A program made the translations under genes and the position numbers. From Schmidtea polychroa (taxonomy: Eukaryota), in the NCBI GenBank assembly GCA_044892525.1, contig CM097887.1, positions 50,778,001 through 50,842,000 of the forward strand: a DNA stretch of 64,000 nt, written 5' to 3'. The stretch's first letter is position 1. Each line of letters opens with the position of its first letter. This document shows, piece by piece, positions 1 through 64,000 of this stretch. A model generated the notes under the pieces. The model had not been told where the DNA came from, made no database searches, and worked only from the letters and a program-made list of their open reading frames with translations.

Positions 1-261
1 ATCAATTTTTATTAAATATAAACAAAACTTTTCAAAATTTTCCTTCATTTGGTTCGTTTTCAAATTAGGATTTTTCCTTTCCACTATTCTCGCTTCACCT
101 TATTTCCTTAACTTAGTCAGAAGCCGATTTTCTGATTTTGACTCTCGTTTTATAATAATATAATTTCTATATATAGTGGGTTTAGGTTAAAATAACCTTT
201 AATAATATTTTTTTAGACATATATATATATATATGATAAAATATTAAACAATTCATAATTT

Positions 262-1041
262 TTATAAACTATCATGGATTAAATTCTGTATGAAATAACT
301 ATTTGATGTTCGGTGGTTGAATTTAGGCAAATCTTCCACGCGGCTGTTGTCATTGAGTTGAATTTGGGTTAGAAAATTTGCATTGTTTCGGTCTGGGGTC
401 TCAGTCAACATAGTGTGGGGGTTCGGTTGAATAAATTGTGATTCCGTACCAATAGGAAACGTTTTCAAGCTTATTGATGAACTATTGGACATAGATCTCG
501 GTTCAATGACTTTGTATTCTAAGAATTTGAAATGGCTTTGAAAACAAATTTTGTTGATTTTCTTTTGTGATTCTTCTAAAGAATTCTTCAACATCAATAT
601 GTAATTTTTGGCTAAAAGTAATGTTGCAATCTTCGATAATTTTTTTACAGTTGGTCCATTTGCATAATGAATTACTTGTCTAAGGCTGTCTAGAGCAGAA
701 TTCAGGTCATGCATTCGTTTTCTCTCGCGACTATTTATTTTCAATCTANNNNNNNNNNNNNNNNNNNNNNNNNNNNNNNNNNNNNNNNNNNNNNNNNNNN
801 NNNNNNNNNNNNNNNNNNNNNNNNNNNNNNNNNNNNNNNNNNNNNNNNNNNNNNNNNNNNNNNNNNNNNNNNNNNNNNNNNNNNNNNNNNNNNNNNNNNN
901 NNNNNNNNNNNNNNNNNNNNNNNNNNNNNNNNNNNNNNNNNNNNNNNNNGTTGACTGTTTTGATAAACGAGAATTGTAATTGTAACTTAATTTTGATGTT
1001 TCGCAGTTAAATTTTTTAATAAATTTGTTAGTTTTAGCCAT
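262..1041 (-). CDS. Olig: Olig-family bHLH transcription factor (single exon as seen; 201 N inside the ORF)
   Basis: [59 protein letters not shown] matches the Olig bHLH ([16 protein letters not shown]...[25 protein letters not shown]) better than Beta3/BHLHE22 (RLNINARERRR). The frame is preserved across the N run at 749-949. Confidence 0.85.
749..949. other. N run (gap or hard-masked sequence), 201 nt
   Basis: Directly visible; length is a multiple of 3 and it lies inside the Olig ORF. Confidence 0.95.
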
Positions 1042-1770
1042 TGAAAAACTATTTTCAAGCGAAACAAAAATGGCTTATTTCTTCAATGAAATTGAGCGAA
1101 TCAAGCAATACGTGTTTTATATCGTTTAATTTCGAATTCCCTGGGGATGACTTACATCATTGAATTGGGATAACGCGATTCAATGGGAAAAATTAATTGT
1201 GAATCAAATATCATTCAGGTCGATTATTTGATTTAGGATTTGTGAGTGTTCCTGGATGGAAAAATCCGAGGATCGATTTGTGATAATTATTCACCATATT
1301 TCCTGTGAAGATTTCTGTGTCCATCTGTAAACAATTTTACTGGAAATCAGTACGGTTGAGTATTAGAAAAAGAACAGATGATTGTGGAAATGGTTCATTG
1401 TATTTGACTGGTGGCGGGCGGGGTGAAATAAAGTTTAATTAACTATCGATTTCTTAATCGATAAGCTGCACTGTGTTTATCAATGGGAAACAGAAACAAT
1501 TAGGAATTAGCCAGCTTTCTTGGGGATTTCTGCGTAATTTAAACGGATTTTAATAAAATTATTAAGGTTGACATTTTATTGTAATTGTGTATTTGCAGTT
1601 GATAAAAGACAAATAATTGGAGAAGATTTTGTCAAACTTAATTCCACAAAGCATTTTTCGGAATCATAAACTTCTGGTGTCATGATGCCATTGGAAACCT
1701 TTTTAATTACATAAGTATTTCATATGAAGATCCAATTAAGGAAATTAATCAATAATTGCGTAATCGATGA

Positions 1771-2049
1771 NNNNNNNNNNNNNNNNNNNNNNNNNNNNNN
1801 NNNNNNNNNNNNNNNNNNNNNNNNNNNNNNNNNNNNNNNNNNNNNNNNNNNNNNNNNNNNNNNNNNNNNNNNNNNNNNNNNNNNNNNNNNNNNNNNNNNN
1901 NNNNNNNNNNNNNNNNNNNNNNNNNNNNNNNNNNNNNNNNNNNNNNNNNNNNNNNNNNNNNNNNNNNNNNNNNNNNNNNNNNNNNNNNNNNNNNNNNNNN
2001 NNNNNNNNNNNNNNNNNNNNNNNNNNNNNNNNNNNNNNNNNNNNNNNNN
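1771..2049. other. N run (gap or masked), 279 nt
   Basis: Directly visible. Confidence 0.95.
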
Positions 2050-2488
2050 AATGGGTTTTTAACACCCAATTCGTTTATACATAAGCTTTTATTTCACACT
2101 TAATTAGTTGATAGACGCCGGATAAAAATATAAAATTGAAAACAAAGTCTTGTTTTGTTCCATGGGGTTATAATTAAAAATTATTTAATTTTATTTCGAG
2201 GGTGATATAATATTTTCGCCATTTTTTCTCGTCTTATTCAATTATACCATTATTATACCTGTATTATTTGTGTATGTACACTATAAAATCACCATCAGGA
2301 TATTATCAATAAGATTCATTGCCATAAACAAAAAATATATAAATGATCACAAGTCAAAATTAAGATCAATTAAGTTTTCATTAAAACAAATCATATCCAA
2401 GTTAGAATCAAGAACTCCACAACCATCATAAATTATTATTTGTTACATGAATGTTTATCCTATACCTATTATTTCCTATGTTATAGTA

Positions 2489-2570
2489 CAACGGTGGGCA
2501 AATGCGGCTCTTAGAGCCGCATGCGGCTCTTCGTTGAGTAAACTGCGGCTCATTGATAATTGAATTCTTG
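2489..2570 (+). mobile_element. Probable left end of a hAT (Charlie/Buster-like) non-autonomous element; right end not found
   Basis: CAACGGTGGGCAAATGCGGCTCTTAGAGCCGCATGCGGCTC resembles Buster/Charlie-type termini with subterminal TGCGGCTC repeats; no matching right TIR seen. Confidence 0.35.
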
Positions 2571-3172
2571 ATAATCGAATTCGATTTTTTATTTTGAAAT
2601 TTTTCACTAAATGTTTTGAGAAAAAATTTTTTGTTGCAATTGTATTTTCATAAATGTCAAAAATTAACGAAACATTGTTTTTCACATTTTACTGCTTTTT
2701 AAAATTATTTTGTAGTAGGCGGCGCTTTGTTATAACAACGAGAGAGAAGCATCAAAAATAAATTTAGTGAATTTTGATTGGTTATTATTTTGTTTGTACA
2801 AGATTGCGGTCGTTTGTATATTTTAGTATAGTTTTCTATTCGTGTTTTTTGAAAAATTTGGTAAGAAGATTTTTTTATGAAGCATTTTAAAATTTTAAAC
2901 TAATTAAAATTAAATTAATGTCTTTTTATTATTTTGTTTAAATTTCAGCCATATAGTTATTTAAATTTATTATTATAATTATTATTATTATTATTATTAT
3001 ATATAATATAGTATTTTAATTTTATAATTTTTATTATTTTCCCATCTTCTAACAGTTACATGGAATGAAAAAAAATTTATACCTAAGACCCTGCTGAATT
3101 CAATTTTTTTTAAAAATCAGTTCATGAGTAAATAATGGAAACAAATTTTATTTAAAACAATTATTATGAAAT

Positions 3173-3711
3173 TGTTGGGCTAAACTTCAGAGTGGAGAAA
3201 ACTGGAACGAATAGAAAGGTAAACCTCGAAAAATAAATGAAATAAGAAATATATAAATTACCATCATATCTCACTAGTAAATAGGAAGGAACAATAAAAT
3301 ATCAATAAAAGAATAAGAATAAGTAACCCAACCAAATAAAACCCAATAAACCCCTTAAGATTTAGAAATAAAACGATTTAAGACACACAGCGGGAAAAAT
3401 AAAAATAGAATGAACAAAAAAAAAGTGAAACAAATAAACGGGAAATTAAAGAAATAAATAAAAAAAAAATAAAACCATTTCTAAGCCTAATTGAAACAAA
3501 AAAAATTATATTACATTAAAATAACAATAAGTCCGCAGAAAAAATAGGAGAAAAAATAAGAAAAATAAGAAAATAAATAAAATAATAATAAGAAATAAGT
3601 TAAGTTATTAAAACCCAATACATTATAATAAAAACATAAAAAATAATAATAAATAGAAAAATTACAAACAAGTTGCGTCCTGATTGGACGAAAAATACTA
3701 TATATGTAATA
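3173..3711 (+). repeat. 5' LTR (~537 bp)
   Basis: Matches 25002-25536; by eye there are 2 substitutions near the start and 2 one-base homopolymer indels. Starts TGTT and ends ...TATATATGTAA(TA). Contains a CCAAT-like CTGATTGG followed by a TATA-like TATATA. Confidence 0.85.
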
Positions 3712-4188
3712 CTATATATGTAATTTTTGATTTGTTTTGATTGCCTATTATTGTGTCAGGATGTGTTAGTTGAATAATTTAATAAATTATGACAAATAGA
3801 ATCGGGACCGAACTAAATTGAATAGATTTTATCGTGTAACAGAAGGACAATACGAACTATATGCGTTTGAAATGGAGTATGCATGGAGGAAAATGAGTCT
3901 AAATGAGTGTGAATGAATATGATAAAGTATGATGAGAAGAGAAAAATGGGAATTAATTATCTTGTTTAAATTCAATTTATTAAATTAAAAAGGGGGACAA
4001 AGGAAAGTGATGTCAATAAAAGTAAATGATTAAAGTGGAAAATATGACGGGGGGAATTCCAAAGATTGAATAAAATACAAAAGTTAGAAACAGTAACAAA
4101 TAAAAGTCAAACGAATATTAAATACAAACATAATAATATCATTAGTAATACCAGTAAAAACAGATAATAACAACACATTTTTTTAGAT

Positions 4189-4668
4189 ATGTCAGAAGCT
4201 AGACAACATCTACAACAGCTAAGCAGATTCGTCGATATAGAAAACGACTCAATAAAGACATTAAAAGAGAAACTGAAACAAATAGAACTCTTAGAGCAAC
4301 AACGCCACAACGCACCGCTGATATCCAAACAAAACTTTCTAACCAACAGATTAGGATCAACAAATACCAACACCGACTTGTCTATTCATTACCAATGGCT
4401 TCAGCAACGTCTTGACTATCCCGCCTTGAATATCGACTACGTAAGAATACGCGAACAAGTAAAAACTCTATCTAAGAGAATACGAGTCTTGATTGAAGAG
4501 AAAGCAGCGGCATTAAGAACGTGTAACATTTGTAAGACGCGACCTGGCAGAATGCTGATATGACCTTGCGGACACCTAAGCCATTGTGATGAATGCGTCG
4601 TCAACCTAACCCATTGTTCTTTATGTGCGTGTGTGATAAAAGAGAAACACACAGTATACTTCAACTAG
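4189..4668 (+). pseudogene. Coiled-coil + C-terminal IAP-type C3HC4 RING protein (no BIR seen), interrupted by in-frame TGA at 4561
   Basis: Reading through TGA 4561-4563 gives CNICKTRPGRMLI*PCGHLSHCDECVVNLTHCSLCACVIKEKHTVYFN*, with the spacing and terminal position of IAP/MDM2-like RINGs (CKIC...FIPCGHL..C..C....CPIC...I....F). Confidence 0.75.
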
Positions 4669-4678
4669 CACGCGATCG

Positions 4679-5134
4679 TCACTTGGTGAGGAGAATTTGG
4701 CTGAATTGAACAATTAAGACTAAACATTTTAATTTTTTTTTGATTTGATTGGTTAATGTTTTAATAAAAGTATCATATATCGCATGTAGTATGGGCTGAA
4801 TAATCAATAAATTATTTTGTGTGTTTATTTCATTTTGCGTAGCTATAATTCGATTTGTTATATCATAATTTTCACCATGAAGAAAAGGTATTTCAAAATT
4901 TAATTTGATTATATAAAGTGGAACTAGTACCATCATAGGATTAAAGGGGGAATAAACCGAGCCACCTTCGGGAGGTACGATACTTGAAAACTGTTTGGGA
5001 AGGGATAACCGATCACCCCGAGTAAGAGATGTAAGGCGAGGTACCATCGCGAATATTGAAAAGTTTCTGCGGTATGGCTGATCACCATACCAATGTGGAA
5101 ATGGATCAATGCGATTGTTTTGCGTTTTGAGCAA
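4679..5134 (-). CDS. Antisense hypothetical ORF (151 aa) in the element leader
   Basis: ORF track only; alternative start codon; no recognisable domain. Confidence 0.25.
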   Translation of the reverse strand: MLKTQNNRIDPFPHWYGDQPYRRNFSIFAMVPRLTSLTRGDRLSLPKQFSSIVPPEGGSVYSPFNPMMVLVPLYIIKLNFEIPFLHGENYDITNRIIATQNEINTQNNLLIIQPILHAIYDTFIKTLTNQIKKKLKCLVLIVQFSQILLTK

Positions 5135-5246
5135 GGGGGGAAAGGGGAAATATTCTCATGCGGCACAGATTAGGCCAGCAAATAAAAAGTAAAAATAGGA
5201 AAATGACAGTCTAGAATAAAGATAGGAAAGAAGTGGAAGCATGCGG

Positions 5247-6675
5247 AGTCGGAGATATTAAGGCCGAGCTGTCGAGAAGTCCAGCCGGTCAAGGAATTTG
5301 AAACTGAGCTGTGAAAAGTCCAGCCAGTCGGAGATATTAAGGCCGAGCTGTCGAGAAGTCCAGCCGGTCAAGGAATTTGAAACTGAGCTGTGAAAAGTCC
5401 AGCCAGTCGGAGATATTAAGGCCGAGCTGTCGAGAAGTCCAGCCGGTCAAGGAATTTGAAACTGAGCTGTGAAAAGTCCAGCCAGTCGGGGATATTAAGG
5501 CCGAGCTGTCGAGAAGTCCAGCCGGTCAAGGAATTTGAAACTGAGCTGTGAAAAGTCCAGCCAGTCGGGGATATTAAGGCCGAGCTGTCGAGAAGTCCAG
5601 CCGGTCAAGGAATTTGAAACTGAGCTGTGAAAAGTCCAGCCAGTCGGAGATATTAAGGCCGAGCTGTCGAGAAGTCCAGCCGGTCAAGGAATTTGAAACT
5701 GAGCTGTGAAAAGTCCAGCCAGTCCGGAGATATTAAGGCCGAGCTGTCGAGAAGTCCAGCCGGTCAAGGAATTTGAAACTGAGCTGTGAAAAGTCCAGCC
5801 AGTCGGGGATATTAAGGCCGAGCTGTCGAGAAGTCCAGCCGGTCAAGGAATTTCAAACTGAGCTGTGAAAAGTCCAGCCAGTCGGAGATATTAAGGCCGA
5901 GCTGTCGAGAAGTCCAGCCGGTCAAGGAATTTGAAACTGAGCTGTGAAAAGTCCAGCCAGTCGGAGATATTAAGGCCGAGCTGTCGAGAAGTCCAGCCGG
6001 TCAAGGAATTTGAAACTGAGCTGTGAAAAGTCCAGCCAGTCGGGGATATTAAGGCCGAGCTGTCGAGAAGTCCAGCCGGTCAAGGAATTTGAAACTGAGC
6101 TGTGAAAAGTCCAGCCAGTCGGGGATATTAAGGCCGAGCTGTCGAGAAGTCCAGCCGGTCAAGGAATTTGAAACTGAGCTGTGAAAAGTCCAGCCAGTCG
6201 GAGATATTAAGGCCGAGCTGTCGAGAAGTCCAGCCGGTCAAGGAATTTGAAACTGAGCTGTGAAAAGTCCAGCCAGTCCGGAGATATTAAGGCCGAGCTG
6301 TCGAGAAGTCCAGCCGGTCAAGGAATTTGAAACTGAGCTGTGAAAAGTCCAGCCAGTCGGGGATATTAAGGCCGAGCTGTCGAGAAGTCCAGCCGGTCAA
6401 GGAATTTCAAACTGAGCTGTGAAAAGTCCAGCCAGTCGGAGATATTAAGGCCGAGCTGTCGAGAAGTCCAGCCGGTCAAGGAATTTGAAACTGAGCTGTG
6501 AAAAGTCCAGCCAGTCGGAGATATTAAGGCCGAGCTGTCGAGAAGTCCAGCCGGTCAAGGAATTTGAAACTGAGCTGTGAAAAGTCCAGCCAGTCCGGAG
6601 ATATTAAGGCCGAGTTGTTGAATAGTCCAGCCGGTCAGGATAATGAAGATTGAGCTGTTGAATAGTGCCAGCCAG
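5247..6675 (+). repeat. 79-bp minisatellite, ~18 units (last degenerate), each unit made of two related ~40-bp halves
   Basis: Unit AGTCGGAGATATTAAGGCCGAGCTGTCGAGAAGTCCAGCCGGTCAAGGAATTTGAAACTGAGCTGTGAAAAGTCCAGCC; units start at 5247, 5326, 5405, 5484 ... 6513, 6592. Confidence 0.97.
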
Positions 6676-8050
6676 TCGTAAAGGCCTAGGAAATGATTGG
6701 ATAGTATCTAAGTTAATAATGAGATAGAATATTAAGCGAGCTAGAAATGAATTGAATTTGGATATGAGAGTTCGAATTTAGAGAGGATTAAACGAGCTCG
6801 TAGAAGATGATAGTAAAATTCTTTTAGTGGAAACGGAGAAACAGAAAAGGAAAATGAATTAAGATTAATGAAAATAAAGAATAAGTGTGATTAGATGATG
6901 AATGAAAGAAGAAAATAAGTAATTAATTAAAGGGGACCCCAGGTGAGTAGACAGAGTTCTACAGATTTTTGTGGTTTAAACCGGTTAAACGAGTTTGATT
7001 TTTGGTTCAGAGTAGAACCGAGTAAGGAGAAACAGAGACGAAAGATTAAGTAAAATAGCGGAACCGCGTAAAAGGATTAAGGAAATAAGGGGGGTAATAA
7101 GCAGCAACCGACAACGACCTATCGATATTATAAGTGATAACTATAGATAATTTATACGACCATATAGATAATTGTTACTACCCCAAATAGATAATTTAAA
7201 ATCGACGAAAACTATGGGTTGATGGGTAATTATATTCCACAAAGAATTGTATGGGGAAATGAAGAGGAACATAACAGAGGCCCTAAAACGGTGTCTGTGC
7301 TTGAATGTGGCAAAAAGGAATGATTGATTCGTGTAAGCAAATGCAACACGAGATCATTTTTTCATTTTAGATATCAAACCAATCCAGTCAATCAAGCCAA
7401 TCCAGAACCTGCACAAAGGAATTCAAAGAAATCAACGACCAACCAGAAATAACCAATTCAGAACCCACTCAGTAGGAGTAACACAACCCGAAGATTTCAG
7501 GAACGGAAGACGATACTGATAACGACATCTCCAACTTCGAACGAATCACTGACATATTCAGTCTCATAGTATTAACAGCCATTTACCAAGGACTCGTAAA
7601 TCTCCTCAGAATCTCAGTAGTAGAATCATACCGGATAATTTTCGAAGGGAACACCGACAGAACCGAATTCACTCAAGTCAGCAGCCGCTAATTACCGAGA
7701 AGTCCATAAGAGACGATAAAGAGGCGTAAGAAGGAATCACGGAGAAACCAAATCTCAGATCCTCGAGTAAGTCAAGAGACGTATTATTTTCAGGAGACGA
7801 ACTAGAACAGCTTAGAAGAGGACGATCCATAAAACAGCAAAGAGGAGTATCACAAGGAGCAAGAAGAACAAATCAAATACCAACATTTGACCAAGAAAAC
7901 CTCGGATACACCCCTAGTCGATCTAGAAGCAGAGAAAGCCTATCCGATATAACAAACAACCTAACCGGGTCAACAGAAGAATTATCCGTCCATAATTTAG
8001 CGACATCGCTGGAAAATTTAAAAGAAACAATAGAGTTTCAAGAACCAGTC

Positions 8051-9720
8051 ATGACGAATGTGGTAAAAACCGACGAGTATAAAGAAAAATTTAGAGGCGA
8101 ACCGTTCAACGGGAATGCGAACAAGTTGGCAACGTTCATAACCAACTTTGAAGTCTATATCGATGTGTGTGGATGGACAGCGGAAGCAATCAGCAAACGA
8201 ATGCCTTTGTTTTTGTGCGATAGCGCACTCGAAGTATATCTAGAAGCAAAAGAAAGGAATATGAAGTTAGACAATTGGGAAAGCATCAAAACATTTTTGA
8301 GGAAAACCTTCGGAGCCAGCAAACCAATAAATCAAGCGAACTGGCAAGTAGAAAACAAAGAGCAAACGAGTCAATAACGTTATACGCAAGCGAATTGCGA
8401 AGATTGGCAAAAAAGACCATGAACGGAAACTTGCCGGAGGAAAATTTAATTGGTTATTTCATAGAAGGACTACGCCGAGAGGAGGTAAGAGCCTCGGTGG
8501 GATGTCAAATGTGTAAGACATTAGAGGAGGCCATAGATTGGGCCACAAGATGCGAACTACACCTCCCAGCACAAATGAATGTCATGCAAGAGGAGGGAAG
8601 AATCGCAACAGCAACGGTGAAAACAGAAAATGGAGATAACAACAATCACGAACCAAAGATGAATCAGTTCATACCAGGTGCGCATCAAATTTTCAAACCA
8701 CCACAAGGACGATCAAACGGGAATAACAACGAACGCAACAACTCAAATAATGGAAACAATTTTAATAATCGACGAAATACGAACGATAACAAACAATGCC
8801 GAACATGCGGTAAACCGGGGCATTGGGATAGAGATTGTTACCGAAACGTAAATTGTAATGGGTGCGGACGACGAGGGCACACGGAAAATATATGTCATTT
8901 GAGAGGGTGTTTTAACTGTGGTCAGGCAGGTCACATCGCAAGAGACTGCCGAGAAAGGAGCCAACAACAACGACCACCACAGCGAAATAATAATTATGCA
9001 CCAAATCAGCAACGACAAGGTAACCCCAGTGAGGGAAAACAAATGAATGTGATGCAAGAAATTTCCCAAATGAAACAAATGATGCAACAAATGATGAGAC
9101 CAAGACAAGAACCAGCACCACAACAAACTCAGAATATACGTATGATGAGGAGTATCGAGAATCTTAACAATTATGAAGTACAACAACATGCACAAGAATG
9201 GCAGAGACTACAAGCTGAAGAAGAGAGAATAAAAAGAGAGCGAATTCAGCAGCGACAAGAACAACCATTACGAATAAATATGATGAGAATGGTAAAGGAG
9301 ATAAAAGAGCAATATTGCTATAATTATGAGAAAAATCCAAGAGTAGTCCCATTGCTCGAACCAGAGAAACCGAAAGAAACGATTACAGAAGCGAAAAAGG
9401 AAAATCCAACAACACCGTTAAAAGGAAATCAGAGAATTCAGAAAATATTCTGGAAAAAGATAAAAGATAAAATCGAAAAAGAACACGAGAAAATCAAAAC
9501 AGAAACGGAAGCGGAAAATGACGAAGATAGGAAACAGATTAATCATCTAAATCATGCTATGATACAAGAATTAGACTCAAAGGAGCTAACGATATTCGAG
9601 AATAAAAAGCTAAAGAAAGTACCAAGAATGAGAAATTTACGAATTAACATGATGAAGACGACAAAGAAGGTATTATCAACGGATGACGATGAGGATTATG
9701 TGAGTAGCCTTGGCGGATAA
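8051..9720 (+). pseudogene. gag: Gag: capsid-like domain + three CCHC zinc knuckles + Q/N-rich region; frameshift at ~8335-8340
   Basis: 8051-8377 (EPFNGNANKLATFITNFEVY...) joins 8275-9720 (ELASRKQRANESITLYASELRRLA...GLR) in a Ty3 capsid pattern. Knuckles CRTCGKPGHWDRDC, CNGCGRRGHTENIC, CFNCGQAGHIARDC. The 8051 frame is open upstream to a stop at 7727. Confidence 0.9.
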
Positions 9721-9795
9721 ATATTCCAGTTAAATGAAAATATCGAACAACTAAGAGAAAAGATCGGAGCAGACGAAGATGAGAGTGAAAGCGAC

Positions 9796-11775
9796 GTGAC
9801 AAGTGAAAGTGAAGATGAGAATATCGAGATGAAATGGAGAAAAGAAAGAGAGGAAGCGATAAAACAAGTAAAGGAAATACTTCCAGTGGTAGTAAGAAAC
9901 CAGGAGTTCATCGACCTTATACCATATAAACGCTTCATACAAAAGATAATGAAACTAGAAAGAAACGAAAAAGATTTAATACCAAGCGAGGAGAAAGCGA
10001 TAATAAAGAAGTATATGGAAAAAATGAAACAAGCGGAGACAACACGCTATGTAATAAAAATCGGAACGAGTAAAGGGCTCGAGAGAATATGGATAAAAAA
10101 TACAGTTACGGACGAGCTTTTCGATTGGATAAGAGAACATTTGGGCAGTTCGAGAAAGAAAGAATATCTGTATCAGTATCAAGGAGAACAAATTAAACCA
10201 GATATGCACCTAATAGATGCATTGATCTGGCCAGGAGAAACTCAAATATTGAAGTTGCATAAAGAGAAGCAACCAGCCAATGTTCATGAATGGGCTAAAG
10301 ACGCCAAGGCCGAATACGATTTTAATATCAAGCTAAAATTAGAACAAATAAAACAATGCACTTTGCGACGAAATCTAGATAAATTAATCAAACAAATCCA
10401 GGAACAAGTTGAAGATAACTGGGATCTGCTCATAACAAGACGAACTCCAGCTATGCATGAACTAATGAGTCGACTGCGAGATACAGAATTGCTAAGGATG
10501 AGTGATTGGAGAACCATAAATTTGATCCACAAATATGGGAGGTTAAAAGAAACGGAATCAAAGAAATTAGAAATAACCATATGGTTACCAAACGAGGAGA
10601 AACGACGAATTAAAATGAGCAATCAGAGTACGGTGGATGACTTAGTATCAAAGATAAACCAAGAGATAACGGAAAAAGTACGAAGCGAGAGTAGCGATGG
10701 TATGATAGATGATGTAGTCATGATGTACGATAAAATAATATTACGGGCTGAGGATGACACCCCGTTAAGCGAAATGGGAATGTGGGATAATCACCAAATA
10801 ATTCGAATATTGCCCATGGACGAATTCAGAACCAGAGATGTAACATACCAGAAAGAAATACGAGATAGGATGAAAACGCTATACCAAAAATCAGTAGAGA
10901 TAATTGAAATTCATCAACAGTGGCTAAAAGAGAAGGAGCTACAAGGAAAAATAAAGAAACTGAGTACTAGATCTTGCAGACGAACCCCATGGGAAAGGAT
11001 GTGGAATGCAAAAAACAAAGAATGGGAAATCAGGAAAGGAATTTTCGTAGAAACAGACATTGGCGAGACAGAAAGTGAGCCAGAAGAAGAGGAAGACGAA
11101 CCTCCAAAATACGAAGAGGACGAAATAGAACCGGTATCGGACGATGAAAGCGAAACGGACGTCACGTCCGAAAGCGAAATAGAAACCAGACATATTCATG
11201 CGATGAGAAAGAAGGAACGTGAATATGCTGATATAGACGGGGAAGAGGCGAAAGAAGCGAGAGATCGAGAGGAGAGGGAAAGGTACAAACAACTAAGTGA
11301 CATCTTAGAGACAGGGACAAAGAATCAAAAAAGGCAAACGATAGCACTAGCTAACTTCATTCTAAAAATATCAGACAATATCCACTATCTGAGAGAGATA
11401 GTAAAAGCTATAGAGGAATACCGACAATACAACGAATGGTACCCGGAACAATTGGAGCAAATCATTGGAAAGTGGCGAAACCATGAATGGTCACAAGACA
11501 CCCAAGAAAGGTATCGAATTCGAATTAAATACCCGGATAAAAATGTTGAGGAAGTGGAGGTACATCCAACCACAAAAATTAGAGAATTAAAAAAGAAATT
11601 AGCATACGAAACCCCATTCCATTTACAACTACAAGGAAAATCATTAGATGATAATGCAGATGTCGGAATAACACCCATGAGATTGGGGGAAATCAATGTA
11701 TTGACAATGACAGAAACATTGGGAAAACCAATCAAAAAGAAAACCAAATTCAGTAAATCACGAAAGGTAGTTTAA
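9796..11775 (+). CDS. Gag-frame extension with 2-3 ubiquitin/SUMO-like domains and acidic tracts
   Basis: Same frame as Gag, separated only by TAA 9718-9720. C-terminal RIRIKYPDKNVEEVEVHPTTKIRELKKKL...LQLQGKSLDDNADVG aligns by eye with ubiquitin. LEITIWLPNEEKRRIKMSNQSTVDDLVSKI...YDKIILRAEDDTPLSEMG is Ubl-like. YVIKIG...YQYQGEQIKPDMHLIDALIWPGET is weakly SUMO-like. Confidence 0.6.
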   Translation: MTSESEDENIEMKWRKEREEAIKQVKEILPVVVRNQEFIDLIPYKRFIQKIMKLERNEKDLIPSEEKAIIKKYMEKMKQAETTRYVIKIGTSKGLERIWIKNTVTDELFDWIREHLGSSRKKEYLYQYQGEQIKPDMHLIDALIWPGETQILKLHKEKQPANVHEWAKDAKAEYDFNIKLKLEQIKQCTLRRNLDKLIKQIQEQVEDNWDLLITRRTPAMHELMSRLRDTELLRMSDWRTINLIHKYGRLKETESKKLEITIWLPNEEKRRIKMSNQSTVDDLVSKINQEITEKVRSESSDGMIDDVVMMYDKIILRAEDDTPLSEMGMWDNHQIIRILPMDEFRTRDVTYQKEIRDRMKTLYQKSVEIIEIHQQWLKEKELQGKIKKLSTRSCRRTPWERMWNAKNKEWEIRKGIFVETDIGETESEPEEEEDEPPKYEEDEIEPVSDDESETDVTSESEIETRHIHAMRKKEREYADIDGEEAKEARDREERERYKQLSDILETGTKNQKRQTIALANFILKISDNIHYLREIVKAIEEYRQYNEWYPEQLEQIIGKWRNHEWSQDTQERYRIRIKYPDKNVEEVEVHPTTKIRELKKKLAYETPFHLQLQGKSLDDNADVGITPMRLGEINVLTMTETLGKPIKKKTKFSKSRKVV

Positions 11776-11795
11776 GTACACCAAGTCCGGACAAG

Positions 11796-12851
11796 GTGCC
11801 AAGCAAATCAAATGAAACCGAGGAAATCGAGGAAATCATATTAGAAGATAGTGATGAAGGAGCTGGAGAAAGATCGCCAATTCTGATGAGATGGCCGACA
11901 GGGGCAGAAATCTGGACCACAAGCCAACCGTCAACTAGCTATCAGCAACCAAATAAGCCAAGAATTGAGGAGATCATGGATAATACAACAGAAACCGAAA
12001 CCGACGAACAATTCCAACGACAAACAGGACCAACAAAAGTAACACCGGAAGGTCAAACGGACAAAATAATAGACGAATGGAATGAATGGCTGAGAAACAA
12101 CGACAGCTCATTGCCAAGAACAGATAATGAGAGAAACCCGAATTATGAAATGACAAGAGAAGCTGGAACAATGATGGAGAAACGGGCAAAAGGAAGACCC
12201 AAGAAACAAGGAGAAAAACCCGAATTTAAAACCCGAGAACAAGTAAAACAAGAACAAGGACAAGTCAGACTAGAGAAATTGGACAAAATAGTGTGAGACC
12301 TGAAAGAGGCCCAACCAACAATTGAAAGAGGTGAAAAATGGATACGAGAACTAGTAAAGGATATGTTAATAATAACAAACCCGCAATTGAGACGGTTATG
12401 GCAACGAAAGGTAGCAAACGTGGATGCCAGACAACTATGGAACGCAATATCCGGAATAATTCCGAAATTAATCAAAGAAAAAACGAAAACCACGAAAACA
12501 GATTGGGAAGAGACAAGGAAGGTAATTGAACAATTAACCTTAAACGCAAACGACGACGAACATCATCTAGTGGTATTAACGTTTTTAATGTACAATTTGA
12601 TGGGATTAGCAGCGAGGAAAATACCTAACAAACAATTTGCGAACCACGTTGAAATGACGGTGACAATCATTGAAAATACAATCGAACCACATATTATCCG
12701 CGCCGGCGAGTGGAAAAGGCTTATACAAGCGCCACGAAAAAACGAGCAAGAGAGATCAATGCAAATCAGGTTGAAGAAATTACTAAACGAACTAGAATGG
12801 GAATTGCCAATGAAAGATCCCGCCAGTAGAAAAGCGTCGATTAATTCGCTA
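11796..12851 (+). pseudogene. N-terminal part of the second long reading frame (unknown function), in-frame TGA at 12294
   Basis: ORFs at 11796, 12363, 13083 and 13692 all share one frame and are separated by single stops (12294, 13032, 13662). Confidence 0.6.
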
Positions 12852-14276
12852 ATGATGACCATGATGATATGGATGCTATGTGCAAGCGGAGCATCAGGTT
12901 TTACAATTTACGACTGCGACAATTCGATAATGGGAGATAAATATTCCTTGAGGGATATAGAGGAATGTAGACAAGCATCTCCGAATAAATTGGATGTCGT
13001 GAAAAAGAAGGTCTCCTATCATGTATACCAATAATCAGATTTTATTAGAACACAAGCAAGAGAATGCGTAGTATCAAAGAAGGTGTTGGCATATTACTGT
13101 GGGCAATATTCGTATTCAACTCTCATACTACCCGGATTAGATAAAGAAATAGTACCTATACAACGAGAGGACTGCAAGGAGCTCTTCAGAACCGGATCGA
13201 TGAGAATCAGAGACGGGGTAACAATACACGGACAAAGCGGAATGATCAAGACTGAAAGAATCTACGTAGCCGGACGAGTAAAATCAACTGATGGATCATG
13301 CAACGGAGGCACATACACGATCAGAGGGGAGGTGATATCGGGGGTAGTAGTAATTGAGTCCTACACAGTGGAGTTGAAAGAATACGAAGCACAATTCGAC
13401 GCAAATAATTATCAAATGAAAACCAACCCAGCATGCAGAGCTACGGAAAACGTGTGTAGGACGGGAATTTCGACCATAATATATGAAGCTAACACCCAAA
13501 AATGCCGACTCCAATTGTTAAAAAGTGCTTTGTTCAACGAAGTAAAAGGAGAAATTTACGAAAACGAAGACGATGATGAAGAAAATGAAAACGTAAGGAT
13601 GCGAAATGGAAAACCAGTTCCACCATCCCCCAAAGAAAAAAGACTCACAACACAAAAAACTTAATTAATTACAGATGATCCGGATATCGGTATGAGATTC
13701 ATCAGAGAAAAAGAGACCACCAAATGTGACAGTATAGTATATCGGACGAACTACGCAGGCATTTACATGTCAAGACAAGTAATAGACCGAGTAGTAGGAA
13801 AGGTATCAACGGAGGACGTGAAGTTGTACCTTTATGCCAATAACAAGATGGACTTTTTATTTCATCGTGGACAAACGACAATGCAAAAAGTATATTACGA
13901 TCTTATACAAAATGACTGTTCATTAAATAAAGAGATACTAAAAACAAAATTAGCCATCGCGATAACACACCCAGATAACACGATGCCATCACTCCCATTA
14001 CCGGACGGACATTTTGGTAGAATGGTGGGAGAGGTAATGTATACATACGCATGTACCAAGACGTTCGCGAGAATGCCAAGGAAACCCACAATCCCACCAG
14101 GAAAATGTGCAAACGAATTAGAAATTAGTTACAAAGGGCGGAATAGATTCGTTCAACCCGTCACTAGAATTATGAACCCAATTGGATTTTATCCGAACAC
14201 CTTCAACTGTTCAAATGCATACGGGCCACTATATGAAAAACCCGATGGGAAATGGATAATGTTACTAGTAAAAACT
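12852..14276 (+). pseudogene. env: Env-like glycoprotein of chuvirus (Jingchuvirales)/class III type: signal peptide + ectodomain, C-terminal part deleted, two in-frame stops
   Basis: MMTMMIWMLCASGASG signal-like segment, then FTIYDC...YSLRDIEEC...ECVVSKKVLAYYCG...DC...GSCNGGTY...C....C...KMDFLF...DC...LAIA..P...GEVMYTYAC...CANELEI...RFVQPVTRIM...C...W. This cysteine/motif pattern is the one I recognise from chuvirus glycoproteins. No TM anchor before the junction with RT. Confidence 0.8.
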
Positions 14277-16680
14277 GAGATGTTACTTATGCTACAGGGG
14301 GCCGCATACTTTACGTCTTTAGATCTAAAGAGCGGATATTGGCAGATCAAAGTCAAAGAGGAGGACAAAGAGAAAACAGCATTCACATTGGGTCGAGATC
14401 TATACCAATTCAGGAAAATGCCATTCGGACTGACCAATGCCCCAGCATCATTTCAGAGGTGCATGAACTTTGTCACGCACGGGATCAAGCAGTGTATGGT
14501 ATATATCGATGATTTATTAATATATTCAGCAACATTCGAACAACATTTGGAAGATATCAGAAATGTGTTCATTCGATTACGACAATGGAAGTTGAAACTC
14601 AAACCATCAAAGTGTGATTGGGCAAAAGAGAAAGTTACGTTTTTAGGACACATAGTGTCAGCAAAAGGCAAAGAACCCGATCCAAGAAATATAGAAAAAA
14701 TAAAAACCTGTCCAGCACCGAAAACTGTCACCCAAGTTCAAGAATTCCTCGGATTATGCGGATATTATCGGAAATTCATTAAAAACTACGCAGGTATTGC
14801 GAAACCAATCCAGGAATTAGTGAAAAAAGACATTTCATTTACCTGGGGAGCAGAACAGCAAAAAGCCTTTGAAACATTGCGAGATAAATTAATTGAAGCC
14901 CCAATACTAGTACATCCAGATTTCAAGAAACCGTTCTTATTAGCCACAGATGCAAGTGGATATGCAGCTGGAGCAATATTGGGACAACTCGATGAAGAAG
15001 GAAAAGAAAGAGTAATCGGCTATTACAGTAGAACGTTTAAAAAGCATGAGAAAAACTATTCAGTAACAGAAAGAGAAGCGTTAGCAATAATACAAGCGAT
15101 TAAGCATTTTCGATATTTGTTGTGGGGTCACGAAATATGCATAACGACTGATCATCAACCATTAGTATGGCTCGGACAGCACAAAGAAGCTTCAAGCAGA
15201 TTGATGCGATGGGCAATGCAATTACAAGAATACTCACCGTTCATAAAATTCAAAGCAGGAAGAGCGAATGCCAATGCCGATTGTATGTCAAGATTTATTT
15301 TCCCAGACCTAGTAGATCACGAAATGCAACGAATATGCCTGATTGTAGCAGAAGATTTAGATTTTTGCCAATTACGAAAAGACCAACAAGAGGATGTGGA
15401 GTTGAAGCAAATCATTGAATATGTGAAGACAGGGAAAGCGGAAGTATACGAGAAAGATCAAAAGTTAAAAGAACATATGGATAAACATCGACATCGATAT
15501 GTAATAGAAAAGGAATGGTTATTGATAATGGACGGTGAAAAAAGACTAATGTGTATCCCAGAAAATAGACGTAAAGATTTGCTAACACAGTATCATGACG
15601 GAAGACTCGGAGGACATATGTCATCTAAAAAGACGTTAGCCCGAATGAAGCAAAAGTATTTTTGGCCTACATTGACTGAAGACGTAACGGAATGGGTAAA
15701 AAATTGCATAACTTGCGCAACCAGGAAAAACACGGGAACAAAATGGAAAGCACCATTAAAGCCAATGCCAGTACCAGCAGAACCAATGACAATGATATCA
15801 ATGGACGTAGTCGGTCCACTACCAGAATCAGATAGAGGAAATATATACATATTGGTGATCACGGACTATTTGACTAAATTTCCTGAGGCATTCGCTATGG
15901 CAGACCAGAAAGCGAAAACAATAGCGAAATTATTAGTAGAGGAAATATGTTGTCGATATGGAACACCGAAACAAATACTGACTGACCAAGGAACAAATTT
16001 CATGAGTGAAATAATGAGTGAAGTAACCAATTACTTCAAGATCGCAAAATTAAGAACATCACCATATCATCCACAAACAAATGGTATGACAGAAAGATTC
16101 AATGGAACATTGATTCAAATGTTATCAAATTATGTCGATCGTCATCAACGGGATTGGGATGAGTATATAAAATTATGTTTAATGGCTTACAGAATGTCAA
16201 TTCACGCGTCCACAAAGATGAGTCCGTTCAAGTTGATGTACGGCAGAGAATGTAATATGCCAATGGATTTGGAGTATCAGCCACCGATATCCCAGTATAT
16301 GGAAATAGACGATTATGTGACAAAATTCAAGGAAAGAATGCAGGAAATCTGGGAAACTGCAGGATTGAATATAAAGTTTTATCAGGAAAGTTACAAGGAT
16401 CTGCACGATAGAAAGAAAAACGTTAAACCACATACATTTCAAACCGGTGATTGGGTGATGATTGAAACACCAGAATTGATTCCAGGAACCACCAAAAAAT
16501 TGCAACGAAACGGCAAAGGTCCGTATGAGATCCTATTCGTCGGAGAAACCAATGTAAGAGTACGATTGGTAAACAATCCTTTTACAAGGCCAATATATGT
16601 AAATGTGGCGCGATGTAAGCCAATACCGAAAACAGCCACCAGTCAGCCGGAAGGACGTACATTAACAACAAGATCACACA
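14277..16680 (+). CDS. pol: Pol: RT (N-terminus and protease missing) - RNase H - integrase; part of the 2075-aa ORF 13692-19919
   Basis: YFTSLDLKSGYWQI, MPFGLTNAPASFQ, YIDDLLI; RNase H LATDASG...EREALAI...ITTDHQPL...ANADCMSR; integrase H..GH...CITC, SMDVVGP, TDQGTNF, ERFNGTL, GKGPYEI. Confidence 0.97.
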
Positions 16681-16699
16681 CATATAGAATAAATATGTT

Positions 16700-18660
16700 A
16701 CAACAGATAAACGAACCAACAAGCAATCGATTGGGACTACAACCATCAGAAGCCGAGAAAATCATAAAAGAGGTAAAAGCTAAAATACCCGGATGGGCAA
16801 AAGATAGATTAGATTTTGAGATATTGGGAGGTCTGCTAACAATGATAGAAAACTATGCAAATCGAGAAAGAACACACCCATTACTCAGGGTAGTTAAAAG
16901 TCAATGGCCTATATTATTCACGATCACAGACCACTACGGAGATACACCACTGCACAAGCTTTTAAAGGTGGGTAATAATGAACAAATACTAGAAACAATT
17001 GAAGCATTCCGCGATTGTAACATTTCAACAGATCAAGAAAACAATCAAGGTTACACTCCACTAATGATAGCAGCAAATCGAGATAAAACTAAGGATATCA
17101 TAATAGCGTTGCTGGAAACCGGATCAAAGATAACCACACAAAATCACGATCAGAAAAATGCACTGCATCATGCAATCGAAGGAAAAAGCACCGAAGCATT
17201 CATAATCTTAGTAGACCTATTGTCATATGAGGATAATAGGGAGATAGGAAATATGTATGACGGATTATTGGCAGCAATCAAGGAGAAATTGATAACAATT
17301 ACCGGGATATTAATTTCATGGAGAAACCCGATCAAAAACGATTATATGGTGGATATAAACGAAACATTTACCAAAGGAGAAAACACCTTGATGAAAGAAG
17401 CTATGAGAGGACATCATCTATTCGAAATCCCAAATCAGCTACTACAACGAGGTATAAAGCTCTCAAACCACAAAGACGAACAACTGATCAGAAAGCGAAT
17501 TATCAGCTTTGAAAAATCCATATCTCAATTCACCGATAGAGTGCAAGTAAAATATTGGGAAACCGTGAGTGTTTTATATATGATGGAAAATATGAATAAC
17601 ATTCGAGAAAACTACCTAAGTATTATTCAAGTTCTTACGGCGGAGGAACGCATTACCAGTTCAAACAAGAAAAAGTTAAAAATAAAGAAAGTAAAAACAA
17701 GAGAGTCTGAGGAACAAGTTGATCAAATAATAACTAATATAACAACAACAGGTAAAACCAGGATAATAAACTCAGACCAAGAGATAATAATACGTAAAGC
17801 CAAAGAGGTGTTCTTTGAAGAAATGCGAGATTTATCTGATGAAGCAATACTAACAAAAATAATAAAAACAGTACATACCTACGCAAGAGATCAGACCACC
17901 AATCTAGACATAGGTAAAATAAAAACATTCATACCACTAGCGTTTACCATACCAACAAAAGATTCAAGAACACCATTACAACAAGCAATATTAGCAGCAA
18001 AAGAAAACAGAGCAATAACCATCATAAGAATTCTTAGAGACTTAGGAGAAGGATCTAATGCAAAAAACGAACAAGGAGAAACAGCAATGATGTATGCAGC
18101 AATAACAAATATACACCCGAAAACCCTACATATACTACATCAATCAGGATCAAGACTTGACGAAATATCGAATGAAGGAAACTCCACCATGGATTGGGCA
18201 ACAATACAACCAAACTTGGAAATGATTAGATTCATCTGTAAGAATGCTACAAGAACTGAGGTAGAAAATATCTGTAAAAACATGTCACAGTTCCAATGGA
18301 ATACGATACGGAAAAACTTAGAAGCCATGAAGTTACTGCTAACATGGAGAATACCACAAAGCAATAAATATGCAGTGAATATTAACGAGTTCTACGAAAA
18401 CGGAGAAAATGCTATGGTTAAAAACACACTAACAAAGGGAGGAACTCCAAAAATTACATTAATCGTATTGAACAGGGAAGACCTCAAATTCACGCAAAAT
18501 CAAAACGAGCAAAAGCGAATCGGAAAACATCGGATACAGTTGAGAGAATTGGTAAAAGAATGGAATAGAAAGAGACATGCAGCAACAGGCAGAAAAGAGT
18601 TCGAATTTGAAGCAAAATTAGCAAGAAATAGAGTGCTAACTGCATATCGCAGATTGTTGA
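16700..18660 (+). CDS. Two ankyrin-repeat modules fused in frame downstream of integrase
   Basis: Module 1: YGDTPLHKL / QGYTPLMIAA / DQKNALHHAI / KGENTLMKEA. Module 2: DSRTPLQQAI / QGETAMMYAA / EGNSTMDWAT / NGENAMVKNT. Confidence 0.85.
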
Positions 18661-18905
18661 ATGATATAAATGTCGAGGACGACATTTTAAACGACAGCGG
18701 GGGAGATAAAGACGATAAAGACGACGATAATAATGGAAAAGGTCGAAACGAGAATAAAGAGAACGAGAAATCAGAGGAGAATAATCAAGAAAAGAACAAC
18801 GCAAGTACGAAAAAGGAAGAGGATAACCCGGGAAACCGAATAAAGCAAGAAGAAAAGACGAATAATGGAAAACAGAGGGTATGCCTACTTTTCACCAACA
18901 AAGAA

Positions 18906-19919
18906 ATGGAGACAAATATGATGATAATGATACTTGTATTAACAATGGTGGAAATGATAACAGCCCATGGAGGAATGAGAACGATAAAGGAAGCCAAGGA
19001 AACGGAAAACAAAGATAACAAGGAGGAAGAACTGAAACAAGAAAAGAAAAAGCAAGTACAAGAGCAACAATGGGATCTAAAAGAAGAATGGGATCTAAAA
19101 GAAAGGTGTATATTAGGAAGATGCATGTCTAGAGCTTATCAGAGACTAGTGTTAAAAAATGAAGACGAGGAACCAATAACGGAAGTGGGAATACAAGAAG
19201 CGTACCAACATCGAAACGGGAAGAAAATAACAAAAGTCAAATGGAAAGAGGTACACCTGAATAAAGGAGGTGAGATAGTGATAACACAGCTTCAACCCAG
19301 AAAAGAGCACAAAGTGTGTATTTCAAGGCTAGGACCAGGAGAAAACTGTCTACAATATGTAACGCAACAACAACCACCAAAGGAATATACGGTCTGTATC
19401 CTAAGAAACGGTCCAGAGAGAGAATGTCGACGATACCCTGGGAAAAGAGGGAAGAAAAGGAAAATCAATGATGAAAAAGATGAGGAAAGAAAGCGCAAGA
19501 AAACCAGTGAGAAATATCAGGACAATTATGTATCCGAGGAGGAGATGGAAAAAATACAAAAGATGGCAAAGGAAGGTATGAACGAGGAGGTAGCAAGAAT
19601 ACGAGGAATGATAAAAGGAAATAGCAAAGGCAGTAATCCGAAAAATACAGAGACAACATCAACAATAACGAACAAGGAAAAATTGGAAATTATAAGCGTA
19701 AAACAGATGATGTGGATCAGCGGAATAATAATAACAGGAGCATTTTTAATTATAACGGGGGGAACAATAAAAATAATCAAAGACAGACGGCATCGCGGAG
19801 AACTAGAGATGGCCAGAATGAGAAATTTTCAACATCGTGTAGAACGACCAAGTAATATCAAGCAGGAACAGTGGGTGGAGGCCTGGAATGCTCAGCGCCC
19901 TCCAAACTCACGTATATAG
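18906..19919 (+). CDS. Predicted single-pass membrane protein at the end of the Pol frame
   Basis: Signal-like METNMMIMILVLTMVEMITAHGG at 18906; hydrophobic MMWISGIIITGAFLIITGGTIKII (~19707-19778) followed by a basic KDRRHRG tail. Confidence 0.55.
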   Translation: METNMMIMILVLTMVEMITAHGGMRTIKEAKETENKDNKEEELKQEKKKQVQEQQWDLKEEWDLKERCILGRCMSRAYQRLVLKNEDEEPITEVGIQEAYQHRNGKKITKVKWKEVHLNKGGEIVITQLQPRKEHKVCISRLGPGENCLQYVTQQQPPKEYTVCILRNGPERECRRYPGKRGKKRKINDEKDEERKRKKTSEKYQDNYVSEEEMEKIQKMAKEGMNEEVARIRGMIKGNSKGSNPKNTETTSTITNKEKLEIISVKQMMWISGIIITGAFLIITGGTIKIIKDRRHRGELEMARMRNFQHRVERPSNIKQEQWVEAWNAQRPPNSRI

Positions 19920-20086
19920 AAAGGATTATGACTGTATATAACCTGTAAAAAGTAAATACATAATATTTATTTATATAACAGTACTCTATATTTTTATATA
20001 AGCGCGGTATCAATATTATATAATGATGGGATAAATAACATAAAAACTAAAATTAGATAAGGGTTGAAAGTATATATAAATTAAGA

Positions 20087-20446
20087 ATGGAGCGAATAAG
20101 CGATGAAGTAAATCACAGTACGACAACCGAAGAGATGTGGAAACAGCAATGTGCAATGTTAACTCAAGTGATTTCGAATTTACAAGAACAAGGACTCGCT
20201 GTACAAAGAAGCTTAGTCGAAAGTTTAAATAAAGGCTTCAGTTATGTAAGAATAATCGAAGATCAACGAATAAAAATGGAGCAAATGCCGCGAGAAATAG
20301 ACCGAATAACGCGATACAGCCAAGGACAGGAAGAGGAGTTAATGAGAATCGCTGAAGAAATGGAGCAAGAGGAGATAGAAGACTGGTCAGAATGGTTAAC
20401 CAGTAGGGAAGAGGGCGGACAAGAGGCCGACTCTTCCAGCCAATAA
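20087..20446 (+). CDS. Accessory ORF, acidic coiled-coil protein (119 aa)
   Basis: ATG-initiated ORF on the element's coding strand, same codon style, flanked by AT-rich spacers. Confidence 0.6.
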   Translation: MERISDEVNHSTTTEEMWKQQCAMLTQVISNLQEQGLAVQRSLVESLNKGFSYVRIIEDQRIKMEQMPREIDRITRYSQGQEEELMRIAEEMEQEEIEDWSEWLTSREEGGQEADSSSQ

Positions 20447-20526
20447 ATATAACCTAAAACAAAATGTAAATAACTGTAAATAGAAATACGAGATTGTATC
20501 ACTAACGAATATATGTATATATATAT

Positions 20527-21927
20527 ATGATTGTAGAAATGGACAAACGACAACGAGAAGAATTCAAAGAGATTGTCGAACAAGTCAGAAAATCCACCAC
20601 AATTCGAATACATGACCATGTGAAGTGTGGAGTATGCAAGAGCTTATTAAAAGAACCTCACCAAACCAGATGCGGATGTAGAATGTGCAAGGGATGCGTA
20701 GAGGAGATAATAAAGAAGGGACCACAATGGTGCCCAGTATGTAAAGAAACCATGATAACCAGTTTGGGAGATACAAACGAAGATAAAGCAGCGGTGAAAG
20801 ATATGATAAATACAAACTTAGGATGTAAAAACACCCCATGTAATTGGCGAGGAGTGATATGGGAAGTGAGGCGACATATGGAGAAGTGTGAGTATAAAAT
20901 CAGTCAATGCGAACGTTGCCAGGAAGCGATTAAGGCAAATCAAGAGGAAGAGCATCAAAGTCGATGTGTAGAAAGGCTGGAAAAATGTGAATACTGCGGA
21001 GAAACCGATACCCGAAGAAAACTGACTAGTCAACACCATAACGTACAAGAGGAAAAAGTATGCACGGAGTTCAGAGACGAATGTCTTAACAACTGTGATG
21101 AATCCGGAGTAATAAAACTCGCTCAACATCTAAGAGAATGTCGAAAGAAAAAGATAACGTGTGTATTAGGAAAATGGGGATGTCAAAAACAATTACACCG
21201 AGGAGAATTACCCCAACATCTAGCAGGGAACGTATCAACACACGCAGAAATGTGGTCAACGGTATTACAAGAAAACGAAAGGAAAACCGAAAATCTAGAA
21301 AAGGAAATAATCTCGCTAAAAACGTTGATAAAAGAGTTACTACAGGAAAAAGAAGCATTTGAAGAGGCGAGAACAAATACAAAGATACAGATAGATCTAG
21401 TGGAAACTAGCAACATTATGGTGAAAGAACTACATCAAAAAGTAAGCGAAATGAACCTCAACGAATTAATACCAACGGCTCCATACATATGGAAAATAAC
21501 GGGAGTAAAAGAGAAGATGCAGAGAGCGAGAAATGGAAAGGATACAACATTACTAAGTCCAGCATTCTATTCATGGAAAAACGGGTATAAAATGAAAATG
21601 AAAGCATATCCCAACGGGGATGGAAGCGCATACGGAACACATTTCTCGGTATTCTTCTTGATATGCAAAGGGTTGTATGACGAAATAATAGAATGGCCGT
21701 TTAAAGCAAAAATAGACCTCGCAATGATGAACCATCAAAGTACACACGAACAGAGTTTCCATACAGCGGGAAACCTCGTATGTTATCAAAGGCCATTGGA
21801 AGAAGAAGGACCAGCAACCGGAGCACCGAATTTCATCTTACAACGAAAAGTAGAAGATATGACAAGAAACGACACTATATACATAAAAATAGCGGTGAAG
21901 GGAGACGGGAAGAGTAGGACTGAGTAG
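20527..21927 (+). CDS. TRAF: Full-length, intronless TRAF-family protein (RING - TRAF zinc fingers - coiled coil - MATH/TRAF-C)
   Basis: RING CGVCKSLLKEPHQTRCGCRMCKGC...CPVC; five zinc-finger-like repeats; MATH domain YIWKITG...SPAFYSWKNGYKM...YPNGDGSAYGTHFSVFF...GLYDEIIEWPF...NDTIYIKIAV. Confidence 0.95.
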   Translation: MIVEMDKRQREEFKEIVEQVRKSTTIRIHDHVKCGVCKSLLKEPHQTRCGCRMCKGCVEEIIKKGPQWCPVCKETMITSLGDTNEDKAAVKDMINTNLGCKNTPCNWRGVIWEVRRHMEKCEYKISQCERCQEAIKANQEEEHQSRCVERLEKCEYCGETDTRRKLTSQHHNVQEEKVCTEFRDECLNNCDESGVIKLAQHLRECRKKKITCVLGKWGCQKQLHRGELPQHLAGNVSTHAEMWSTVLQENERKTENLEKEIISLKTLIKELLQEKEAFEEARTNTKIQIDLVETSNIMVKELHQKVSEMNLNELIPTAPYIWKITGVKEKMQRARNGKDTTLLSPAFYSWKNGYKMKMKAYPNGDGSAYGTHFSVFFLICKGLYDEIIEWPFKAKIDLAMMNHQSTHEQSFHTAGNLVCYQRPLEEEGPATGAPNFILQRKVEDMTRNDTIYIKIAVKGDGKSRTE

Positions 21928-22148
21928 CGAGACGAATAATTTTGTATATACTAAATTGTAAATATCGGCGTATATATCCAGTAAAATATTATATAATAGT
22001 GTAGAAAAACCCCCAAATCTACTAAAGGTAAACTTAAGCGGAAAATTTCTAAAAATAACCCACCTATATCGAATTGTAACAATAAATAAATAATAGAACA
22101 AATATAAATGTGCGACGTTGAGTTGATAATATCGTTATTCAGACAAAG

Positions 22149-23186
22149 ATGACACAAGAACGAACCGAAGTCCCAAACAACGAAATAAAAATCAGTAGAG
22201 TGCACCGAGAAAGATGGACCAAAGTGATGGCACAGCTAGCAAACCAAACGCGAAATTACCTCGAAGAAGCGAGAGAATGGGAAAACCACCAGTTCCAGTG
22301 GTTAGTACAGAATTTACGAGCGGAGGCCGAGGCCTGCAAAAGAGCCGCCAAATGGTCAGCATTAGAAAGTACCAGGCAAGAGGCACATGGGCATTACCTG
22401 AAGCAATTGGTACAGGAATCGAGAAAAAGACTGACGGACGAGAATAAAAAACGAGAAGTAGAAAAACAAAAAGAGGAGAGAAAAACCCGTCAACTATTAG
22501 TAGAAGCCAGAAAGTGGAAACGGCAACATCAAGAAATCAAAAAGGAACTGAAAGAATTACCTCAGAAATTGGAATACGAAAGTGAACAAGGAAAATGGGA
22601 AGAAAATCTGGATCAGAGAGAAGAGCTAAGAAGGCTCCGAAAAATCGCCGCTAGAAGTCAAACCTGGCAGACCAAGGCCATGGAATTTGAAAGGCATCTG
22701 GCCATGAAACTGTCTATAAAGGAACAGGAGAATACCGCCATGGAAGAGATGATCCTGCAACAGTCAGGTAGAATCGTCGAACTAGTAAATAAGGTGGCAG
22801 ACCTTGAAAGAGACAATAACGGCTATAAGGGGGCACTAGAACAAAGGAATATAGTGCTAGCCGGTAAGAACAAGAAATTGGAAAACGAGAGGAAGATGTA
22901 TGATGAAAATATCAAGAACCTCGAAAAGGAAATCAGGAAATGGGAAAACGGCGAAAAAGCGGAAGAGTTAGAAAAACAGATCGAAGTAAGGGATGACGAA
23001 ACCAGGTATCTAACATACCTGTTGGACGAGGAACTCAACGTGTCAAGAGCGCTAAGAGACGAAGTCCAAGAACTTAGAGCGCAGATTCCCCGGTACTACA
23101 TTCCATTCGATCCCATCGCACTCCAACTACAAACATCAGTAGAAAGCGATGAAGGATACGTAGGCCAGGAAGAAACCTTTGTATAA
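22149..23186 (+). CDS. Accessory ORF, long coiled-coil protein (345 aa)
   Basis: Intact ATG ORF, E/K/R/L-rich heptad pattern; no catalytic motif recognised. Confidence 0.75.
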   Translation: MTQERTEVPNNEIKISRVHRERWTKVMAQLANQTRNYLEEAREWENHQFQWLVQNLRAEAEACKRAAKWSALESTRQEAHGHYLKQLVQESRKRLTDENKKREVEKQKEERKTRQLLVEARKWKRQHQEIKKELKELPQKLEYESEQGKWEENLDQREELRRLRKIAARSQTWQTKAMEFERHLAMKLSIKEQENTAMEEMILQQSGRIVELVNKVADLERDNNGYKGALEQRNIVLAGKNKKLENERKMYDENIKNLEKEIRKWENGEKAEELEKQIEVRDDETRYLTYLLDEELNVSRALRDEVQELRAQIPRYYIPFDPIALQLQTSVESDEGYVGQEETFV

Positions 23187-23361
23187 AGATAAATGGAAAA
23201 GATAAAAATATAAAAATCGGGACCTATATCCCAACAAAAAAATTAATAGTACGATAAAAGTATTGACGGGACTGTAACCCTGATTATATAAAATTACATA
23301 TAAATGTATAAGTATAAGCCGCACTGTAGCGCAATTATTAATTATGTATATATTATAGAAA

Positions 23362-24063
23362 ATGAATATTGGAAACGGACAACCCATCATAACATCTATA
23401 ATCGAGCTAGAAGAGGGAGAAATTGAAGTTGAAGAGGTGGAGCGGAAGAAAACTATCAAGGAAGAATTACAAGAGGAGAGACAAGAAAACGAAAGATTAG
23501 TAGAAAGATGGAGAGACAATCGAAAAATGATTAAAGTATTGAAAAAAGAATATACTTTGTTGGAAGAAGTAAAGAAAGAAGTAGAGGAAGAAAACGAATG
23601 GCTTCACGAGCAGAGAAAACGAGGTAGAAATTGGGAGAAGATTGCGGGAGAATTATGGCAGGAAAGGGCCAGTAGAAAGGCAGACGAAGTGATTAGTGAC
23701 TATTGGAAAACCGAGGCACGGAAACATCAAGAAATTCTGAAAGAGCTACAACTACAACTACAACAAAAACAGAAAGAATGCGAGATAATGAGACGAATGA
23801 ACAACAAATACCAGGAAATAGACGACGGAGGAGACGAGGAAAGAGGAAATGATTTTCTACAAATAATGAACCATAAAAACCTCGAAAGAGCAACGCAAGA
23901 AATAAAAGCACTAAAAGGGAAAATAATAATCCTAAAGCAACAGTTAGACGAAAGAGACAAACAATTAGAAGTACTACCCGAATTGAGAAAACGAGTAATA
24001 AAAGCGGAAACGAAAGTGATGAGAACATCCGAGAAAACCCGTAAAAAGAAAACCCGGCAATAA
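23362..24063 (+). CDS. Accessory ORF, coiled-coil protein (233 aa)
   Basis: Intact ATG ORF, heptad-rich, basic C-terminus KTRKKKTRQ. Confidence 0.7.
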   Translation: MNIGNGQPIITSIIELEEGEIEVEEVERKKTIKEELQEERQENERLVERWRDNRKMIKVLKKEYTLLEEVKKEVEEENEWLHEQRKRGRNWEKIAGELWQERASRKADEVISDYWKTEARKHQEILKELQLQLQQKQKECEIMRRMNNKYQEIDDGGDEERGNDFLQIMNHKNLERATQEIKALKGKIIILKQQLDERDKQLEVLPELRKRVIKAETKVMRTSEKTRKKKTRQ

Positions 24064-24118
24064 TTAAAAATGAATAATCAATGTAAATAATTGTAAATAA
24101 AAACTTTCGTATAGTAGT

Positions 24119-24769
24119 ATGAGGTTCGGAGCAACCCTGGTGGCAATAATGATGATAGTGATAAACGGCATACCCATGTAGCAGTCAATCCCAACACCCT
24201 GGGAGAATCCCGAGAAACAGCAAAGCCCATTAATCAAACTGAAAAATTAAAGAAAGCCCTCCAATAATATCCCGAAACAATGCTGGAACAAAGCCGCCTG
24301 GCAAAAGATTCAAAAACAACTCAACCTGCAAACCCAAAGAATCGAACAACTTGAAACCCTCCTACAAGAACCAACCAATCAACAATCTTTAAAAGAAATC
24401 ATCGTAAAGAAAGAAGCAAAAGAAAGCCAAGTTTTACTATACGTTACAATAAGCGAAACCATTATCATCTGCGCGCTAGTCATCTGGAAAGCGTATGATA
24501 TCTATCGAGCATGGAAAAGAAACCAGCCACTATCTGAGAGACCCAAAAGAAAGAACCTACGATTCCGAAACATACATAAACGAGCAGTACATTTCCAACA
24601 ACCAGACCCACTCGACCAAATACAACAAAATCTGTCTCCTAATCAAATACCTGTTACAACCCAGCTCTCCACAGCAACAACTTCGACCATCCATCCAATC
24701 CAGAATTCCCAAAGATCCCCGAAAAGCAACCAGGACAGTAATAACATTTCGAACCTAGAGATGATGTGA
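24119..24769 (+). pseudogene. Small type I membrane protein (signal peptide, coiled-coil ectodomain, TM, basic/disordered tail); in-frame stops at 24179 and 24248; not in the ORF track
   Basis: Manual translation in one frame: MRFGATLVAIMMIVINGIPM*...*...WQKIQKQLNLQTQRIEQLETLL...VLLYVTISETIIICALVIWKAYDIYRAWKR...MM*. Confidence 0.6.
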
Positions 24770-24968
24770 CATCGACTATTCATAAACTTTGTGTATTTAA
24801 ATCCGGTCACCTTAAGTGACCACTGCTGGCTTATATTTGTCCTTTTTATCTGCTTAATTAAAGTATTATCTAGTTATTTTAATTTTATGTTTGTGTAAAA
24901 TGTGGTTGTGAGATTAGTTGTTATACCGAAAGAAGGTATGATTTGGATGTATGACATTAAGTGAATTG

Positions 24969-25001
24969 CGGGGCGCAATTTTAACGGGCCCCGGAGTGAT
25001 T
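24969..25001 (+). promoter_or_regulatory. G-rich segment at the polypurine-tract position (atypical PPT)
   Basis: CGGGGCGCAATTTTAACGGGCCCCGGAGTGATT directly precedes the 3' LTR; not a pure purine run. Confidence 0.35.
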
Positions 25002-25536
25002 TGTTGGGCTAAATTTCAGATTGGAGAAAACTGGAACGAATAGAAAGGTAAACCTCGAAAAATAAATGAAATAAGAAATATATAAATTACCATCATATCT
25101 CACTAGTAAATAGGAAGGAACAATAAAATATCAATAAAAGAATAAGAATAAGTAACCCAACCAAATAAAACCCAATAAACCCCTTAAGATTTAGAAATAA
25201 AACGATTTAAGACACACAGCGGGAAAAATAAAAATAGAATGAACAAAAAAAAGTGAAACAAATAAACGGGAAATTAAAGAAATAAATAAAAAAAAAATAA
25301 AACCATTTCTAAGCCTAATTGAAACAAAAAAAATTATATTACATTAAAATAACAATAAGTCCGCAGAAAAAATAGGAGAAAAATAAGAAAAATAAGAAAA
25401 TAAATAAAATAATAATAAGAAATAAGTTAAGTTATTAAAACCCAATACATTATAATAAAAACATAAAAAATAATAATAAATAGAAAAATTACAAACAAGT
25501 TGCGTCCTGATTGGACGAAAAATACTATATATGTAA
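25002..25536 (+). repeat. 3' LTR, interrupted near its end by hATm; last bases probably at 28708-28717
   Basis: Near-identical to 3173-3709; after the hATm the sequence reads ATATGTAACG, close to an expected ...TGTAACA end. Confidence 0.85.
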
Positions 25537-28500
25537 TAGGGTGGGTCGAATGTTAATAAATTTTGAGTTCAAGAAAGGAAACATGGTTAAAAAGTTGTAT
25601 TTTGGTATAGAAAAATCGAATCAAACCATTTTACTTAGATTTATGGACATTTACTGCTCCCAACTTTTCTCCGAAAATGCAGTTCAACATAAGTGTGAAA
25701 ACAATGTAATTTGGCTAGTGTCGGAATGTGTTTTGCGCCTTTGTCCATATTTAGATGTAGCTTTCTTAAGAGCTTATAAGTATATTATTTACTCTCTTGG
25801 GCTGAGATAGTATATTCTGTGTCCTCATCCCGCATTGAAATATATCCTGACAACGTTAGTGATTAGGAAGGGCCAAATTTGAATTATCCTTTTCAAAGAC
25901 AAAAATCAACTTTCGAAATTATTTTTTATTAAAAACATCCAGCCAAAAGTTTAGAAATGTATTAGCGAGGGCATAAAAGGAAGTCACATGAAATCAGCTT
26001 TGCTTTGCACCTTGGGCAATTCCTTCCTTGATTTTTTACACAGTAGTACCATACCATGTCTGGACTTGTGACCAAACACTTTGCAACTGGCAGAAGAAAC
26101 ATCTTTGATGGCTCTTTCAACGGCTTGAGAATGACAGGGAAATTGTTCTAATGTAATTTTCTTATTCATCTTCAATTCATGATCCAATATATGAGATAAA
26201 AGAGGGGGAGGCGTCAAATTACATTTGTCCAGTCAATCATGTCAACATATGATGTAGCAGACGACTGAAGAAAGACAGTATTCTTGTCCATAGTGCGAAT
26301 CACTTCGGAAGGGAGAAAATTTTGTCTTGCAGTTATGATTTTTCCTGTTGCAAACTTTCTGATTTCTTCATCATCATCACCAACAGCAGCTAGGAGTATA
26401 TTTTCTGGATGTGAGAAGTAATTGTTGTTCTGAATGACAGGAAAGATGATTTCTTGGTCTGATGGATCCAAATCCTGCAGAAGTTGGAGCATATAAAAAA
26501 TATTTCTTGCACCATCTTGGCATGACGAGTGAGTCTTTATATAAAACCATGACGGTCCATAGAAATTGACAATAAATTTCACTATTCGCATGAGAGGTTC
26601 AGATGGAGCAGTTTCGGACATATATAGTCGCAGAATTCTATTAGCTTTCGTTAGCCAGCGACTGTGATTCAAATTTCCTGGTTGTGCCATTTGTAGAAAA
26701 GGGACATCCTTGTTGTTGTGGTACCCTTTATGGACTGCCAAGCATACTCTGAGGAAATACAATTGATCAGTGTTCAATTCTTTCTTCACATTTTCACTAA
26801 TATCTACGACCTTTCCAGGAAGGGACATAAAGGCTACTACGGGCTTGTCTTTTGGATCAAAATCAAGAACGCTTCCTATTTCACCACATGACGTTTTTGG
26901 ACCTTTTGTTTCTCCACCATCGACGACTGAAAAATACTTCCTGAATGGCAATTCATTTGCATGCAACAAGCATATCAGCCATTGTAGAGGTCGCCCTAGG
27001 CTTTTTTCGAGTCTTCTGATTATTCCATTATTTTTTCCGGTGTTTGTATTGGTTCCATCGCACACAATTGCTTGAAGGGTCAGTGAGGACTGCGTGCTAA
27101 CGATGATTGACATGATTTCTTTGCCAATATCCACAGCTTTACTACTTTGAGGTACAACATGATCGATATATGTATCCCCTGGAAAGGCGACAATCACATA
27201 ATGCTCCTCTTTTAGGATCCTTCTATGAAGTAAGGTGGAATCTTGTTTCCCGTCGAAACCGAGGCAAATCAAGTTTTTCGCTTCTGCTGAATGCTGTTCA
27301 ATTTCTCTCTCCCTCCAGTACTTTCTCTGACGCCGTAATTTTGCGGGATCGATGATTGTTTGAGAGGATAACAGTTCCATATCTTTCAGAAAAGCGTTTA
27401 CTAGCAAACACGTGTCTCTGTTGCTCACACCACATCTGTCAACAGCTTTACTTAATTCAGGATAATGTCTTCTATTTTGAAATTCATCACATTCTTCTAC
27501 GCTTGACTCTGAGCTTTCTGTTGAATTGTCTAACTTATCTTTACTTTCATCACTAGCGGCTTCACTCTCCGTGTCACTTCTTGAGGTCGGATGTAGATCG
27601 TTAACTTCAGTGTCCATTATTTCATTTTTCATTTGTTTTCCTTTTCCTGTAGGGCTGCTTTTCGTTTGTTTTCTCTTCAATTTTGAGGTTTCCTGTCTGT
27701 CCGTATTTCCGATTTTCATGTTTCTGGTAGTTTGTTGGTCAATCCAGAACTCCCACTCTAAGGTAGGAATTTTCAAGGCCAATCGGCATGTACACTGACT
27801 TCTTCCACGAGCACCATCATTAAAACATTTGCAGCAACATATGTCAAACAATTTGGAAAACGAGCTTAACTTATCTTGAAATTTGGCAGATGACCTCTTG
27901 CATTCTGGATACTTCTCTAATTCACGCACTTTTGATATTAGTCGCTTGACACGAACCACAATACTGCTGAACTCAACAGTTGGGATACTTGCCTTCATAT
28001 AAATTTCCTTCACCTTATTTGCGAGAAGAGTTGCTTTTTCGTTAAAGCCAGTATGAAATTGCGTACATTTCTCATTGTAACAGTAATCACGAAACACATC
28101 TTCACAAGTAGGTAATTGGTTTCTGGGTAGTTCACAAGTTTGACCAAACAGACAATGACGTGATTTACTTCTTGTTTTGCGAAATTGCTTATTTCTCTGT
28201 CCCTTCATAACTGCTCTTCTGTACTCAGCTCTGGCAAAATAAAAGTGAATCATCAAGTTAACTTTTTTAATTAGGTCCAGCAAACACTTGACATCCAATC
28301 GAAACAAATTAAATTATCTGAGTTTAGACTGACTAGTAGTATCCATGTGGATTATGTGTTGACTGTAGTGTGTGTGTTAGTATTGTTCAGAAGAAATTGC
28401 CTTTGTGAGTGCTTGTGTGAAGGTGCTTCCGTGAATTAACCTCTCTATACATGCACGCGTTAGCTTGGACTTGTGAATAGAGCATGTCAAAAATGGTCTT

Positions 28501-28707
28501 TCTGCAAGCGTGTGACTGCTTGCAGGATAAATTTACAATGGCACGTGTGCGAGCATTTTTACTGAGATAGTACTAATACATACAAACAAAAGTTGGGACC
28601 TGTAAACCCTTTTAAACAGCAGTCTTTTGCAGGGATATTTCATTTTCTAGCATAAGCACAACTTTTTAGGCATGTTTGGAGAAAAAAAAATTTTTCGACC
28701 CACCCTA
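25537..28707 (-). mobile_element. hATm-type DNA transposon, full length
   Basis: TIR TAGGGTGGGTCGAA (25537-25550) / TTCGACCCACCCTA (28694-28707); 8-bp TSD ATATGTAA (25529-25536, 28708-28715). Confidence 0.95.
25984..28307 (-). pseudogene. hATm transposase with a 1-nt frameshift near 26216
   Basis: GFDGKQD, CDGTNTNTG, WLICLLHANE (CxxH) in 26214-28307; the C-terminal FPCHSQAVERAIK lies in the shifted ORF 25984-26217. Confidence 0.9.
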
Positions 28708-30679
28708 ATATGTAACGTGAAAAATTAGAAGACACCCACTTTGATTTTTCACGATTTCAGGTAAAATTTTTAAGAAGAAATTAAGACCCACTTTGATTTT
28801 TCACGATTACAGATTACAGGAACTACTTTCCAGATATTCCACAGAACCATACTCACAAGCATTACTTCAGAGATTCCAGAACTTACATTTACAGGAAGTT
28901 ACCGAGCGACTAGTGACCAGTTTATTACGAAATCAGTTTTAAAATTCAATTCGTTCCAACTTTTTCGAAGCTTTAGGTATGGTGAATTATTTTGGTGTAT
29001 TAATGATTTATGTTTATTAATTTGCTGGTTAAAATGAAAAATAAACTCATTTCATAGAATAAATTTTATTTAAATGACAATTGCCTTTTCTTCATGGTGC
29101 CGGCAGCTGTATCCTCTGGAAGATCCGGGTATGATGTGGCCAGCAGAGATTTGCCACGAGGAATTTTTGTAGAATGCATCTAGGTTATGTTGAAATTTTT
29201 TAGATCTTTGGAGAACATGATAATAATTGATGAGGTAGTTATAAGAGCGATGATTGAATACGCAACTTGATAAGGAGGAGACATCATACTTGGATGCCGG
29301 ATGATATGGTTGCCGGATAAGACTTTTATATTTATTTATTTTGTTCATGATTTATTGCTTTATCATTATACATTATGCTAAATATGTTGAAGATGAATAA
29401 GTCGATTGGTCCTTCATGACGGTGCAAGACTGGCGGCAGAAATGAATGTCTTCTTGGGTGTGTCATGAGGGGTGAAGAGACTTGGTAGATGAGATGCTTT
29501 TGCGGAGTAAAATTATTCCACCGAGTGCGATCGTTTTGAGGTAAATTCCATTCTTGTGACGAAAATTCCAAAGAATGAGTGTCAACGAATTTTAGAAATG
29601 GTTAAGAATTTAGCCAGATAGCGACATTTGATATTGACATTGAGTTAATAGTAATCCACGCAGGCAAAAAGGACCTTCATAACCTTCAGATTGTCGTCAG
29701 AGCATTGTCGAAAGCATTTCCGTCACTATTTCAGGAATAAGTCAAAGATGTCTTATAACATTTTTGGTTTTGTTTGGAATTCGATCTGAAATCTATCACC
29801 CGGTTGCTAGCGGTTACATCCACCATCAATGTACTCTTGAATGTTGAATTGTCGTCCTTGAGTCACAGACACCAGCAATGAATAATCTCTCTCTGACGGT
29901 TAGGTAAACACGTTACGATAAAAATTTTAGGAATACTTACTATGAGGTCGAGGAAATTATCGCCAACGATAACCGTATTCGATTGATCTGCAATAGCCAG
30001 TTTACTGTCAGCCAACAGGGTTATCTGATAAGGTTAAAAATTAAACTGATGATATATCGCTCTGTGGGTAGGAATAGTCGAGTGAACCAGCTAATAATCA
30101 TTATCCTGAGTCAACATCATGAAATGAAATTTGATAACAAAGTCAACTTACTCCGCACTCTGCTACATCGTCGGTTGCTTGAGCTGATAAATCCGATTCC
30201 CAATTTGTCTACTGCTTCTTGTCGGAAAACCGATTATGTAATCCATTCTATTCCGTCAATGTACACACACCCACTTCTGTCACTCCCACGTAATGCGATG
30301 TACAAATGAATCTACGGCTTGGCAGGAAATGCTGGTGATATAACGATCACGTGAGCATATAGATTTCTTCAGAAATAAATTTTCACTAGACTAGGGTGAG
30401 GAAATGGATTTTTTCTCCATTCTACTAGACAATCAATAATCTCTTCCAATAGTACAGACAGTTGCTCGAGATAACAGCTAATGCACAATTATAATTGCGA
30501 CCGGAAGATTGACACCTCTAGTTATCCCATCATAATGTACAACTAAATAAATGACTCCATGACGACAAATACCGCACATTATTTAAATCAATGGAAATTT
30601 TAATTTAATATTCAGTTTTCTGACTAAATTTTTCTTATTATAATTCCCTTAGCGTAGATTAACATATAATTGACCATAA

Positions 30680-33503
30680 GTTGTCAGGGATTTTGATCTC
30701 GTTTTAAAGTTTTTAGGTATATTTACATCGATAGAAATCTGAGACGGTAATAGGAAACTAGAGAATAACGATATAATAAGGAAGTGGACTAGATCCGAGG
30801 CGCTTCTTAAGTACATTCCCCGTTCTCTTCTCGTAAATGATTGTATGAGTAAATTTGAATGTTTGTAGTAGAATGTCAGTGAATGGGGATGGATGATGAG
30901 ATCTGTGGATTGTCATTGAGTGAGGTGATAGATCAGATGGCCAGCTTGTGTCCTAAAATCGACTATATCATTCTAAAATAAATGTCCTGACTCGATATAA
31001 AACTGATTGATTTTCTAGAATGACGACATCTTCCAGCAACACTAAGGAACTTCGCCCGTGCTTCTCGTGTGCGGATAAAAATGCCGACATAGCACAACTT
31101 CACCTATACATCGGGGCATTGAAGAAGAGAATCGATCTCTATGAAGGTACGTGGTTCTCCCCGCCACAAATGAAGGAGGAGCGTAGTAAGATCCTGCGAC
31201 TAGAACACTGTAGAGATAGCCTCCTGGAGGAGAGCCGAAATCAACGATTGACTATTAAAGCCCAGTCCGAAGCCCTCCACAAGGTTTACACGGAGGCCGA
31301 ACTGGCCAAGCGGGTACGGGAATTCCCCGTCTTGGAGAACACAAATGTCTTCCCACTTCATCATCAAATATCTCAATCGACTACCACAACCTGCCAAGGG
31401 CATGGTTCATATCTACCACCCGTCCCTGCTCCAACTTTATCTGGTTATCAACCTTTGGTAGGTGGACCTACTGATCCCATCTTAGCTTCAATCCTAGTGG
31501 CTCCCGTCGTCACCTCGAACACGAACAACCCTCCGCCCTCTCGCAAACGGAAACGGCCAACCCGGGCCGAGAAAAATCAGAAACGCCGAGATGCAATGGC
31601 TGCACTCGAAGCGTCGCTATCTGCAGCCAAATCCACCATAAAAGAAATATCGTCTAGCCACTCAATTCCCGCGAAGGAAATCTTTCGCATAATTCCGGCA
31701 GAAGGCATTAAGTATATTTCCAACCAACGATTGCCGGTTGACATCGACGAGATGCTGGCAGAAGGAGAAGCATTCTCGTAGCAAATTTCTGTTCGGGTCT
31801 CGATTCCCTACTATTACGAATAAACTTGGAAAATTGACATTATCTTGTGCCTAATCTTTAATGTTTTTATATTTATTTACGTAATGTTGCATGTATTTTT
31901 GATGTTCCGCTATAATACAACTGTTCTATTTTCTTTGATTGTGCTAATTGTATGTATGAGTTGCTATGGTTGGATTGCGGAAGAGCAGGATCCTGAAGAT
32001 ATAGCAGAAGCTTAAATGTCGTCCCCTTGGACCAGGGTCGGACCGAATTGTGTGGAAAGAGCCGGGTAAGACCTTCTAAGGCGCCGTAGAACCCGAACCG
32101 AGAAAGGGTTAGGAGTAGTCCTAACGCAGGGGCTCACCTGCTAACTTTTTCCAACCCGTGTGAGCAGTACCAACGTGGAACATCACCACGGGCTCATACG
32201 TGGGAATATGTGAATGATCATCTGGAGTGTGTGCTGGAATGGTCTGAGCGGAATCATGATGCTTGAAGTGTATGATAATTATGCCTGTATATTTTCTTTT
32301 CCCCACATACGCCAACAAAATTATGAATACCAAAAACTTCATTTAGCTTTTGAAGGATGACTGTAAATAATATCGATTCGAAATTATAAAATATTTATGC
32401 ATGTTAATTTATATGACTGGGCATTAAGTAATGTATGTCTGAATGTCAAAAGTAGGGTATTGTATTATGTATGCATGTATGTATCTTGCTCAAGATACTT
32501 ACAATATAATTACTAGCTGTTGAAAGAAAATCAGTTTTAGTTGATAAAAAATCTTATGTCTTTAGGCTTTCCAAATTTATGGAGAAAGGCTCTAAAAAGT
32601 CCAAATAGAAAGTCATTATTTTGTTGGGCATTTTGTGCAAGTCGGTATTACTGTCTGACTCCTTTGTGTTCTTTTTGAAATAAAATAAACAACCCAACAC
32701 AAAATTCTTTATTTGAAACTAATACAGTTACATTTTGGTTATACTTTTTATTAATTCAACCATACTTGATACAACCTTTTTTTTGGTCTGCACTTTTCAA
32801 TACAACTACAAATCTTACGCAGGGATAAATCTTCCAACGAGAGATGCCCCTTTCTGGTACGTCCGATTTAAATTATTCAATTGATACTAACTTCAAAGTT
32901 TTCTTTGTTACTCTCACTAAACTTCTCGTTTCTTTTTCTTCGACCAACTGGCAATTCTGTTTTCTTGCCAGTCGCTTTTATACCCATTTTGTAATTTATT
33001 TTACTTTGTCGAATTAGTCTAGATCCCAGGCTTCCTCTTGTAGCTCTAATTCGCATTGAGGAATTTGCCCGTCTCCTTTGACGACTCGCTCCAATTTAAT
33101 TTTAGTGGGCTAATTTAATTGCCTTTCCAAATTTGATTGATAATTGAGGTTCTCTCAAATCGCTCGGGTTTTCCATTGTCTAAGGTTTCCCATTAGCTCG
33201 GGTTCGCCATTAGTTCGGGTTTCTCATTAGTTCGGGTTCTCCATTATTTAATTAATTTTTAATTAATTTTTGTTTTTTGTGATTTAATCCTTCTAGGGAC
33301 CCCTCCATTGATTTTATTTTATTGCAATTGAACTCGTCTCATTATTTGGCATCCTCCATTACCATTTCCCCCCGGAAAATATTCATTTTTAATTTTTGAT
33401 TTTTTTCAATTAATATTTTGTACTTTTAATTTTTATTGTGAATTTGGTGTTTTTATTGATTTTTCACCTCATTTTTTTGTACCTCTCTTGTTGAACCCCA
33501 ACA
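30680..33503 (-). mobile_element. Fragment of a related LTR element in minus orientation (terminal region, no gag/pol seen)
   Basis: Minus strand starts TGTTGGGG at 33503 followed by A-rich sequence like the main LTR; ~19-bp repeats at 33161-33246 are shared with 46697-46750. Left boundary uncertain. Confidence 0.5.
31020..31781 (+). CDS. Hypothetical protein (253 aa): CxxC, coiled coil, Pro-rich linker, NLS-like PSRKRKR, acidic C-terminal motif
   Basis: Intact ATG ORF preceded by a TTTTCTAG acceptor-like site; higher GC than the flanks; antisense to the LTR-like segment. Confidence 0.65.
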   Translation: MTTSSSNTKELRPCFSCADKNADIAQLHLYIGALKKRIDLYEGTWFSPPQMKEERSKILRLEHCRDSLLEESRNQRLTIKAQSEALHKVYTEAELAKRVREFPVLENTNVFPLHHQISQSTTTTCQGHGSYLPPVPAPTLSGYQPLVGGPTDPILASILVAPVVTSNTNNPPPSRKRKRPTRAEKNQKRRDAMAALEASLSAAKSTIKEISSSHSIPAKEIFRIIPAEGIKYISNQRLPVDIDEMLAEGEAFS

Positions 33504-33558
33504 ATTTTATGAATATAACACATTTTCGAAATCGTTCGAGCATAGTATAAAAACTATT

Positions 33559-33830
33559 TTATCTTGTTTTCAGATCAATCAGCAATTGCATTTCTTTTCC
33601 AAATTCTTCTTTGGTATATTTTTGAAGAATATTGTCGTTCTTTGTAGGCGATTTCCGAAACAGCTTGACCAAAGTTCTTACTTTCTGGATAAGGGAATCC
33701 AGATTATCTGCCAGTTGTGGTTCACAATGCAATCTTGAGAATGGATGTGATATGTTTATGGAGAGAACTTGTTGATCCACCTGTTGTCTTCAATTGTTTC
33801 TGACAACGTTTACATTTCGCGAACTCACCA
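33559..33830 (-). pseudogene. hAT transposase fragment
   Basis: LIQKVRTLVKLFRKSPTKNDNILQKYTKEEFGKEMQLLIDLKTR resembles IKKIRKVVKLFRRSPMKNDKA*QKHVKEQFGKELNLILDSKTRW of the hAT at 35347-39758. Confidence 0.75.
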
Positions 33831-36032
33831 GAAGTGTTGTCACGCAAGAAATGCTCCCATACTGGATTTTTTTTCAATTAACCGCTGTGTGCATTCTATA
33901 AATTTGATTTTAGCGGTCATATCTAGATGGGATTATCTAAAAATTTAGAATAGATTTAAAAGCGGATTTCTCGAAAACTGGGTTACGAGATCAAATTATT
34001 GCATCTCTAGCTGGTATGTAGGTATTTTAATGCTTGGATTTTGATTATATAGGTGTGAGACATGCAGACAAACATGATTTTGGTTTGAGTATAAATCATG
34101 TTCTCAATTTCAATCATGTCAGGCAATTGAGATTCACGCAAACTCGAAACAATGCCAGAAAGTGATCTTTTATTCAATCATTTTCCTATGAATTTACAAA
34201 TGATGTGTTACGAAAAATATCTGTTTTTTAAAGTGGGTTTCGATCTATAAAAATTTTAGAACTGCTTCAGTAGTCTTTTTTGTGATGAATAAAGTATGAA
34301 GCAAAACAACACTCTTTGAATGAGATAAAAGAATGACATTGGTAAACAATAGGCATTGAATTACCATCGAGATCACTTAAAATATTTCAAAATTAAATTA
34401 TTTGCAAAATTATCAAGTGATAAAATATGTTTGCATACTAGATCCCCGTTTTCAATTCATTTATATCTATGAAATCACAGGTTTATAAATTGAATTCTTC
34501 AACTCTTTAAAGCCTTTTTGTTAGTGTTTTGACCTCCAGAAACTTTTTAAATTATTTTTTCCTCAATTTGACATCCATATATTGCTAACAATTTATATAT
34601 ACAATCTCCACAGTGCATCATCAAAGACTGGAGGAACTGAAATAATCAATAGGCTTCATTGTAAATTCAAAAAGTTAATGATTTTATCGGAGAATTGTTC
34701 CAATGATACGATAAGTCTTCAAAAGTGGATGCTCTCATAGATTAACTCATTACAACTAGTTATAAATGGTGAATCTAGAAGGGCTTTTTTGCATTTTATT
34801 TTAAGAAATGTGGTGTGTTCAATAGGTACCTTACATAATATAGAATAAAAATTATAACATAATTAGTTTTAATATTAGTATACTGTCATTTTTATCGCAA
34901 TAAGACCAAAGTTATTAAAAATTATCAGTTATGATTTCACGGATTGAATATATGATTCTTTAAAAAAATCCCTTGATTTTCAAAAGAAAACCAACTGTGA
35001 TATAATTACGAGTTGTTGCAATGTACAAAGTTCTTGTAAAATATTCTCAGAGAATATAATTTCACTTAGCACGTATATTTTTGTTCAAAGTGGAAATCAG
35101 AAAAAAATCAGGAACCATTAAAAAAGAGAGCGTCCATTGGTATCTCTTTTGACATTTAAAGAATTTAAAAGATTATTCACAAGATTAACCTGTCGCATTG
35201 GAGTTCTTTGAAGGAATGCATCCAGAATTTCTTCTTTCTACAACTCATACAGTGCTATCTATATGGAGCAACAGGGGTTATACATAGAAACATAATTTAT
35301 ACTTCAGTAAAGCAAAAAAATTTTTGTCTAGGTTATTATTTGGCACTAGGGCTTGCAATACCGGGATCCCGGTATTACCGACATTTTTAATACCGTTCAA
35401 TACCGGTATTAATGACCACTTAATACCGGTATCCGGTATTAAATTTTTTTGCTGTAAGTTAACATTCATATCATTTTTATTTAACTATTTTATTTTTTAT
35501 AAGTAATTAGCATATGTTTAGGTGTTGTCATGTTTAAAGATTAAATCTAATTTTGAAATTTACGTACAGGTGGCCCTACTGAAGTAATTTGTCTTTTTTT
35601 ACATTAAGAAAGAGCCTTTTTGTACGTTAATTTTTCTAATACTAAAAAATACTAAAAAAGACACAAATTCACATAGCAAGCCGTTTCTATGGGAAATCAT
35701 TGTTTTCTATTTTTCCAAATTTTCAATATTGAAGCTATGTTTTTTATTTTATAAAGAATAGTTAGTTAGTTCAGTTATAAAGTTTTTGAAAATTTAGAGA
35801 ATTGTGTTTGTGTATAATATAAAAGTTAAAAAATATTTAAAATCATAATTTATAATTAATAATCATTAATTCATTTGATAAATAGCAGATAGGTAAAGGT
35901 AAGTTAAAAGTGTGAAAATTAATTATTGTATAAGTAAAATTTTTATTTTCTATATATTTATATAGATAGCGGCGCTATCATAGCGCACTGCTGCGGGTTT
36001 TTTAAAAATTAAAAATAATAAAGAATAATAAA

Positions 36033-36916
36033 GAATAGCAAGATTTCTGCCGTTTTAATAAGTGGGTACAAATATTCAAAAAATTCTGTAATTTACTTAA
36101 AGTTAAAACGCTGTTTTTTTAGCCATGGAAAACTATGTTTTTGAGGAAAAATCAGCTGATGAAAATTCCGTATGGTTCTATTTTCTTCGTGAGAAAAAGG
36201 GACAAATTTCAAAATGTAAGAAGTGTAACAAAGTAATAAAGACGCAAGGACGTAGTACAAGTGGTTTGCATACCCACCTAAAGACACTCCACCAAATTAA
36301 TTTAAAAAAAAGGAATGCTCCGAGCTCCAACCTTCTGATTGAAATTGAGCCAGAAACATCAACTTCTAAAGTGAACAAAGTTTCTAGCGGGAAAATAACA
36401 ACATTTTTCTTATCGGAAACGGACAATTCTTTGTCTGCAGTTTTAGCTCGTATGACGGCATCTGACGGTTTGTCGAATAGCAAGATTTCTGCCGTTTTAA
36501 TAAGTGGGTACAAATATTCAAAAAATTCTGTAATTTACTTAAAGTTAAAACGCTGTTTTTTTAGCCATGGAAAACTATGTTTTTGAGGAAAAATCAGCTG
36601 ATGAAAATTCCGTATGGTTCTATTTTCTTCGTGAAAAAAAGGGACAAATTTCAAAATGTAAGAAGTGTAACAAAGTAATAAAGACGCAAGGACGTAGTAC
36701 AAGTGGTTTGCATACCCACCTAAAGACACTCCACCAAATTAATTTAAAAAAAAGGAATGCTCCGAGCTCCAACCTTCTGATTGAAATTGAGCCAGAAACA
36801 TCAACTTCTAAAGTGAACAAAGTTTCTAGCGGGAAAATAACAACATTTTTCTTATCGGAAACGGACAATTCTTTGTCTGCAGTTTTAGCTCGTATGACGG
36901 CATCTGACGGTTTGTC
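36033..36916 (+). repeat. 442-bp tandem duplication (36033-36474 / 36475-36916) covering the transposase start and BED finger
   Basis: ORFs at 36125 and 36567 begin identically; at least one nucleotide difference seen (GTGAGAAAAAGG vs GTGAAAAAAAGG). Confidence 0.95.
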
Positions 36917-39465
36917 GTTTAACATATTTTGCACTTCCGTGGATATCAGAAAAAATTTAACTGCCAGAGGGTATGAAAATATACCAAAATCTATAAACTC
37001 TATAAAAAATTTAGTTGTGCAGTACAGTGAAAAAATTCGTGCAAATATGATTAAAGAGTTAGAATCTCAAATTCTTTCGGGACAACGATTTAGTCTTACA
37101 TTTGATGAATAGACATCGGTAAAAAACCGACGTTATTTAAATATAAATGTTCATGCTGGCATCAAGAAATTCTGGAACCTAGGATTAGTTCGCATGCAAG
37201 GATCATTGCCTGCAGAAAAGTGTGTTGCCCTCGTTGAAGAAAGGCTTAAATTATTCCAAGTTTCTTTACACCAAACACCACTGAGATGCATTTCCTATAA
37301 TATAACAAAAAAATCAATAATCTTACATTATAGAAACATACATACTTACTTTGATTTCACGTTGATGTTCTCATTTATAGCTCAATGAGATACATCTTAT
37401 ATTATAGAAATCTGAAAAGTGGAAGGAAAATTAAAAAATGCACACAAGCACAACACATAATAAAAAATACATACAAACTTTTGATTCGTAAAATTGTAAC
37501 GATGAGATACGTTTCTATAATAATTCTATTTTAGACAATTTTTAGAAAAAAAAGATCGTTGAAAATTTTTTAAATTATATTTTTAATGAAAATATCAAGA
37601 GCAGATGAATTTGGTTCAAAATATTTTTACTCCAGATTTGATTTCCTTTAAGAATCCCCTCATATTGAGCTCAGAGAAAAAACTACAAAAATTAAAAAAA
37701 TTATTCTAATCAGCGATTTTTCCCAAAATGTTTTAAAAAAATACATTGATTGATTTATTTAATTAATTAATTATAATTAAAAATATATCGGACTCACATT
37801 TTTTCGAAATAATTCCAAAATACTTTAATAAAAGACATAAAATTCCTAAAAAAGCCTGAAAATTAATTAAAAATAATTTATAATGTTGATTAAAAGTAAT
37901 ATTTAAGAACTTGAATAATGATCTCATATCCATATGGATCAAAATTCAAATCTTAAAATTTACTTTAAATAAAAAAAATTACTTGTAAGCCATTTGTAAA
38001 ATTGCTAAAATAAATTTCCAAAAAACATAATTGATTTTAAAAACATTGATTAAAAAAACATAATTCAGTACATGATAAATTGTTGCTTGATTTGCTGATG
38101 ATGATGATAAATAAATCGGTGAGTGATTTTACACGCCAACCACCACTATAGAGAACGTATCTCAGTGGTGTTTGGTGTAAATAAACACATTGTGTGCATT
38201 ACAACCGATGGTGCATCTGTCATGGAAAGTTGATTTGTGCAAGGAAACAACTTTGCTTAGTTCACGGAATTCAATTGGCTGTCATTAAGGTTTTATATAT
38301 AAATATGATACACCAAAATTTAGAAAATGAACATTCTAATTGTAACGAAGATGATAACCAGTATACAAGTGATGAAAATGATAGTGATCTTGATGATAAT
38401 AGTTTATCCATACTTCAAGAAAACAATGCAATTGACTGTTTAATTATTCATGAACAAATAGGTTCAGTGATTAAAAAAATAAGAAAGGTTGTGAAGCTAT
38501 TCAGACGTTCGCCAATGAAAAATGATAAAGCTTGACAGAAACATGTTAAAGAACAATTTGGAAAGGAACTGAATTTAATTCTAGATTCTAAAACACGCTG
38601 GAATAGCTTACTTGCCATGCTAGAACGCTTTGTCCAGTTAAAGAACTGCATACAAAAGGCTTTGATTGATTTAAATTTAAATGCCGAAATATCATTTTCG
38701 GAAATTGATTTTTCTTTAGCATCATCAGTTATTTCAGTTCTTCTTCCAATCAAATTAACTGTTGAAGCTTGTTGTCGTCAAGATGCTACTCTTCTTAGCG
38801 CAGATGCAGCTTTACTATTTATGTTTAATCAATTGACAGAACAGAATACTGCTTTAAGTAATGAATTCAAAGAAGAGCTAATTATTCGTATAAAACAAAG
38901 GCGTACTGATTTATCGAGTCTACTACAATACCTGCACAATCCTACTGAATCAGCAGATGACGACCAAAATGAAATTTTTAATCGAATTAACAACGCAACA
39001 ATTATAAAAATAATTATAAATTTATTGGAACGCTTATATACTATCGATGTCATCGATATTGAAAACATAGGAGCCTCTTCCATCGACGTTTCTGAGTTAT
39101 CTGCTGATTCTGAGCCAGAAATTCTAAGTTCGATGACAATGAAAGAAAAAATAGAAATGGCAATTTCCAAGAAAGTTAATGTGATGAATACTGCGAGTGG
39201 AATTTCAAAAACGATGAATTCTGAAGTACTTTATAAAGTTATAAAACAGGAACTAGCATACTTCGAAGTAGAACATATTAGAGGAAAATATCTTCAACTA
39301 GTATATGACTGCCTTATGTCCATACCACCAACTAGCGTCGAGTCCGAAAGAGCCTTTTCAGCAGCAGGGCTGTTGTGCACAAAAATTCTATCCAGCTTAA
39401 GCGACAAAACTCTTGATAGTTTAACATTTTTGATGGCATATTTTAAAGGCAAATCACAACAATAG
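36125..39465 (+). pseudogene. hAT transposase: duplicated BED finger, nonsense codons, MITE insertion
   Basis: BED VWFYF...KCKKC...STSGLHTHLKTLH; SLTFDE* (TAG 37110), CITTDGAS, LC..HGIQL, TRWNS, SVESERAFS. Confidence 0.92.
37269..38177. mobile_element. 909-bp non-autonomous TIR element (MITE) with TA target duplication, nested in the hAT transposase
   Basis: TIR CACCAAACACCACTGAGAT / ATCTCAGTGGTGTTTGGTG, flanked by TA on both sides; removing it restores FQVSL-NKHIVCITTDGAS. Confidence 0.92.
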
Positions 39466-40344
39466 AACATAGGACTTATTATTCTTATATATTATTAATT
39501 ATATTATTACTCTTTTTTTATTTTATATTTTTTTTGTCTTTTGTGGCACTTTAAAAAAAAAGTTTATTGTTTCGAATTATTCGTTATTGAATTAAATATT
39601 TTATTTTCTTTATAAATATTTTTTTCTATTTTTTGCGGTGTAGTTTTGCTTTTTTTGTTTTTTCTTAAATACCGGTATTAATATGGGAATCCCGGTATTA
39701 ATATAATGAAATACCGAAATACCGGTTTTGAAAATTTGATCCGGTATTGCAAGCCCTGTTTGGCACCAAAGAATAATTAGCAAGTTTGATGAACATTCAT
39801 TGCAGCATGTTATGTAACATTAATCGTTATATGTACTCAATAAATGTGTCAGGCACAAAACAAACAGAATTTAAAATTGATTTGAAGGAAATGGGTACAG
39901 AGATAATCTGAACCAAATTATTTCAGATGCTAAATTATATCAGTAACCCGAAGTAAAAGGTTTTGAAGGAAATTGCAGAATCATACATAGGGAGAACAGT
40001 AAATGAATCTATTGTAGCCAATATTAAAAACCCATCAAATTAGCAATGTAAGTTTATGAATCAGTGAAAGGTTAAAAAGACTTAAGTTATTAGTAGATAA
40101 ATGTTAACTGATCAGATATAGGTCAAGTCCTTCTAAAATAAATTAGACATTTAAATACTTGTGCCGATTAGAATTTCCAATGGTAAATACATACAGTCAA
40201 GCTGAAGTTAAAAATTGTACAGAAAATCGATAATTATAATATAATGAATCAACGAATCGCATAAATCTGGTACAAATACATCCAAATCAACAACATTTAC
40301 TATTAATATGAAAATAACATCTAGCATACAACATCATAAATTAT

Positions 40345-43300
40345 CTAGCGTTTCCTAATGGTTTTATCTGTCCAGTCGATTTTGTTTTCAAATTTCAGCA
40401 AATTGAGCCCATCTTCAAACATGTCTCGAGTGATCATGCGATCAGATTGATTTCTGAGTTCATCGAGAACTCTCTGGTAACTAAATGTCAGTGTCCTTCT
40501 TTCTTCCAATAGCGTATAAATGGCACGCGCTAATTCCTCATTTCTTTTCCTGATGCCTCCACTGACACCAGTTGTTAGGATATTTATGTCTATCAATCCT
40601 GTCAATGGATCTATAGCGGCTTGCTTCAATGCTTCTCTCTGTAGTCTTCGTGCTTCTAAACAATCGGTTACCGTTACCTGATTAGATAAACGCATTCTTG
40701 CATGAGCTTCAGCCAATCGAATTAAAGATTCCAATTGCCTAGGATAAGCCGATATCTGACCTTTGCCAGCATTTCCAACTTTTCTCATTTCTACATACTC
40801 TTCAGTTACATAATTTTCCGCCTCCTCAGACAATATTGGATGAATGTTTTCCTAAAAGCAGTTATTCCGTGAAATATTATGAATTTCAGCCTACCTTAGC
40901 ATAAGCAATGTAATCACGCAACATGGCAGTATCTACGGTACCGGGCTCGATCGCTTTATTAAGACCGCAATATAGACCTACAATGTGTCGTGCTAATTTG
41001 GCATCATAATGCTCATCTTGGGGATCAAGGATGAGGAAAATCAAGTCAAAACGAGACAGCAACGTTGGAGGAAGCTAGAAATTAGCATTAAATGAATTGA
41101 AATATAATCATTTTGTAGATTGTTATGATGCGTTCTGTTATAGCCTAATCTTATTTTGATGTTCCACCTCATGCATTTTGGTCGAAAAAAAGGGTTAGCT
41201 GATGGATTCAAATTTCCTATCAGAACCTGACAATGCAAATGTACCAAGGGACTCTGTACAAAGCAGCACTCCGAAGTATATTTTTTACTATCTATTTTTA
41301 CTTATATCCAATAATGCATACTTTAATAAAATATCCTTTTTTAATTAATAGTGCAAATTGTGAATATATTGATTTCACAAGTTGTAATTTAATTATAAGC
41401 TAATTCTCAATTAAAAATTCCTAAAAAACAATAAAATTTACATAAACAATTAGTTGATGAGTTTATTTTTAATTAAAAGATTTATAATTATAATTAATTA
41501 TTTATAGATTAGTATGAAAACATTCACAGGTGTTATAAGGTTCCTTTAAGACTTAAGGCAATTGGGCCCCGCACTTGAAGGCCCCGTGCCGAAGACCGTG
41601 TATTCCCGTGAAAAAAAATTGTCGAAGACTGTATTTATCCTATTTCGTTTTTATTTAAGCGACGAATGCCGGACACTTCCGTTTTATGTGTCAGGTATGT
41701 TTATTTGTGTTTATAGGTAAGTTTTCAAACGTGTTATCTGGGCTACAGTAGTTCTTATTTAATAGTGGGCACACGAACCGTACGATTCCGAAAACCTCGA
41801 AAACTGTCCGTCTTAAAGACATATTTAATAGGAAAATAGCAAGTCGCAAAAAGGTTAACGAAAATTGCTTTTGACGATCAAGAATAAATTATTCAAATAA
41901 TTAAAAATATTTATTTTAAAAACCCATTTATGGATGAGATTTATTATTTTAAATATAGATACATACATACATACGTATACATACATACATACGAATAGAG
42001 ATGGAAAGGTGGAGATGCTAAATTTCTTTAATATGAGTATCGTTATCTAATTCTCTGTTAATTGGCACTAATATTGGAAAAGTAATTGTAAAATAGAAAT
42101 TGTTTTATTAAAATATTATATAATTCCTACCTGAATGTTTTCAATTATCGTTTTCTTATTGTCCCAGCAGCTACCGATGGGATTTGCAGCCGCTAATACA
42201 CTGGTTCTTGCATGCAATTGACAGATAATTCCCGCCTTTGCAATACTGAGCGATTGTTGTTCCATGACTTCGTGAAGCACTGAGCGGGTCGTATCGGTCA
42301 TTTTGTCGAATTCATCTATGCAACAAATCCCATTGTCAGACAATGCTAGAGCTCCACTCTGCAACGTCGATGTCCCGGTTTCTGGATCCTTGGTAATGTA
42401 GGCAGTCAATCCGACTTTAGAGCTGCCCTTGCCCGAAGTGTATTGACCGCGTGGAGTCAGATTGTACACGTACTGCAATAATTGCGATTTTGATGTTCCC
42501 GGATCTCCGCACAGCAGTACGTGAATGTTCGATCGCATATTTTCCCCGGCGCCCAATTTTTTCGTTTCCTTAACCCGTCCACCAAATAGCATCATTAAAA
42601 GACCTTTTTTAATAGTTTCGTTGCCGTATATAGTAGGAGCAATTGCCCCACTCAGCCGCTCATATAAATCTGGCTTTTGGCTTAATGTTCTAATTTCTTC
42701 AACTCTTTCTTGTGATAATTTCGCTTCTTCTTCATCGATTAATCGATTCTTAGATTTCCTATTACAATAATTAGGATTATTAAATGGTTATAAATTTATT
42801 AACTGGAAATGCAAAACATCTAAATAAGTTTTGAAAACGGCCTTAATAACGCGTTGCTTAGAATTTTCACGTTGCGACGCAGCTCTATAAATTCCTGTCA
42901 CAGTGACTCTGTCACCAGGTTGTATTGTATCAACTAAGTCCTGATAACAGTAAAGAACAACAGTATGGGGAGTCTCTCCAGCTGGCATGTCTTCTGGCGA
43001 TTCCTATATCATTTGATTATTAATATTTATTTATATCCAATAAACTTCGTACTTGCAGTTTTACCATTTGTTTATCAATAAATTCACAGAAATTATGTAC
43101 GATTTGCTGAGTATGTTTAGCTTGGCAGTGGTTACAAAATTCAGGATCGATGATTCTACCTCGTTCACAAGGAACTTTAGTAACATTGTGGCAAACCGAG
43201 CATTGAAATTGAGCTTTTATCATTTCCGGAATAATTTCTGATAATCTGATAACCAAACCATTTACAGTTACTAACTGGTCAAGATCTTCTGGATTCAAAT

Positions 43301-43945
43301 TTCGTAAGTTTCTCGAAATTTCACAATTATAAGGTCTAGTTAGAATAGGTTCATGGAAATCTGCATGATTGCTTTTAAATAAACTGTCAGCAACGCAATC
43401 CATTGCTGGAATAACTTCTTTGGGATATATAATTAAATTGTTGCACAGGTTTCTATCATATTGAGCCAAATGAGAGCAATCTATGTTGAGCCATGCGCGC
43501 TGTAATAAAGACATTTCTTTCATTTTCTGAATATATAAAGGATCATCTGGATTGAATCGTATATCTGTAACAAAATTTTCATCTGGAATTTCTGTTTTAA
43601 ATTGAAGGAGAAAGTTTCGAAAGCTTTCCATTATATTTGTTATATTAATATTGGTTCCATAAATTAAGTTCTAAAAATGTGAACTAATAAATAAAAGTAT
43701 ATTTAAAGCTATACTTGAGGTAAATCATGGCTTATTCCCGATCTTTCCGTGGTACCATAATCATCATTAACTTCGGGTCGTACAGTTGTACTATTGACAT
43801 CAACACTTGATAAATCAGTGTAGCTTAAACTATCGCCGTCAATGTCTGACGAACGTAGACCTGCCTAAGTAAAATATTTCGTTTTTTAAGATTTAATATA
43901 TTAAATTACTATAAGAACATCACTAGCTTCATGAAGGTTGGACAT
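40345..43945 (-). CDS. MCM4: DNA replication licensing factor MCM4; exons 43945-43910, 43864-43715, 43670-43053, 43003-42804, 42758-42131, 41074-40895, 40851-40345
   Basis: [11 protein letters not shown]-terminus, zinc finger CSVC...[18 protein letters not shown], Walker [37 protein letters not shown]; GT-AG introns preserve the frame. The first two exons are less certain. Confidence 0.95.
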
Positions 43946-45420
43946 TTTATTAAACTTTAATTTTAAACAATGTAATTGACATAAATTAAAACAACTATAG
44001 GCGTTACAAATTATTGGAAAAAAATTTTTTTAGAAAACTTTACAATAACTTTTAATTTTAATCAATAATACGAAAATTTTATTTCAATGTTATCAAAAAA
44101 TCTACTTTTCTCTGTTGTATGATGCATAATTTATTTAATTTATAAAAATATTTTAAAACTTAATTAATTTTTTTATTTGATTTTAAGACTTAATTTAAAT
44201 AGGCATGACATTTTTGTCTCAATATTATCTGAAAATTCTTTCTTTCCTATAGAATGATGCACAATATAGCCAAGTATTTCTTTTTGAACAGTTAATATCA
44301 TTCTTGAATTCAGTATTTGTTAGTGGTTTGTTGATATATGCACGATTTATCATAAACCATCATAAGAGCCGTCACATAATACAAAATGAGACTGGACTTC
44401 GAAAATTCTCTTGAAAGTCTCAGTTGTTTGGCGTAGAATGCAGCTTGCATGGTGTTTTTGATAACATATATTTTTCAGATTCAAAACGGAAATTTTAATT
44501 AAAATTGATTAGGCTTAAATTAATTTATTTAAAGTGCATATTATAGTTATGCATATATAGTTAGGACATGTGTTAAACTTAAAATGATATTTTTTTAAAA
44601 ATTTAATTTCTGTGGGATAGTGTCCGTTTATCTATATTTGTTTTCTTGCCTAAAAGGGTTGATCAAACTCATGATTCTTGTTACGGCTCTAACTCCAACA
44701 GCCGTAACGCGTAATCAAAATGTATTACGACTAAATGACACCCATCACAAGTGACACTGGTTATGTTTAACCTCGTTGTAATCCGAAAAATGTTAATTTT
44801 TCAGGTCTAAGGTGTCAATAGAAGACAAACTAGTAATTGTTCATCTAAAAAATCTTTACATTTTTGTCGAAAGAAATTTTCAAAAATCTCAAATAAGAGT
44901 ACATTTGTTATTATTAAAGTGTACAGGTTTAGTAAATTTATCATCAAACTGAAGATAACACAATGTGTCTCAATCTAATGAGAGACATAGTAGAAGAAAA
45001 CGATTTCAATCTACCACTTTATTTCATATATTATCTCAAGTTCCGATATTATTGCACTGTTCAATTCAAAACTATATGTCAAGCATATAAAGGCTTCAAG
45101 ATCTATGTCAGACATCTTTGACTTATCATCTAAGAGCTCCTTGTGAATTTTATTTTTGTATACTTGAAGATTTATTGAAGCATGCTATCATCGAAAAGCA
45201 AATTTTTATTAATTTAATTTTATAAACTTTTAATTTAAATACTTTTAGCTAATTTTATTTTAACTTTTATTATTTTTAACGATTTAATTTTATAGTTTAA
45301 ATAATTTGCAACTAATTTTATTTTGCATTTAATTATTTTTTCCACAGAAATTTTTAGTTTCAATTTTTAAATTTATTTATCTCTTTATTTTATTTCCTTT
45401 AATTTTTAAATAAATTTTCC

Positions 45421-45828
45421 TGTTCCTTTTCTTAAAGTATGTACTCATTCTCATAGCTCCCTCATATGTAAACACGAGCCATAACATCCTTATTATATTC
45501 GATTATGATCCTTCGTATGTAAATACGACCAATAATCCTTATTAAAATTTCTTTTAATATTCTTAAATTATTTTATTATCAATTATTATTTTACTTTCTA
45601 GTTGGCAGATTTTCAGAATGCGTTATTTTCTTAACTGTGATGGTGATTGCAACTTAATGCGTTCCTTTATTTTATTATACGTGTTTTACTTATTCTCAAT
45701 GTGTTAGGTACTTTGTTTTGTATTATTTGGTGTATGATCATAAATTTTAATTCAACTTGATGCGGTTTTTAGGCTTTGTATTTTTGATTCATTAAAACAA
45801 ACACCCAATCTTTGGTTCCAGCCCAACA
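45421..45828 (-). repeat. Possible solo LTR of a related family
   Basis: Minus strand starts TGTTGGGC (same 8 nt as the main LTR) and ends ...AACA; A-rich; no TSD found. Confidence 0.35.
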
Positions 45829-46249
45829 ATAATAAAAAAAATATTTGATCTTTTATCAAAAAAATAAATTTAATATCATCAAAACCAGATCAAGTTTAAC
45901 AAAAAATATTAAAAACTTACTGATACTATTAATCATGTTACATAGAATTTCCGTTTGTTTTCAAAAGGGTAACTTATATGATGAACAGCAAGTAGAGAAT
46001 TGCGTTGAACGGCAATCGAATTTTTTTGAAATTGTAAGGCGAAGTAATTGCTAAATTGACTAAGACAAAACCAAAGAAAACGAGAGCGAATCAATAAAGA
46101 GACTAAAAATGTTGTATTAATACTGTTGGGTTTTATGATATCAAAATCAACCGTTGATACTCTGACTCCATGTGTTCCAATATCAATAAACACAAATTCC
46201 CAACGTATATTTGTTTTATAAAAATATACAACTCTCACAATTAAGTACA

Positions 46250-47560
46250 CAGTTGGTCAACCACAATTCTCACACAATTTTAGATCGGACTCCGCTCTGG
46301 AAGGTACGATTAAAAAATTAAGTTTCACCTTTTGATTTAGTTCCGCTCTCTGATCCAGACTCTTTTGACACTCCTTGTCTAACTCTTCAGTATTTCCTAT
46401 AATTCTTTTTCTTCTTTTATTCTATTTCTTTAACTCCTAATGTCGTTTTCTTCTTCCATTCCTAAGGCTATCGCCGATTATGTGAATTTAGAGTTTCCTT
46501 ATATACTCCCATAATCGTTGTAATTGCCCTATTTTTGACCTAATTGGTTTTGACTTCCTTAGTTATCATTCCTTAATTAGCTATTTCTGATTCCCCTTCT
46601 TTTGTTTACCCTCGTTTATCCGGCTGTTTGGATAATTGCTCTCTGAATTCCCCATTTGTTTATCCTCCCAAATTGCCGCGCTCGGGGTTTCTTCATCGCT
46701 CGGGTTTTCCATTGGCTCGGGCTTCCCATTAGCTCGGGTTTCGCATTAGCCAATTAATTAATTAATTAATTAATATTTTGTGTTTTTTATTTGCCTGTTT
46801 TAAGACCCTTTCTAAACATTTTCTAACAATTTTTTGCTCACTGTCTTCTTCACCATCCCCTAATCTACCCCTCTCCCATTTTCCAGCTTCAATTTCGATA
46901 ACTTTTCACTTTATTTCACTGCCTCAGGTTTGCGCATTTTCCCATTTCATGTCTGATTGTACCCTTTTATAGTTCTGTTTTTATCATATCTTTCTTTACC
47001 ATTGCTTCTCTGCTTGACCGCCATTCAATTTCGGTTTTCCTTTTAATCTGAACTATATAATTTAATAATTTACTTTTAAAACCTCAACAATACAATCAAC
47101 ATAATAAGCGACAAGTTTTACACAATAGGTTCGCCCATTTTTAAAGCGTATTCGTCGATATCAGCCTTGAACAATGGCAGTTTAGCTGGTGGTTTTTGCA
47201 CATGAGTATGTTGTACAAATTCGTTTTTCCTCATCCATTTCTTGTTCTTATGTCGACTTCGGTTCCTCTTCTTCCGCAAGCAGCAGCTAGTGGTCCACTG
47301 TCATTCATCGACCTTATTATGGTGGTCTTGTTCTGCCTCATTCCAGGCTCAGAATCCCAATCAAAAACATCTGCGTCGAAATTGCGTAACGACGAGCAGC
47401 GCATCAAGAAACCGGGTGCAACAGGCCTGTTTCGAGCATCAGCGCAAGTATCAGAGCCTGAGTTCGACCTAGGCGATATTTCTTTGCAGTAGACATGGAC
47501 GATGAGATCCCATTAAACTTGGACGAAATGCTGTCCTATGCAGAGGCTAATTCTACCTAG
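46250..47560 (-). mobile_element. Degraded fragment related to 30680-33503
   Basis: Shared GCTCGGGTTTTCCATT-type repeats followed by AATTAATT (46697-46800); + strand remnant ORF ends IPLNLDEMLSYAEANST* (47507-47560). Confidence 0.5.
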
Positions 47561-49806
47561 CTGTCCATATATCAGTTCTCTTGTTCATAAATTTCTCCTA
47601 AACTGTGTGTTATCTCTTGTATATTATTCTGAATTATTAAATTGAATTTCGAATGTTATTTTTCTTTATTTGCACCTTTATATTTATACCTATATTAATG
47701 AAGTTTGTTTATTAATAATAATAATGTCCAAGTATTGTTGTGAGTGATCTGATATTTAATCTGGCCATGATATGCATCGAATTATAAAAGCTCTTAGAAA
47801 GTAGTTTCCGAACGACATAAATCCTTCTATCGGCAGTTCGACTGTCTTAAGCTTAGGTAAATCGAACCATCTGATTAATCAGGCTGACCTTTATTTATTT
47901 ATGCCGCCACTGTATACAATACCAACATGGTCTATTACCATGGGTATACAGGAGATTAGTTCTCAATAGTCATGTGATCGTCTGCAAACGAATCACCTTT
48001 TCCCTTCTATATATTTCTTTGATCTGCTTCTCTGTATGACCCAAAAATTATTTTGTTATCTGATGTTCTTATTATTTCTATCCTGATTAGATGTTGAGGT
48101 CCCAATATTTGAAACACTCAACCTTGCTGGTTTTTATATAAATGTAATTAAAAAAACAAGTCTCGAATATAAATATTTATTAACAATAAAATTTACCTAA
48201 GATAAATAATGTAAATTCCCAAATACATTATCAAACAATTATTTCCTTTATTCACTTTTCTTTCAGTGAGTGCTTTGTAAAAATTGCTGCTTTATTTAAA
48301 AGATATGTGAGACTCTTTTTGTACTGTCTCTGGTTTTAGTTATTTCTCAGAATTACCCTTCGAAATTGCTATACGCTAATTTTTGGCGATTCAACTAAAT
48401 TTTGCTGGGGTATTTATATTAATTTTTACTATTGAAATTTTAATAATTTTTTTTATTTATTTCCGGCCTACACACACGGAATAATATTATATATATATTT
48501 TAAACATATTTTACAGATGTTTTAATATTCTTATGCGTGCATTTATATTAATATTTTTAATAATATTTTTCTATTTATTTTTGATTTAATATTCTTATGA
48601 CATATATTATAATAGATTGCATGTTATATTCTAATTAATATCTTAGAAATCTTAAAAATTAATATCATATTGTGTTATAATGAAATTTGAAGATTATTCA
48701 TCATGAAACTTTTAATGGTTTTTTAATAGTATTTTTTTTCTAATTTAACTTAATTATTTTATAATATTAATTATTTTTCTATAACCATTAATTTTACCCT
48801 TTTTTAATAATATTAATTATGTATGAGAAAAATATATCCCAAATTGTATATTAAATAAACTAACAATAACTCGACAATATGTACAACAAAAATAAAATAT
48901 TTACTATATACATCAATAGTGATATAAAGAATAAAATAATTAAAATAAGAATAGTCAATTGATGATAACACACTGGATGATATATGATAGTTAATGTTGA
49001 TTGGTATCATAAAGGATAATATATACATGATTGTTTTATAAAGTTGGTATCACAAGGGATAAATTATTTCTGACTGGGTATTGTTTGAATTGTTGCTGGA
49101 CGAATATTGCCTGTATTGTTTCTCCATGATTCACTTTATTGCCCTTCTTCGGCACATATATTGACTCTATATTTTCTGGGCCCCTTTTTATAGTATTTAT
49201 TGAGGGTGAATGTGGTGATGGACCTACCCTCATAGATACCCAACATAGATAATTGGACTATTTGTGTTTAATTTAATTTATTTTTAATTTTCGAATTATT
49301 TTAATATTCTACTTCCTGACTTGCTTTGCTGTCGCCAATAATTTTAGCCGGGCGTTTTTAATCGCCATCTTTCTTTTTTTGACTACTTTCCTTTTTTCTT
49401 ATATTGGCCCATATACGAGAGAGGCGATAGAAAGCGCCAGAAAACATATGTTATTTCCTCATGCAAAAGAAAAAGTTCTTTCAATTATGGTAAACAAGAC
49501 CATCGAGAATAGTTATTTAGCCCAATACAATATTTAATAAATATTACTCTTTTTCTAAAATAAATAAATAATAGTATTTTTATTTTCAATTATTTTCAAT
49601 TTAAATAGACATAAATAATATGTCTAAAAGTCATATTTGTTTAAATCTATTAAAAAATGTTGCTTAATAGTTTAGCTTAGTAATTATTCAAACCTTGTTA
49701 CTTAATAGTGTTTATTATATTTCATTAGTATTTACATGTACTATAATTGAAAATTTGAAATAAGTAATTTTAAAATAAAAATAGATATTATTATTGTTTG
49801 ATTTAA

Positions 49807-52800
49807 ATGACTGACCTCGAGGGACCAACATTTGATGATTATGAAGATGATTTTGTTGGAACACAATTAACTTGTCAAATGACAGAAGAAAATGGTAAAT
49901 GAATTCAAATAAAATTAATTTAAATTACAAATTTCACATACAATTATGATTTTGAATATTACATAACAAATATTTCAGAATCAGAATTCTCAGTTGGTCC
50001 AGATGCAAGTACCTTAGAATTGTTCGATGCAAATTTCGAAAAAGAATTGGGATCGTCTAATAAGGTATAAATCAATCATTTTAATTACTCTTATTAAATA
50101 ACATTGACTCATTTATGCTAATTTGTTCTAAATATTATTAAATTATTATTTCATATAAAGTAACATTCTTAAATAGTTTTAATCTACTAAGAAGTAAATC
50201 GTAAAATATTAAAAATAGAATTCTAACGGACTTTGATAGACCAACAGTCAAGTAGCACTTTTTTATAATTAAATTGTCACCATGACGGTTTAATTAATTA
50301 TTAAACGTAAACTTGAAATATTTTAAATATTGAGAAAATGATAGAAAACATTCATTGAAAACATTTTCGTTATGAATTTGAAACACATGAGATTTGCCAA
50401 AAACACAATTCAATAAATAATATTTAAAGGGGAAAAAACTGTATGTTTGACAAAAGGAAAAGTAGGCAGTATTATAGATGAAATTTTTACAAATACTTTA
50501 TATACAATAATTTTTCCAAATGTCACTTCTAACGAAAGACATTTTAAGTGTTATATAAATGGGTTGTGTTTTTGTAAATAATAGTTTTACCTTTATTCAA
50601 ATAATTTATAAATATCCTAAAATTCATTTTTTAAACAAATATTTATCTTTAACACTACTTGAATCGCTTTAATGCCCACGCGCATCACTATTTCCTAGAT
50701 ACTCATACCTTCTGGACTGCTTATTTAGTGTTGTTCTTTCTGTGGGTATCTGAGAAGCTTTTGGATTTTTCATTGAGGTGTTGGTTTTAAAAGATTTTAT
50801 GATTTCATTTATATTTTTCGTGAAATATCAACTACAAAGTCATAATATATGTAGGTCTCTGCAATAGATCTAATATTTGTGTTGAGCAGTAAAAGTGTTA
50901 TTTACAAATTTTATTATTAGTATAAAGTAAAAAATTATCTCTTAATAACTTGAAAACATAACAATTGCTACCAATCGCCCATATCATATATTTTATTTGA
51001 CCGTAGTAAGAGACAGTTGAACATGTTCTAGGTGTATTGAAAAAATTTTTAAAAAATTTAGAAATTTCTTTTACAGAATATAAAACCTTTAAGCTTAAAT
51101 TTTCTGTTTGTTTTATCTTCATTCTTTTTTCAAACTATAGTTAAATTTTTTATTTAAGATAAATTATATAAAATAATTCAAGATTCTGTCAAAGAATTGT
51201 ATGATCTGTAGTATAAAGATTTCTTATAATCATTTACTTGGAAATCCTTATTTAAAAAAGTCCTTACCATTTTATAATTCTTCTATTTTTAATTTTAAAA
51301 GTTGTATATGAGTTTCTATACATAGCTAACGAAAAAAAAATCCCACTATACTTATTTTTTATTTCATTTTTTTACATAAAAACCGCATCTCGAATATAAA
51401 GGGTTAAAGCATCAATGTTGGTGGAATTTTTGTTTATAACATTGTTGTTGATTTTTTATCATTTTTTATTTTAATTAATTTTGAGTATTATTATTTTTAA
51501 ACATTGTATAATAAAAAATTATTAATTAAATAATTAATTAAAATAAAAAAGCAAGAAGTTAAATTTAAAATAAGTTTTATTATTTTTTTAATATTAATAT
51601 TCATTTTTGCATGTTGAAAATCGATATTTGCAATTTTATATGACCAAGTTTTATTTTATTTTTATTAGATATTTTATGGATTTATTAAATCACTAAGTTT
51701 AATTAGGACTTTTCAATAAAATATTGCAGTTAAAATAAGGTCCAAGATTTCCAATTTAGTTCTGATATAGAACCATAATATCTAAAATTCACACTGTATG
51801 CGTTATATATTACGAAATACGAAGCAGTCGATGTCAACTTTGCTATGTGAATTTTTGCATGTGAAATGACTCAGTTTTTTTAATCCGATTTATGAAGTTT
51901 TATAAATACTCAATTTTACATTTTTTATTTCATCGATGAATAATAAGAGATTAAGAAGTATATTAGTTTATTAAAATTTAGTTTATTTACAATACCGTTC
52001 TCATGATATTTTTAACTCTTATTTTTTATTGGTAATATGGCATACATCTTTATTTAAATGGAATAATAATTACCACAATCCAAATACAACATATTTTCAT
52101 AAAATAAATACCAAGTAAAATATTTTTTACTTTTTGATGAGAAAATTGAAAATAAATATGTTGGTCACTGGTAATTGACAATTATTTGTAAATAACCCTT
52201 TTGGTGCCAAAGAGCGCGACCGCGTTCCTGCTACCACACGAATTAATACGATCTCTATTTCATACTCGTCGATTCTTGTTTATTGTATTTTTTTCCGAAT
52301 GTGTATTTATGTATCTACTTTAAGTAAGTGGGGTGCCCTCCTGGTTAGTGCGCAAATTTTCTATTTTCATCTAGCAGCGTGGTACTTTTTAGCTATTTTT
52401 TTTAAACTAAAATCATGTTGGCACTCAAACAAATTTAATACTTTTCGTCATTTTCATTTGAGTTCTTTTATTTTTCACTATTTCATTTATATAAATTATA
52501 ATTGTAGTATTTCAGTAAAATAACCAAATATATATTTTAAAACAGTTTTTGGTAGCAATTACATAATTATTTGTTAAAGTGCAATTATGAATTATGTATT
52601 CAATTTTTCTTGGTTTCTAATATGGATAGAATTAATAATAGCCTTTATTAATAAGAATAATTTGTTAATCATATGTTAAAGGAAATCAAGATTAATCACC
52701 CTATTTCCCAGAATATAAAAATGTTTTATTTATTTTTATTTCATTCAAATTGATTATTTTATTAATAATGGTTTTTTAATAACCATCCATAGTAATTAAT

Positions 52801-55800
52801 GTATTGTAAATTATGAAAATTTCCGTTTCATGAACAATAGTGAAGGATTCTGGAATAAGCATACTGAATATGGAGTCTCAAAGTTGTCATAGGTGGATTG
52901 CATATTAACTACACTTAAATCACTAAAAGTCCCATTCAACTAATGGTAAATTATGAGGTTAATTCGCGTCTGTGCGCGCGTTGTATTATGAGATGTGGTT
53001 TGTGTTTGTATGCGCACACAGACGCGATCAGTGTCATTTTTTGTAATGGTTGATTGTTAGTTTGTCTCGTGTCTGTGTGCGTTTTGTACTGGATTTTGGA
53101 GTCTTTTGTGTGCGCACACAGACGCGGACAATTGTGAATATTATCATGGTCAGAGTTTTTTGGATCGAGTGGGATTTAGTCAGATTTTTTTGTGTTCTTT
53201 GTTCTATCGATTTTTTGGAAATATGATTCGAATTCTGGAAGTTTTTTAGAATTGATTTATAATTTTGGTAATTCGGTTTTGAATTTTTGGCCTTAGTGAA
53301 ATATGGAAGATAATGAATGTTTGATATGTTGTATTTCAATGAGCAATATGGCGAAGAGATGCCTTTTCAGCAGTGAAACTTGTCCATGTGATCGTGGCTC
53401 AGCAAGATCGTTGCAAATTATTAATGGACGCTTTTCAAAACGATTGGAAATCAACGATTTAATTTCTGTAAACCATGAAATGACAGAAGAGGAATTCCAA
53501 GATATGTTTATGAAATTTCCCCAAAGGTTTAAAAATATTCGTAAATTATCTGAAACCATTTATGACATGAGCAATAAAAAGATAAACTTGCTAACTTATG
53601 AATATGATATTCTATTCAATCGAGTTCTTAAAAAGATCAACACAACTCCAATGTTTATTAGCCGAAGTGTTGAACAATTATCCAATGTTTCAAATTCAAT
53701 CATGGCTCAATCTCAAGTTATTGGACACGATAAATGGTTTAACAAACAATGGTTTTGTACAAATAAAGCCGTGATCGGATTATTGCCCACACGAAAAATG
53801 CCCACACGAAAATTGCCCACAGATAGTTTTGCGCACACGATTAATGCCCACACAGAATAATGCCCACAAGGAAAAATGCCCACATAGAAAAATGCCCACA
53901 ATTACTCAGTAACATTTGATTATTTTAGATATTCCTAGAATTATTATCTTATTATTCTGTAATTTTAAAAACCCATAATTGGGTAGATTTTTTATCCAGT
54001 AATATTTATTTAATAATAATCGGTAATTAATAAACAATAAAATGTTTACCTCTTTACTAAAACAAAATTCATTGTTATTTACAAACACAATAACAATGAA
54101 TTTTGAACCCAAGGATTCCGCGGAACACAGGTGGAAGAACACTGATGTATTGTATCGTATAGTAGCAAAGTGATCTTAATTATTTTAAATATAAAAATGA
54201 TTTTAAATTGTAAAATTTGTAAATTTATTGTTGATACATTTTATTATTTTATTTTAAATCACTAATAGATTATCTCCTAGATAGAATATAATTTTTGATT
54301 TTTTCTCTATTTATTTTAATTTAATTTTTATATTTAAAATAATTTTTCTATGTGGGCATTTTTCCTTGTGGGCATTAATCGTGTGCGCAAAACTATGTGG
54401 GTAATTTTCGTGTGGGCACTAATCATCGAATCAAATAAAGCGTGTGATATTAATTACAAAGAAATTCTTCTGATGTGTCTTAGACGTAAACAACTAATCT
54501 GATTTTTTCAAAAAAATAAAATAATTTTTTTTAACGAACAAAGCCGTAATTTATATAATTGTATGATGTGTATCATCGACAAATGAAAATAATGATTTTA
54601 TTGTTCTAAATTATTTCTTCAACAAAAAATCATAAATATATAGCGCAAGTTACCCCAAAATCGGGCTTGTATTGAATAAACTACTAATATGGATTTAATA
54701 TAACTTCTAATTTAAAATTTGAAATTAATTAATTAATTATTAATCAATTTGAGATTCAAATATTAACTTCAATCGATTAAAGAAGATAATTTTTACAAAA
54801 AATACTAATTATAATTTAACTGCTGATGGTCGATTGAGTTTACCAGACTGCTGATATTCAATGTAACAATATTTTCTTAATATTTTCATCGCGATTATTT
54901 ATTGATAGAATAGAATTAAGGTATCCACAGCCAGCTAATGGGAATAATGATTACCGTTCATGGTATTAGGAACCAGAATACTGGTTAGTTTCCAACAATT
55001 CTACGGCAATAAAATACTTCATTATTTTTATTAAGACTTCCACATCTTCCTGACTATATCAATTTATATTCAATACTTAATATTCAATACTAAATATTCA
55101 ATACTTAATATTCAATACTTAATATTCAATACTTAATATTCAATACTTAATATTCAATACTTAATATTCAATACTTAATATTCAATACTTAATATTCAAT
55201 ACTTAACCTCTTAAGTGGCTATGAATGATATATACGTCATCAACATATACATTACAAAAAGCATAAGACGAATAAAAATATATCATAAATATTACTTTTT
55301 TAAGATATTATTTTATTTTTTGTAACACGCTAGCAGATAACAAAACTCGCCGTTTGACGAAATAAACCACTTATTCAATACATACGTGTAATCGTATTAA
55401 ACTTTCTTCAGTATCATTAGTGATAATGAAATTATAATCTAATTATACACTTATTTCTATGCAATTTAGATGGTCAGGGTTATCACGAGTGGCAATAGAT
55501 TAAAATAAAATTTATTTTCTTTATTAAAAATGCTGCCTTATTTTATGATTCAATTTCTCAATGAAGTGTATTTTTAATACTAAAATTTCATTTCAATGGT
55601 TCCCAATAGTCTACCAATGCCTAAATTAAGGGAATTTTCCACACATCAGTTTCTTATCTAGATTAGACCTAATTAATATTCGTGGCATTTTTATAACAAT
55701 TAGTGCTCTACAATTGTATATCGATTAATAGGAATAATACAAATATTTAAAATTTGTTTTGATAGATATTTATTTTTAACATTCCACTAATTATTGATCT

Positions 55801-58800
55801 TAATCACCAGATTTCCTACTCGTTTTGTTACATGAATATATGCCTGCAATATGTTGATTTGGTTTCTAACTGTCTGAAATTAATATAGACTTGTGTCATT
55901 TATTTTTTAGTTTCAATATACATTTCTACAGATTTACTCATTTTTATTCAATGTGTAATTTTATAAAAAATTGTTTCATTTCCTTATTGATATCTCAAAT
56001 TACTGACGAAATTATACTATATCAAGGATTATATGTTGAGTCTTTTGGTAATAACAAGGTTTAAATTTGTCTCAATGTATTCATTTTTCAATAATCCAAA
56101 CCCAACAATATTGAAATCTTATTGACAACACAATTCCAAACAACATTATGATCAAATCAATTGCACGAAATATGAGGTTCTTGATCAAAACGGATTTTTC
56201 AATCGTAGAATAGATAAATTTTAATCAGTTTGGTAAATTATGCTTAAATAATATTTAGATAGCAGATATTCATTGAAAACACTGTAAATTATACTAGAAC
56301 CAACCAATTCCATAGGGCCTACAAATCCATAAAAGGTTCTATCTCAGTAATTTCAGCGCATCTTATTCTCATGTAGCAATTCGTTTTTACCTTCCATTAA
56401 TTCTACAATAAGTATATTTTATTTTTGAAAGAAACAGAAATATTTAGCTATAAGGTGTAAATTAATTGTCACAAATAATTGATTTCGAAACTAGAAAGAC
56501 TGCCACTATTTTACTGTACAATAATTCTTAAATAATTCATTTACAACGGGAAACAAATAATTAATTCAATTAATCATTTAACATAATTTAACATCATGGT
56601 TTATTTTTGAAATTGTAATTGTGGATAAATTCATTTCTTTGACAGATCACAATTATACATAATGAAAGATATTTCACTATTGCATTTAGAATGTTGACCC
56701 TAAATCACTTTACCAATACTAAGCGAGGTCACTGCGAATTCACGTCATTTAATAGGCGAATTTCAACATATCTATGATCAAGATTGCTTTAAATCAAACA
56801 CAATATTAAATTAAATTATAATCTAGATCAGAGCTTTCCAACCGGTGTGTCGCGACACTTTAGTGTGTCGGCAGCGCTGCATAGGTGTGTCACGTGAACA
56901 TAATGAAAAGCCACAGAGTCCCTTAATTTTATAAACTTTTTAACGATTGTTAGACTGAAATACAATACACATATATTCCGTCCTGTTTTAGCTGCAAGAA
57001 CGCTTGTTTACCCTATTTATTAGTTAATCGTTGGAATTTGTTATTTAAACATAGAAAAAGAACCAACCAAAAGACATTTTTTTTCGCATATAAACTTCAT
57101 TAAATTACATTTATTCTCCGTGTTTTTAGCGTTCAACCGGAAAGAATAAAAATATACTAAATGCATAATGTCGAAATAAATATGGTGTAAGTTGTATGAC
57201 GTCTGGTTTTCTGGTAAAACTGATTTGCTGTGTCGCGAAATGATGGAAGTCTAAAAAGTGTGTCACAAGCATGAAAAGGTTGGAAAGCACTGATCTAGAT
57301 TGTTTTATGTGTATTTTAATGTAATAAATTTTATATTTGCTTCTCTATTTCTGAATCCAAATATAATTACGCCTGAAGATATTTTGCTGATTTATTGATA
57401 CTTTTCTTTAGATTTCGAATAATTTAGAATGTAACTTTTTATAAAAAGCTAAATGAAATAAAATATTAAATTCTTCAATTTATTATGAATAGTATTTTAT
57501 ATGATTGTTGAGATTTTCATAAAGCTTTGGAATATACGATATTTCTAGTTTTGGTTATGCTGCAAGCTGTTATTTATGAATTGAATGCTGTTGACAAACC
57601 ATTGTCCGTATTATGTTGCACTATCTAGCATTATTCAAGCACATTTTCTAATAATAACACTTGTTCTGGTGCACCAACAAATAATGAATTATTTCAAGTG
57701 CCTTTATCAAAACTGCATGNNNNNNNNNNNNNNNNNNNNNNNNNNNNNNNNNNNNNNNNNNNNNNNNNNNNNNNNNNNNNNNNNNNNNNNNNNNNNNNNN
57801 NNNNNNNNNNNNNNNNNNNNNNNNNNNNNNNNNNNNNNNNNNNNNNNNNNNNNNNNNNNNNNNNNNNNNNNNNNNNNNNNNNTTGTACCGATGTATGAAT
57901 AAGTTTCTGCATTTTGTTTGAATAACTTATTACAATTATTATTTGCGGAAACTGGTATTAACAATAATATATTGTGATTATTTGAAATTTATTTATTCTA
58001 CACATAGTTTACCATTATACTATTGAATGCAGTTTAACTAGCAATTTCAAACTATGGCACTAATTTGATGATATATGGTGTAGATTGATTACGTAATGTA
58101 ATTAATGGAACTTGCCCAATGAATAATTTGATATATTTCTCAGATATTCACATCTCAAGATATGATCGACCATGAATTCAATGACATTGCAAAGCTTAAT
58201 GTGGTCCAAGTGGCTGGAGATGATAAATTTGGCAAGAAAGTTATAATAATCTATGCCTGTAGAATACCTCCCATTAATACTATTAATCTCGATAGATTTT
58301 GGGCGTAAGTTTTCTTTATAATTTGTACAAAACACTAGTTATAAGATTAGAAAAAAAAATAAAACGCCAACTAAAATAAAAATTAAATAAAACGTATAAT
58401 TCCAGAGTCACTTTTAATATTAATTTTTGCAATACTTTCTGATTTGGTATTTTATTGCATTTATATCACTAGTGTTTATTTATTTGTTACCATAATTATA
58501 ATAATTATTTATTCCTACAATTTACTCATTCCTGAAATTTAATAGCATTCTGCATACATTTGATCTATATAGATAAAATGATCACCTTTGACTGGTTTAT
58601 CGCAAATAAATTAATAATGGGTTCTCAGGTACCTATTTACTATTACCATTATCGATTCTCCTCCCCATCCTCTCTCGATAATCTAGTAATCAAAGCAAAC
58701 CAACTCCCATTATCAAGGATTTATAATGAGATAATCGCATGACATTTACTGCATTTTTCATCAACTAGCCTAGAATTGCGGGCGGATGACCTATGAAAGC

Positions 58801-61800
58801 ACAAATATACGAGTAAGGTTTCACAGTGTTTCTGAATCATGATACAATAAGATGAGTGAATATTTGGTATACAAAATCATTGTAATATAATATCGGCATT
58901 CTTGATAAAATGGCAGTCTGTTAGTGCACATCGACTGATACAATTTGCTTGATTTTTGTCAATTGTTCATTAATAAGCATCAACATCACCATAATCGATT
59001 CTTACAATCATTGATGATCTAAATCACTGATCTCGCGTCTGATGCTACCTTTTCTTTATTATGCTGATCTGAGTGATTTTCAACTGGAAACGATATTGCA
59101 TCAATTTTTAGATATTCATCGATTAGTTTTATTCTTAATGATAAATATGTAATTGGACTTTGAGATATCTTATTAAATTTTTTGAATAAATTTCATTTTT
59201 CACTGGAATAATTTTAAGTAATTAATTTTATTAAAATAAATTAAGATTTTTTATAAATCATAAAAAGAAAATAATATACTTGATTATGTAATTTATCAAT
59301 TGTGAAATGCTTTATAATTTCTAATTATGCTATAAGAACTTCTTTTGATTTTCCCCTTTCATTTCTTTTCAATTAACATTATATTTAACAAAATATTGAC
59401 TATGAACCATTAAAGATATCGATGTTTTTTATGATTCATAGTCAATTTTTTATTAAATATGGTGTTAATTGTGCTAGTTTATTTTTTAAACGTGACCATT
59501 AAAACCGTTTTCTTTTAATTATATTACTAAACCTTTGCTTTAAATCTGTAACCTTTAAATTTTTAATTTTAAAAAACTAAACATTTGACAAAAAATCATT
59601 TACTCCATTTTGATATCATTTTGAGTTTTTATTATTCTTTAATATAATTTTCTCTTCATGTTCATTTGAAATATAATCATTATCCAAATTAGTTATAACA
59701 TTTCTTACATCATTTTAAAAATGAAGTGAAACTCATCAAGAAATCAAATTATTTAAAATATTATATATCTATTATAAAAAAATATTATTGTAAATATTAT
59801 CTACTATTTATCTATCTTCATTCTTTTCGACTATACATCAATGAAATCGTAGATAACAGATCGTGAGACCAAAAACATACAGATTTTTATTTTTTACAAT
59901 GCTTTACATCTTTTTACATAAACATTTTTTTAAAACAAAATATTAGTAAATTTTTTAAAATATTATAACATTTCGCTTGCCGTTGCCTTCATGGGATCAC
60001 ACATTCTAGTTTCAAAAGTCATTCCCTAAATAATCGAAATGGTTATATAATTTAGAGAAATTTATTTCATAATTTCTTAATAATTGTTTTCATAATTATT
60101 TTGCTATTAAACGTCACTTGTACAATGATTAGTTTAATAAGGTTCGGTGTATTGGTTTTATTAGCCATAATAGAATAAAACTTTAACTATCTTTGTCATC
60201 ATTGATCATAAATAAAGGTTTTTAAATATAAACCCAATTATGTAATTGATATAAAGGCTGTTACGAAAATTTGACAAATATTTACTTCCTAAAATCAGAG
60301 TTCCATTGTTTATTTGGATAAATTCCAACAAAAATGTTGTGAAAATTATTTCCTAAACGTTTCCTAAATGTATAAAAATGTCGTGATTACGTTTAATTTA
60401 ATTAGTTTAACCGATTTGACTTATTTTATTAATATGTATTCTTTGAATTATTAAATTATATTTTTCATAATATTATTATAAATTCCATACTTAATTTTCT
60501 ACGAAAAAAATACAAAAAAACTATCAGAAATTTAGTAATATAATTCAAATTTGACATCAAAAGTTTAACTTGGTGTTTATCGAAACAATATGATTCAGGT
60601 ATACTGTCAAGACCCTGAAACAATTTGTATCAAATGATTATTCTCTGATTTATTTCCATTACGGATTGACAGATAAGAATAATCCTGGAATCAAATTCAT
60701 GCTTAACGCTTACAAGCAGATAGACAGAGAGTAGTTTCTATTTTACTTGTCATTTAACAATGAATTTAAAAATGATTTCAGTTTCAAAAAGAATCTGAAA
60801 AATCTTTATATAGTCCATCCAACTGCACTATTAAAATTTATTATTAATGCATTATTGCCATTCTTTAGGTGAGTTATAATTTAACTCTTTACTAGTCACA
60901 TTATGAAAATTTTAATTGTTCAGTGCAAAAGTTAAAAGTAAAATTATCAAGGTGAAAAAACTGAAAGAACTCGAAAGTCAATTCTATCTAGATCAAATGG
61001 TTATTCCAGAAATTATTAGAACGTAAGTTGATCTTCATTGCTCGTCTTAATTGTATTTACCTAGCTCCTTTGCATAAAATCTTTTTACTTTTTATACATT
61101 TTTATAGTTATACAAAATATCGATTAGATATCACAAAAATAAGAGCTCTCTTATTAAACCCTATTTACTCTGTTGGATTTCAAAGTTGTTACTTATCTAC
61201 TTGTATTTATTTTCAGGTACCATTAGTTAGATTATATATAAGTACATTTATTTTTCTCTAAATAAACAAAAACACCAAATAATAAAAATATATTTTGAGG
61301 AAATGATTTCCAGCATCAGTCTACCGGTGTTAATCAGTGTCAAATACTATATAAAAAACAAACAATACCTATGATTTAATAAATTAATTAAATAATCTAA
61401 AAAAATAGTACAAATTGAATATTAATTGTTAGAGACTGTGACACAATACTTCTTTCTTAATAATTGTCAAAGTTTTATATACAATTTAAAAATCATTTAA
61501 ATATGTTGTGTCATTACAATTCTTCTATTACTTATATTGCTCAAAGCCCTCAAACGGCTATGTTCCCGGACAGAGATAACGGAAAGATTCAAATATATAC
61601 GGTATTGCTCCTATTACACCTACATTTATATTCAACACCGATATTTGAAAATATTTAAAACCGCCTGAATAAAGAATAACCAACATATGCTTTTACTTAC
61701 TCACCAGCTTTTGGTGAACTACAATTTATATTGTTTCCTTCCGACAAGCTCAAAAATCTATCAATAATTTCCTTAAATAATCTCTATACGAGAAACTTTG

Positions 61801-62458
61801 AATATTCTCTTTTTATTTAAAAAAGAAAAAGGTGAAATTAACTTTAATTAGCATATTTTGGGAAAGAGCATTGTATGAAGTATTGGTGTTCATATCGCAA
61901 TCTATTACTATCAATATTTAATGCTACATTAATACTGCATTCAACCTAAACATTTTCTATTTATTAGGTAAGGTTTTTTCACTATTAGATAGTTTTTAAA
62001 ATTTCTGTCAATGTAAAATAGTTATTAAAATATGCAATTTGTGCAGTTATTCTTCGATTTGTAATCATTAGATTTCATTGCAAACCGTTCCAATAAATGA
62101 CATAAATAGAATAAACGAATTTTACAAATATTTGACTTCGAAAAGTAAAAGTTATTGCTTGTAAAATAATTGAATTTATTTTTATTTACTCAAAGGATGG
62201 TCCATATTGAGATGAGTTGTGACGTTGGACGTTAAATACAATTTTTTTATAAATTAATTTTTTGATGTTTGAAGTTATTTCCTGGAACAGACACGAAAGA
62301 ACTTTTTCGGAAAACGCTATAAAGTTAAATTGTATTATCCAAGAGTTTCTAAATGACGCATAATATCAACCAAAAATTACTTGTATTTATTTTACAGAGC
62401 TCATGTTGATCTCTTTCATACATTTGTGACAATAGTTGAGAAACACTGCATTATATAA
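49807..62458 (+). CDS. ARHGAP1/ARHGAP8 (RhoGAP68F)-like BCH/CRAL-TRIO domain protein; exons 49807-49894, 49979-50064, 58144-58304, 60599-60730, 60782-60868, 60924-61022, 62398-62458
   Basis: DIAKLNVVQVAGDDKFGKKVIIIYACRIP...YTVKTLKQFVSNDYSLIYFHYGL...AYKQIDRDFKKNLKNLYIVHPT is the ARHGAP1-type BCH pattern; splice phases are consistent by hand. First two and last exons are less certain. Confidence 0.8.
52965..53126. repeat. Two inverted-repeat units built from GCGCACACAGACGCG
   Basis: Motif in reverse at 52965-52979 and 53068-53081, forward at 53012-53026 and 53112-53126; GC-rich in an AT-rich intron. Confidence 0.8.
53303..54502 (+). pseudogene. Intronless orphan ORF (~175 aa once restored) split by a MULE MITE, inside intron 2 of the BCH gene
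   Basis: Removing 53770-54441 gives ...WFCTNKA-CDINYKEILLMCLRRKQLI*; N-terminal CLICC...CPC is a partial RING-like pattern. Confidence 0.5.
53770..54432. mobile_element. Mutator-like MITE with ~100-bp TIRs
   Basis: Inverted TGCCCACA/TGTGGGCA repeat arrays at both ends; 9-bp TSD AAATAAAGC (53761-53769, 54433-54441). Confidence 0.85.
55067..55206 (+). repeat. 14-bp tandem repeat TATTCAATACTTAA, ~10 copies
   Basis: Directly visible. Confidence 0.95.
56829..57292. mobile_element. 464-bp hAT (Charlie/Buster-type) MITE
   Basis: TIR CAGAGCTTTCCAACC / GGTTGGAAAGCACTG; 8-bp TSD ATCTAGAT (56821-56828, 57293-57300), matching the NTCTAGAN preference of Charlie-type hATs. Confidence 0.93.
57720..57882. 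other. N run (gap or masked), 163 nt
   Basis: Directly visible. Confidence 0.95.
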
Positions 62459-64000
62459 TGAATGTAATCCTGTGAACCTAGCTGTGAAATCGAAGTCTCA
62501 TCTATTAATTATGATAAATAAACTCAAACTGCACATATCAATGGCTAACTAAATTTCATATTGTATTTTTTGTTAAAACAGATATCATAACTTGTAACTA
62601 GGAATAATACATACTTATATATAATAATAATTTTATTCTTTTTAACTAAGACATTTGTTACCTTAAATGGATTGTTATTTTAAGTGTAAATTGATGAATA
62701 ATTTAAGAAGGAACGCTGAATAGAATTATTTTTGACATTTTATTAGTTTAAATCATTGAAGATCTATTTTAACAAATTTGACAAATTTAGAAATAAAAAA
62801 ACTATTTCAGTTTATAAGAAATATATTGTTAATAAAAGATTGTAATAATAAATTAAATTTTTTACGCGTAAATGAATATGAAGTTTTTTACAGCCGGATA
62901 TTTATAGATATCAGCTTCATTCTTTCGGTTGCCTCTTTATAAAAATTCATATTTCTATTTTGAGCCCATATACAACTGGTACTTATCCTGCCCACCCTCA
63001 AATTCGGCTTTATAATAAAATAATTTTAGTTACTTATAAATTTGCTTCTATAAATCAACCCACAAATATGAAACACTTCTTACAAAATTGAATATCCTGC
63101 ATTTATAGGATCGATATAGGTTTGTGATTTAATAAAGCAAATGTTAAATTTACTTTACTCTAATAATAAAATGATTTATTTAATTTATATTCTAAAATGT
63201 ATTGTCATTATTATTTTTGAATGGATCATTCTGTGTGATGCATTAATATATTTATCTAGACATGATAGATTCAGGAATTCAGTTGATAAATCTCAGCGTC
63301 CTCACACATGGAAATTTGATGACTTTAAAAATATCAATGAAAATAAGTATTTCATACTTCTATAATATTTTGTGGGTGTAGGGTTTGGTGACTGGTACAT
63401 ATAGTACAATTTCGTTAGTTTCACTTGCAATAATCTCTCACGGCTCAACAATATCCATAGCATCTTTTTGAATTAAAGCTGCGTTTTAAGGCGCAAATTT
63501 TGATATGCTTTGGCCCATAAATGTCACTGGCACATTGTTTTCAATTTTATAATTTGTTTTATTAGACATTTATACTGTAGGTCGTTCCAAGTAGCTCACA
63601 ATTAATGTATATGGATGTTAATAAGATGTTCAATGGTTTCAATGTGTATATTTGACATTTTCAAGCGTATCAACATTGAATTAATTAGAATAATTATACT
63701 TTTGTTAATGTATATTTTCAATTTGGTAAATGGAATTAAATTGTAACAAATGATTACGTTATTGATTTTTAAGTGCAAACTTTGATTTACCAAGTTAGGT
63801 TAGGTGTTTGTAATATGGATTTTTATTCCGGTTGGGTATTTGTTGCTATATATACACTAGAGATGGTTTTCAATTATTATTTTTACAATAGAATTTTTAT
63901 GGACGACAAGTCACTGCATGATTGGTAAATGTCCTAATTATCCCACTCTTAAAGATAACTTAATATTGCATTTTTAAATATGTCTTGACAATTAAAAACA

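What the first reader, a model, noticed from the sequence alone, without database searches (positions are those of the whole stretch)
20527..21927. Intact, intronless TRAF gene inside the retroelement
Seen: a complete 466-aa RING-ZnF-coiled coil-MATH protein with no stops or introns, although gag/env in the same copy are broken, and with the element's A-rich codon style. The RING has CGCRMC where host TRAFs usually have CGHRFC (His ligand replaced by Cys). Known: TRAFs are adaptor/E3 ligases of TNFR and TLR signalling, and TRAF-family expansion has been reported in planarians. Inference: a retro-captured TRAF spread by a transposon could modulate host signalling and could account for part of such an expansion.
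Basis: partly seen in the sequence, partly recalled or inferred. Interest (0 to 1): 0.88.

Follow-up and report, generated by a model that had tools for sequence, protein, structure and literature searches.

The report
TRAF gene carried by giant retroelement
A complete TRAF signalling-adaptor gene sits as cargo behind the polymerase gene of a 22-kb virus-like retroelement of a flatworm; such elements (planarian "Burro") were already reported to carry TRAF domains, so this is a clear but largely expected example.

Summary
Window 20527-21927 (+) is an uninterrupted 466-aa ORF with RING, five TRAF-type zinc fingers, a coiled coil and a MATH/TRAF-C domain. The AlphaFold2 model has pLDDT 92.6, and the best PDB matches are TRAF1/2/3.

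The ORF lies inside a 22.4-kb LTR element (540-bp LTRs, 99.3% identical). The order is gag, ubiquitin-like, env-like, RT-RNaseH-integrase-ankyrin, then several small ORFs. This matches the published planarian Burro/GYPSM1 giant Gypsy-like elements, which are already reported to carry MATH_TRAF_C, ankyrin and ubiquitin-like modules (PMC6431247).

The TRAF shares the element's A-rich third codon positions (0.76, against 0.53-0.56 in host exons). It nests among planarian TRAFs.

- The RING Cys-for-His is typical of planarian TRAFs, not special to the element.
- Intactness says little. The copy is young, so a neutral ORF would stay open with P about 0.73.

This copy's gag-pol is defective: 4 stops, 1 frameshift and 1 internal deletion.

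The new points are placement and form. The TRAF is stand-alone, full-length and 3' of pol, not 5' as described for Burro1 and Dugesia tigrina. No other copies could be retrieved, so selection and the link to the TRAF expansion remain untested.

The parts
3172..3711 (+). 5' LTR (540 bp, very A-rich; it begins TG at 3174)
   Evidence: Direct repeat with 25001-25538, 99.26% identical over 540 bp. No target-site duplication was recognisable at the outer ends.
5247..6678 (+). Tandem array in the 5' leader: 18 copies of a 79-bp unit
   Evidence: Tandem Repeats Finder gives period 79, 18.1 copies and 97% matches. Tandem repeats are drawn in the Burro elements of PMC6431247 Fig. 2A. Relative L004 has a 79-nt-period array in its leader.
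8275..19919 (+). gag-to-pol coding region of the element (broken). The order is gag (Retrotrans_gag plus CCHC knuckles), ubiquitin/SUMO-like, env-like fusion glycoprotein, RT, RNase H, integrase, two ankyrin-repeat blocks and a long tail.
   Evidence: Pfam hits come (zf-CCHC 1.5e-9, Monjiviricetes_fusion 7e-17 and 1.5e-18, RVT_1 8e-31, RT_RNaseH 3e-39, Integrase_H2C2 7e-21, rve 1e-12, Ank_2 6e-17). The ankyrin blocks also appear. Breaks: 4 in-frame stops and 1 frame change. There is also 1 internal deletion relative to relatives L001/L002, so there is no protease hit and the RT match lacks about the first 58 of 205 profile positions.
20087..20446 (+). Small coiled-coil accessory ORF (119 aa) just upstream of the TRAF
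   Evidence: it has no significant family match.
20527..21927 (+). TRAF gene, 466 aa, intact (the finding)
20626..20742 (+). RING finger (aa 34-72) with eight Cys ligands; the fourth ligand is Cys51 instead of His
   Evidence: Pfam zf-C3HC4. Ligand columns in 95 homologues.
20824..21243 (+). TRAF-type zinc fingers (aa 100-239; five C-C-H-C/H units)
   Evidence: The Cys/His columns are invariant or nearly so in alignments A1 and A3. The region matches the TRAF6/TRAF5 RING-zinc-finger structures. The model places a strand-helix module at each.
21232..21459 (+). Coiled coil (TRAF-N), aa 236-311
   Evidence: A single 76-residue helix in the AlphaFold2 model. It aligns to the TRAF3 coiled coil.
21484..21900 (+). 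MATH / TRAF-C domain, aa 320-458
   Evidence: Pfam E 7e-26 and 2e-25. PDB TRAF2/TRAF3 matches. Foldseek TM 0.80-0.85.
22149..23186 (+). Accessory ORF, 345 aa, Glu/Lys-rich and coiled-coil-like by eye, no known family
23362..24063 (+). Accessory ORF, 233 aa, Glu/Lys-rich and coiled-coil-like by eye, no known family
25001..25538 (+). 3' LTR

Best explanation
The ORF is an accessory (cargo) gene of a Burro-type giant Gypsy-like, env-bearing LTR retroelement of a planarian flatworm.

Origin (inferred from phylogeny, shared lineage traits and composition): a full-length TRAF was taken from a flatworm genome long ago. It has since travelled with the element and acquired the element's A-rich composition. 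In this family it sits as a stand-alone cistron in the variable cargo region 3' of pol.

Mechanism (inferred, not shown): the protein trimerises through its coiled coil. It docks through its MATH domain on host receptor or adaptor motifs, or co-assembles with host TRAFs. It then uses its RING and zinc fingers as a ubiquitin-ligase scaffold. Together with the element's ankyrin and ubiquitin-like modules, this would bias TRAF-dependent NF-kB/JNK/apoptosis signalling in cells that express the element, to the element's benefit.

This particular copy is a young insertion with a defective gag-pol. Its open TRAF frame reflects youth rather than demonstrated selection at this locus.
For: Shown here:
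- The ORF is intact and all TRAF modules fold with high confidence.
- All Zn ligands are conserved.
- It lies between 99.3%-identical LTRs on the sense strand.
- Third-position A/(A+T) is 0.76, like gag, pol and the neighbouring ORFs (0.69-0.81) and unlike host exons (0.53-0.56).
- There is no poly(A) tract or compositional step at its borders.
- It pairs with P0003 at 100% bootstrap. In the single NJ tree that pair falls among planarian TRAFs, but bootstrap support for that wider clade is only 0.31-0.39.
- It shares the planarian CGC RING motif and the Cys-Tyr/Phe motif of the MATH groove.
- The element's architecture (gag, Ubl, env-like, RT-RH-IN-Ank, leader tandem repeats, 22 kb) matches the published description of Burro.
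- Distant relatives (pol 46-51% identical, 15-23 kb) carry different ORFs in the post-pol slot, so that slot is a variable cargo region.

From the literature:
- Burro1/GYPSM1 and Burro2-4 carry MATH_TRAF_C, ankyrin, BIR, BCL2-like and Ubi2 motifs. The Dugesia tigrina element has the TRAF as a separate accessory ORF. The authors propose meddling with apoptosis and ubiquitination (PMC6431247).
- Large DNA viruses also encode TRAF homologues (ISKNV ORF111L, PMC3352826).
Against: - No second copy of this family could be retrieved, so the TRAF's constancy, dN/dS and family-level selection are untested.
- Nothing above 40% identity exists in the protein collections searched.
- Five distant relatives lack any TRAF.
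- Neutral decay since insertion would leave the ORF open with P about 0.73.
- Of the TRAF2 peptide-contact set listed in PMC1334386, Tyr and Asp are kept, Arg is Lys and the Ser467 equivalent is Thr. The three serines are Leu, Val and Cys. Canonical PxQE-type binding is therefore doubtful and the ligand is unknown.
- There are no expression data and no recognisable target-site duplication.
- I could not compare the element with the Burro1-4 reference sequences.
Confidence: 0.75

Rival explanations
1. Neutral passenger. The TRAF was captured by an ancestor of this element lineage but does nothing for element or host. It is open here only because the copy is young.
For: P(ORF still open under neutrality since insertion) is about 0.73. 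The serine positions of the TRAF2-type binding groove are replaced. Distant relatives do without a TRAF. UniParc relatives P0016, P0024 and P0100 look like truncated or frame-disrupted paralogues that lack a MATH domain.
Against: The gene fully matches the element's composition yet keeps all 8 RING ligands, all zinc-finger ligands and the MATH core. The model has pLDDT 92.6 at only 36% or lower identity to any known TRAF. That implies long purifying selection before this insertion. TRAF modules recur in several Burro lineages at different positions.
Confidence: 0.15
2. Secondary insertion. A processed retrocopy of a host TRAF mRNA landed by chance inside this one element copy and is not part of the family.
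For: The ORF is intronless, and no other copy of the family was available to show the TRAF at the same place.
Against: There is no poly(A) tract after the ORF and no flanking duplication. Third-position composition is that of the element, not of host exons. Spacers with the same TGTAAATA motif flank the TRAF and the neighbouring accessory ORFs. The closest known TRAF is only 36% identical. Published Burro elements carry TRAF modules.
Confidence: 0.04
3. Domesticated gene. The host now uses this particular TRAF copy as one of its many TRAF paralogues, and the element around it is just decaying.
For: The TRAF is intact while gag-pol is defective. Planarians have an expanded, well-expressed TRAF/MATH repertoire (PMC6109357).
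Against: LTRs 99.3% identical mean a very recent insertion, too young to show locus-specific conservation. Intactness is expected by chance. Composition has not moved toward the host.
Confidence: 0.05

Closest known systems
[quoted passage not shown] 2018; reviewed in PMC6431247)
   Same: A giant LTR element with Gypsy-order RT-RH-IN and an env-like fusion glycoprotein between gag and pol. It has an ubiquitin/SUMO-like module, ankyrin repeats, leader tandem repeats and a TRAF-family module. It is A-rich and has a planarian host.
   Different: In Burro1, only a MATH_TRAF_C motif is described. It lies inside the 4,873-aa ORF1, upstream of the Ubi2 motif (5' of env-pol). Here a full RING-ZnF-CC-MATH protein is a separate ORF 3' of pol, and no MATH is detectable in the gag-Ubl interval. 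No BIR, BCL2-like or dUTPase hits were found in this copy. It is 22.4 kb with 540-bp LTRs, against more than 30 kb. I could not align it to the reference sequences.
Burro-like element of Dugesia (Girardia) tigrina, described in PMC6431247
   Same: The TRAF module is encoded by a separate accessory ORF rather than inside the polyprotein.
   Different: There the accessory ORF lies upstream of ORF1. Here it lies downstream of pol.
Virus-encoded TRAF homologues: megalocytivirus (ISKNV ORF111L, PMC3352826) and TRAF-like proteins of Klosneuvirus-type giant viruses
   Same: A mobile or viral genome carries a host-derived TRAF. Foldseek against BFVD returns these as the best viral matches (E 6e-28 to 1e-14). 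ORF111L is reported to bind TRADD and to induce caspase-8-mediated apoptosis.
   Different: Those are large DNA viruses of fish or protists. Sequence identity is 12-23%, and several lack parts of the architecture. Here the carrier is an LTR retroelement and the TRAF belongs to the flatworm lineage.
Cellular TRAF2/TRAF3 (TRAF1/2/3/5 group) and planarian TRAFs (Dendrocoelum lacteum TRAF-2/-4/-5, Dugesia japonica TRAF-2-like A)
   Same: The same domain order and length, and the best structural and sequence matches. The planarian-type CGC RING is shared.
   Different: Identity to any of them is 36% or lower. The three groove serines are replaced. The gene is intronless, follows the element's codon usage, and lies between LTRs.

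Membership tests
TRAF family (TNF-receptor-associated factors) | N-terminal RING finger with eight zinc ligands | tested here: met
   The ligands are C34, C37, C49, C51, C54, C57, C69 and C72. Pfam zf-C3HC4 scores 21.8 bits against a cut-off of 21. The fourth ligand is Cys, not His, as in 19 of 95 homologues including the planarian TRAFs.
TRAF family (TNF-receptor-associated factors) | Series of TRAF-type zinc fingers after the RING | tested here: met
   The Cys/His columns are invariant or nearly so in A1 and A3. The region matches TRAF6 and TRAF5 RING-ZnF structures over aa 26-159 (E 6e-15, 2e-13). Pfam zf-TRAF itself did not score at E 0.01 or better.
TRAF family (TNF-receptor-associated factors) | Coiled coil (TRAF-N) preceding the C-terminal domain | tested here: met
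   AlphaFold2 predicts one helix over aa 236-311 at pLDDT above 90. It aligns to the TRAF3 coiled coil. Trimer formation itself was not tested.
TRAF family (TNF-receptor-associated factors) | C-terminal MATH / TRAF-C beta-sandwich | tested here: met
   Pfam PF21355 at 7e-26 and PF22486 at 2e-25. Foldseek gives TM 0.80-0.85 to TRAF1/2/3.
TRAF family (TNF-receptor-associated factors) | Peptide-contact residues of the TRAF1/2/3/5 groove (TRAF2 Arg393, Tyr395, Asp399, Ser453-455, Ser467; list from PMC1334386) | tested here: not met
   Columns were matched by motif in A3. Lys stands for Arg; Tyr and Asp are kept; Thr stands for Ser467. The three serines are Leu, Val and Cys, whereas Ser occupies these columns in 75, 52 and 69 of 95 homologues. 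Cys at the third position is shared with 15 homologues, several of them planarian. This lowers the claim of 'TRAF2-type specificity', not the claim that it is a TRAF.
TRAF family (TNF-receptor-associated factors) | E3 ligase or adaptor activity, and receptor binding | not testable with these tools
   No biochemical data are available.
Burro-type giant Gypsy-like LTR retroelements of planarians | Long terminal repeats flanking an internal region of well over 10 kb | tested here: met
   The 540-bp LTRs are 99.26% identical, their starts are 21.8 kb apart, and the element is 22.4 kb.
Burro-type giant Gypsy-like LTR retroelements of planarians | Gypsy-order pol (RT, RNase H, integrase) with an env-like fusion glycoprotein between gag and pol on the same strand | tested here: met
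   (Monjiviricetes_fusion, RVT_1, RT_RNaseH, Integrase_H2C2, rve). The same order occurs in relatives L001-L005. Protease is absent from this copy (internal deletion).
Burro-type giant Gypsy-like LTR retroelements of planarians | Extra host-like modules (TRAF/MATH, ankyrin, ubiquitin/SUMO-like; also BIR, BCL2-like, dUTPase) | tested here: inconclusive
   TRAF, ankyrin and a weak ubiquitin/Rad60-SLD match are present. BIR, BCL2-like and dUTPase were not detected with Pfam in this copy.
Burro-type giant Gypsy-like LTR retroelements of planarians | Sequence identity to the Burro1-4 or GYPSM1 references; planarian host | not testable with these tools
   No reference sequences or planarian genome are in the collections. 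The host is inferred from the nearest TRAF relatives being planarian and from the AT-rich flanks.
Burro-type giant Gypsy-like LTR retroelements of planarians | Target-site duplication at the insertion | tested here: not met
   No matching 4-6 bp lie outside the two LTR ends. This may reflect recombination, a flanking rearrangement or the assembly.
LINE-mediated processed retrocopy of a host gene (rival filing) | Poly(A) tail, flanking duplication and host-like codon composition | tested here: not met
   No A-tract follows the stop and there are no flanking repeats. Third-position A/(A+T) is 0.76, against 0.53-0.56 in host exons.

The most novel reading that the evidence does not exclude
A sizeable share of the planarian 'TRAF expansion' (121 MATH domains; PMC6109357) may consist of accessory cistrons of Burro-like elements such as this one, not conventional host genes. 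The same may hold for the 'multitude of traf mRNAs' and ankyrin-repeat transcripts that SMEDWI-3 piRNAs degrade by ping-pong (PMC6824462). That paper's example, traf-6, has a transposable element drawn next to it. These cistrons would be expressed as separate units from the post-pol cargo region, where each ORF is followed by a TGTAAATA motif. On this reading, piRNA control of whole 'domain families' would be ordinary transposon control seen through mis-annotated cargo genes.
Probability: 0.3. Interest if true: 0.6.

Novelty: new member of a known kind. Interest (0 to 1): 0.33.

Why it matters
Planarians are a leading model for regeneration and stem cells, and their genomes are dominated by these giant elements. 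If TRAF and ankyrin cargo genes are counted as host genes, gene-family expansion claims need re-reading. So do the lists of piRNA targets and the candidate lists for planarian immunity genes.

For mobile-element biology, this is a clean example of an LTR retroelement carrying a complete immune-signalling adaptor. Until now that strategy was known mainly from large DNA viruses. The TRAF module sits at different places in different Burro lineages, which points to repeated capture or to module shuffling.

The basic fact, a TRAF module inside Burro elements, is already published. The increment here is modest.

Tried and rejected
1. Other copies in the window: tblastn of all element proteins against the window found only self-hits.
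2. Close relatives of the TRAF:
- The word-indexed search gave one 25%-identity hit.
- The exhaustive HMMER search gave 5,889 TRAF-like proteins, but none above 40% identity.
- A profile of the five closest found only four proteins.
- The look-up of encoding contigs has no record for P0003 or P0016.
3. Relatives of the element through pol: the best are 46-51% identical, on ENA metagenome contigs. Five loci were fetched and none holds a TRAF.
4. JGI metagenome scans:
- The first alignment found nothing.
- One alignment was too diverse to search with.
- The third gave 80 generic TRAF loci. Only one had an RT nearby, on the opposite strand and not Burro-like.
- IMG/VR gave nothing.
5. A hidden MATH domain in the gag-Ubl interval, where Burro1 has it: hhalign probability 0.1% and no Pfam hit.
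6. The downstream Glu/Lys-rich, coiled-coil-like ORFs: no meaningful PDB or Pfam match.
7. Literature gaps:
- Grohme et al. 2018 is not held.
- The table of MATH transcripts in PMC6109357 is not held.
- The supplements of PMC6824462 are not held.
8. Rejected: reading the RING Cys as a derived or inactivating change of the element copy (it is a flatworm trait), and reading ORF intactness as selection.
Full report
**1. Observation**

The ORF listing returns 20527..21927 (+), 466 aa, starting at ATG. An in-frame stop lies 21 nt upstream and a second Met sits at codon 5. Given the local base composition, a 466-codon open frame has probability about 1e-15.

The domain evidence is consistent across methods:
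- Pfam finds a MATH/TRAF-C domain (aa 320-457, E 7e-26 and 2e-25) and a borderline RING (aa 34-72).
- A sequence search of the PDB matches the C-terminal half to TRAF3 and TRAF2 (E 1e-28 to 1e-26). It matches the RING plus zinc fingers to TRAF6 and TRAF5 (E 6e-15, 2e-13).
- An AlphaFold2 model built on 95 homologues has mean pLDDT 92.6. It shows zinc-finger modules, one 76-residue helix (aa 236-311) and a beta-sandwich (aa 320-458).
- Foldseek puts the TRAF domains of TRAF1/2/3 on top, with TM 0.80-0.85 normalised on the target.

This is a complete TRAF.

**2. Context**

Two 540-bp, very A-rich direct repeats (3172-3711 and 25001-25538) are 99.26% identical. They bound a 22.4-kb element whose coding strand is the + strand throughout. 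The order is:
- a leader with 18 copies of a 79-bp tandem unit;
- gag (Retrotrans_gag plus CCHC knuckles);
- a weak ubiquitin/Rad60-SLD match;
- a fusion-glycoprotein-like env (Pfam Monjiviricetes_fusion);
- RT, RNase H and integrase;
- two ankyrin blocks and a long tail;
- a series of small ORFs: a 119-aa coiled-coil ORF, the TRAF, and two Glu/Lys-rich, coiled-coil-like ORFs of 345 and 233 aa.

The gag-to-pol region of this copy is defective. It has 4 in-frame stops and 1 frame change. It also has one internal deletion relative to relatives. As a result there is no protease hit, and the RT match lacks about the first 58 of 205 profile positions.

I saw no target-site duplication.

The flanks are host-like, at 24-28% G+C. 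They hold a bHLH gene, exons of an MCM gene and a hAT transposon.

**3. What it is**

The architecture matches the planarian Burro/GYPSM1 elements reviewed by Arkhipova and Yushenova (PMC6431247). The shared features are:
- giant size and a Gypsy-like pol;
- env between gag and pol;
- a Ubi2/SUMO-like motif, ankyrin repeats and leader tandem repeats.

The same review reports a MATH_TRAF_C motif in Burro1/GYPSM1 and in Burro2-4. In a Dugesia tigrina element the TRAF module is a separate accessory ORF upstream of ORF1. A TRAF module inside these elements is therefore already published.

What differs here is the form and the place. This is a full-length RING-ZnF-CC-MATH protein, encoded by its own ORF downstream of pol. 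No MATH is detectable in the gag-Ubl interval, where Burro1 has it. I could not obtain the Burro1-4 reference sequences, and Grohme et al. 2018 is not held. I therefore cannot say whether this is one of Burro2-4 or a further family.

**4. Is the TRAF part of the element?**

Several lines say yes.
- Third-position A/(A+T) is 0.76 for the TRAF, 0.69 for gag, 0.71 for pol and 0.81 for the downstream ORFs. Host MCM and bHLH exons give 0.53 and 0.56, and the hAT transposon gives 0.52.
- There is no compositional step at the ORF's borders, no poly(A) tract after the stop and no flanking duplication.
- The short spacers around the TRAF and its neighbours share a motif. TGTAAATA lies 19-30 nt after the stops of the upstream ORF, the TRAF and the last ORF, and it is doubled in two of those cases. 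Five of the window's 16 exact matches fall in these spacers, against 7.5 expected in the whole window.

These points argue against a chance retrocopy landing in one element copy.

**5. Origin**

The exhaustive HMMER search found 5,889 TRAF-like proteins, none more than 40% identical.
- The best full-length hit is P0003 (469 aa, 36% identity, E 3e-82), a UniParc entry with no organism given.
- Next come Dendrocoelum lacteum TRAF-2, TRAF-4 and TRAF-5.
- A Dugesia japonica TRAF-2-like protein is also among the hits.

In a neighbour-joining tree the window TRAF pairs with P0003 in 100% of 300 bootstraps. In that tree the pair sits inside the planarian TRAF radiation, apart from the named fish and mollusc TRAFs, with a coral TRAF used as the outgroup. 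Support for the wider planarian clade is only 0.31-0.39.

The planarian lineage shares two small traits with the window protein:
- The RING reads C-G-C where most animals have C-G-H. Cys occurs in 19 of 95 homologues, including all named planarian ones in that alignment, and His in 59 of 95.
- The MATH groove has Cys-Tyr/Phe where vertebrates have Ser-Phe.

It is not a change made in the element.

The low identity to every known TRAF, together with full compositional assimilation, points to an old capture followed by long residence.

**6. Relatives of the element**

Pol finds its nearest relatives (46-51% identity over RT-RH-IN) on contigs of one ENA metagenome assembly. Five loci were fetched. 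They have env-protease-RT-RH-IN, some with ankyrin, and LTR-like repeat pairs 15-23 kb apart. One has a 79-nt-period leader array.

None carries a TRAF. Their post-pol slots hold other ORFs, either unknown or RNase_T-like. The region 3' of pol therefore behaves as a variable cargo slot in this wider clade, and the TRAF is a cargo of the planarian branch.

Scans of JGI metagenomes and of IMG/VR gave no TRAF next to a Burro-like pol.

**7. Does intactness mean selection?**

Not at this locus.
- LTR divergence of 4 in 540 implies about 0.37% change per copy since insertion.
- That gives about 5 substitutions in the ORF. About 6% of possible substitutions are nonsense, so P(still open) is about 0.73.
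- By the same rates (my arithmetic: 0.0037 changes per site over 11,645 nt, with the 0.062 nonsense fraction measured on the TRAF ORF), about 2.6 nonsense changes are expected in gag-pol. The four stops seen are within Poisson range of that. Some may also have been inherited from a defective template.

Evidence for past selection is indirect. After diverging to 36% or lower identity, the protein still keeps every zinc ligand and the MATH core, and it folds confidently.

**8. How it most likely works (inference)**

A TRAF with an intact RING, zinc fingers, coiled coil and MATH domain should trimerise and dock on short motifs of receptors or adaptors, or co-assemble with host TRAFs. It should also scaffold ubiquitin transfer. 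Carried by a virus-like element together with ankyrin and ubiquitin-like modules, it most plausibly biases TRAF-dependent survival, inflammatory or apoptotic signalling in expressing cells. PMC6431247 proposes the same for Burro in general.

Of the TRAF2 peptide contacts listed in PMC1334386:
- Tyr and Asp are kept;
- Arg is Lys;
- the Ser467 equivalent is Thr;
- the three serines are Leu, Val and Cys.

The ligand class is therefore probably not the canonical PxQE motif. Whether the protein activates signalling or acts as a decoy cannot be decided from sequence.

Known analogues are the TRAF homologues of megalocytiviruses and of Klosneuvirus-type giant viruses. ISKNV ORF111L is reported to bind TRADD and to induce caspase-8-mediated apoptosis (PMC3352826). 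These proteins are also the best viral structural matches.

**9. The expansion hypothesis and a lead**

Swapna et al. report 121 MATH domains in the S. mediterranea transcriptome (PMC6109357). Their table is not held.

Kim et al. report that SMEDWI-3 piRNAs degrade 'a multitude of traf mRNAs' and ankyrin-repeat transcripts. Zinc-finger TRAF-type and ankyrin domains are enriched among the targets, and a transposable element is drawn next to their example, traf-6. The paper never mentions Burro or gypsy (PMC6824462).

TRAF and ankyrin are exactly the cargo modules seen here. It is therefore plausible, but untested, that part of both datasets consists of element cargo genes. I found no paper in the library that makes this link.

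**10. Verdict**

- The kind is already known, and this is a further member with a different placement of the TRAF module.
- Interest is modest.

**Self-check on the operators' rule.** My first notebook checkpoint lists ORF bounds as printed by the ORF listing. In a broken polyprotein, ORF bounds coincide with interruptions.

Noticed in passing
window 20465-20482, 21957-21964, 24082-24099 (+); degenerate versions after the pol stop and after 23186: TGTAAATA lies 19-30 nt after the stop codons of the accessory ORFs. It is doubled (TGTAAATAAyTGTAAATA) just upstream of the TRAF and after the last ORF. TATATA-rich runs then follow before the next ATG. Five of the window's 16 exact matches fall in these short spacers, against 7.5 expected window-wide. 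From my own knowledge, UGUAAAUA resembles a Pumilio/PUF site, or a UGUA plus AAUAA-like 3'-end signal. It may mark separate cistrons.
   Followed up: partly
window 5247-6678; L004 1535-2010: An 18-copy, 97%-identical 79-bp tandem array lies in the element's 5' leader. A distant relative on an ENA contig also has a 79-nt-period array in its leader, so the period may be a conserved feature.
   Followed up: partly
window 16130-19919 (+): The pol ORF runs on for about 1,260 aa beyond the integrase. The extension has two ankyrin-repeat blocks, a Lys/Glu-rich stretch and a hydrophobic, membrane-anchor-like segment near the C-terminus. None of it has a family match apart from the ankyrin repeats.
   Followed up: partly
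window about 24281-24770 (+): A further small ORF lies between the last accessory ORF and the 3' LTR. Its product contains a hydrophobic, transmembrane-like stretch. I read it by eye from the sequence.
   Followed up: no
window 3172-3176 and 25536-25545: No target-site duplication lies outside the LTR pair. The 3' LTR ends inside a 14-bp unit that is repeated 2.2 times at the 5' LTR/leader junction. The right flank (25.5-34 kb) is richer in G+C (0.38) than the left flank (0.28) and looks like another repeat.
   Followed up: partly
window 26214-28307 (-) and 31020-31781 (+): ORFs of 697 aa and 253 aa with no Pfam match lie in the G+C-richer block next to the element. They may belong to an uncharacterised repeat.
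   Followed up: no
window 262-1041 (-); 40345-43631 (-); 36033-39465 (+): Host and other content: a bHLH gene interrupted by an N run, exons of an MCM (MCM4-like) gene with introns, and a hAT-type transposon with BED fingers. The transposon carries a 442-bp internal duplication (36033-36332 and 36475-36774, 100% identical).
   Followed up: partly
L003 2334-5753, L004 17034-24564 (ENA ERZ25039515 contigs); protein P0203: Burro-like env-pol elements sit on the same metagenome contigs as bacterial-type genes (MacB/ABC transporter, TetR, luciferase-like oxidoreductase, Mnh antiporter). One relative is annotated as a protein of a Flavobacteriaceae MAG. This is most likely chimeric assembly or binning contamination, but I did not check.
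   Followed up: no
proteins P0016, P0024, P0100, P0273 (UniParc entries, organism not given): This is a small group of mutually similar RING-ZnF TRAF fragments, 37-51% identical to the N-terminal half of the window TRAF. They lack a MATH domain, and one has a C-terminus that reads like a shifted frame. That pattern would be expected of decayed multi-copy cargo genes.
   Followed up: partly
literature: PMC6824462 against window 13692-21927: The domains enriched among piRNA-degraded planarian mRNAs (TRAF-type zinc finger, ankyrin) are the cargo modules of this element. The paper does not mention Burro.
   Followed up: partly
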